Positions 1 through 64,000 of a stretch of DNA of 64,000 bases are shown one piece after another. Under the pieces are notes generated by a model. That model worked only from the letters and a program-made list of their open reading frames with translations, had not been told where the DNA came from and made no database searches. This DNA comes from a virus. Position 1 is the stretch's first letter. The number at the start of each line of letters is the position of its first letter. The DNA is taken from positions 40,568-104,567 of the IMG/VR virus record IMGVR_UViG_3300045988_091188. One strand, written 5' to 3'. The position numbers and the translations under genes are program-made.

Positions 1-123
1 GCATAGTAAGACACTTTTTACAAATATCCATCTTTCCATCTGGAGGATACTTCTCTAAATTTTTTGATGTATAAAACTATGTATCATCCATAGTTTTACC
101 ACATTTTTTACAATAATGGCTCA
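1..123 (-). CDS. hypothetical zinc-ribbon protein, N-terminal part only (gene runs off the window start)
   Basis: Minus-strand ATG at 123..121 immediately downstream of the 131..1201 gene; translation MSHYCKKCGKTMDDT(TAG)FYTSKNLEKYPPDGKMDICKKC with CxxC...CxxC; one in-frame TAG at 78..76. Confidence 0.3.
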
Positions 124-130
124 TTTATAA

Positions 131-1201
131 TCAACCTCTTTTCTTATTGCGACAGCGCTTACAGATACTATATAAGTTATCTTTGCTTGTCTTATTCTTT
201 GAAAAGAATTGATTATGGGCTGGCTTTAATTGCCCACACTTAGAACATTTTTTCATTGGGTATCCTTTTTGTTTATACTACCAACGTAAAAAATCTTCTA
301 AAGCCTCTTCCGCAATGAGTTTAGGAATCTTATTTCTCCATAGGCTAGAAATATATTCAACACTATATGTTTTACCAAACTCATTTTTTAATATTTCCTA
401 TATTTCGTTATTCTACTTTTTATCAATTTTGAGTTCAACAATTCGTAAATAGATTGGAAAGTCTTTGAGAGCTTTATCACATATTTCTTCAAATGATTGA
501 ATTAAATACCATGTATCTCCCTCAAACTAATCATAACTATCCTCTTTTAATTTTGAATAATTGCATAAAATAGCAGAAACAACATTGGCGTCCATTAGCG
601 AAATACCCTTTACTACTACCTCCTGTCCATTAAGATAACTCTAATCATCAAGAGGAATATGAGTTCTTACGGATCTCGTTAATTTACATGGTATAATAGG
701 TTTCTAATATGCTTGCTTAATGATATACTAATCTTTTCGCATCTCTATTAATGCTTTTTTCATCATATATGCCTATTTTGTCCCAGCAGCGCGTTTTAAA
801 GCGCCCTCCCAGACATTAATGGTTTCTCTCAACTATTTTAAACATGGTATAGTATCTAAATCTTTCTGTGTAATAGAAATCTTTGGCTAAAATATAACAT
901 TTTTATTTTCTGACATTAAACCATAAATGCCATCCTCGCCATTTTCCATCTATGACGCAAGCCCTTCGAAAGAACATTCTCTTTTATTAACAGTAGCCAT
1001 TCTATTATCTGTTAATATATTCTTTTCTTTTTTCTCTTGCTTTTCCATACATAGAACTAAATAATCTGCTAATATTTCTAAATAGCTCGAACTAAGGTTC
1101 GGATTTTCTGCGATTATTTTTTCGACAAGCGCCTTCCGTTCTTCTGGAGACTCAATAGTATAATCTAATTTTATCATACTGTCATCTCCTTTTATACTCA
1201 T
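131..1201 (-). CDS. hypothetical protein (~356 aa) with 11 in-frame TAG codons; C-terminal CxxC-x17-CxxC zinc ribbon
   Basis: Minus-strand ATG at 1201..1199 (MSIKGDDSMIKLDYTIESPEERKALVEKII...); the frame stays open through 11 TAG codons to TGA at 133..131. The ORF track gives only the first 83 aa because it treats TAG as stop. Confidence 0.5.
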
Positions 1202-1303
1202 ATAATAACAAAAAAAAACTAGATTGTCAAATCTTATTTGATTAATTTATTTAAAAATGCTATAATATAATTATAAAAAATAAGATAGGAGATTTGTTTG
1301 CCA

Positions 1304-1636
1304 ATGTTCTTTGACGAACCATATTTAGATTTACCGGAAAAAGCATAGTATTATTTTAATATCTTAATAATCAGTATTGCTATATCTCCATAGTATGCTT
1401 AGGAAATCTTCCAAAATAAAGCAATAATTTTATGGGATATTTAGGGAGTTAATGATCCTAGACCTATTGCTATTCATATATATACTTCTTACCATATTAA
1501 TAAAGATTTTGACTATGAAGTATAGTGTATTCCTCACTAGGTATTAGAAGTTAATGAAAATGAAATATTTTTCTATGAAATGATTGATTACGATACTAGT
1601 GACCCTTGGAGGCTTGATCCAGATGCAATAGATTAA
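1304..1636 (+). CDS. small hypothetical protein (~110 aa) with 6 in-frame TAG codons
   Basis: AGGAG at 1287 then ATG 1304; frame open to TAA 1634-1636 only if TAG is sense; overlaps folD start by 14 nt. Confidence 0.3.
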
Positions 1637-2408
1637 TATAAAAGAATATTTTCAACAATAGGTAAACAAATTGCGGGAGATTAGTGGTAATGTTCCATCA
1701 CTCATGATTATCGACGCAACAGCCTAGGATCCCGCAAATCAAATTTATATTCGTAATAAAATAAAAGACTTTAATGCTCTTGGTTGGGAAGCAGAAGTGT
1801 TTAGAGCGAATAGTTCAGTAGAGTTAAGACTACTCTTAGGTCATGCGAAAGACTGGGATGCGGTAATAGTTCAAATGCCAGTAGCAAATGGAATTGATTT
1901 CAATTATAGCCAAATACCTATCTCTAAAGATGCGGATGGTTTAAATCCTATGAGCAATATTACTCCAGCAACAGTAAGAGGAATTATAGACTATTTGGAT
2001 GAATGTGGTTTTAACTACGAAGGTAAATCTGCTGTTGTTTTGGGAAGAAGCGATATTGTAGGAAAGCCAATGGCTAAAGCTCTACTGGATAGAAATATGA
2101 CCGTATCAGTATGTCATAGCAAAACAGATATAAATACAAAACTCTATTTAACAAGGCAAGCAGATTTAATTGTCTCTGCGGTAGGAAAATTTAGCTTAAC
2201 AAGAGAAGCCTGTCCTAACGCTATTGTTATAGATGTTGGTATTCGCAGAAATGAAGCAGGAATTATTCTTGGTGATTTTGTAGAAATTGATGAAATCGCA
2301 AAAAGAAATAATGTATGGTCAACTCCTGTCCCCGGAGGAGTAGGTCTATTAACAAGATTGGGGTTGATGAAAAATTGTTTATAGTTAGCGAAACAGGCGC
2401 AAAGATAA
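1623..2408 (+). CDS. folD: bifunctional 5,10-methylene-tetrahydrofolate dehydrogenase / methenyl-THF cyclohydrolase (FolD)
   Basis: GGAGG at 1608-1612, ATG 1623. Conserved FolD blocks (DPANQIY, GRSDIVGKPMA, VIDVGI, TPVPGGVG). Three in-frame TAGs (1629, 1659, 1725). The TAG at 2382 that the ORF track uses as stop is followed in frame by LAKQAQR then TAA at 2406-2408. Confidence 0.8.
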
Positions 2409-2761
2409 TGAAATTTTCGGGAGATTTTGACAAATATGCTGAAGAAGTTCTTCATATTAACAATCCCTTTCGAAAATTTTATCATACACAAAGTCCTTCA
2501 GTATTTAAAACTAACACCGATGGTATCATAACAATAGATATGGAAGAATCTCGAAAAATATATGAAGAAACAAAAGTAAATAGAGAAGAATGGATTAAAT
2601 TAAGAGATAGATATGTCGCAGAAAGAATACTGCGGGAACTTGGATATGAAGTTCTATTAACCTCGTCTTATTTTGAATACTATCCTGATGCTATTCCTTG
2701 TGAAGGAGCGTCAGGGCAATGCACAATAGACTGTAGAATGAATGGGTGTAAATATGAGTAA
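2408..2761 (+). CDS. hypothetical protein (117 aa)
   Basis: ATG overlaps folD TAA (TAATG); ORF MKFSGDFDKYAEEVLHINN...CRMNGCKYE ending TAA. Confidence 0.5.
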   Translation: MKFSGDFDKYAEEVLHINNPFRKFYHTQSPSVFKTNTDGIITIDMEESRKIYEETKVNREEWIKLRDRYVAERILRELGYEVLLTSSYFEYYPDAIPCEGASGQCTIDCRMNGCKYE

Positions 2762-2762
2762 A

Positions 2763-2942
2763 ATGTGTCCTTGTATTGATTATTGTTATAATAGATTCGG
2801 TCGGTAGTACACACCAGACTGCGACAATACTTGCGATTATGCAATTAAAGTTAAAGAAAATAAAATTCTTAAAGAATATTTAAAGAGATTGGCGGCGGAA
2901 ACAAATAGTTTACACACTTTATTTGAAGATTGGGATAATTAA
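2763..2942 (+). CDS. small Cys-rich hypothetical protein (59 aa) with one in-frame TAG
   Basis: ATG 2763, MCPCIDYCYNRFGR(TAG)YTPDCDNTCDY..., TAA 2940-2942. Confidence 0.3.
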
Positions 2943-2986
2943 ATTATCCACTTCTGCCCAACCGCACGGAAGAAAGGAAACTGCAA

Positions 2987-3753
2987 TGAAACGAGAAGAG
3001 CTCAAACAACACGCGCAATCGCATTACGCAGACATTAAAGTGAGACTCAAGGAAGATACAGATCGCGCAATTATAAACTCTGAAATTTTTGGCCCCAATC
3101 TTCCTTTTCCGCAAAAACCGCGAGAAACCCACCATAATACCTTTTATCTTAAAGACCAAGATAGCGTATCCTGTCTATTCGGTTTAACCGATCGGAGCAA
3201 GACTGCAATCTTAAATTATGCAAGCTATAAACATCCAGGTGGTTATTTCCTTGGAGGTAGCTCCGCACAAGAAGAGGCATTGTGTCACGAAAGCAACCTT
3301 TACCCTATTCTTCTTGCTTTTGATGATACTTATTACGCATGGAATAGACAGAGACTGAATCGAGCCCTATATCTTGATAGAGCTATCTATACTCCTAATG
3401 TAGTCTTTGAAAAAGACGATAGTAGAAAATTAGCTGATGTAATTACTTGTGCTTCTCCTAATTATAGAACAGCACATACTTATCAGCAAGTTCCTCTTTC
3501 TCTAAACAATAGGATAATGGAAGAGAGAATTAATTTTATGTATCGAATTGCCGAGGCTAAGGGAGTGGAAAATTTAATCGCGGGAGCCTGGGGCTGTGGT
3601 GTTTTTATGCAAGATCCATCAACGGTCGCCACCTTGCTCGTAAACGCAGCCCGCAATTATAATATCCCAAATATCTATTTTGCGATTCCAAACCGCAATT
3701 CCCGCAATTTTAGAATTTTCTTGGAGGTTTTGGAAAAATGTTCAAGCAATTAA
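2987..3753 (+). CDS. macro-domain protein of the microbial poly(ADP-ribose) glycohydrolase-like family (TIGR02452/DUF2263-type)
   Basis: SD AAAGGAAA then ATG 2987; motifs GGYFLGGSSAQEEALC...SNLYP and GAWGCGVF typical of the bacterial-type PARG/macro family. Confidence 0.55.
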
Positions 3754-4175
3754 TTATTGCGAGGCGAGACTTAAATATGTCTCCAGGGAAACTTGCCGCA
3801 CAAGTTTCCCATGCTTCTATTGCTTTTCTTTTGGAAAAGTTATATTGGGGAAGTAAAGAAGTTGTTAAAGAAAGAGACGGTCTTATGTATCATATAGGAA
3901 TAAGCCTCGATAGAGACTTATTCCATAATTGGATAGCGGAAGCGGAGACCAAAGTAGTTTGTAGAGCGAAGAATAAGAATGATTTGTTAAAGGCTGTTAA
4001 GATAGCAGAAGAATTAGGATGGGAAGAGAATAAGGATTATTGGCTTATCTATGATGCTTGTAGAACAGAGTTAGAACGCGAAGGCCCGGAAGGGACTTTG
4101 ACGTGTATTGGATTTAGGCCAATGGAGGCGGAAGAAATTGACAAAATTGGGAAGAAGTATCAGCTTTATAATTAA
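3738..4175 (+). CDS. pth2: peptidyl-tRNA hydrolase, PTH2 family
   Basis: GGAGG upstream; LIIARRDLNMSPGKLAAQVSHAS matches the PTH2 catalytic N-terminus. Confidence 0.7.
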   Translation: MFKQLIIARRDLNMSPGKLAAQVSHASIAFLLEKLYWGSKEVVKERDGLMYHIGISLDRDLFHNWIAEAETKVVCRAKNKNDLLKAVKIAEELGWEENKDYWLIYDACRTELEREGPEGTLTCIGFRPMEAEEIDKIGKKYQLYN

Positions 4176-4380
4176 TATAGTTTTGATTTTACTATTGTTG
4201 ACTGCTTGCGTGGAGGAGAACAATCGTTATCCAAGGCTAGAGTATATTCCTACAATGTGGAGATCTGATGCGATTAATATTAAACTAGAGGATGGATATA
4301 TCTTAAAAGGATATGAAACGATAGAAACTGAGGATGGATATAATTTGATTTTTAGTTTTGAGGCAACCGACGATGGATAA
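4108..4380 (+). CDS. putative small lipoprotein (signal peptide then LTAC lipobox)
   Basis: Six-frame ORF; hydrophobic stretch IINIVLILLLLTAC; true start uncertain (overlaps pth2). Confidence 0.3.
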   Translation: MDLGQWRRKKLTKLGRSISFIINIVLILLLLTACVEENNRYPRLEYIPTMWRSDAINIKLEDGYILKGYETIETEDGYNLIFSFEATDDG

Positions 4381-4516
4381 AGTATTAGTATGGTTTGACG
4401 GCAAGCATTATTATAATATATGCGCAGTCTGTGGAGAATTATATCCAATTTACAAAGTAGAAGATCATATTATATATAATTTAAAAAAGAAGTGTAAATG
4501 CGGAGAGAAGAAGTGA
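4373..4516 (+). CDS. small zinc-ribbon protein (47 aa)
   Basis: ATG 4373 overlapping the previous stop; MDKVLVWFDGKHYYNICAVCGELYP...KKKCKCGEKK; TGA 4514-4516. Confidence 0.3.
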   Translation: MDKVLVWFDGKHYYNICAVCGELYPIYKVEDHIIYNLKKKCKCGEKK

Positions 4517-4801
4517 GTTCTTCTCTCTTTTTCGTTATTGAGATTGAAAAGTCGATTTAGATTTTGAAATGGCGTGGCAGAACGATTTCACCAAAAAATT
4601 TCCAGTTTTTCCCAAAATACACGCCCCTCTTTCACATGGTAAAGTATTGAAGTGTAGTTGGCCTCTTTTGCTCGCTAAAGTACGAAAGCAAGAAAGCACG
4701 CCCCTAAAGGAATACGCGCGCGTAAAGGGTTTGTGCAAACTGCACAACAAGATGTTATTTATTTTGTGCAAAAGAGAGAGAAAGAAATTTCAAAAAAACT
4801 A

Positions 4802-4830
4802 TTGACAAGTGAGCGTTTTGGTGGTAAACT
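4802..4830 (+). promoter_or_regulatory. sigma70-type promoter (TTGACA-17-TAAACT with TGn)
   Basis: ttgaca 4802-4807, gtggtaaact -10 at 4825-4830; preceded by TTGTGCAAACTGCACAA palindrome at about 4733-4760. Confidence 0.5.
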
Positions 4831-4897
4831 GGACTTGTCCAGTAGGACAGAGACAAAAGCACGGCACTTTGAAAATTAAAAAATTTCAAAAAAGGTA

Positions 4898-4926
4898 TTG
4901 ACAAACTGCTAAAGGTTTGATACAAT
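4898..4926 (+). promoter_or_regulatory. sigma70-type promoter (TTGACA-17-TACAAT) for the 4980 gene
   Basis: ttgaca 4898-4903, tacaat 4921-4926, 17-nt spacer. Confidence 0.55.
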
Positions 4927-4979
4927 ACAGACAGAACAAAAGAAAACCACACCACAAAAAGAAAGGGAGTCAAAAGAGT

Positions 4980-5354
4980 ATGAAAAAGATTGATTTTACC
5001 AATGAAGATCGAGCCATTATTATGGAGTATATGGCCGCTAAGATGGCTAAGTCTGCGGCGGAGGCGGCGGAGAAAGCAGCTAAGGCTAAGGCTAAAGAGC
5101 TATTCTCCAGATTAGGTAAGGCTTTTAAGGCTACGGACAAAACAAGTTATCTATATGGCACGGTACAAATGCAGGGTAAGGCGAAAGCGGTGGTATATAA
5201 AGAAACTACCGCAAAAGGAACGGTTGACTGGAAAGCCTATGCTATGGCATTAGGCGGGACAGAGGCCGAAGCAGAGCAATTCCGCAGACCTTCCGATATT
5301 CGTACCTCTTTTGATTGGGCGACAAAGACCCAAGAAGAAGAAATTAGAGGATAA
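4980..5354 (+). CDS. hypothetical protein (124 aa)
   Basis: SD AAAGGGAG, ATG 4980 (MKKIDFTNEDRAI...); Ala/Lys-rich N-terminal region. Confidence 0.55.
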   Translation: MKKIDFTNEDRAIIMEYMAAKMAKSAAEAAEKAAKAKAKELFSRLGKAFKATDKTSYLYGTVQMQGKAKAVVYKETTAKGTVDWKAYAMALGGTEAEAEQFRRPSDIRTSFDWATKTQEEEIRG

Positions 5355-5363
5355 CAGTTTATA

Positions 5364-5402
5364 AACCCTGCCTTGCAAAACACAAGGCAAGGCAGGGTTA
5401 TA
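5364..5402 (+). terminator. rho-independent terminator
   Basis: aaccctgccttgc-aaaacaca-aggcaaggcagggtt hairpin followed by a T-rich tail. Confidence 0.6.
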
Positions 5403-5429
5403 ATAATTAAAAGAAAGGGGTATACTATA

Positions 5430-5576
5430 TGTATCAATTACAGGTTTTAGCCAATGAGAAAATGCGCTATTATGAACCATCCACCCTTTCAATGGCAAGA
5501 TGGAAAGCCAGTCACGAGATAGTCAATCCCAATCATTGGATTGTAGATTTATCCAGTGGAGAAATCGTAGATTAAA
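5430..5576 (+). CDS. small hypothetical protein (48 aa)
   Basis: SD AAAGGGG, ATG 5430, MYQLQVLANEKMRYYEP...; TAA stop. Confidence 0.35.
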
Positions 5577-5621
5577 AAGAAGCTGACCTAACGGCTATAC
5601 GGGGAGAAAGGATAAAAGACT

Positions 5622-5924
5622 ATGAACAATTATATTAAGTGGTTCGTTGGGCCTACTTTTAGAAAGCATGAATTTATTAAACTTTTGCGGTATAAGATGA
5701 ATGTGCGTTCCGCAGAGGTAGAGGACGGCATCATCTTAGACCTGGATGCTTTTAATGCCATGCGAGTGGCCTATATGCCACACTGGGCTTATATCAATAG
5801 AAAGTTTATCAATAGCAATCTGCATACCAGAATTGCAAGCGAAGATGAATATAAGATTGCTATGGTTGGAGATACAATCGGTACTGAATGGGTTAAAGAA
5901 CAGGAGGCAAAGAAATGGAAATGA
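5622..5924 (+). CDS. hypothetical protein (100 aa)
   Basis: SD GGGGAGAAAGG then ATG; ORF track. Confidence 0.55.
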   Translation: MNNYIKWFVGPTFRKHEFIKLLRYKMNVRSAEVEDGIILDLDAFNAMRVAYMPHWAYINRKFINSNLHTRIASEDEYKIAMVGDTIGTEWVKEQEAKKWK

Positions 5925-6064
5925 GAATTATTAAGCGGATAGGAGGCGGCATTTGTGCCGCTCTCCTACTCTGGACAGTTCTTAGTTGGGCTGATATAGT
6001 GGCGGATAACTGTGAGCCAAACCCACGGCACAGCGAATACAATATGTTCGTTCTCATGACTAAA
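5921..6064 (+). CDS. small membrane/secreted protein (47 aa)
   Basis: ATGA overlap with the previous stop; hydrophobic N-terminus MRIIKRIGGGICAALLLWTVLSWA. Confidence 0.35.
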
Positions 6065-6079
6065 TAATAGGAGGAAAAA

Positions 6080-6313
6080 ATGTATAGAGGGACTTATATC
6101 GACGCCATGGGCCGCAAGCGCAGAGAGATGGGATATTTCAGTCTTAATAAGCCCACTCTGAATAAACTCCATATACCAGTAATTGTCCAAGCGAGAGATA
6201 AGACAAGTGCGGCGAATAAAATCAATAGGAAATATAAATTGCGTATAAGTCCCAGCAATCTGCGGGAGGTGCCGATGGGCACGGGCTATCTCATGGAAAC
6301 CATGGAGCTGTAA
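6080..6313 (+). CDS. hypothetical protein (77 aa)
   Basis: SD TAGGAGG 8 nt upstream of ATG 6080. Confidence 0.55.
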   Translation: MYRGTYIDAMGRKRREMGYFSLNKPTLNKLHIPVIVQARDKTSAANKINRKYKLRISPSNLREVPMGTGYLMETMEL

Positions 6314-6325
6314 AGGAATAATACT

Positions 6326-6362
6326 TGACTGGCAATCTACACAAAGATTGCCAGTCATTTTT
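6326..6362 (+). terminator. rho-independent terminator
   Basis: tgactggcaatc...gattgccagtca inverted repeat followed by ttttt. Confidence 0.55.
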
Positions 6363-6369
6363 ATGCACT

Positions 6370-6545
6370 TTTCCATATTGACTTTTCGCCGGGCCGCCAG
6401 CGTGCGCCGCGGCCCGAATTTTTATTTATTCGGCAATTTCAACAATTATATGACCGAAAGTTTGTGCAATTCGACGAAAGTTTTTCTCCCGAAATTACTT
6501 GACATTCCTTTTCCCATGTGTTATTATATACTTGTCCAAAGGGAC
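6370..6545 (+). promoter_or_regulatory. early regulatory cassette: GC-rich hairpin, TTCAACAA/TTGTGCAA inverted repeat, TTGACA-17-TATTAT promoter
   Basis: ccgggccgccagcgtgcgccgcggcccg hairpin plus T-run; tttcaacaa...ttgtgcaa; cttgaca-ttccttttcccatgtgt-tattat. Confidence 0.5.
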
Positions 6546-6580
6546 AGGTCACAAAAAGAATTTGAAAGGAAGTAAAAAAA

Positions 6581-6820
6581 ATGACTTTAGATATGGTTGC
6601 TTGGTTACTTTCTCCGCTTGCAGAAGATACTATGTTCTTTGACGGGGAGGGATTCGAAATTATCAATAAGAATACCCAAGCTCATTACCATGAATTACCT
6701 GATGGTAGAATAACTCTGGGAGGAGACGTAATCGAGGTATCTAAGGAATGGGTTCTGGGACTTCAGGTAACCGGCATTGAGGCAAGAGATAACAATTTAA
6801 TCATTTATGTAGATGGTTAA
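6581..6820 (+). CDS. hypothetical protein (79 aa)
   Basis: SD GAAAGGAAG, ATG 6581. Confidence 0.5.
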   Translation: MTLDMVAWLLSPLAEDTMFFDGEGFEIINKNTQAHYHELPDGRITLGGDVIEVSKEWVLGLQVTGIEARDNNLIIYVDG

Positions 6821-6882
6821 GAAAACTTGCGGGAGTGGAGGCCACAAACCTCTACTCCCCACGATAAAAAGGAGGAATAAAT

Positions 6883-7098
6883 ATGATTGCTGTTATTAAA
6901 TTTGAAAGTGCAGAAAAGTCTGTGGAGTTTGGAAACACAATTTGTAATATGGCTGGCTGGTGTTTGGGTCATCCTCTCAATTCCAATGTTACCGGCTGTG
7001 TTTGTACACTTGATTTTAATACCGGCGACAAGCAAGATAGAGCCTTATATAATTATCTGCTAAAAATTGGAGCTTTCGAGGAGGTGGAACTAAAGTGA
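6883..7098 (+). CDS. hypothetical protein (71 aa)
   Basis: SD AAAGGAGG, ATG 6883. Confidence 0.5.
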   Translation: MIAVIKFESAEKSVEFGNTICNMAGWCLGHPLNSNVTGCVCTLDFNTGDKQDRALYNYLLKIGAFEEVELK

Positions 7099-7226
7099 GT
7101 ATTGAGCGTTTACCGCACACATATCCTATCGGCTCCACTGTCTGGACGGATAAGGGATATGGCACAGTTCTACTTCACATTGGTAAATACCATCTGGTTT
7201 GGTTGCAGAGATTAGGGCTGGCGTAA
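7095..7226 (+). CDS. small hypothetical protein (43 aa)
   Basis: GTG start overlapping the previous TGA (GTGA); followed by a gggctggcg...gccggccc hairpin and T-run. Confidence 0.3.
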   Translation: MSIERLPHTYPIGSTVWTDKGYGTVLLHIGKYHLVWLQRLGLA

Positions 7227-7504
7227 TGCCGGCCCTATTGATTTTTTCAAAAAAATATATTATAATAATTATAGAAAAATAAAGAAAGGAGTTTTTCTAA
7301 TGACCTTAGAAGTGCTGAAAGCACTCGTGGTTATTTTGGAGTTCTGTTTGAACTAGGATTCTTGTAAAAATTGTCCTATGTCTCAGTTCTGCCAGAAAAT
7401 GCCTTGCGAGTGGTAAATGTTCCTTCCGATTGTTCTAAATCGGCGATTCCCGTGATGGAGTCGTTTTTCGCACGAGCCTAGGTCACTAGAATTTATTTAT
7501 CAAA

Positions 7505-7738
7505 ATGCAAGAAACTACTTTCTCTCGCAAATTAGATTCAAGTGGTAGAATTATGATTCCGATTCGCTTGCGTGAACAAATGGGACTTACTTCCGGTTAG
7601 GAATACTATTTTACTACTATGGTAAAAGATGGTAGAAAATATATCTGTATTGACTGCGGATCGGTTGATTCCTCGCTTGAAGAAGCTATGAAAATTATCC
7701 AAGCAAACGGATTAAAGATTGTTGAAAATGCCGATTGA
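7505..7738 (+). CDS. AbrB/SpoVT-family (swapped-hairpin) DNA-binding protein with one in-frame TAG
   Basis: MQETTFSRKLDSSGRIMIPIRLREQMGLTSG(TAG)EYYF...; the RKLDSSGRIMIP motif parallels DLGRIVIPKEIR in the 8963 paralog; TAG at 7598-7600 in frame. Confidence 0.5.
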
Positions 7739-7780
7739 CTTCTCAAAAGAAAGGGAGTTGTTGGTATGCAGAAATTAATG

Positions 7781-7812
7781 ACCTCCTGAAATTCAGGAGG
7801 TTCTTTTTTTTT
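7781..7812 (+). terminator. rho-independent terminator
   Basis: acctcctgaaattcaggaggt hairpin followed by ttcttttttttt. Confidence 0.6.
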
Positions 7813-7814
7813 AT

Positions 7815-7975
7815 TCGTTCGCCCGGCCGTGCACCACAGGCGCGGCCGGAATTTTTTATCAAGAGGCAATTTGCACAATTTTAGGCTCGAATTGTTGTGC
7901 AATCTGACGAAAGATTTTTTCCTAAAATCGCTTGACTTTCTGCTTTGCCTGTGGTATATTATTATCAGAAAGAGG
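7815..7975 (+). promoter_or_regulatory. early regulatory cassette: GC hairpin, TTGCACAA-N16-TTGTGCAA operator-like inverted repeat, TTGACT-17-TATATT promoter
   Basis: cccggccgtgcaccacaggcgcggccgg plus T-run; ttgcacaa 7871-7878 and ttgtgcaa 7895-7902; ttgact...gtggtatatt. Confidence 0.55.
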
Positions 7976-8013
7976 GAGACAGAAATACCTCGAAAGAAAG
8001 GAAAGAAAAAATC

Positions 8014-8271
8014 ATGGAAGAAAAGAAAATGATTTTGGTCACGGACGGATACGACGATAAACCTATCTGCGTAGCGTCTAATACCATCGCCGCCCGCAAG
8101 TCTGCTTTGGATTATCTGGAAAATCAATATGACGATGGAGAATGGGAGGCTATTCTGGAAGAAGATGGATATGAAAATCGTGATGACCTTTTCCATGATA
8201 TGATGTTAGGTATGGAAAGTGAATGGGAGCGTTTCAATATCAACTTTGCGGAAGTTTCCTTTGCGGGGTGA
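8014..8271 (+). CDS. hypothetical acidic protein (85 aa)
   Basis: SD AAAGGAAAG, ATG 8014 (MEEKKMILVTDGYDD...). Confidence 0.5.
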   Translation: MEEKKMILVTDGYDDKPICVASNTIAARKSALDYLENQYDDGEWEAILEEDGYENRDDLFHDMMLGMESEWERFNINFAEVSFAG

Positions 8272-8275
8272 GTAT

Positions 8276-8428
8276 ATGACAACTTTTACCATGATAATTC
8301 TGATTGCTTTTGTTCTATGTCTGGTATGGCAATTTGTAGCCGCTATTGAAAGAGATTGCATAGGACTTGAAATCATGTTTGCGGCGGAGATTTTAATGTT
8401 TGCGTATCTTGCAAAAACTTTGATGTAA
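8276..8428 (+). CDS. small hydrophobic membrane protein (50 aa)
   Basis: ATG 8276 close to the previous stop; MTTFTMIILIAFVLCLVWQFVAAI. Confidence 0.4.
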   Translation: MTTFTMIILIAFVLCLVWQFVAAIERDCIGLEIMFAAEILMFAYLAKTLM

Positions 8429-8432
8429 GGGG

Positions 8433-8461
8433 TTGACAAATCGCCCCAACTATGGTACAAT
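8433..8461 (+). promoter_or_regulatory. sigma70 promoter TTGACA-17-TACAAT
   Basis: ttgaca 8433-8438, tatggtacaat extended -10 at 8451-8461. Confidence 0.55.
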
Positions 8462-8523
8462 AAGACCATGGAAGGGGCGACCCCGATAAATAAAAATTAA
8501 AATTAAGAAAGGAAGTTTTGGAA

Positions 8524-8910
8524 ATGCGTGTTAGTAAGGTTGTTCGGGAGTATATTGAAAAGGAAGTTGGAGTAAAGGCTGAAATCAAGAGGCAGGCTGT
8601 CCATGAAACCTTTTCCGCTTATGAGACAGAGTGTAAAATCATGCAGGAGAAAGTTAAGCAGGCGGTAAAAGCCCTTAACGACGAACTTCTTTCGGAGGTT
8701 AAAAACAAGGGGATGAGTTTCCGCAGATATAATGACCGGCTGGTAGAGGCTTGCCAGGATTGTATTTACCCCGCTATGGAGAACGAGAAGAAAAAGGCCA
8801 TGCGGGAAGTTAGCGACTGGGAGAAAAATGCCGTAACGGAAATTATTCTTACGCTTGAGTTGGGTGGTACTAAAGCTGACCTCGAACGGATGTTGAAAGA
8901 ACTGGATTAA
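8524..8910 (+). CDS. hypothetical protein (128 aa)
   Basis: SD AAGAAAGGAAG, ATG 8524 (MRVSKVVREYIEKEVG...). Confidence 0.55.
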   Translation: MRVSKVVREYIEKEVGVKAEIKRQAVHETFSAYETECKIMQEKVKQAVKALNDELLSEVKNKGMSFRRYNDRLVEACQDCIYPAMENEKKKAMREVSDWEKNAVTEIILTLELGGTKADLERMLKELD

Positions 8911-8962
8911 GAAGGGAGGAAGGGAGTGCAAGACTATAAATCTTGCACTCCCGCAGATAAAA

Positions 8963-9424
8963 ATGAAAGCTACTGGAATTGTGCGCCGTATTGATGATTT
9001 GGGCCGGATAGTAATTCCAAAGGAAATCCGTAGAAACCTTCATATTAGAGAAGGCGACCCATTAGAGATTTTTCTTGAAGAAGATGGCGGCGTAGTTTTT
9101 AAGAAATATTCTATAATGGGAGAATTTTCCTCTTACGCTAAACAAATGCAAAATGCCCTTTCATCTAACAGAATCGCCGCGGCTATTTTTGACAATGATG
9201 GAATTTTATGCGGGCCGCGTTCATTTGGAATTACAAGAGTTCCCGATGACTGGATTGATATTCGCAGTTCGGCGACAAAATGGGAAAGTATGTTTATTAC
9301 ACCAATTCTTGTGAATGGCGACCAGGTTGGTTTTATTTGCTATAAAAATAGCAATAACGAAGAATCTGTCCATGACATGGTTAAACTTTCTGCAAGATTT
9401 CTTGCAAATATATGTGAAAGTTAA
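8963..9424 (+). CDS. AbrB/SpoVT-family transcriptional regulator
   Basis: N-terminus RRIDDLGRIVIPKEIRRNLHIREGDPLEIF is the canonical AbrB-N/SpoVT swapped-hairpin motif. Confidence 0.65.
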   Translation: MKATGIVRRIDDLGRIVIPKEIRRNLHIREGDPLEIFLEEDGGVVFKKYSIMGEFSSYAKQMQNALSSNRIAAAIFDNDGILCGPRSFGITRVPDDWIDIRSSATKWESMFITPILVNGDQVGFICYKNSNNEESVHDMVKLSARFLANICES

Positions 9425-9449
9425 AAGAGGGCCGAAGCCCTCTTTTTTA
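9424..9449 (+). terminator. rho-independent terminator
   Basis: aagagggccgaagccctctttttt. Confidence 0.6.
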
Positions 9450-9464
9450 TCCCATTTTTTGAAT

Positions 9465-9600
9465 AGGCTTCTCGACGGCGCGCTAACGTGCGTGGCGCGC
9501 CGAATTTTCTCTTTTGTAGAAGTTGCACAATTTTCCAGCCGAAATTTTGTGCAGTTTGCCTCTTGTTTTCTATCCCGAAATCTGATATACTTTAATCAAC
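9465..9600 (+). promoter_or_regulatory. early regulatory cassette (GC hairpin, TTGCACAA...TTGTGCAG inverted repeat, promoter)
   Basis: gcgcgctaacgtgcgtggcgcgc hairpin; agttgcacaattttccagccgaaattttgtgcag. Confidence 0.45.
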
Positions 9601-9623
9601 CTAAAGAAAGGAAGTAAATCAAA

Positions 9624-10088
9624 ATGAAAAAGATGCTCTGCTTTGATATGGATGGAACAATCGCTGACCTGTACGGCGTGGATGATTGGTTAAAAGATTT
9701 AATGAATGAAAATCCCTATCCATATACAGTCGCCAAACCTCTTTGCGATATAGAAGAATTGAATACCGTTCTTAATAAACTCATTGAGCAGGGCTGGGAA
9801 ATTCGGGTTATCAGTTGGCTTGCAAAAGACAGTTCTAACTCATATAAAACTGCTGTTCGTGACGCAAAGCGCACTTGGCTTGCAAAATACAACTTCCCCG
9901 CACATAAAGTCCACCTTGTGGAATATGGCACAACAAAAGCAAATTGTGTGCGGAAACACTTTGAGCCGGGAATTAGCAATTTCATTTTGATTGATGATAA
10001 TAAAAGTGTGCGGGATGGCTGGCATTTAGGGGAAACAATCGAGCCACATGAAGATTTACCTACGGCCTTATGGCGACTGGTAGAGTAA
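9624..10088 (+). CDS. HAD-superfamily phosphatase (5'(3')-deoxyribonucleotidase-like)
   Basis: Motif I FDMDGTIADL (DxDGT) near the N-terminus; later ILIDDN; 154 aa. Confidence 0.6.
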   Translation: MKKMLCFDMDGTIADLYGVDDWLKDLMNENPYPYTVAKPLCDIEELNTVLNKLIEQGWEIRVISWLAKDSSNSYKTAVRDAKRTWLAKYNFPAHKVHLVEYGTTKANCVRKHFEPGISNFILIDDNKSVRDGWHLGETIEPHEDLPTALWRLVE

Positions 10089-10128
10089 TCCACCAGTCAA
10101 TCTTAAAATAAGAAAGGAAGTTTTGTAA

Positions 10129-10317
10129 ATGAAGATTAGAAAGGTTAATAGGCTTATCCTCAGCGAGGAAGAGCGACAAGTATTGAAAAATGCGTCCATT
10201 CTCATTGGTCAAATTGATCAGGTTATGGCCGACAATGAAATTGATGACGATATTTCGCTTGAAGATTTAAGCTATTGGCTTGACGAGATTATCAATAAAG
10301 AATATCTTGGATATTAA
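10129..10317 (+). CDS. hypothetical protein (62 aa)
   Basis: SD AAGAAAGGAAG, ATG 10129. Confidence 0.5.
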   Translation: MKIRKVNRLILSEEERQVLKNASILIGQIDQVMADNEIDDDISLEDLSYWLDEIINKEYLGY

Positions 10318-10344
10318 GAGGGCTTCGGCCCTCTTATTTTTACT

Positions 10345-10480
10345 CTTTAATATCGTTTGGGCGGCTCGCTGGCGCACGCGGCGAGCCGAGTTTTTGTTTT
10401 TGTCGATGTTGCACAATTTTGGCTTGCAAATTTTGTGCAATTTGCCATCTTGTAATTATCCCGAAAGTATGGTATTATAT
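10345..10480 (+). promoter_or_regulatory. early regulatory cassette (GC hairpin, TTGCACAA-N16-TTGTGCAA, promoter)
   Basis: gggcggctcgctggcgcacgcggcgagccgag hairpin; ttgcacaattttggcttgcaaattttgtgcaa; tcttgt-17-tattat. Confidence 0.5.
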
Positions 10481-10643
10481 ATTTGTCAAGAGGGGAAGGC
10501 CAAGAAATCAAGAGGTCGCGAACTCTTAGAAAGTAAAGGAAGTAAATTTATATTGTGTCGTAAGTCGAGTGAACGCCGTTAGAATAGGCCGTTCTAATGC
10601 CCAGTAGCTTGCAGTAAATCGCAATAAAAATTTCCTTTTCCTC

Positions 10644-10672
10644 TTGACATCAAGCATGATATGTGCTATAAT
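10644..10672 (+). promoter_or_regulatory. consensus sigma70 promoter TTGACA-17-TATAAT
   Basis: ttgaca 10644-10649, tgctataat 10664-10672. Confidence 0.6.
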
Positions 10673-10704
10673 AAACTCAACAAGAGGAAAGGAAGTCAAA
10701 GATT

Positions 10705-11496
10705 ATGATTGATAAGCGTAGACACTATGTTTTGGTGGTTGATACTGAAACTGCTAACACACTGACTGAAACTGACGAAAACGGCAAAGCCCGCATGGAT
10801 ATGAGTTGCGTTCTTGTCTATGATTGCGGATGGGCGGTAGTGGATACCAAGGGCAATATTTATGAAACTGCCAGTTTTGTAAATAGGGACATTTTCAACG
10901 ATGAGCGGGATCTCATGCGGACTGCTTATTATAATTGGAAAATTCCCCGCTATATTGAGGAACTGCGGGCCGGCACTCGTAAAATGGCTACCACTTATGA
11001 AATCCGCCAAGTTATGCTCAATACCATTGAGCGATACGGCATTAAGGAAGTTGCGGCTTATAATGCCAGATTTGACGATAATGCCTTGAGAGTTACACAG
11101 CGTTATGTGACCTACTCCAAGTGGCGTTATTGGTTCCCGTTTGACAGCGTGGAGATTTGGGATATTATGAAGATGACACAGGATGTTATCTGCAATATGC
11201 CCACTTATAAGAAATTCTGTCAGGAAAACGGATATGTCCAGGCTAATGGTGTCCCCCGCAAGACTGCGGAAATCGTGTGGCGGTTTATCTCTGGCAATAC
11301 CGATTTTGAAGAAAGTCATACGGGGCTTGAGGATGTTCTGATTGAGGCGGAAATCATGTGGTATTGTATGCGTCAGCATAAGCCCATGAGAAAGGCCCTG
11401 TATGAGAATAAAAGAGAGTTTCCGCCTATGACAGATTTTCAGCGTCAACTTTCCGCAAGTTTGAAAAATAATCCGACAATTCGGGTAGGGGCTTAA
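10705..11496 (+). CDS. DEDDh-family 3'-5' exonuclease (DnaQ/RNase T-like)
   Basis: Exo I LVVDTETA, Exo II YNARFD, Exo III HTGLEDVLIEAEI with the His. Confidence 0.7.
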   Translation: MIDKRRHYVLVVDTETANTLTETDENGKARMDMSCVLVYDCGWAVVDTKGNIYETASFVNRDIFNDERDLMRTAYYNWKIPRYIEELRAGTRKMATTYEIRQVMLNTIERYGIKEVAAYNARFDDNALRVTQRYVTYSKWRYWFPFDSVEIWDIMKMTQDVICNMPTYKKFCQENGYVQANGVPRKTAEIVWRFISGNTDFEESHTGLEDVLIEAEIMWYCMRQHKPMRKALYENKREFPPMTDFQRQLSASLKNNPTIRVGA

Positions 11497-11523
11497 AGCC
11501 CCGCCCGATAGAAAGGAAAAGAA

Positions 11524-11709
11524 ATGTTTTCAAGACAGTTTACCACTAACCATCTTGACCCCGATTATGTCTATGAGGTTATTCACCTTATGCAGCGGCT
11601 GGGATGGTTTGTTGATGGGCCGACAGAAACCGGACTTTTGACTGTAAATATCCTTCTGGATGATATGCCGCTTTGGGATATGGTTTATAGTTATATGATT
11701 GATATTTAA
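11524..11709 (+). CDS. hypothetical protein (61 aa)
   Basis: SD GAAAGGAAAAG, ATG 11524; followed by a gagggctttacagccctc terminator. Confidence 0.45.
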   Translation: MFSRQFTTNHLDPDYVYEVIHLMQRLGWFVDGPTETGLLTVNILLDDMPLWDMVYSYMIDI

Positions 11710-11744
11710 GAGGGCTTTACAGCCCTCTTATTTTTTTTTATATC

Positions 11745-11930
11745 TAAAAGGTCGACGGCCCGCGGATGGCTGACGCGGGCCGAATTTTTCAATGGTAATG
11801 TTGCACAAAAATTTCGTCCCGTTTTTGTGCAGAATTTTGCACAAAAACTCTCTCCCAAAATTCCGATTTTTTGTGCAATTTGACGCTTGCAATCTGCTTT
11901 TGCTTGTGGTAAAATACATTCAGAAAGTGA
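11745..11930 (+). promoter_or_regulatory. early regulatory cassette with two TTGCACAA/TTGTGCA(A/G) inverted-repeat pairs and a TTGCAA-17-TAAAAT promoter
   Basis: gcccgcggatggctgacgcgggc hairpin; ttgcacaaaaatttcgtcccgtttttgtgcag and ttgcacaaaaactc...ttttttgtgcaa. Confidence 0.5.
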
Positions 11931-11986
11931 GAGAGACGAACGGCAGACAGCGACAGCGAATTTCTCAAAAATCTTTCAAGAATCTC

Positions 11987-12187
11987 TTGACAAGCCTTTG
12001 AAGATGTGCTATAATAAGTACAGAAAACAAGGCAATGCACCTTGAAAATTAAATAAAAAGGGCTTGACAAACTTTCCAAAGTGTGTTACACTATAAGGGA
12101 GGTTGAGAGGGCAAACAAGTAAAGAGCAAAAGTTCTTGAAAAAAGTTTGAAAAACCTCTTGACAAGTACCAAATAGTGTGGTACAAT
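11987..12187 (+). promoter_or_regulatory. three tandem near-consensus sigma70 promoters (11987-12015, 12064-12092, 12159-12187) upstream of the 12227 gene
   Basis: Each is CTTGACAA-17-TATAAT/TACACT/TACAAT with a TGn extended -10 and an A-rich upstream tract. Confidence 0.6.
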
Positions 12188-12226
12188 ATAATCAAAGGAC
12201 AAGGACAGTCCTAAAAACCAGAAAGG

Positions 12227-12637
12227 ATGTATATTATGGACGAGAAGAAAATCCGCATTACCAAGGCCCAGCGTTTTGAGGACATTAAGGCCCTCTTGAC
12301 TGACGGCGAGGTAAAGTATGGCACTACCATCGAGGTGGCCATTACTGTCATTGACCATGAGCTGGAGCTTCTGCGTAAGAAGAATAGCTCCAGCGGTGAC
12401 AAGAAGCTGACTCCCACCCAGCAGGAGAACGAAAACTTTAAGGAGCAGATTATGGAGTATCTGGCTGGTCTGGACGCCGATACCGATGGCGTGACCTGCA
12501 CGGAAATTTTTAAGGCTATTCCTGATCTGACGGCCTATTCTAACCAGAAGGTTGCCGCTCTTGTGCGGCAGTTGAAACTCGATGGTCGAGTAGTCTGCAC
12601 GGAGAAGAAGGGCAAGTCCCTCTTTAAGATGGCGTAA
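12227..12637 (+). CDS. hypothetical protein (136 aa) downstream of the triple promoter
   Basis: SD AAAGGA; ATG 12227 or 12236; followed by a gggcgggg...ccccgccc terminator. Confidence 0.55.
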   Translation: MYIMDEKKIRITKAQRFEDIKALLTDGEVKYGTTIEVAITVIDHELELLRKKNSSSGDKKLTPTQQENENFKEQIMEYLAGLDADTDGVTCTEIFKAIPDLTAYSNQKVAALVRQLKLDGRVVCTEKKGKSLFKMA

Positions 12638-12775
12638 CCCCGTATAGGGCGGGGTGAAAATCCCCGCCCTAACTTATAATATGGGGGTGATATTATATCC
12701 AGTCGCATTAGTGACGCTGAACGGATTGCAAGGTATAAAGCCCTGCAATTAACGCCGGAAGAGGAGGCAGATTTA

Positions 12776-13093
12776 TTGGCCTATGATAAGGCGGTAGAGG
12801 CTGATAAAAAGACTGAATACGATTTACCGCCAGAAAAGGCGAAAATCGCTCAAAAGTTTGCCCATGCTGGAACGCGCAAACAGCCAACCGCATATAAGTT
12901 CACTACACGGCAACGCAAGCCAAACGCCACGAAAGGCGGTATAATTGCGGAATTGGCAGAGTTTTTGGAAAAAAACAGTCAATTCTCTATCGCTGACTTG
13001 TCTATTACTAACAAGGAAAGACAGATTGCGTTTTCTATTGGTGGGGATAGTTTCGAGTTGACGCTTGTGCAAAAGCGTAAGCCGAAGAAATAA
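12776..13093 (+). CDS. hypothetical basic protein (105 aa)
   Basis: GGAGG 8 nt upstream of TTG 12776; C-terminal KRKPKK. Confidence 0.4.
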   Translation: MAYDKAVEADKKTEYDLPPEKAKIAQKFAHAGTRKQPTAYKFTTRQRKPNATKGGIIAELAEFLEKNSQFSIADLSITNKERQIAFSIGGDSFELTLVQKRKPKK

Positions 13094-13149
13094 CGGGGTA
13101 GGGTCGGCCTACCCCGGCCCTACCAGAAAAGAGGCAAGTTATAGTTAGT

Positions 13150-13500
13150 TTGCAGACAAGGGGAAAAGAGTTCCTATATGTCGGACATTATATCGACAAA
13201 AAGGGGCGCTATATTCTCAAGATTGGTACGACAAATGACCTTGAACGCAGAGCCGCAGAGCATACGAGAAATTATAAGCGGGCGCCAGATTACACCATGC
13301 CGGAAGATGGTTCCTTTATCTATGATTGGCATATCAAACTTTCCAAGTATAATACCCTACGATACGAGGATGTAAACCGGACTTTGTGGCAGAATATGGG
13401 AATTGGTCGTTTTATCAGAAATGACCGTTTCTTGTGCGACACTCCCCCGGCCATGGTTACGGTGGTTATTCGCAAGGCATATCCAATAATTCTCAACTAA
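13150..13500 (+). CDS. GIY-YIG nuclease-domain protein
   Basis: LYVGHYIDKKGRYILKIGTTNDLERRAAEH has the GIY...YIG...R...E layout. Confidence 0.5.
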   Translation: MQTRGKEFLYVGHYIDKKGRYILKIGTTNDLERRAAEHTRNYKRAPDYTMPEDGSFIYDWHIKLSKYNTLRYEDVNRTLWQNMGIGRFIRNDRFLCDTPPAMVTVVIRKAYPIILN

Positions 13501-13539
13501 AGAAAAATCTCCCCTTATGGGGAGATTTTTTTTATGCAA

Positions 13540-13665
13540 AATTTTGGGCGGACCGCTTGCGTGCGCCGCGGTCCGAATTTTTCTTCTATTGTCATTTTCA
13601 ACAATTTTGAATTGAAAATTTGTGCAACTTGACAGCTTGACTTTCTCCCGAAAATGTGGTATCAT
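13540..13665 (+). promoter_or_regulatory. early regulatory cassette (GC hairpin, TTCAACAA...TTGTGCAA inverted repeat, TTGACT-17-TATCAT)
   Basis: gggcggaccgcttgcgtgcgccgcggtccg hairpin; ttttcaacaattttgaattgaaaatttgtgcaa; ttgactttctcccgaaaatgtggtatcat. Confidence 0.5.
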
Positions 13666-13691
13666 TTAACCATGGAAGGGAGGTAAAAGAA

Positions 13692-13832
13692 ATGATGAAT
13701 AAACTTAAAAACTCTATCATTCGTTTCTTAATTAAAAGAACTTGCCTTGATATTTCCACTATTTATTCGGTATTAGGACAAAGTACAGAAAAAGAAATGA
13801 AATTTTATATTGAAGATTATTACAGGAGATAA
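13692..13832 (+). CDS. small hypothetical protein (46 aa)
   Basis: Strong SD GGAAGGGAGG then ATG 13692. Confidence 0.4.
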   Translation: MMNKLKNSIIRFLIKRTCLDISTIYSVLGQSTEKEMKFYIEDYYRR

Positions 13833-13837
13833 AAGAA

Positions 13838-14290
13838 ATGGAAAGCTTAAAACAATTTCGTGTTAATTTTCAAGTTACATTTTGGTGTGAAGGTCGCAAG
13901 GGTATCTTCTCTAAGAAGCCTTATAAATTTACGGTATCATTTCGTGATGATATTATGCTTTCTACCTTTTTAATCAATGCTCGAACCGAAAAAGAAGCGG
14001 TTAAAACTGGAAAAAACTATGTTGAAAATATAGTTCAATGTTGGGTTGAACAGTCAGAAGAAAATCAAGCCACCGGCGAATATATGATTTTAACTGGAAA
14101 TATGGCTGATACAAAAAGATTTGAGTGGTCGCCTAAAATCTACGCCATTACTGGGTATGAAATTAAATTTATTTCCTGCGAAATGGTTTGCGACTGGGCA
14201 AAAGAAAGGGTTGAGAGAGCGGCAAGAGAACTGACTATGGAGCAATTTAAGCAAGTTTTTAGTGAAATTCCGGCTGAGATTTTTCATTAA
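13838..14290 (+). CDS. hypothetical protein (150 aa)
   Basis: SD CAGGAG, ATG 13838. Confidence 0.55.
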   Translation: MESLKQFRVNFQVTFWCEGRKGIFSKKPYKFTVSFRDDIMLSTFLINARTEKEAVKTGKNYVENIVQCWVEQSEENQATGEYMILTGNMADTKRFEWSPKIYAITGYEIKFISCEMVCDWAKERVERAARELTMEQFKQVFSEIPAEIFH

Positions 14291-14307
14291 AGAAAGGAGA
14301 TTTTTAG

Positions 14308-14559
14308 ATGGTTGATATTGATTTCAACAAACTGAATGATGAGGAGTTGCAATGGTTGAGTGCTACCGCCTATAAAGAAGTGGCACTTAGAAAACAAAAA
14401 GCGCAAGAGAAAGATTGGAATAGTCTAATCGAAAAGATAGACGAGTATTGTAAAAAGTATGGAGAAATAACTATCGTTGGATATGGAGATGAATTTGTTT
14501 TTGAATCTCCGATACGGTGTAACTGTATAGGAGAAATCAATTTAGAAAACGAGGATTAA
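14308..14559 (+). CDS. hypothetical protein (83 aa)
   Basis: SD AAGGAG, ATG 14308; terminator agagaggctttggcctctct follows. Confidence 0.5.
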   Translation: MVDIDFNKLNDEELQWLSATAYKEVALRKQKAQEKDWNSLIEKIDEYCKKYGEITIVGYGDEFVFESPIRCNCIGEINLENED

Positions 14560-14589
14560 GAAAAGAGAGGCTTTGGCCTCTCTTTTTAT

Positions 14590-15360
14590 TTTATATTTCC
14601 TAAACTCGACGGGCCGGTCGCGGGCGACTCGGCCCGAGTTTCCCCGATCGGACCATAGCGCAAAATTTTCATAGCAACTTGGCCATAACGCAACTTCATA
14701 GCGATTTTCCCGAAATTCATAACGCCCTCTTTCAAACACCGATCGGCCCTACTTTACTTCTTCCTTTATCTAGTTCCGATCGGTCCCGCAATATTGGCTC
14801 TCTCGTCCAATTTTTTATAATAAAAATCTTAAAATTGTCAAGTATTCACAGTACCAAAACTTTCTAAAATACAACTAGCAATAGCAAAGATATAGCTATG
14901 AAAAACAAATACGACCAGAGATTTCTTTCGCGGAGCCGATCGGTTTAACACGATTTTATGATAAAAATAGCTTAAAAATAGAGATTTTAGCTAGATAAAC
15001 CGATCGGCCCGCAATCTTTTACCTTTTGTTATCGCAAAATATAACAAAAAACCTCTAAAATCTTGCAAAAATGCGCGTTTTTCTAACAAATTTACTTAAA
15101 AATAAGTAAAAAATGCCTCGTTTTTCTCAAAATTTCTTGATATTCACAGAATTAAAACCATTAAAGATACAGCAAACAATAGCAAAGATGTTGCTAACTA
15201 TTTGAAAAGGAAAAATCTTTTCCGCGGGATTCCATTAAAGCGATCTTTTTATCTAGACCCGATCGGTTCGACAATATATAAAAAATATAATATAATATAT
15301 ACATAAGATAAAGAAAAGGAGGATTTTAGTTTAAGAAGCATCATAACGCTTTTTCTAACT
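14590..15360. repeat. non-coding region with 6 copies of the palindromic octamer CCGATCGG plus AT-rich repeats (AATAGCAAAGAT x2): candidate replication origin / iteron cluster
   Basis: CCGATCGG at about 14645, 14739, 14771, 14936, 14999 and 15259, and a 7th at 15948. Each contains a GATC core. No credible ORF across about 770 nt. Confidence 0.5.
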
Positions 15361-15373
15361 AAAAGAACTTATT

Positions 15374-15829
15374 ATGAATAGTTATGAGATTATGATTCGT
15401 GATGCAATGCAGAATGGTTCTACTCAGGAGGAGATTGCAAAGGCATTTACTGATGCTATGAATAGAATCTCCGAGGCTAACGCCGCAGACCGCGAGCGAG
15501 ATAATCTTCTGGATGAGATTGAGTCTACTTTCTATGGCAATGTTGATGACTTGTCTCTCACTGAGGATGACGTTGGTCGTGCGGCTGCGCTGGTTTATAG
15601 CAAGAGCAATCCTAAGTGGACAGCAAATGATATTAAGCAGTTTATGCAGGCTATGACTGTAACTGCTAAGACTTCCGCTCGAGTAGTCAATGCAAAGAGT
15701 CTTGATGAAGTAATTGACATTGCTGTTGACTCTATTTCTGATGCTCTCGCAAAGAGTGTGCCTCAGGTTAAGGGTAATACTAAGTCTGATGAAGATAGTA
15801 TTATGGAGTTTTTGAAGCATTTAAAGTAA
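15374..15829 (+). CDS. hypothetical acidic protein (151 aa)
   Basis: ORF track; terminator aaaggagagaagtattgtagcttctctccttttt follows. Confidence 0.55.
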   Translation: MNSYEIMIRDAMQNGSTQEEIAKAFTDAMNRISEANAADRERDNLLDEIESTFYGNVDDLSLTEDDVGRAAALVYSKSNPKWTANDIKQFMQAMTVTAKTSARVVNAKSLDEVIDIAVDSISDALAKSVPQVKGNTKSDEDSIMEFLKHLK

Positions 15830-16009
15830 CAAGAGGAAAAAGATTAAAGGAGAGAAGTATTGTAGCTTCTCTCCTTTTTATATATATTATAATCGCGGAA
15901 GGCTAGGTTTACGATCGTTGTGACGAGTGTTGTGATGGTTCGTACCTAGACCCGATCGGCACCCAACTCCACCATTTTATAAACTCCTTTTAATTTCCTT
16001 TAATTTCTT

Positions 16010-16445
16010 TCAATCTTCATATAAAGATAATCTATATCTCTATCCAGTTCTATTTATCTCTCTTATCCTTCCAACCAAATCATATATCTCTCCATTTTTA
16101 TCTCGATTTTTCAATTCGATTTCTCTAAAACCTTCTTCTAACTTTTCAATTCGTTTTTCTAAATCGGTTATAGAGTCCTCTAAATCTTGAGTAAAAACAT
16201 CTATACTTATCCTATTATGATATTTATCTACTATAACTCTACTTCTTCCTTCTACCTTTAAATTCTCTTCCATCCATTCTTCTAACTTATCATCAAATTT
16301 ATTCTTTACAAAATATACCTTGCCTTCTTCTTCATCATCATCTTTAAAGTAAACTAATACTGGTTCATACTAATTTAATCCATTTTTCACGAATTGATAA
16401 TTTTCTACCTTAATTGGTTTAAATACTTCCATATTTTTATCCTCC
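16010..16445 (-). CDS. hypothetical coiled-coil protein with 2 in-frame TAG codons
   Basis: Minus strand; GGAGG 8 nt upstream of ATG at 16445..16443; MEVFKPIKVENYQFVKNGLN(TAG)YEPV...REINRTG(TAG)RYRLSLYED then TGA at 16012..16010. Confidence 0.45.
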
Positions 16446-16462
16446 ATTATAATTGCGGGCAC

Positions 16463-16510
16463 ATGGGACTTCGATATTCTGAGAGCGGAGCTCGAAGAAA
16501 TATCGAAGTC
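16463..16510. repeat. perfect 13-bp inverted repeat (gggacttcgatat / atatcgaagtccc) flanking 22 nt; bidirectional terminator or protein-binding site
   Basis: Seen directly in sequence between two minus-strand genes. Confidence 0.5.
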
Positions 16511-16603
16511 CCTTAGATAAATTATTTAGTATATTATTTAGATATAATATGATTTTTTACCTCTCGTAAATAGATAAAATTACCCTTTCGTAGATAGATA
16601 AAA

Positions 16604-17242
16604 TTACCCATTCAGCTCAATAGTCAAATTAAACTAGATTAATCTCATACGAGGAACGGGTTTACCATTACTCTAATCATAATAATTTTCATACTCAATA
16701 AGACCAAGCTTTGACAAACACAGTAGCGCATTTGTCACAATCTAAGAATTTCTTGAACTTCCTTCTGTTTTTAATCCTATATGTTCACCGATCTCCTTAA
16801 GAGTAAAACTATATTTTTCATCCGTGCCTAAAGATTCTTTATATTTCCATCTTTGCCCTAAATATGTGTAAACCTTGATTACCTATTCCTTCAAAGTATC
16901 ATTTATAAATCTCAAAGTCTACAATGGAATCATAAAAAAAATATCTTCTTTCATAGGAAGAATATACTACCTATTTTCTTCATCATCAATTATATAACCC
17001 TAAGCTATAAGATAATCTCTGTGCGCTCGATAAGTCTTTGGAGTTTTTATACCAAGTTTCTCACATAGACTATTCTACGAAGGAACATCATCTTTTGAAA
17101 CCACTGTCTATCCATTTTTATCTACATACGATAATTCCTAAAATAACGCATATAATTCTCCATCAATCTTTTTGTCATTTAAAAAAGTCTAGGTATCAAG
17201 AGTTACATTAGCAGGAAATCTTTTTGATATATTTCCTTTCAT
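16604..17242 (-). CDS. hypothetical protein (212 aa) with about 12 in-frame TAG codons
   Basis: Minus strand; SD AAGGAGGTG then ATG at 17242..17240 (MKGNISKRFPANVTLDT(TAG)TFLNDKK...); frame open only if TAG is sense; TAA at 16606..16604. Confidence 0.5.
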
Positions 17243-17549
17243 CTTCTATCACCTCCTTATATTATATAAAAAATAAAGGGTAAAAACAAATTAACTTTAC
17301 CCAATAACTAAATATTTTCTCAAAATCATGATATACTTCCTCTACGTACATATGAAATTTTACCTCAATTTTTTACCTCTTTTGGATATTCCGATCGTTT
17401 TTAAAATGCGGGATTGCCAATTTCTCTGCCTAAAAAATTCCCGCATCCGTGAGAAATTATGACGGTTCGTTATAATCCATAAGATTTACTTGCGTATCTT
17501 AATAAAATATGGTAATATATTTATATAAATAAGAAAAGAGGTTTTACTT

Positions 17550-18056
17550 ATGCCATTAGCTATTGGATTCTTTATATTACTCATGGTTACATCTCTTATA
17601 GTATTATATAAAGACTGTGACTCTTTTGCAGAATATCTATTCTCTACAATTCTCGGAGTTGTACTTTCAGCGTTTATCGCTTTCTTATTTGCGATTATAA
17701 TTTGTGGTATTGTTATTTTTATTGAACCTGCAACTTATTCTGCAAAAACCACTCAAACATATTCTATTACTGCTTTGAGTGATAATTTTAGTTCTTACGT
17801 AGGCTGTTATTATACAGAAGATGGGCTCTATTACTCATTCCTGTATCAAACAGATAAAGGTATAACCGCCAAATCTATTGAGGCAGATCAGTCCTATATT
17901 AAGAATACAGATGATGCCCCATACATAGAAGAAAACAAAATCCGTTTTAAAAACCCAGTTTTGAATTTCCTGCTTGGGCCCTGGTCTACCGAGTATACCA
18001 TCTATATTCCAGAAGATTCATTTATCCAAGAGAATTATGTAATCGACCTTGAGTAA
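17550..18056 (+). CDS. membrane protein (168 aa)
   Basis: Two hydrophobic segments near the N-terminus; ORF track. Confidence 0.55.
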   Translation: MPLAIGFFILLMVTSLIVLYKDCDSFAEYLFSTILGVVLSAFIAFLFAIIICGIVIFIEPATYSAKTTQTYSITALSDNFSSYVGCYYTEDGLYYSFLYQTDKGITAKSIEADQSYIKNTDDAPYIEENKIRFKNPVLNFLLGPWSTEYTIYIPEDSFIQENYVIDLE

Positions 18057-18145
18057 AATAAAGACGCTCTTAAAAGAGCGTCTTTATTTTTTTATAAAAT
18101 TATTATATAATATATATAGAAAGTTAAGGAAAGGAAGTAAAAGTT

Positions 18146-18580
18146 ATGAAGATTAGTGAACTGATTAAATCAGAAGGATATAAGAACTCCACTGTAAGAA
18201 TCTGCGAGTTCCTCGGCTTTTCTGATACAGACCAGCTCAAAAGAGCTAAATTCTTCGCTATTCAAGAAACTTATAGTCCTATTCCGGTTCTTGGGGTTAG
18301 TATTAATAATGGAGACCCAACTTGGCGGTTATGTGAAGTAGATAATAATGTAAGAGATCTCTATTCTGTTGATGAAGGATATAAAATTCGCCTTAAAATT
18401 TGCAATGAGTTCGGAGGTCGTACTTACTATCAAAGTGATTTTCTCTCCTTGCTAAAGAGTGGACACATTGTTTATTGTCCTAATGAAAATAAATATAAAA
18501 TTAAACACATTGTTTGCGCAGAAAAAATCAGCGATGGAGCAATCTTAATTCATGAATTTGATTCTGTAGAGGAGGTATAA
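18146..18580 (+). CDS. hypothetical protein (144 aa)
   Basis: Promoter-leader motif tatatagaaagttaaggaaaggaagt precedes the ATG. Confidence 0.55.
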   Translation: MKISELIKSEGYKNSTVRICEFLGFSDTDQLKRAKFFAIQETYSPIPVLGVSINNGDPTWRLCEVDNNVRDLYSVDEGYKIRLKICNEFGGRTYYQSDFLSLLKSGHIVYCPNENKYKIKHIVCAEKISDGAILIHEFDSVEEV

Positions 18581-18583
18581 AAT

Positions 18584-18775
18584 ATGGATATGTCATTTTT
18601 CGCATACACTGGCGCTTTTGAACTGGCTGCTCGAGAATTGGCTTCAAAGCCATGGACTATGAACGATCCATCTCAGCAAGCGCAAATCTGCGCAAAATAC
18701 GGTATCTTTTTTGATAACATAACAGATGATGAAATTGATATGCTTTCTCAAATGGTTGAAGAGTATTCTAATTAA
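18584..18775 (+). CDS. hypothetical protein (63 aa)
   Basis: ORF track, tightly packed. Confidence 0.45.
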   Translation: MDMSFFAYTGAFELAARELASKPWTMNDPSQQAQICAKYGIFFDNITDDEIDMLSQMVEEYSN

Positions 18776-18791
18776 AGAAAGGAAGAGAAAT

Positions 18792-19328
18792 ATGATTGGA
18801 AAGACTATTACTGTAAATGGAGTAAAGTGCCTTGTTCTTGACGAAATTGATGGTAACCCCTTCGTAATTGCACTTGAAGTAGGAATTGATTTTGTTTTTG
18901 GAAATTCTAATAACTATAAAGAGAGTACATTGCGGAAGGGCGCTGAGGCTTGGCTTAAGAAAACTGGCATCAAGGCTATTCCGCGCGATGTCGACCTGAC
19001 CGCAATGGATGGATATAAAGGATATGGTTCACTAAATACCGCTGTTGCACCCCTTACCTTCGATGAATATCGAAAGTATAATCATATCCTAACCCCTCAT
19101 ATCAAGGATTCGTTCTGGCTTGTTACTCCTTGGGGAAGCCCTGAAAAGGATAATTGGGCCTCGAACTACGTTTGCCGTGTCGGCACCGGTGGGTCTGCGT
19201 ACCACGGCTACTACAACTACAGCGGCGGGCTCGCGCCGGCTTTCATTCTTGATAAAAATGGGAAATCTCTTAGTGACTTTACTAACGAGGAGCTAATTGC
19301 TGAACTCAACAAGAGACTGAAGGTATAA
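18792..19328 (+). CDS. hypothetical protein (178 aa)
   Basis: SD AAAGGAAGAG then ATG 18792 (MIGKTITVNGVKC...). Confidence 0.55.
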   Translation: MIGKTITVNGVKCLVLDEIDGNPFVIALEVGIDFVFGNSNNYKESTLRKGAEAWLKKTGIKAIPRDVDLTAMDGYKGYGSLNTAVAPLTFDEYRKYNHILTPHIKDSFWLVTPWGSPEKDNWASNYVCRVGTGGSAYHGYYNYSGGLAPAFILDKNGKSLSDFTNEELIAELNKRLKV

Positions 19329-19331
19329 GAT

Positions 19332-20204
19332 ATGTATATCCTCAATTCAAGTCTTATAAATCTTATCCTTACCGAATACGCCGAAAAAGTTAAATTCGGT
19401 TATAATAAAATTTCGTATGATTCGTGGAGAACCCTAAAGAAACTAAGTAATACTAGTACCGATTATATAGTCAAAATAGAGATTACAGATAAAAACTCTA
19501 TGCTCTATTTAACTGACACCCGAACCGATATTACCAGCGCGATCCCTGTAACTGATGGATTCGCTTATCTTGTTAAAGAAAGGACTATTCATATGGTTAA
19601 CACCAATTCTAACATCGATGCGCCTATGCCCAACAAAAGCGGAAACACTACTCGAAAAGGCTTTAATATGAACTTTGATTTTGGCCCTTGCGGGGATGAG
19701 GTAGCTTTTTCTCCTTATGGCTTGGCTATTCGTAATTCTAAGGGTGAGTATTTTACCTATAATCCTGCTACTAAGCAGACCATTGATGTGACTGGCTTTA
19801 CCTTCTCCTTCCAGAACATGGTATATCGTATGCCTGTCGCAGCCTCTGCCGTCAAAGAGGGCGATATGATTATTCATAAGCATCATCCTATGTTTGTATC
19901 TGCGGTTGACGGCAGTAATATTGAAGTCGTAGATATCTTGGAATCTGAGGTTAAGACTGTAATTCCTACCTCTAATCCTTTTGGCTTCAATTTTATTACC
20001 AAGATTATGCCTATCATTAATTTTGGTAATACTGCTCCTTCTCCTGATCAGCCCTTCGGCAATCTCATGCCTATGATGATGGCTAACATGGTTTTTGGCG
20101 ACAGTGACGGCAACAGCAGCGATATGGGTAAGATGTTCATGCTCTCTACCATGATGGGCAACTCTAATCCTTTTAGCTTCCTCACTGGAGACACATCTAA
20201 GTAA
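19332..20204 (+). CDS. hypothetical protein (290 aa), Met-rich C-terminus
   Basis: ORF track; terminator gcgagattggaaattctccaatctcgc follows. Confidence 0.55.
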   Translation: MYILNSSLINLILTEYAEKVKFGYNKISYDSWRTLKKLSNTSTDYIVKIEITDKNSMLYLTDTRTDITSAIPVTDGFAYLVKERTIHMVNTNSNIDAPMPNKSGNTTRKGFNMNFDFGPCGDEVAFSPYGLAIRNSKGEYFTYNPATKQTIDVTGFTFSFQNMVYRMPVAASAVKEGDMIIHKHHPMFVSAVDGSNIEVVDILESEVKTVIPTSNPFGFNFITKIMPIINFGNTAPSPDQPFGNLMPMMMANMVFGDSDGNSSDMGKMFMLSTMMGNSNPFSFLTGDTSK

Positions 20205-20330
20205 TCCTAATAGGCGAGATTGGAAATTCTCCAATCTCGCATACCCGCGTATCTTCTATTTTTCTTTTGTTGCAATTATATTTATTATAATATATAATAA
20301 ATATATAAAATAAGAAAGGAAGTAAATGCC

Positions 20331-20561
20331 ATGACTGCTATTATTACTTGCTCTATTGAAAATAAAACTTTTGAGAGCCATTTCCCTATTGATAGAGAAA
20401 CTCCTGAGTATATGATCGCGGACGAGGCATATAGGCTTGCTATTCTTTTCGCACAAACTCAATTTATCGCAAAATTCGGTAGAATTATTTCTGGATATGA
20501 TTTTGGCGAATTTCTCAAAAATCTTGATTATGATTATAAAATCAAAGAAGAGGCATCTTAA
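20331..20561 (+). CDS. hypothetical protein (76 aa)
   Basis: SD AAGAAAGGAAG; terminator aaagagcttccttta-aggaagctcttttt follows. Confidence 0.45.
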   Translation: MTAIITCSIENKTFESHFPIDRETPEYMIADEAYRLAILFAQTQFIAKFGRIISGYDFGEFLKNLDYDYKIKEEAS

Positions 20562-20671
20562 AACTTTATTAACTAACAAAGAGCTTCCTTTAAGGAAGCT
20601 CTTTTTCTTTTGCAAAAATTAAAAAATAATGATATAATAATTATAGAAGATGAGGAAAGGAGTATCAAAAG

Positions 20672-20893
20672 ATGAAGAATTACTATGAATACGAGGTAGA
20701 AATGTTCGAGGAGTTTCAAGTAAAGACTTATCAGGGCATTACATACGGTAACGACTTCGCTGAAGCTCTCAGAAATGTAGCTGATTACTACGGCGAGGAA
20801 AATTTGAATTCTGTAAAAATTATCCCCTGGGATTGCGAAGGTTGTATTAGCTTGAGCAAGAACGCGCTTAATGAAATTCGTGAAAATCATTAA
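20672..20893 (+). CDS. hypothetical protein (73 aa)
   Basis: SD GAGGAAAGGAG. Confidence 0.5.
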   Translation: MKNYYEYEVEMFEEFQVKTYQGITYGNDFAEALRNVADYYGEENLNSVKIIPWDCEGCISLSKNALNEIRENH

Positions 20894-20906
20894 GGAGGTT
20901 TAAATT

Positions 20907-21389
20907 ATGCCTGTTGCACCTAGTTTTCAGTCCTATAAGCGCATTACTGAAGAGCCTTTTATTAAAAATGGTAAATATTATGTTACTGTAGAGCATCCAA
21001 ATACTAAGAATCATCGAGATGTTCGCTACTATAGCGATGCAGAATATGCAAAAGCCTATGGTAAGAAGATTGTTGATACCGATAAAGGCTATGATGGTCT
21101 AAAGCATGCTCGCGGCTTTGACAATGGACCTATTCTTGTAATTCGTGGAAATAAGGCCGCTGACGAAGATTGGTTGCGGGAGTCCGTAGCTAGATATGCC
21201 GTAGGGATTGGTTGGTATATCGCTTCTACAGATATTTTCCCTGATGATGCTCCTGAGCATCTGAAGTATCTCCTGCTCGGTTGGGATGAATTCCGTGATG
21301 GAGATGACCGTCATATGAAGAAACCTGCGGATTTGTCTACCTTACTCGATAAAAAAGCTAGAAATAAGGAATGGGTTAAAATGAAATGA
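20907..21389 (+). CDS. hypothetical protein (160 aa)
   Basis: SD AAGGAGG then ATG. Confidence 0.55.
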   Translation: MPVAPSFQSYKRITEEPFIKNGKYYVTVEHPNTKNHRDVRYYSDAEYAKAYGKKIVDTDKGYDGLKHARGFDNGPILVIRGNKAADEDWLRESVARYAVGIGWYIASTDIFPDDAPEHLKYLLLGWDEFRDGDDRHMKKPADLSTLLDKKARNKEWVKMK

Positions 21390-21636
21390 AAACTACTCTG
21401 CTGCTAATACTATATATGTTCCTTGTCTTTTCGTCTCTAATACTTCTGTATTCTTCACCAACAATGCTTCACGCAGTCTTATATAGCATCTCCGCAACTT
21501 GTTGGATTACAAATCTAATCCTTTTCATTAGAGATATTTGACATAAAAATTACCACTTTAGTCAAGGAATCGGTTTGCAAAAAACAAAAAAATAAGTTAT
21601 AATAAATATAGAAAGTAGGAAAGGAGATTTCTTGTA

Positions 21637-21945
21637 ATGAGCGTTAGCTATTTTACTAAAATCGTCTATGGAGTTCGTCTTGAAAATGACGAAATCAATG
21701 TCTTAAATCAGAAGGATGATGAATTTTGTGATAAAAATTGCGATTTTATTCACAGAGCTAACTACTATGATAATGATGAAGATATTGTAATTGGTATTCA
21801 AGTAGGCGATGACGTTGAAGAAGGGACAATTAGAGAAATCACTTTCTCTAATAACAATCTTGAAACCAGTGAACTTAAAAACATTTTGGGCGCGTTAAAC
21901 ATTATGCGAGAACCTAAATGGTATGTAGTCCATTGTGTTTTGTAA
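21637..21945 (+). CDS. hypothetical protein (102 aa)
   Basis: SD GGAAAGGAG. Confidence 0.5.
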   Translation: MSVSYFTKIVYGVRLENDEINVLNQKDDEFCDKNCDFIHRANYYDNDEDIVIGIQVGDDVEEGTIREITFSNNNLETSELKNILGALNIMREPKWYVVHCVL

Positions 21946-22027
21946 ATTACAAGAAATTTTCTTGACTTTACTCAAAAAATATCATATAATATAAATACAA
22001 TAAAACAAGAGAGGAATTGATTAAATT

Positions 22028-22468
22028 ATGTCTAACACTGTAAAGAAGCCCACAAAGAAAGCCAATTATAATGCTATTTTGAGCATTTTGTCTGTCGCTG
22101 AGAACGAGGGTCTTGTCCTCGAGTCCAGTGAAATTACTTATGACAGCCTGCGCGAGTTCGTCGAGCACGAGGTAGAGTTGCTTGACAATAAGGCTGCTGC
22201 TGCCGCTAAGAGAGCTGCTGCTAAGAAGGTCGAGGGAGATGCTCTTCGCGAGAAGATTTATGAAGTCCTTGGTGATGAGCCTATGACTATCAATGATATT
22301 GTAAAGGCTTTGAACGACGAGGACATTTCTGCTCAGATGGTTACTGCTCGTCTAACCCAGCTTGCTTCTCCTGAGGTCAATCGTGTTGCTAAGGAGACCG
22401 TAAGTGTTCCTGCTTCCACTGAGGGTGGAAAGTCTAAGAAGCTCTCTGCTTACCGCAGAATTGGCTAA
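22028..22468 (+). CDS. hypothetical protein (146 aa), Ala/Lys-rich
   Basis: ORF track; terminator gaaaggtatctac-gaaaa-gtagatacctttc follows. Confidence 0.55.
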   Translation: MSNTVKKPTKKANYNAILSILSVAENEGLVLESSEITYDSLREFVEHEVELLDNKAAAAAKRAAAKKVEGDALREKIYEVLGDEPMTINDIVKALNDEDISAQMVTARLTQLASPEVNRVAKETVSVPASTEGGKSKKLSAYRRIG

Positions 22469-22761
22469 TTAAAACCTTTAGAAAGGTATCTACGAAAAGT
22501 AGATACCTTTCTTTTTAGCCATACTTTAGTACAAATTGCAAATCCAGAAGGGCCACCTGGAAAATTCATAATATGAAATGCCGCGAATAATATTACGCAA
22601 ATAGCGATAATAATAAAAACCACAGTTAAAACTCCTTTTTTATTTATATATTTATTATAACAAAAGCAAAAGGATGTGTCAATTTGGCATTTTCATCTCA
22701 AGATTGACGGATTTTTTATTATATGCTATAATAAATATATAAATAAAGGAGGGCTTATTTA

Positions 22762-23538
22762 ATGATATTTAGTGTAAATTATCATTCCGGCAATATAAAA
22801 ATGGCTGGAGAGATACGTTGCCCCTACAATCAATTAGGAACAATCATTAAATTTCTTAAAGAAAATCCAAATAAAAGGTGTAATATAATTATTCCAGATG
22901 AATTAACTCAGGTGCAATTAACAAGATTGGCTGAGCAGGTTGAGATAATTAAAACAATAGCAAATGATTACACTATTCAATGCGGAAACATATATCAATT
23001 AAATGATTTAAAAGATATGGGATATAATAGATATTTGCGGTTCCCGGTTACTGATTGGGAAACTTTTCAAGAATTGCGGGAGGCCAAGGTTAGTGATATC
23101 TATATAGATGGACCACTAGGGTTTCAAATGGAGTTATTAAAAAAGGTTAAAGGAGATATTAAGATAAGAGTATCACCCACCATTTCCCCTAATGTCTCCC
23201 TATCCGCAGAAAGAAAACCTTCAAGTTTTTTTATTCGCCCGGAGGATCTCCATTTATATTCTGCTATTGATGTAATAGATTTTAAGCAACCTAATTTAGA
23301 AAAAGAAGATACTTTGTTTAATATCTATAATAGAGGTTCATTTAATTATGATATAAACCTTCTCATTGATGGCTTACCTACAAGAAATAACTTAACATTT
23401 AAAGAAGCATTTGCAAAAACTCGTTTAAACTGTGGGCAAAAATGTAATATACCTGGTCATTCTTGTCATTATTGTGATACTTATTTTTCAGTAATCTCGC
23501 ATTTCCATGAACTTGCTAGACTTAGCAAAAAGAAATAA
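22762..23538 (+). CDS. hypothetical protein (258 aa)
   Basis: SD AAAGGAGGG, ATG 22762. Confidence 0.55.
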   Translation: MIFSVNYHSGNIKMAGEIRCPYNQLGTIIKFLKENPNKRCNIIIPDELTQVQLTRLAEQVEIIKTIANDYTIQCGNIYQLNDLKDMGYNRYLRFPVTDWETFQELREAKVSDIYIDGPLGFQMELLKKVKGDIKIRVSPTISPNVSLSAERKPSSFFIRPEDLHLYSAIDVIDFKQPNLEKEDTLFNIYNRGSFNYDINLLIDGLPTRNNLTFKEAFAKTRLNCGQKCNIPGHSCHYCDTYFSVISHFHELARLSKKK

Positions 23539-23603
23539 TTAGATTTTATTATTTTTATATATTATAATATTATTATAAAGATAATAAAAGGAGTGTTTCT
23601 AAA

Positions 23604-24317
23604 GTGAAATGGTCGGAAATTCTTCCTCAAGAGGCACTGGATTTAAGTGTTCAACTTGAAAATCATGCTTTAGAAGAGCGCTCTAAAGGAAAGATTTTAT
23701 TTCCAGAATAGGATAAAATCTTTAGAGCGCTTAATCTTACGCATCCAGAAGATGTAAAAGTTTGTATTGTAGGACAAGACCCGTATCATACCCCAGGCGC
23801 AGCAAACGGGTTAGCATTTTCTATTTCTGATGGGAGCCCCATTCAACCATCTTTAAGAAATATTTTTAGCGAGCTTAATAGCGATTTAGGGGTTCCAATC
23901 CCGCAGTCTGGAGATTTAACATCTTGGGCAGAAAGAGGAGTATTGCTTCTTAATGCAAGTTTAACTGTCTATGAACATCAAGCCAATAGCTGTGTTAATT
24001 GGGGATGGAGTAGGTTTACGACAGCGGTGCTGAAAGCCGCAACCCAGTTGGCACAACCTATTGTTTTTATGCTGTGGGGAGCTAATGCTCAGAATTTATT
24101 AAAAGATTTAAATTCTAGTCCTATGGTATGGGATGGACCTGGAGTTGCCAGAGAGAATTTGATTAAGAAGGCTTATATTTTATCTTCCCATCCAAGTCCT
24201 TTTAGTGTAAGTAAACCATGTAAAGGAACTCCTGCGTTTAAAGGTAGTAAACCGTTTTCAACAGCAAATAATTTACTGCTTTCTATGGGTGGAGAACCGA
24301 TTGATTGGAGTTTATAA
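23604..24317 (+). CDS. ung: uracil-DNA glycosylase (family 1 UDG) with one in-frame TAG
   Basis: GTG 23604 after AAAGGAG; GQDPYH water-activating motif, HPSPFS (HPSPLS) motif, WSRFT, LWGANAQ; TAG at 23709-23711 in frame 35 codons in, where E. coli Ung has Q/K. Confidence 0.8.
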
Positions 24318-24338
24318 GATGGGAGATATAATGTATAG

Positions 24339-25643
24339 ATGATAGAATTACAGAAGTTACAAAATGATTTTGAATCTGTACTTGTTCATTCTCAAGATTA
24401 TCCATTTTATCTCGATTCAAAAAATTTAATCGAACAATGGGCAGAAGCGAAAAAAGATATAATAAATCTTTTTGGCGGAGAATTGATATTAAGAAGCAAG
24501 GAACCAATTAAAATTCTTTTGACAGAAGAGCAGAAGAATAAAAGATTTGAAGAGTTTATTCAAGCTCTTGATGAAAACGGAATCTTAACCACTGATCTCG
24601 AATTATTTTTGAGAGATAATAAAGGAGGATTTTTTGATAACAGAGTTTTATTACCATATCCTTCTTTTAATATTCCACTAGGTTCTAAATTATCCAAATC
24701 TTTTAAGCGATTTATTAATAGTCAAGAGATTGTTAGATGGGCACAAGATACTGCTTCAAGATATATGCAAGAAAATAAAATAGAAGGATATTTATATCTT
24801 TCTATTCATCCTCTTGATTTCTTAACTATTTCAGAAAACAATGAAAATTGGTGGTCATGTCAGTCTCTTGATGGAGATTATAGAAGTGGAAATCTTAGTT
24901 ATTTAGTAGATAAAACAACTATTGTTGCTTATTTATCTAATGGTAAACAAGAGCATCTAAAATGTCTTCCATTAGGAATGAAATGGAATAGCAAAAAATG
25001 GAGAATGTTAGTCCATACAGATGGTATCAGAAATATTTATTATAATAGACAATATCCATATGAATCAAGAGATTTACTCGCTTGTGTACATAATATGTTA
25101 CTTAAATTGATTAAATTTGATATGTCTCTTCCTCTTGATTATGGATTTAAAGTAATCCAAACTCAATGGGGTAGTGAGCAACTTATATATAATCAAATAA
25201 ATGCAGGTGGACGTATTCATGATACGAGAGATGTAATTGATATGAGTGATTATTTAGGATATTCCGATTTAGTTATTTCTAGTACGTACGCACCGATTAT
25301 ATCAGTAAATAATGGAAAGTATGAGGATTATACAAAGCATTTAGATCAAAATAAATATGTGGAAGAACTATATTTTAATGATGTTTTTCAAATCAAAATT
25401 GGTGAAAGACCAATTTGCCCCTGTTGTGGAACAGAACATATAAATAGAGAAGATTCATTTTTATGTAATTTCTGCATATCAGAGAAAGAGGCAGATGAAG
25501 ATTTCTTCTTGACTTGTAATAGTTGTTATCGTAGAATATATGATGAAGATAAAATTTATTGGATGGATGGTAGGCCGTATTGTAAGACTTGCCATAATCT
25601 AATGAAACAAGAGGATAGATTAATCGAGGAGGACGATGAATAA
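24339..25643 (+). CDS. hypothetical protein (434 aa) with C-terminal Cys-rich zinc-finger region
   Basis: ORF track; CPCCGTEH...CNFC...CNSCYRR...CKTCH. Confidence 0.6.
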   Translation: MIELQKLQNDFESVLVHSQDYPFYLDSKNLIEQWAEAKKDIINLFGGELILRSKEPIKILLTEEQKNKRFEEFIQALDENGILTTDLELFLRDNKGGFFDNRVLLPYPSFNIPLGSKLSKSFKRFINSQEIVRWAQDTASRYMQENKIEGYLYLSIHPLDFLTISENNENWWSCQSLDGDYRSGNLSYLVDKTTIVAYLSNGKQEHLKCLPLGMKWNSKKWRMLVHTDGIRNIYYNRQYPYESRDLLACVHNMLLKLIKFDMSLPLDYGFKVIQTQWGSEQLIYNQINAGGRIHDTRDVIDMSDYLGYSDLVISSTYAPIISVNNGKYEDYTKHLDQNKYVEELYFNDVFQIKIGERPICPCCGTEHINREDSFLCNFCISEKEADEDFFLTCNSCYRRIYDEDKIYWMDGRPYCKTCHNLMKQEDRLIEEDDE

Positions 25644-25951
25644 TGGCAGTTAGACGAGGAGATGCCGCGAAAGACCTAATTACAAAGACAATTCTTTCAA
25701 CATTTGAAGGCTCTTTTGTTTCGGATAAAAAGATTTACATTTCAGTAAAAGATGGAGCGAGTGGAGAAGTTGTTCAGATTGCTGTATCACTTACAATGCC
25801 TAAGACACCGATTGCGGGCGGAGGAGATAGTACGCTCTCTACATCAAGTTCTGATACTCCATCCGCAAATAGTTTTGCTCCAACTGAGTTGGCTCCAGAG
25901 GATAAAGCTAAGATTGAGGAGCTTAAAGCCAAGTTGGGAATTACTGATTAA
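25643..25951 (+). CDS. hypothetical protein (102 aa)
   Basis: ATGA-type overlap with the upstream gene. Confidence 0.5.
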   Translation: MAVRRGDAAKDLITKTILSTFEGSFVSDKKIYISVKDGASGEVVQIAVSLTMPKTPIAGGGDSTLSTSSSDTPSANSFAPTELAPEDKAKIEELKAKLGITD

Positions 25952-26126
25952 AAATTTTGGGTATGGGTAATTAAGATATTTAATATAAAGTTTAATAATA
26001 GTACAAACTTCCTTACTAAAAGGGAAGCGTAAGAGAAATATTTTCTAGAACTTACGCTTCCTTGAAAAATAAAAAAAATTATTATATAATATATATAGAA
26101 AGTTAAGGAAAGGAAGTTTTGAGTTT

Positions 26127-26300
26127 ATGAGTAAATATGTTTATGCAGTTTCTTTCACTATCCTTGCTACTATCGAGAGTGATGAACCTCTAGCGGAGGA
26201 AGAAATTATTTCTCAGGCAGAACTTGAAACTTGTGTGACTAGAGATCTATGTAATGATATTGATATTACTGGTCTTTATGGAACACCTACTCCTTATTGA
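26127..26300 (+). CDS. small acidic protein (57 aa)
   Basis: Promoter-leader motif ...tatatagaaagttaaggaaaggaagttttgagttt then ATG. Confidence 0.35.
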   Translation: MSKYVYAVSFTILATIESDEPLAEEEIISQAELETCVTRDLCNDIDITGLYGTPTPY

Positions 26301-26428
26301 TTATTTGAAAAATAAAAATAAATATTATATAATATTTATATAAGTTATCGACAGTAACTATAAATAATTGCACAGGTAAGGCGTGAGTGAGGCTGATATG
26401 CGTTAAATAAAATACTCACTTTATCTAT

Positions 26429-26504
26429 ACTCCGGTAGTTCAAAGGTTAGAACGGGCGACTTATAATCGCTTGATGCTTGGTTCGAGTCCAGCTCGGAGT
26501 ACCA
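26429..26504 (+). tRNA. tRNA-Ile (anticodon TAT, reads AUA); CCA encoded
   Basis: Cloverleaf: acceptor actccgg/tcggagt, D-arm gttc..gaac, anticodon stem ggcga/tcgct with loop cttataa, T-arm ttgg-TTCGAGT-ccag. Confidence 0.6.
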
Positions 26505-26543
26505 TTTAAGAGGACAGACCCAATAGGAGGGCCCTCTTGCTAT

Positions 26544-26657
26544 AAGACGCATACAGCAAATCTATTTCCAGAATAGTCAAATGGTTAAGACATTTCAACT
26601 CAAAGTAAAAAATTATCGGTTCGAATCCGATTTCCGGAGCTAAATAGCTAGCGTCTT
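26544..26657 (+). ncRNA. stem-closed ACAGCAAAT-box element, copy A (closing stem aagacgc/gcgtctt); encloses an irregular tRNA-like structure at 26567-26639 that lacks an encoded CCA
   Basis: 5' arm aagacgc 26544-26550, box atacagcaaat 26551-26561, 3' arm gcgtctt 26651-26657. Interior has acceptor tccagaa/ttccgga, D-arm and T-arm atcgg-TTCGAAT-ccgat, but a poorly paired anticodon stem (loop actcaaa or ctcaaag). Confidence 0.45.
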
Positions 26658-26718
26658 GAAAACATTTGAAAAACTTTTATGAATATGATATAATATTTAT
26701 AGAAAGTAAGAAAGGAAG

Positions 26719-26925
26719 TTGCATATGGATAAGAAGTTATATCTTGCACAACTCGCGGCCGAGGCTCTTTCTTGTTATAAAAATGAGGATAGTATTTGTG
26801 ATGCTATTTGGCTTATGAATGGTGGAGTTGGTGGCCCCGAGGAACAGTGGGAGAACTTTAACGCAACTTTCAAGGATACCTTTGGTATTTCTTATGATGA
26901 AGCTAAACAACTGAATCTTTTTTGA
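26719..26925 (+). CDS. hypothetical protein (68 aa)
   Basis: Promoter TTGAAA-17-TATAAT plus leader agaaagtaagaaaggaagt then ATG. Confidence 0.45.
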   Translation: MHMDKKLYLAQLAAEALSCYKNEDSICDAIWLMNGGVGGPEEQWENFNATFKDTFGISYDEAKQLNLF

Positions 26926-26950
26926 AAAACAATAAAAAATATTGTATAAT
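26922..26950 (+). promoter_or_regulatory. consensus promoter TTGAAA-17-TATAAT for the tRNA cluster (identical copy at 27746-27774)
   Basis: ttgaaaaacaataaaaaatattgtataat occurs twice verbatim, each followed by atttatgtaagg and tRNA genes. Confidence 0.6.
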
Positions 26951-26958
26951 ATTTATGT

Positions 26959-27032
26959 AAGGCAGACACAGCAAATCTTTTATTAAATAAAACACTTATT
27001 TTTGGTTTAAGAAAGTTTATTTATTCTGCCTT
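26959..27032 (+). ncRNA. stem-closed ACAGCAAAT-box element, copy B (stem aaggcaga/tctgcctt), AT-rich interior, abuts tRNA-Asn
   Basis: aaggcaga 26959-26966, cacagcaaat, tctgcctt 27025-27032. Confidence 0.4.
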
Positions 27033-27038
27033 GAGCTT

Positions 27039-27115
27039 GGGTCGGTAGCTCAGAAGAGTAGAGCGCTTGCCTGTTAAGCAAGATGTCGTGGGTTCGAGCC
27101 CCACCCTTCCCGCCA
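27039..27115 (+). tRNA. tRNA-Asn (GTT)
   Basis: Anticodon stem cttgc/gcaag with loop ctgttaa; T-arm gtggg-TTCGAGC-cccac; CCA encoded; two mismatches in the acceptor stem. Confidence 0.6.
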
Positions 27116-27240
27116 AAGTCGAGTTTGTGAGTAGCGCCGCGACTTTAACCCTAAACTCTCAATTCGTCCACTGCGAACTAAAATAATAGGCTGGCCCATA
27201 GAGCGACGGGTAGTTCTGAAACAAATAGTTGCTCTTTTAT

Positions 27241-27317
27241 GTTCTCGTGGTGCAATAGGCAGACACGCGTGGTTTAGAACCATGATGTTGCGGGTTCGAC
27301 TCCCGCCGGGAACACCA
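27241..27317 (+). tRNA. atypical class-I tRNA with anticodon TAG (reads Leu CUA/CUG); Leu-like D-arm and A73
   Basis: Acceptor gttctcg/cgggaac, D region gtgcaataggcagacac (near-identical to the D-arm of the adjacent Leu(GAG)), anticodon stem cgtgg/ccatg with loop tttagaa, 5-nt variable loop, T-arm gcggg-TTCGACT-cccgc, discriminator A, CCA. Confidence 0.5.
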
Positions 27318-27475
27318 GATGGTTCCGGTGACATTGTCTTAAACCCATATAAACCGGCGGAGCTATGGCCCGTAGTTGAAGACTGGATTTCTTGTCGTAA
27401 ATGGCCAAGCATTTATGATGGCTAGTCAGTATTAAAAGAGGAAGCCTTGGAACTCGATCAATACCATAGAAATAT

Positions 27476-27562
27476 GCGCGTGTGCTGGAATAGGCAGACA
27501 GGCAAGCTTGAGGTGCTCGTGTTCGTAAGAGCGTATGGGTTCAAGTCCCATCATGCGCACCA
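27476..27562 (+). tRNA. tRNA-Leu (GAG), class II
   Basis: Acceptor gcgcgtg/catgcgc, D-arm ctggaataggcagacag, anticodon loop ttgaggt (G37 U38 as in Leu), long variable arm, T-arm atggg-TTCAAGT-cccat, A73, CCA. Confidence 0.65.
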
Positions 27563-27666
27563 TGGTTTCTACTGATTTCCCATGCCCAATAAGTCAGAAG
27601 TGTGATATATGTGAACGACGAGGCGCAAAGTACACGGGGTGCGTACGACCCTTCCTCGCCTTATAC

Positions 27667-27743
27667 GGTGGCGTAGTTCAGTAGGCTAGAACGTCGGCCT
27701 GTCACGCCGAAGGTCACGGGTTCAAACCCCGTCGTCATCGCCA
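27667..27743 (+). tRNA. tRNA-Asp (GTC)
   Basis: Anticodon stem tcggc/gccga with loop ctgtcac; T-arm acggg-TTCAAAC-cccgt; G73; CCA. Confidence 0.7.
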
Positions 27744-27957
27744 ATTTGAAAAACAATAAAAAATATTGTATAATATTTATGTAAGGTTAAGAAAGAACAA
27801 AGTATCGCAAGTCGTATATAGGCAGCGATAGCGCGCAAGCGAATCAGCAATGCGGTGTCCCTTTTAGGTTGATGCCTGGCACATTGGACTGTAGTAGCCG
27901 ATAAATTAGAGCGTAGTTCTCCTTGATTGACACGACCAATCATCTTAATCACAATAT

Positions 27958-28033
27958 GGGGCATTAGCTCAGTTGGGAGAGCGCCTGCCTTGCAAGCAGG
28001 AGGTCACGAGTTCGACCCTCGTATGTTCCACCA
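27958..28033 (+). tRNA. tRNA-Ala (TGC)
   Basis: G3:U70 wobble pair in acceptor ggggcat/atgttcc; anticodon loop cttgcaa; T-arm acgag-TTCGACC-ctcgt; A73; CCA. Confidence 0.75.
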
Positions 28034-28275
28034 TAGGTATCTACTAATAATTATATATGATACCGTCTAATAATTACAGGTTTTTATTGATTTCATTGCC
28101 ATAAGAACAATAGGGCATTCCTATTTCCGTCCTTAATAGAAATAGGTGGTTTTCAGTGACGCCGCTGTTCACCAACTAGAAGATAAGTTAATATTCTCTT
28201 TATATATAGTAATGACAGTATAGCTTATAATAAACAATGGCTATTATTAAATAAGACAGAAAGAGATTATTAAAA

Positions 28276-28350
28276 GTGCAGATATGCTCGGTTAGTCAAG
28301 TGGTAAAGACGCTGGCCTTTCACGCCAGAAACACGGGTTCGACTCCCGTA
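28276..28350 (+). tRNA. tRNA-Glu (TTC)
   Basis: Anticodon stem ctggc/gccag with loop ctttcac; T-arm cacggg-TTCGACT-cccgt; CCA. Confidence 0.7.
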
Positions 28351-28388
28351 CCGAGTACCATTAAACAATAGAAAAGGAGATTGCTATT

Positions 28389-28625
28389 ATGAAGAATGTT
28401 CACGGGAAGTTCAACTCTTTCGCAGAGCTTGGTAAGGCTCTCGGAATTAAGGTTCCGCAGAATGTGGAAAAGGAACGTAAGTGTTCTAATTGCGGAAACC
28501 CGCTTCGCAAGATTGGTAATACAAATGTTTATATTTGTGATTATTCCATTCTTGAGGACAACGAGTTGAATGGAACTCCCGTGCAGGTGTTCACTAAATG
28601 TGGCGCCGTCGAACTTAGCGATTAA
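28389..28625 (+). CDS. hypothetical protein (78 aa), possible zinc ribbon (CSNCGNPL...C..C)
   Basis: SD AAAAGGAG; ORF track. Confidence 0.5.
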   Translation: MKNVHGKFNSFAELGKALGIKVPQNVEKERKCSNCGNPLRKIGNTNVYICDYSILEDNELNGTPVQVFTKCGAVELSD

Positions 28626-28664
28626 CTAAAAGACCTGAGCAAGTCAATAAACTGCTCTTTAAAT

Positions 28665-28742
28665 GGCCTTGTCGACGAAATGGCAAAGTCGCCACCCTCT
28701 CAAGGTGGAGGTTGATGGGTTCGAATCCCTCCAAGGTCACCA
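28665..28742 (+). tRNA. irregular tRNA-like gene, anticodon loop ctctcaa (CTC, Glu-type) with a defective T-stem
   Basis: Acceptor ggccttg/caaggtc plus A plus CCA; anticodon stem ccacc/ggtgg is perfect; T-loop TTCGAAT flanked by atggg/ccctc (only 3 bp). Loop differs by one base from a CTA suppressor loop. Confidence 0.35.
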
Positions 28743-29054
28743 GATGTATGGGTTCCACAGTTTCGAGTGAAAGAAAAGACGGGCCTTTCTTGTGCGTAGA
28801 GTATGGTACGGCAAGAATGAATTATTGATATGTGGCACGCCCTTGCTTAATTAAAGTGAAACGGTTCCGGCTGATACATCCAGCGGAGGGGCGCAAGAGT
28901 ACCGTGGCTATTAGAGTTATTCCAAAATATAGAATATATGAGGCGAGAATAAAAAGCGAGGAGTGGCAACGCAGACCAACTCAAGAGTGTCTAGGCGTTA
29001 AGTAGTAAAAATATATTTTGGTTTCATTATAATTTAATTCTAATGGCTGTATAT

Positions 29055-29129
29055 CGCGGGAAGGGTGTTGGTTCCCAGTCGAGTCTCATAAACTCGATTA
29101 CGCGAGTTCAATTCTCGCTCCCGCACCCA
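29055..29129 (+). tRNA. tRNA-Met (CAT) with a C1-A72 mismatch (initiator-like)
   Basis: Acceptor cgcggga/tcccgca (C1 opposite A72), anticodon stem cgagt/actcg with loop ctcataa, T-arm gcgag-TTCAATT-ctcgc, CCA; lies inside the spurious ORF 29043..29294. Confidence 0.6.

Positions 29130-64000: not shown

Follow-up and report, generated by a model that had tools for sequence, protein, structure and literature searches.

Within a 64,000-nucleotide stretch of a viral record (hereafter the window) lies a block read here as serving early genes or host takeover, in a large, uncultured phage that is TAG-recoded and probably infects gut Clostridia; one type of intergenic region is found in it again and again. 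What does such a repeated element do, and which protein reads it? Eight related cassettes occur between 4.7 and 14.7 kb of the window, with their parts in the order ordinary terminator, 27-nt GC hairpin, inverted repeat TTGCACAA-N16/N26-TTGTGCAA and extended -10 sigma-A promoter. The repeated cassette is confirmed as a real feature, far above chance. The initial annotation had counted at least seven cassettes with the same order of parts; the recurrence stands, but hairpin, repeat and promoter are found together in six units only (6390, 7823, 9476, 10362, 11756 and 13549), the first cassette (4731) having no GC hairpin and the eighth (14610) being a hairpin with neither repeat nor promoter.

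Composition of the cassettes

The terminators, hairpins, promoters and TCCCGAAA boxes described here all lie on the plus strand; the inverted repeats, our putative operators, are given without a strand. Cassette 1 opens with an extra half-site TTGTGCAA (4731-4738), followed, with no GC hairpin upstream, by the operator CTGCACAA-N16-TTGTGCAA with one mismatch (4740-4771) and by a promoter TTGACA-17-TAAACT with TG (4802-4830), the -35 of which is 30 nt from the right arm. A repeat-free tandem promoter, TTGACA-17-TACAAT with TG (4898-4926), has an A-rich UP-like tract upstream and precedes gene 4980-5354. In cassette 2 an ordinary intrinsic terminator with a 13-bp stem and T-run (6326-6362) leads to the conserved GC hairpin CGGGCCGC…GCGGCCCG plus AATTTTT (6390-6423), the operator TTCAACAA-N16-TTGTGCAA with two mismatches in its left arm (6438-6469), a TCCCGAAA box (6487-6494) and the promoter TTGACA-17-TATTAT with TG (6499-6527; gap to -35 of 29 nt), after which comes gene 6581-6820. 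The 29-nt gap recurs in cassette 3, composed of an ordinary terminator (7780-7811), a variant GC hairpin CCGGCCG…CGGCCGG plus AATTTTTT (7823-7857), a perfect operator TTGCACAA-N16-TTGTGCAA (7871-7902) and the promoter TTGACT-17-TATATT with TG (7932-7960), and followed by gene 8014-8271. Cassette 4 combines the terminator AAAGAGGGC-CGAA-GCCCTCTTT plus T-run (9424-9450), a GC hairpin (9476-9509), the operator TTGCACAA-N16-TTGTGCAG with one mismatch (9523-9554) and the promoter TTGTTT-17-TGaTATACT (9563-9591; gap 8 nt), with a TCCCGAAA box in the promoter spacer (9573-9580) and gene 9624-10088 downstream.

The terminator (10315-10341) and GC hairpin (10362-10395) of cassette 5 precede a perfect N16 operator (10409-10440) and the promoter TTGTAA-17-TATTAT with TG (10450-10478; gap 9 nt), again with a TCCCGAAA box in the spacer (10459-10466); a repeat-free consensus promoter with 12/12 matches and TG (10644-10672) then precedes a DEDD-exonuclease-like gene (10705-11496). 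Cassette 6, with terminator at 11707-11739 and GC hairpin at 11756-11789, carries a double operator, made up of an N16 repeat with one mismatch (11801-11832) and a perfect N26 repeat (11837-11878), ahead of the promoter TTGCAA-17-TAAAAT with TG (11887-11915; gap 8 nt). Three repeat-free tandem near-consensus promoters (11987, 12064 and 12159; together 11987-12187) precede gene 12227-12637. Cassette 7 has a terminator (13503-13538), a GC hairpin (13549-13582), the operator TTCAACAA-N15-TTGTGCAA with a degenerate left arm (13597-13627) and the promoter TTGACT-17-TATCAT with TG (13637-13665; gap 9 nt), which holds a TCCCGAAA box in its spacer (13646-13653) and precedes gene 13692-13832. In cassette 8 a terminator (14560-14592) and GC hairpin (14610-14643) mark the start of a non-coding CCGATCGG-rich region. 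A T5orf172 (GIY-YIG-like) gene is also present inside the cassette block, at 13150-13500.

Conserved structure, arm spacing and promoter distance

The GC hairpin follows the 27-nt consensus CGG-NN-CGC…GCG-N'N'-CCG-A(A/G)TTT, and CGG-N21-CCGARTTT is observed six times in the window against an expectation of 0.04, the copy at 7823 being a seventh, variant one. Since a separate ordinary terminator is situated 15-25 nt upstream of each GC hairpin, the hairpin is not the sole terminator; the original description of hairpin plus T-run as terminator is incomplete, an ordinary terminator coming first and the GC hairpin after it being conserved and showing covariation. In a set of 36 distinct copies, taken from the window and relatives, 96% of cells are paired, two-sided changes are seen at seven of the nine base pairs, and double-change cells number 61 compared to 14.5 in shuffles, a figure reached by none of 500 shuffles. 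In a covariation check that is less affected by selection, at least five of the six inner pairs were present in 35 of 38 CGG-N21-CCGARTT sequences but in only 19 of 183 other CGG-N21-CCG sequences. This covariation indicates that the structure is maintained by selection. With a calculated energy of -18 to -22 kcal/mol and a weak T-run, the hairpin most likely serves, to judge from its sequence, as a second stop or insulator; in relatives it often starts 3-4 nt past a consensus -10, a placement for which a simple backstop terminator offers no explanation.

The inverted repeat behaves differently. In the window the 8-mer TTGCACAA/TTGTGCAA is observed 14 times against 2.4 expected, with 12 of the 14 inside 4731-13627, and the perfect repeat, at gaps of 10-30 nt, three times against 0 expected; the repeat is limited there to 4.7-13.7 kb, a block that is free of TAG and has promoters of the sigma-A type. 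Its half-sites, previously described as perfectly complementary, are so in only three of eight repeats (7871, 10409 and 11837), a single mismatch being present in three more (4740, 9523 and 11801) and the degenerate left arm TTCAACAA in two (6438 and 13597). Nor does the spacing range from 16 to 22, as had been stated: six repeats have N16, one has N15 and one N26. In loci picked by protein homology, arm spacing has two peaks, N16 with 32 distinct sites and N26 with 12. Each 8-mer is nearly palindromic (TTG-YR-CAA), and 24 or 34 bp separate the centres of the two. The arms vary independently, with 165 uncompensated deviations against 8 compensated, and their sequence is kept in distant relatives, being retained while spacer and flanks diverge.

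As the initial annotation had it, TG precedes the -10 in all seven cassette promoters. Where a strong promoter lies downstream (132 clusters of sites), the right arm is separated from the -35 by 8-9 nt in 73, 18-19 nt in 25, 29-30 nt in 10 and 43-44 nt in 4, with a minor off-phase class of 33-35 nt in 9; gaps of 8-9, 18-19 and 29-30 nt place the repeat centre near -60, -70 or -81, respectively. Part of the 21-bp step from the 8-9 to the 29-30 nt class may come from a degenerate proximal promoter followed by a new one rather than from phase selection. Conserved but uncompensated arms, N16/N26 spacing and stepped gaps to the -35 are together the mark expected of an operator bound by protein along one face of the DNA, and we read the repeat as a DNA operator for a protein, not as an RNA or DNA hairpin. 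The earlier proposal of an operator common to the early units is supported by arm conservation, by spacing, by the quantised distance to the -35 and by confinement to the early block.

The block also contains six strong sigma-70-type promoters without the repeat (4898, 8433, 10644, 11987, 12064 and 12159). These match the consensus at 10-12 of 12 positions, compared to 9-11 for the repeat-linked promoters, and, by reading of the sequence, have A-rich upstream tracts that the latter lack. Such promoters lie downstream of three cassettes (4898, 10644 and 11987-12159), so that control of the repeat-linked promoter may alter expression little.

Occurrence in related phages and Clostridia

The same cassette architecture is present in many uncultured viral contigs, including the published phAss-1, and the repeat is found upstream of the exonuclease homologue even where protein identity is 30-40%. 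Loss of the half-sites in relatives, named at the outset as refuting, was not seen: they are kept. With relaxed matching, 570 sites were counted over 3.3 Mb of the loci analysed, compared to 4 after shuffling of 120 of them, although cassette copies within a genome and orthologous copies in relatives share ancestry, so that conservation counts are not independent.

At least 120 genome loci carry the same 32-bp motif. Among the matches listed, nearly all are Clostridia, from Oscillospiraceae, Acutalibacteraceae, Ruminococcus, Eubacteriales and Lachnospiraceae, and phage genes are absent near most of the sites. In recurring contexts the motif stands ahead of a TetR-like regulator gene paired divergently with an aminotransferase gene (12 loci), a gene for a 43-aa protein (8 loci) or one for an ECF-like sigma factor (5 loci); going by translations, sugar-transporter and GH5-like genes also follow it. 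Additional, unseeded sites in these loci again favour N16. The gap to the promoter at host sites, often 6, 22-25 or 32-35 nt, is both broader than the phage series and different from it. This docking site is shared by related phages and by their likely Clostridia hosts, and so is probably a real regulatory site. Given at least 120 bacterial loci, mostly without phage genes, a host factor, or a factor family common to host and phage, is at least as likely to bind it as a private phage regulator.

Proposed mechanism and candidate binding proteins

We consider it rather probable that the cassette is a module of about 150 bp that would fence off and restart each early transcription unit. The upstream unit would be halted by the ordinary terminator, backed up by the GC hairpin; a dimer-of-dimers protein on one helix face of the operator would touch, or displace, RNA polymerase in the region expected for an UP element and the alpha C-terminal domain, thereby co-regulating at least seven early promoters; and transcription would restart from the extended -10 sigma-A promoter. 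As to the sign of regulation, we lean towards a factor that aids the repeat-linked promoters at the start of infection, because their cores are weaker and A-rich upstream tracts are absent; later shut-off by a phage protein would be possible. Our single best guess for the binder is an AbrB/SpoVT-type tetramer, host or phage, a tentative choice that is likelier wrong than right. In such a version a host AbrB or SpoVT would act together with the phage copy encoded at 8963, and the TAG-gated product of 7505 would be a later modulator.

It seems unlikely that the phage proteins of this type suffice, with the 8963 tetramer and/or the 7505 product binding the repeat, one N-domain dimer per 8-mer, and shutting off the early genes on accumulation, synthesis of the 7505 product being delayed until a suppressor tRNA is made. 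Two AbrB-family genes had been annotated, and one is clear: the SpoVT-like product of 8963-9424 (plus strand) has an AbrB-type N-domain (Pfam MazE_antitoxin, 9.6e-12), a SpoVT_C match at its C-terminus that is below the Pfam cut-off (1.1e-4), and 61% identity over its N-terminal ~85 aa to the SpoVT of two bacterial contigs, in both of which the repeat is 14-20 nt past spoVT. The other, the 77-aa AbrB/MraZ-like product of 7505-7740 (plus strand), gives only a weak match under the Pfam cut-off and has an in-frame TAG (7598-7600); its homologues have one in-frame TAG each, at three different glutamine positions, and the gene is preceded by another, AT-rich, non-early type of promoter (7238-7266), as a delayed role would have it. 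Near-palindromic 8-mers at N16 or N26 would suit two dimeric DNA-binding modules, a geometry that may be likened to the NikR site, GTATGA-N16-TCATAC. Against this, the 8963 protein has 91 SpoVT/AbrB-domain homologues, and the repeat is absent from the 400 bp upstream of every one, hence no sign of autoregulation; no AbrB-like gene was found in the ~10 kb examined of the repeat-rich loci L012, L061, L110 and L113; of the 18 loci where a SpoVT-like gene is full-length, 6 lack the repeat; and the bipartite TGGNA motif of B. subtilis AbrB, with its 4-5 bp gap (PMC3738160), does not match the repeat. A third DNA-binding candidate, missed in the initial annotation, is the product of 12227-12637 (plus strand), whose gene lies behind the only double operator and four promoters. 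Its AlphaFold2 model (pLDDT 86) has N-terminal helices and a C-terminal winged helix, with the PerR/Fur DNA-binding domain, Z-alpha, ArsR, MepR and TubR as best structural matches, at weak E-values (best 4e-3); searches of Pfam, PHROG and PDB sequences gave no match and no named homologues. That this protein binds the repeat and sets or closes the early programme is also improbable. Members of the family occur in 57 loci, among them the distant, repeat-rich L012, L061 (twice), L113 (twice) and L110, in several of which the repeat is ~80-330 bp upstream, but only 13% of homologues (tblastn) have it within 400 bp upstream. The family looks phage-only, which puts the bacterial sites beyond its explanation, and for a helix-turn-helix dimer a near-palindrome of 8 bp is on the short side. 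The winged-helix protein is encoded in 24 of 26 repeat-positive loci, but the exonuclease (25) and a HAD-like protein (24) are there at least as often; co-occurrence tracks lineage only and does not separate the candidates.

The bacterial sites, with their ordinary downstream genes, recurring contexts and unseeded N16 spacing, could point to an unrelated global transcription factor of Oscillospirales or related Clostridia, whose site the phages would have copied, so tying early transcription to host physiology as the Spo0A boxes of phi29 do. On injection a phage has nothing but host proteins to draw on, and weak repeat-linked promoter cores would be consistent with such help. Yet the host-site promoter gaps are unlike the phage series, no candidate factor can be named and we know of no motif that matches the repeat, leaving this a possible but somewhat doubtful account. 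Most doubtful is a recombination module alone, in which cassettes would be kept through copying and exchange as PeSLs are, and the repeat would belong to recombination or to a mobile element and have no regulatory protein. Homology blocks between the window and the related locus L121 do end at cassette 3' ends (6583, 8009, 9565/9578 and 13666), with unrelated cargo after each break, the cassettes cross-match one another within and between genomes, and the T5orf172 gene lies in the block; pure hitch-hiking, however, explains neither the N16/N26 spacing, the 10-bp steps to the -35 over 132 clusters, the retention of arms amid diverging spacer and flanks, nor the conserved sites at orthologous bacterial loci. 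Fencing and restarting of early units is probably accompanied by a second role, since cassettes so similar to one another would also act as recombination linkers through which downstream cargo genes are swapped, like the PeSLs of T4-type phages.

Intergenic cassettes and their upstream repeat

The stretch from 4400 to 15500 was read directly and then scanned for repeats, promoters, terminators and cassette motifs. In the 64-kb window there are 14 copies of the 8-mer TTGCACAA or its complement where 2.4 would be expected, and 12 of them lie within 4731-13627; the GC hairpin pattern CGG-N21-CCGARTTT is seen six times against an expectation of 0.04. Both counts bear out the repeated cassette proposed in the initial annotation. 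At two mismatches or fewer, the window scan recovers eight inverted repeats of the form TTGCACAA-N16/N26-TTGTGCAA, at 4740, 6438, 7871, 9523, 10409, 11801, 11837 and 13597; the one other match in the window is intragenic and spurious. The arms are perfect in three of the eight and carry one mismatch in three more, the remaining two having the common degenerate left arm TTCAACAA, while the arms are N16 apart in six repeats, with single cases of N15 and N26. Every repeat is followed downstream by a sigma-70-type promoter that has TG ahead of its -10; these came from the promoter scan, apart from the one at 9563-9591, which was identified by eye.

In total the block contains seven TG promoters, seven GC hairpins (six fitting the pattern and a variant copy at 7823) and ordinary terminators. 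Taken together, the element scans show that a full cassette opens with an ordinary terminator and continues with a GC hairpin and its weak T-run, then the repeat, then the promoter. Six cassettes are complete; the unit at 4731 has no hairpin, and the hairpin at 14610 is accompanied by neither repeat nor promoter. All eight are clustered in 4.7-14.7 kb, where most ORFs have no Pfam or PHROG match.

Relatives, gathered by an exact-pattern scan of viral contigs and by a protein-based scan, make up a broad, uncultured phage group with sizes of 20-220 kb. Its members have in common with the window an exonuclease, a HAD-like protein, ORF 12227 and ORF 12692, and they hold the same repeat-promoter units, from which composite consensus sequences were derived. 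Even where the exonuclease homologue has only 30-40% protein identity, the repeat lies upstream of it. Repeat-promoter units, none with a GC hairpin, are also present in the published phage phAss-1 (OQ749652; locus L321), filed as 'Caudoviricetes code 15 clade', whose paper mentions neither promoters nor regulators. Megablast of the block against GenBank phages gave a single 58-nt match, and tblastn with the winged-helix protein (ORF 12227) and the exonuclease found few cultured relatives.

The repeat is best read from its sequence pattern as a putative protein site. Its arms are conserved as sequence: the 93 distinct imperfect repeats hold 165 uncompensated deviations and eight compensated ones. 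Loci retrieved through protein homology, and hence unbiased as to spacing, show sharp peaks at N16 (32 distinct) and N26 (12), every other spacing being seen 0-6 times. The gap from right arm to -35 was measured on 235 oriented sites with a strong downstream promoter, grouped into 132 clusters at 80% identity: it is 8-9 nt in 73 clusters, 18-19 in 25, 29-30 in 10 and 43-44 in four. These on-phase classes together account for 112 of the 132, and a minor off-phase class of 33-35 nt has nine. Cassettes 1-7 of the window have gaps of 30, 29, 29, 8, 9, 8 and 9 nt, which place the repeat centre near -81 or -60. The repeat is thus a palindromic site centred upstream of the -35, in positions that differ by whole helical turns. 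Steps of ten bases, seen in the arm spacing and again in the distance to the promoter, suggest a protein that lies on one face of the helix and works with RNA polymerase; an RNA hairpin would not give them. A role as RNA or DNA hairpin or as terminator was ruled out, since the arms lack covariation, the spacing steps by 10 bp and no T-run follows. Uncompensated arms, N16/N26 spacing and 10-bp steps to the -35 all agree with the proposal, made in the initial annotation, of an operator common to a set of early units, and we retain it as a predicted one.

Some repeats in relatives lie between back-to-back divergent consensus promoters, the -35 being 8 or 18 nt from each arm (phAss-1 L321 at 3069 and 5272, 8 nt from each arm; L123, minus strand, at 5924; L127-L132, minus strand). 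The leftward promoter of such pairs would, from its sequence, yield antisense or short RNAs.

Frequent in or before the promoter spacer of the cassettes is a TCCCGAAA box (+ strand, at 6487, 9573, 10459, 13646 and 14708). It lies inside the -35/-10 spacer in promoters with gaps of 8 or 9 nt and upstream of the -35 in the others; it is kept in relatives, and its enrichment within the window is weak (6 vs 2.3 expected). Right after the -10 of cassettes 1 and 2, at 4831-4850 and 6528-6550, a small conserved hairpin ACTTGTCC-(AGTA/AAAG)-GGACAG would begin the transcript, and other cassette units carry GTCAAGAGGG near the transcript start; both elements may be 5' stabilisers. A Spo0A-box-like TGACGAA is seen 3' of the right arm in some cassettes and may be merely a decayed -35.

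Besides the repeat-linked promoters, which match the consensus at 9-11 of 12 positions, the block has six near-consensus promoters without a repeat, matching at 10-12 of 12. A-rich UP-like upstream tracts, as read by eye, accompany the repeat-free promoters and are absent from the repeat-linked ones. By analogy, the weaker hexamers of the latter and repeat centres at -60, -70 and -81 resemble activator-dependent class I promoters; the class I activator CRP is centred at -61.5, -71.5 and -82.5. Two-unit operators offer a further parallel for 10-bp steps and for units N16 or N26 apart: ComK AT-boxes are separated by 8, 18 or 31 bp, and the NikR site is GTATGA-N16-TCATAC. The sequence of the repeat, however, matches none of the CRP/FNR, ComK or NikR sites. 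Strong repeat-free promoters downstream of three cassettes leave limited scope for regulation there. Tandem strong promoters with no intervening gene are found at 11887-12187 (four in a row before 12227), 4802/4898 and 10450/10644, and may be either a dosage device or cassettes emptied by shuffling.

A parallel in arrangement is phi29, a lytic Firmicute phage whose sigma-A early promoters have an upstream inverted repeat. Its p4 protein acts on RNA polymerase via the alpha C-terminal domain, and one geometry both activates and represses, the outcome being decided by core promoter strength; sites of the host developmental regulator Spo0A are embedded in its early promoters. The p4 site (CTTTTT-N15-AAAATG) and the Spo0A box (TGNCGAA) are, however, unrelated in sequence to the repeat, and no p4 homologue was found. 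In the SPO1 host-takeover module, too, the early genes are small and numerous and have their own strong sigma-A promoter, strong ribosome-binding site and terminator, but the early promoters are not known to share an upstream palindrome. Mycobacteriophage stoperators repeat one regulator site many times along the phage genome; these differ in belonging to temperate phages, where they are repressor sites of 13 bp, asymmetric and placed within transcription units.

GC hairpins and breakpoints at the cassettes

The GC hairpins have stable GC-rich stems of 8-10 bp with a short loop (calculated -17.7 to -22.3 kcal/mol). Each lies 15-25 nt 3' of a separate ordinary terminator, and 3' of its stem come AA or AG and a run of T3-6. 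Covariation was assessed on 36 distinct copies from the window and relatives, pre-filtered for pairing: 96% of cells are paired, both-side changes occur in seven of nine pairs, and double-change cells number 61 against 14.5 in shuffles, a signal lost when the register is slid. Because this set had been pre-filtered, a second check was anchored on the closing triplets and tail only, and there at least five of the six inner pairs formed in 35 of 38 anchored sequences as against 19 of 183 other CGG-N21-CCG sequences. The hairpin is selected for structure. A search of 4000-16000 against Rfam 15 returned six weak matches, all far under the gathering score.

The initial annotation had taken this hairpin for the terminator. 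The stable GC stem is in keeping with that, but the covarying stem, the weak T-run and the ordinary terminator that precedes it suggest that it is more than a terminator. In several relatives (L127-L133, L123, L150, L152 and L161) it often starts 3-4 nt 3' of a consensus extended -10 (TGgTATAATggcCGG...), as in L128 at 5214 and L130 at 17614, where it would be the 5' end of the transcript or a tiny terminated RNA. This placement is left unaccounted for by a simple backstop-terminator role.

When the block is compared by blastn with the closest relative, L121, homology ends at 6583, 8009, 9565/9578 and 13666. These breaks are the 3' ends of cassettes 2, 3, 4 and 7, and each is followed by unrelated or far more divergent cargo. 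The cassettes also cross-match one another, and on these alignments they appear to double as recombination linkers.

In this they recall the promoter-early stem-loop (PeSL) cassettes of T4-type phages (Arbiol et al. 2010, PMC2839356; Comeau et al. 2014, PMC4122927), for which recombination was shown by mini-circles and in which the position of the stem-loop varies relative to the promoter. In either case an intergenic module of about 100 bp recurs, concentrated where small orphan genes lie, and joins a strong sigma-70-type early promoter to a stem-loop terminator, which is placed upstream of the promoter or right after the -10; in both, indel and replacement breakpoints of related phages fall at the cassettes. 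The two also differ. PeSLs belong to T4-like phages of Gram-negative bacteria, whereas the present phage is of a code-15 clade infecting Clostridia; the cassettes here add a 32/42-bp putative operator phase-locked to the promoter; and their stem-loop is a covarying 27-nt GC hairpin with fixed closing pairs, placed after a separate ordinary terminator. Since phAss-1, with the same units, is filed in the 'code 15 clade' and the window encodes a suppressor tRNA (CTA), we regard the cassette, as known here from sequence, as an analogue of the PeSL and not a member: PeSL-like, with an added phase-locked putative operator, in a new phage lineage. The idea of cassettes as recombination linkers that shuffle orphan genes would thereby extend beyond T4-type phages to a Gram-positive phage lineage that is unrelated to them. 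The cassette also offers a testable cis-regulatory code for early genes, made up of promoter, putative operator and putative insulator.

Bacterial occurrences and candidate binders

An exact scan of bacteria for TTGCACAAA-N14-TTTGTGCAA, with one genome per species, gave at least 120 loci, nearly all in Clostridia (Oscillospiraceae, Acutalibacteraceae, Ruminococcus, Eubacteriales and Lachnospiraceae). Just five of the at least 120 loci listed have any gene in common with the phage block, and unseeded further sites in the bacterial loci again prefer N16. The motif is therefore taken as a cis element that the phages have in common with their probable host clade. Host gene names rest on reading translated sequences by eye. 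Recurrent contexts are a divergent pair of TetR-like regulator and class-III-aminotransferase-like gene (at least 12 loci), a gene for a 43-aa protein, where a consensus promoter lies 6 nt from the repeat (at least eight), an ECF-like sigma factor (at least five), and sugar-transporter and GH5-like genes. The TetR-like regulator was set aside as binder, the other host contexts having no adjacent regulator; usual TetR operators are unlike the repeat in geometry. In L245 (Ruminococcus bromii ATCC 27255) three repeats, at 560, 1129 and 1252, fall within 700 bp of one another, inside a repetitive non-coding stretch that adjoins a 269-aa ORF, tyrosine-recombinase-like by eye.

In two bacterial loci (L271, 4242-4273; L206, 1302-1333) the repeat lies 14-20 nt 3' of spoVT and before a conserved membrane-protein gene, with a -35 gap of 33 nt; the spoVT product is 61% identical to the phage protein 8963 over the N-terminal ~85 aa. 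L271 has a third half-site 4 nt from the -35, and half-sites upstream of the host spoVT are present in L271 and absent in L206.

These two contigs are among the reasons for tentatively considering, at odds well below even, a member of the AbrB/SpoVT family (regulators of the transition state and the forespore) from host and/or phage as the protein bound to the repeat. Such proteins form tetramers with two dimeric DNA-binding modules, which suits two nearly palindromic 8-mers, and a binder of this kind would account for a site common to host and phage. The phage itself encodes one SpoVT-like protein, at 8963-9424 (MazE_antitoxin 9.6e-12; SpoVT_C 1.1e-4, under the Pfam cut-off), and one small AbrB-like protein, at 7505-7740 (a weak match). 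Against it, none of 91 SpoVT/AbrB-domain homologues has the repeat upstream, and the B. subtilis AbrB consensus, a bipartite TGGNA with a 4-5 bp AT-rich gap in any orientation (PMC3738160), does not match TTGCACAA-N16/26-TTGTGCAA. A literature search for the two 8-mers produced primer matches only.

That another host factor binds the site we consider nearly as probable; to our knowledge the repeat fits none of the motifs of Rex, CRP/FNR, CodY, CcpA, BirA, PurR, NrdR, LexA, WalR and TyrR. The winged-helix protein 12227 is an unlikely binder. Its family is found in every distant repeat-rich locus inspected, and its structural model (pLDDT 86) predicts a C-terminal winged helix in a protein with no sequence-family match. 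The family looks phage-only, however, so that the bacterial sites would be left unexplained by it, and the repeat lies upstream of only 13% of its homologues by tblastn. Co-occurrence does not separate the candidates, because winged-helix, exonuclease, HAD-like, 12692 and AbrB-like genes all track one phage lineage; AbrB/SpoVT genes co-occur with the repeat no better than do unrelated early genes.

A joint reading, which we put forward as improbable in its entirety, would make the repeat the operator of an uncharacterised global regulator common to gut Oscillospirales and their large TAG-recoded phages, with a phage AbrB paralogue, gated by the suppressor tRNA, closing the early regulon. The global regulator may be of AbrB/SpoVT type, and the early programme of the phage would then be wired into a host physiological or sporulation circuit, like phi29 with Spo0A. 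Were the reading true, stop-codon recoding would be tied directly to a transcriptional timing switch. Gut Clostridia have large, uncultured phages with recoded stop codons, and we know of nothing on the timing of transcription in these phages. The operator would gain in interest if it belonged to an unknown global regulator of gut Clostridia or were closed by a TAG-gated AbrB-like protein. The repeat points to an undescribed regulon in the abundant gut Oscillospirales, and the 32-bp motif can be used to locate early regions of such phages and possibly to aid host prediction.

Genome context and TAG codons

The phage is large and has 30 tRNA genes (array at 26429-44942), to which are added a tmRNA (33083-33398) and a suppressor tRNA of anticodon CTA (43808-43883). 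Outside the block, in-frame TAGs are present in ORFs 1304-2408, 36376-42357 and 52271-52669. The block itself (4.7-14.7 kb) encodes about two dozen small proteins, mostly without a family match, the recognisable products being SpoVT-like (8963-9424), HAD-like (9624), DEDD-exonuclease-like (10705) and T5orf172 (13150). Its ORFs are free of in-frame TAG save for two small genes at 7300-7740. Promoters in the block are of sigma-A type, and the rest of the window has a different, AT-rich repeated promoter-like family, TTGAAAAA...TGATATAATATATATAGAAAGTTAAGGAAAGGAAG (7238-7301, and 15268 to 61914; 17 or more copies), probably a middle or late promoter type. TAG-free ORFs and sigma-A-type promoters fit an early or host-takeover module, from which we infer its timing. 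One repeat unit of phAss-1 (L321 at 9212) is fused to the -10 region of the AT-rich family.

The two exceptions are the AbrB-like gene 7505-7740, with one in-frame TAG at 7598-7600, and a 38-aa Cys-rich ORF at 7300-7416, with a TAG at 7354-7356. Both lie behind the AT-rich promoter type, inside the otherwise TAG-free block. Most homologues of 7505 have exactly one TAG, at codon 25, 32 or 40, aligned with Gln, or sometimes Arg, Glu, His or Ile, in other homologues. This pattern suggests recurrent selection for a TAG in the AbrB-like gene, whose synthesis would be gated by the suppressor tRNA.

Of the nine CCGATCGG palindromes in the whole window, where 0.28 would be expected, six fall in a 630-bp non-coding region after the last hairpin (14640-15270), which also has CATAGCG/CATAACG-like repeats. 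This region is kept in relatives (L121 at 16183, L123 at 16310, L130 at 17614), where the preceding hairpin lies directly 3' of a consensus promoter, and it may be an origin or genome-end feature. Just upstream of the block, 2923-4175 encodes a protein with a microbial-type PARG (poly-ADP-ribose glycohydrolase) domain and a PTH2 peptidyl-tRNA hydrolase. ORF 12692-13093 is conserved in 30 loci at up to 88% identity; it has no in-frame ATG or GTG near its conserved N-terminus, and a TTG at 12776 would truncate conserved sequence. It may have a non-standard start, or one coupled to the gene before it.

Follow-up and report, generated by a model that had tools for sequence, protein, structure and literature searches.

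Two probable type I leucine tRNAs with short variable loops in the tRNA array of an uncultured phage

Known leucine tRNAs with a short variable loop

The type I tRNA-Leu(CAA) of Streptomyces coelicolor, which has a 5-nt variable (V) loop, is leucylated by the organism's own leucyl-tRNA synthetase (LeuRS) and is essential, its gene having proved undeletable (Fan et al. 2019, PMC6614811). The LeuRS enzymes of E. coli and S. purpurogeneiscleroticus reject this tRNA, and the leucine-specific domain of the synthetase decides whether it is accepted (PMC6614811). Human mitochondrial LeuRS charges the Streptomyces type I tRNA (PMC6614811, PMC9976931). The premise of the preliminary description of the present DNA, that bacterial tRNA-Leu are class II, is therefore not strictly true (PMC6614811). 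Type I tRNA-Leu is already known, and the two genes reported here are further examples. The literature presents the type as something rare, found in Streptomyces and mitochondria and charged by a LeuRS specially adapted to it.

The genes lie in a 64,000-nucleotide stretch of viral DNA, called the window below. Like the S. coelicolor tRNA, they combine a leucine anticodon with a 5-nt variable loop, U8-A14 and A73, and stand alongside class II tRNA-Leu isoacceptors. The S. coelicolor gene is chromosomal and belongs to a high-GC actinobacterium whose LeuRS has a special leucine-specific domain, whereas the window genes are phage-borne, in DNA of 37% GC, and the UAG isoacceptor is type I as well.

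A short-variable-loop tRNA-Leu(UAG) was mentioned, in one sentence, for the tRNA cluster of Mycobacterium mucogenicum/phocaicum (Behra et al. 2019, PMC6582537). In GenBank, tRNA-Leu genes of 73-74 nt are annotated in Mycobacterium phage Wildcat and Cellulophaga phage phi19:1. Wildcat carries adjoining class I Leu(UAG) and Leu(CAA) genes, the latter 81% identical to the CAA gene of the window, and phi19:1 carries a class I Leu(UAG). The mycobacterial cluster (PMC6582537), the L-arrays (PMC8421152) and these two phages are alike in their long one-strand tRNA arrays, often with a tmRNA, and in the anticodons, which are the same. The short-arm tRNA-Leu of arrays and cultured phages are known by annotation or one-sentence mention, and the window's phage family is unrelated to any cultured phage at the DNA level. 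A literature search found no paper discussing type I tRNA-Leu in phages.

Animal mitochondrial tRNA-Leu also have a short variable loop, with identity residing in A73 and A14 (PMC6614811, PMC9976931). In mitochondria the tRNA core is degenerate and floppy and the LeuRS is a dedicated one, whereas the phage tRNAs have a full canonical elbow. An unexpected pairing of class and anticodon is likewise found in allo-tRNAs, which combine serine identity with leucine anticodons (PMC5389517). Nematode nev-tRNAs are class II, leucine-charged and equipped with Gly or Ile anticodons (PMC3333845), while yeast mitochondrial tRNA-Thr(UAG) and Ashbya tRNA-Ala(UAG) are leucine-codon tRNAs of other identity (PMC7609411). 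These allo-, nev- and reassigning tRNAs have the body of another isotype and alter decoding. In the window genes, by contrast, body and anticodon are both assigned to leucine, and the codons concerned mean leucine.

The tRNA array and the anatomy of the two genes

The window is phage-like, gut-type DNA of about 37% G+C. ARAGORN found 31 tRNA genes and one tmRNA between 26.4 and 45 kb, every one on the + strand; 30 tRNAs and the tmRNA reached the gathering score of Rfam. The tRNA set is near-complete and belongs to an uncultured, tRNA-rich phage. A Pfam scan of the ten largest ORFs placed an RNA ligase, a Thg1-like enzyme, NAD-salvage enzymes, a vault-protein-like ORF and a DUF2828/DUF7788 protein 3' of the array. 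No LeuRS gene was present among these ten ORFs, the sole one of LeuRS size being the vault-protein-like ORF. Identical copies of the window's NAPRTase protein are encoded by 169 public contigs, the longest of 149.5 kb; NAPRTase homologs hint, as no more than a guess, at gut Clostridia/Oscillospiraceae as hosts. Near-identical contigs in IMG/VR measure 96-122 kb, alongside a large family of relatives whose contigs span 100-200 kb, and the phage genome is roughly 120-150 kb in size. When the tRNA region was compared with cultured phages by megablast, generic tRNA matches were obtained and no close DNA-level relative; the UAG tRNA gave no blastn match in cultured phages.

The array contains several other unusual elements. 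A 117-nt tRNA at 35952, with a 55-nt interruption in its anticodon arm, was missed by ARAGORN. A third short 'Leu(CAA)' call of this program, at 26567-26640, is a degenerate tRNA-like element that is not Leu-like. A class II tRNA-Cys(GCA) lies at 44856 and a CUA suppressor tRNA at 43808. Structural-looking ORFs at 38.7-42.4 kb contain in-frame TAG codons through which homology continues, and the commonest counterpart of these codons, where homologs agree, is Gln.

The leucine tRNA genes and their parts are as follows.

27241-27317, + strand: type I (short variable loop) tRNA-Leu(UAG), 77 nt (ARAGORN, Rfam)
27241-27247 and 27307-27313, + strand: acceptor stem of the UAG gene, followed by U8 and G9
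27248-27267, + strand: Leu-type D arm of the UAG gene, with D stem GTG/CAC, D loop CAATAGGCAGA and the D-loop pattern N13 A14 A15 U16 N17 G18 G19 N20 A20a N A21
27268-27284, + strand: anticodon arm of the UAG gene, 7-nt loop TTTAGAA
27275-27277, + strand: anticodon TAG (UAG) (ARAGORN)
27285-27289, + strand: V loop of the UAG gene, ATGTT
27290-27306, + strand: T arm of the UAG gene
27314, + strand: A73 of the UAG gene
27315-27317, + strand: encoded CCA of the UAG gene
27476-27562, + strand: class II tRNA-Leu(GAG), 87 nt with a 15-nt variable region, reading CUU/CUC (ARAGORN)
36154-36240, + strand: class II tRNA-Leu(UAA), 87 nt, reading UUA/UUG (ARAGORN; Rfam 55.7 bits)
44636-44712, + strand: type I tRNA-Leu(CAA), 77 nt (ARAGORN, Rfam), with acceptor GCTCGAG/CTCGAGT (G1.U72), U8 and G9, D stem GGC/GCC, D loop TAATTGGTATA, V loop TGTTT, T arm GTGAG TTCGAGT CTCAC, A73 and encoded CCA
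44670-44672, + strand: anticodon CAA, in the anticodon loop CTCAAAC

In both short-arm genes ARAGORN draws a 7/5 acceptor/T architecture, with a 7-bp acceptor stem and anticodon and T stems of 5 bp each. The D stem has 3 bp, the D loop 11 nt and the anticodon loop 7 nt (with U33 and A37). The V loop is 5 nt long in both, while a class II tRNA has a stemmed arm of more than 10 nt. The Rfam tRNA model scored 56.2 bits for the UAG gene and 59.8 bits for the CAA gene, against a gathering score of 29, and its covariance model aligned both end to end over model positions 1-71. In the UAG gene, U48 (27289) is able to pair as A15-U48. The centroid fold of this gene is the cloverleaf. The thermodynamic MFE of the CAA gene is an extended hairpin with no cloverleaf; since the MFE was uninformative, the structure was judged from covariance-model and comparative evidence. 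The preliminary description had reported two sound class I tRNAs with anticodons UAG and CAA, A73 and encoded CCA, as well as class II Leu(GAG) and Leu(TAA) genes at 27476 and 36154. ARAGORN and Rfam bear out the former pair, and the class II genes are present. The term 'miniaturised' was overstated, both short-arm genes being class I tRNAs of normal size.

The same geometry is found in 38 diverse class I tRNAs with leucine anticodons. In these, U8, A14, A15, G18, G19, A21, U48, T54, T55, C56, A58 and A73 are invariant, as is A35. Pairing in their cloverleaf reaches 99.2%, and 19 of the 20 pairs show double (compensatory) changes. These sequences bear on the question of whether the ARAGORN calls are an artefact, the anticodon loop having been mis-assigned or a class II gene given a mis-drawn variable region. 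ARAGORN did miss the 117-nt tRNA and did call the degenerate element at 26567. Nevertheless, for these two genes an artefact is barely credible. The Rfam model aligned both independently at 56-60 bits, 77 nt leaves no place for a further arm, every segment has exactly its canonical length, and the 38 homologous sequences fit one common register that is 99% paired.

The four Leu tRNAs (UAA, CAA, GAG and UAG) form one non-redundant set that covers the six Leu codons. Of the class II pair, only Leu(UAA) is at the Rfam gathering score. With a leucine HMM, Leu(GAG) scored 40.7 bits and Leu(UAA) 49.5 bits.

Leucine identity and the meaning of the codons

Both short-arm genes are probably true type I leucine isoacceptors, a reading to which a probability of about 0.8 is assigned. 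Its observed basis is the anatomy of the genes, their Leu-type marks, their conservation, synteny and the leucine meaning of the codons. What we infer from it is that the genes are transcribed with the array, that host LeuRS leucylates them and that they decode CUA/CUG and UUG as leucine on the ribosome.

Bacterial LeuRS ignores the anticodon, and that of E. coli needs no long arm. A review lists A73, A14, A15-U48, G18G19, A20a and D/T-loop contacts as the leucine identity elements of E. coli, and describes arm-less E. coli tRNA-Leu variants that are still active (PMC9976931). For Aquifex, tRNA-Leu without the arm kept about 8% of kcat/Km (PMC2377443, Table 1). The window genes both have U8-A14, A15-U48, G18G19 with U55/C56, A20a, U54-A58, a 3-bp D stem and A73, so that all of the E. 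coli and Aquifex leucine identity elements of PMC9976931 and PMC2377443 are present in each. Both D arms also share the design of E. coli leuV, TG GCG GAATTGGTAGA CGC. Among 648 unique tRNAs from related phage loci, the Leu D-arm motif occurred in 25 of 56 class II Leu tRNAs versus one of about 570 non-Leu tRNAs.

For an anticodon-blind classification, the anticodon arm and variable region were stripped, the leucine model was trained on class II tRNAs only and the class I candidates were left out of the training set. All ten nearest neighbours of the UAG gene were class II Leu, and the Leu HMM gave it 35.4 bits compared with 23.5 for the next isotype; the classifiers thus firmly assign its body to leucine. 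The CAA gene was assigned narrowly. Nine of its ten nearest neighbours were class II Leu and the Leu HMM gave 24.6 bits versus 22.4 for the next isotype, a margin of 2.2 bits. Its neighbours were mixed when the training set was bacterial only, a set with only 11 class II Leu tRNAs.

The marks of other synthetases that were looked for, namely G3:U70, G73 and an 8-nt anticodon loop, were found in neither gene, position 3:70 being U-A in both. Allo-tRNAs have 8/4 or 9/3 stems, a long variable arm and G73; in the window genes the stems are 7/5, the V loop is 5 nt long and position 73 is A. The tRNAs that reassign CUN codons (yeast mitochondrial tRNA-Thr(UAG) and Ashbya tRNA-Ala(UAG)) are marked by an 8-nt anticodon loop on a His-derived body, or by G3:U70; the window genes have a 7-nt anticodon loop, no G3:U70 and a Leu-type D arm.

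The window's ORFs contain 863 Leu codons, including 88 CTA and 62 CTG. The meaning of the codons was assessed by aligning window proteins with homologs of less than 75% identity, taken from related loci and 89 distant NAPRTases (some of them cellular). In these alignments, which include homologs from related phages that might themselves possess these tRNAs, conserved columns held Leu at 12/13 CTA, 6/7 CTG and 15/18 TTG codons, compared with 59/66 for CTT, 19/20 for TTA and 8/9 for CTC. Over all columns the Leu fraction was 0.64 for CTA, 0.68 for CTG and 0.62 for TTG; the comparison codons gave 0.66 (CTT), 0.71 (TTA) and 0.61 (CTC). The Leu residues of the homologs use all six codons. No signal of sense-codon reassignment at CTA, CTG or TTG was seen in the alignments to homologs, and reassignment was rejected, these codons aligning to Leu as other Leu codons do. 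The leucine code of the window is standard, and both genes can be annotated as tRNA-Leu.

It had been proposed earlier that the identity of the two tRNAs was unclear and that another amino acid might be inserted at CUA/CUG and UUG. Such insertion would be either sense-codon reassignment or deliberate mistranslation, with parallels in yeast mitochondrial tRNA-Thr(UAG), Ashbya tRNA-Ala(UAG) and the Ser-inserting allo-tRNAs. A class I architecture with a Leu anticodon is indeed unusual. Moreover, this phage alters decoding, with TAG read through in some window genes and a CUA suppressor present, and serine-inserting allo-tRNAs with Leu anticodons occur in bacteria and phage-rich metagenomes (PMC5389517). 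A non-leucine identity is nevertheless very unlikely. CTA, CTG and TTG fall in conserved Leu columns with the same frequency as the remaining Leu codons, and the D arm, A15-U48 and A73 are of leucine type, with anticodon-blind classifiers choosing leucine. Foreign identity marks (G3:U70, G73 together with a long arm, 8/4 or 9/3 stems, an 8-nt anticodon loop) are absent, the syntenic orthologs are ordinary class II tRNA-Leu, and the leucylated S. coelicolor tRNA provides a precedent (PMC6614811).

The accompanying remark that several genes of the window use UUG as a start codon does not bear on the matter. The TTG starts come only from a mechanical ORF list, each with an ATG a few codons downstream. 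Start codons are in any case read by the initiator tRNA.

As leucine isoacceptors, both tRNAs would be transcribed with the + strand array and then matured, the CCA being already encoded. Host LeuRS would leucylate them through A73 and the elbow and core that they have in common with class II tRNA-Leu, reading U8-A14, A15-U48, G18G19 with U55/C56, A20a and U54-A58, so that the long arm would be unneeded. Because two LeuRS enzymes reject the S. coelicolor type I tRNA (PMC6614811), charging of the phage tRNAs is expected to depend on the host enzyme. The UAG tRNA would then decode CUA/CUG and the CAA tRNA UUG as leucine, with the class II GAG and UAA tRNAs taking the remaining Leu codons. The UAG anticodon possibly reads all CUN codons if U34 is unmodified. 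This tRNA carries A37, whereas G37 is usual in tRNA-Leu that read CUN.

Conservation, origin and distribution

The UAG gene is identical in two loci (L091 and L094) and has a single change, in the T loop, in a relative with 82% amino acid identity (L093). Many other array tRNAs of L093 are replaced or strongly diverged; Leu(GAG) is unchanged. Five IMG/VR loci (L010-L014) carry the CAA gene unchanged, although in two of them the neighbouring protein is only 80% identical at the amino acid level. Both genes are thus identical or one base apart where proteins are 80-82% identical and many neighbouring tRNAs have been replaced, a pattern indicative of purifying selection.

These observations also bear on whether the two RNAs decode at all. 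They might instead act as decoys or sponges for host tRNA-targeting toxins or as regulatory tRNA-like RNAs, or be pseudogenes that are decaying now that the arm is gone. A role in countering host tRNases has been proposed for phage tRNAs (PMC10264068, PMC11555353), the tRNA-like element at 26567-26640, with its non-conserved anticodon, sits in the same array, and an E. coli-type LeuRS may fail on type I tRNA-Leu (PMC6614811). Against such roles, the anticodon loops are intact and canonical, CCA is encoded, and UAG and CAA fill exactly the two Leu boxes left by the class II genes. Conservation is near-perfect amid the turnover of neighbouring tRNAs, and in the wider family Leu anticodons persist (A35 invariant) and compensatory changes preserve all stems. 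A non-decoding function is on balance improbable, and decoding as leucine remains the preferred reading.

The slot directly upstream of the DUF2828 gene contains Leu(CAA) followed by Cys(GCA) throughout the phage family. In eleven more distant relatives the Leu(CAA) gene of this slot is class II (82-87 nt, with a variable region of 11-15 nt), and the 77-nt version is confined to the window's clade. Several of the class II versions share the anticodon loop CTCAAAC and the D-loop GGTATA with the CAA gene. Since the slot holds class II Leu(CAA) in the distant relatives, the arm was lost, or the gene replaced, within the phage family. Positional orthology supports the view that a class II Leu(CAA) at the same position either gave rise to the CAA gene or was displaced by it, the variable region going from 11-15 to 5 nt. 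The data would fit either in-place deletion or replacement.

The preliminary description derived the UAG gene from a Leu tRNA by deletion of the variable arm, pointing to the D arm of the neighbouring Leu(GAG). The likeness of the two D arms (TGGTGCAATAGGCAGACACG in the UAG gene and TGCTGGAATAGGCAGACAGG in Leu(GAG)) is real, with 17 of 20 positions matching. It is confined to the D arm: over the acceptor and T arm 15 of 25 positions match, and a recent local deletion from Leu(GAG) is not supported as the source of the gene. Descent from leucine tRNAs is supported for the short-arm genes by the D arm, A15-U48, A73, the classifiers and the synteny of the CAA gene.

The distribution of the type was sampled with sequence patterns. 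A strict pattern, defined by the Leu D arm, fixed class I spacing and UAG, retrieved nine further viral contigs. A broader pattern matched at least 120 viral contigs in IMG/VR; among the matches listed, ARAGORN called 115 of 117 tRNA-Leu, 110 had A73 and the median locus had 13 tRNAs. In bacterial contigs representing one genome per species, the broader pattern matched at least 120 loci. Some of the bacterial matches listed were lone tRNA(UAA) genes of Intrasporangiaceae and Dermatophilaceae actinobacteria, and many belonged to long tRNA arrays in Acidobacteriota, Myxococcota, cyanobacteria and others.

Loci retrieved by pattern are biased to the Leu D arm and served only to study what the pattern leaves free (U48, A73, other anticodons and neighbouring Leu genes); no prevalence was taken from them, because they are selected. 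In the bacterial loci among the matches listed, ARAGORN identified 148 unique Leu tRNAs of class I and 11 of class II. The class I Leu tRNAs of these matches include GAG and CAG anticodons, which are outside the pattern's reach, and have U48 in 147 of 148 and A73 in 122 of 148 cases, compared with 39% and 41% for other class I tRNAs. Loci of this phage family that were retrieved by protein homology yielded 66 unique Leu tRNAs, 12 of class I and 54 of class II. Taken together, the loci suggest that type I tRNA-Leu occurs commonly in the tRNA arrays of phages and in bacterial arrays acquired by horizontal transfer.

Loss of the arm might be adaptive in mobile tRNA sets, leaving the tRNA still chargeable and making it invisible to host factors that grip the long variable arm. 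MenT3, an abortive-infection nucleotidyltransferase toxin of the MenT/AbiEii family, anchors on the long variable loop (PMC11541572), and AbiEii appears to prefer class II tRNAs (preprint 10.64898/2026.01.19.700257). Another possible pressure is mis-serylation by foreign SerRS across a broad host range. Adaptive arm loss, if true, would explain why type I tRNA-Leu is frequent in phage and mobile bacterial arrays when almost all bacterial tRNA-Leu in the literature are type II. Nevertheless, the proposal is doubtful: tRNA-Cys has gained a long arm in this very phage family, and 54 of the 66 unique Leu tRNAs in the family's unbiased sample are still class II.

Which bacterial LeuRS accept arm-less tRNA-Leu bears on phage host range, on the design of orthogonal tRNAs and on whether anti-phage toxins target the long arm. 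Wildcat, which infects M. smegmatis, puts this question within experimental reach. Within one phage family and at the same locus, tRNA-Leu can lose the arm and tRNA-Cys can gain one.

Anticodon loops and bacterial counterparts of the short-arm tRNA-Leu genes

The two class I (short variable loop) tRNA-Leu genes depart from expectation in their anticodon loops, at the following stretches:

27275-27279 (+), anticodon-loop stretch of tRNA-Leu(UAG): A37, not G37
44670-44674 (+), anticodon-loop stretch of tRNA-Leu(CAA): C38, breaking the A36-A37-A38 motif

CUN-reading tRNAs usually carry G37 (m1G). The methyltransferase TrmL has the A36-A37-A38 motif among its determinants, along with i6A37 already in place (PMC9976931). 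The usual anticodon-loop modifications may be absent from both tRNAs because of A37 in one and C38 in the other.

Bacterial contigs (L095-L214) account for at least 120 loci among the pattern matches listed. Among these matches, many Intrasporangiaceae and Dermatophilaceae, with Terrabacter, Knoellia, Janibacter and Ornithinibacter among the genera, have a single chromosomal class I tRNA-Leu(UAA) of 76-78 nt, and Streptomyces olivoverticillatus also has one such gene. The long tRNA arrays listed from Acidobacteriota, Archangium and cyanobacteria have Leu genes that are almost only class I, with all anticodons represented.

Variable-arm length and turnover in the array

A further tRNA of the array has a long variable arm:

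44856-44942 (+), tRNA-Cys(GCA): U73, 15-nt stem-loop variable arm

Owing to this arm, the tRNA-Cys is assigned to class II. The arm is retained with compensatory changes in about 12 relatives. In other relatives, a class I tRNA-Cys occupies this position upstream of the DUF2828 gene. In the related phage locus L074, the class I tRNA-Cys is armless with a body nearly the same as that of the class II version, and it has the acceptor 5' strand GCGAACG in common with the class II group of the phage loci L015 and L071. Variable-arm length in this phage family is labile in both directions.

The array at 26429-45000 was compared with that of L093, a viral relative at about 82% protein identity. Many tRNAs were replaced or strongly diverged: Ile(UAU) measures 76 versus 95 nt, and the Asn, Glu(CUC), His, Lys, Gly and Ile(GAU) tRNAs also differ. 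The Leu(UAG), Leu(GAG), Ala and Arg(UCU) tRNAs are identical or nearly so.

Atypical tRNA-like genes

Two further loci have unusual anticodon arms:

26567-26640 (+), third short 'tRNA-Leu(CAA)' call; ortholog at L093:13919-13992
35952-36068 (+), 117-nt tRNA, Rfam match of 49.8 bits

The first was rejected as a tRNA-Leu(CAA), not being Leu-like. It has G73, no CCA, 36% GC and an AT-rich, mismatched anticodon stem, and its predicted fold is no better than that of shuffles (z = -0.23). In the L093 ortholog, the acceptor and T stems are preserved via compensatory changes, while the 'anticodon' is UGA, unlike CAA in the window. The locus is a conserved tRNA-like element.

The anticodon arm of the 117-nt tRNA contains an interruption of about 55 nt. 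ARAGORN did not call this gene, and no tRNA-Tyr was called within the window. The tRNA may carry an intron or may be disrupted.

In-frame TAG codons and RNA-processing genes

In-frame TAG codons were found just upstream of a tRNA(CUA):

38129-42357 (+), structural-looking ORF region with TAG codons
38728-39804 (+), structural-looking ORF: two in-frame TAG codons
39786-40994 (+), structural-looking ORF: five
41017-42357 (+), structural-looking ORF: three
43808-43883 (+), tRNA(CUA): G73, U1·U72 end

Homology of these ORFs to relatives runs on past the TAG positions, and where homologs agree, Gln is the commonest residue opposite TAG. The late genes look as though they are partially recoded from TAG to Gln. 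Related loci contain 32 distinct CUA tRNAs.

Other RNA-related genes lie within or downstream of the array:

33083-33398, tmRNA, within the array; tag DNDYFENYLAA
45186-46706, DUF2828/DUF7788 protein, downstream
47118-49559, major-vault-protein-like ORF, downstream
54098-55369, RNA ligase, downstream
60969-61835, Thg1-like enzyme, downstream

These genes suggest an RNA-repair and RNA-quality-control module adjoining the tRNAs.
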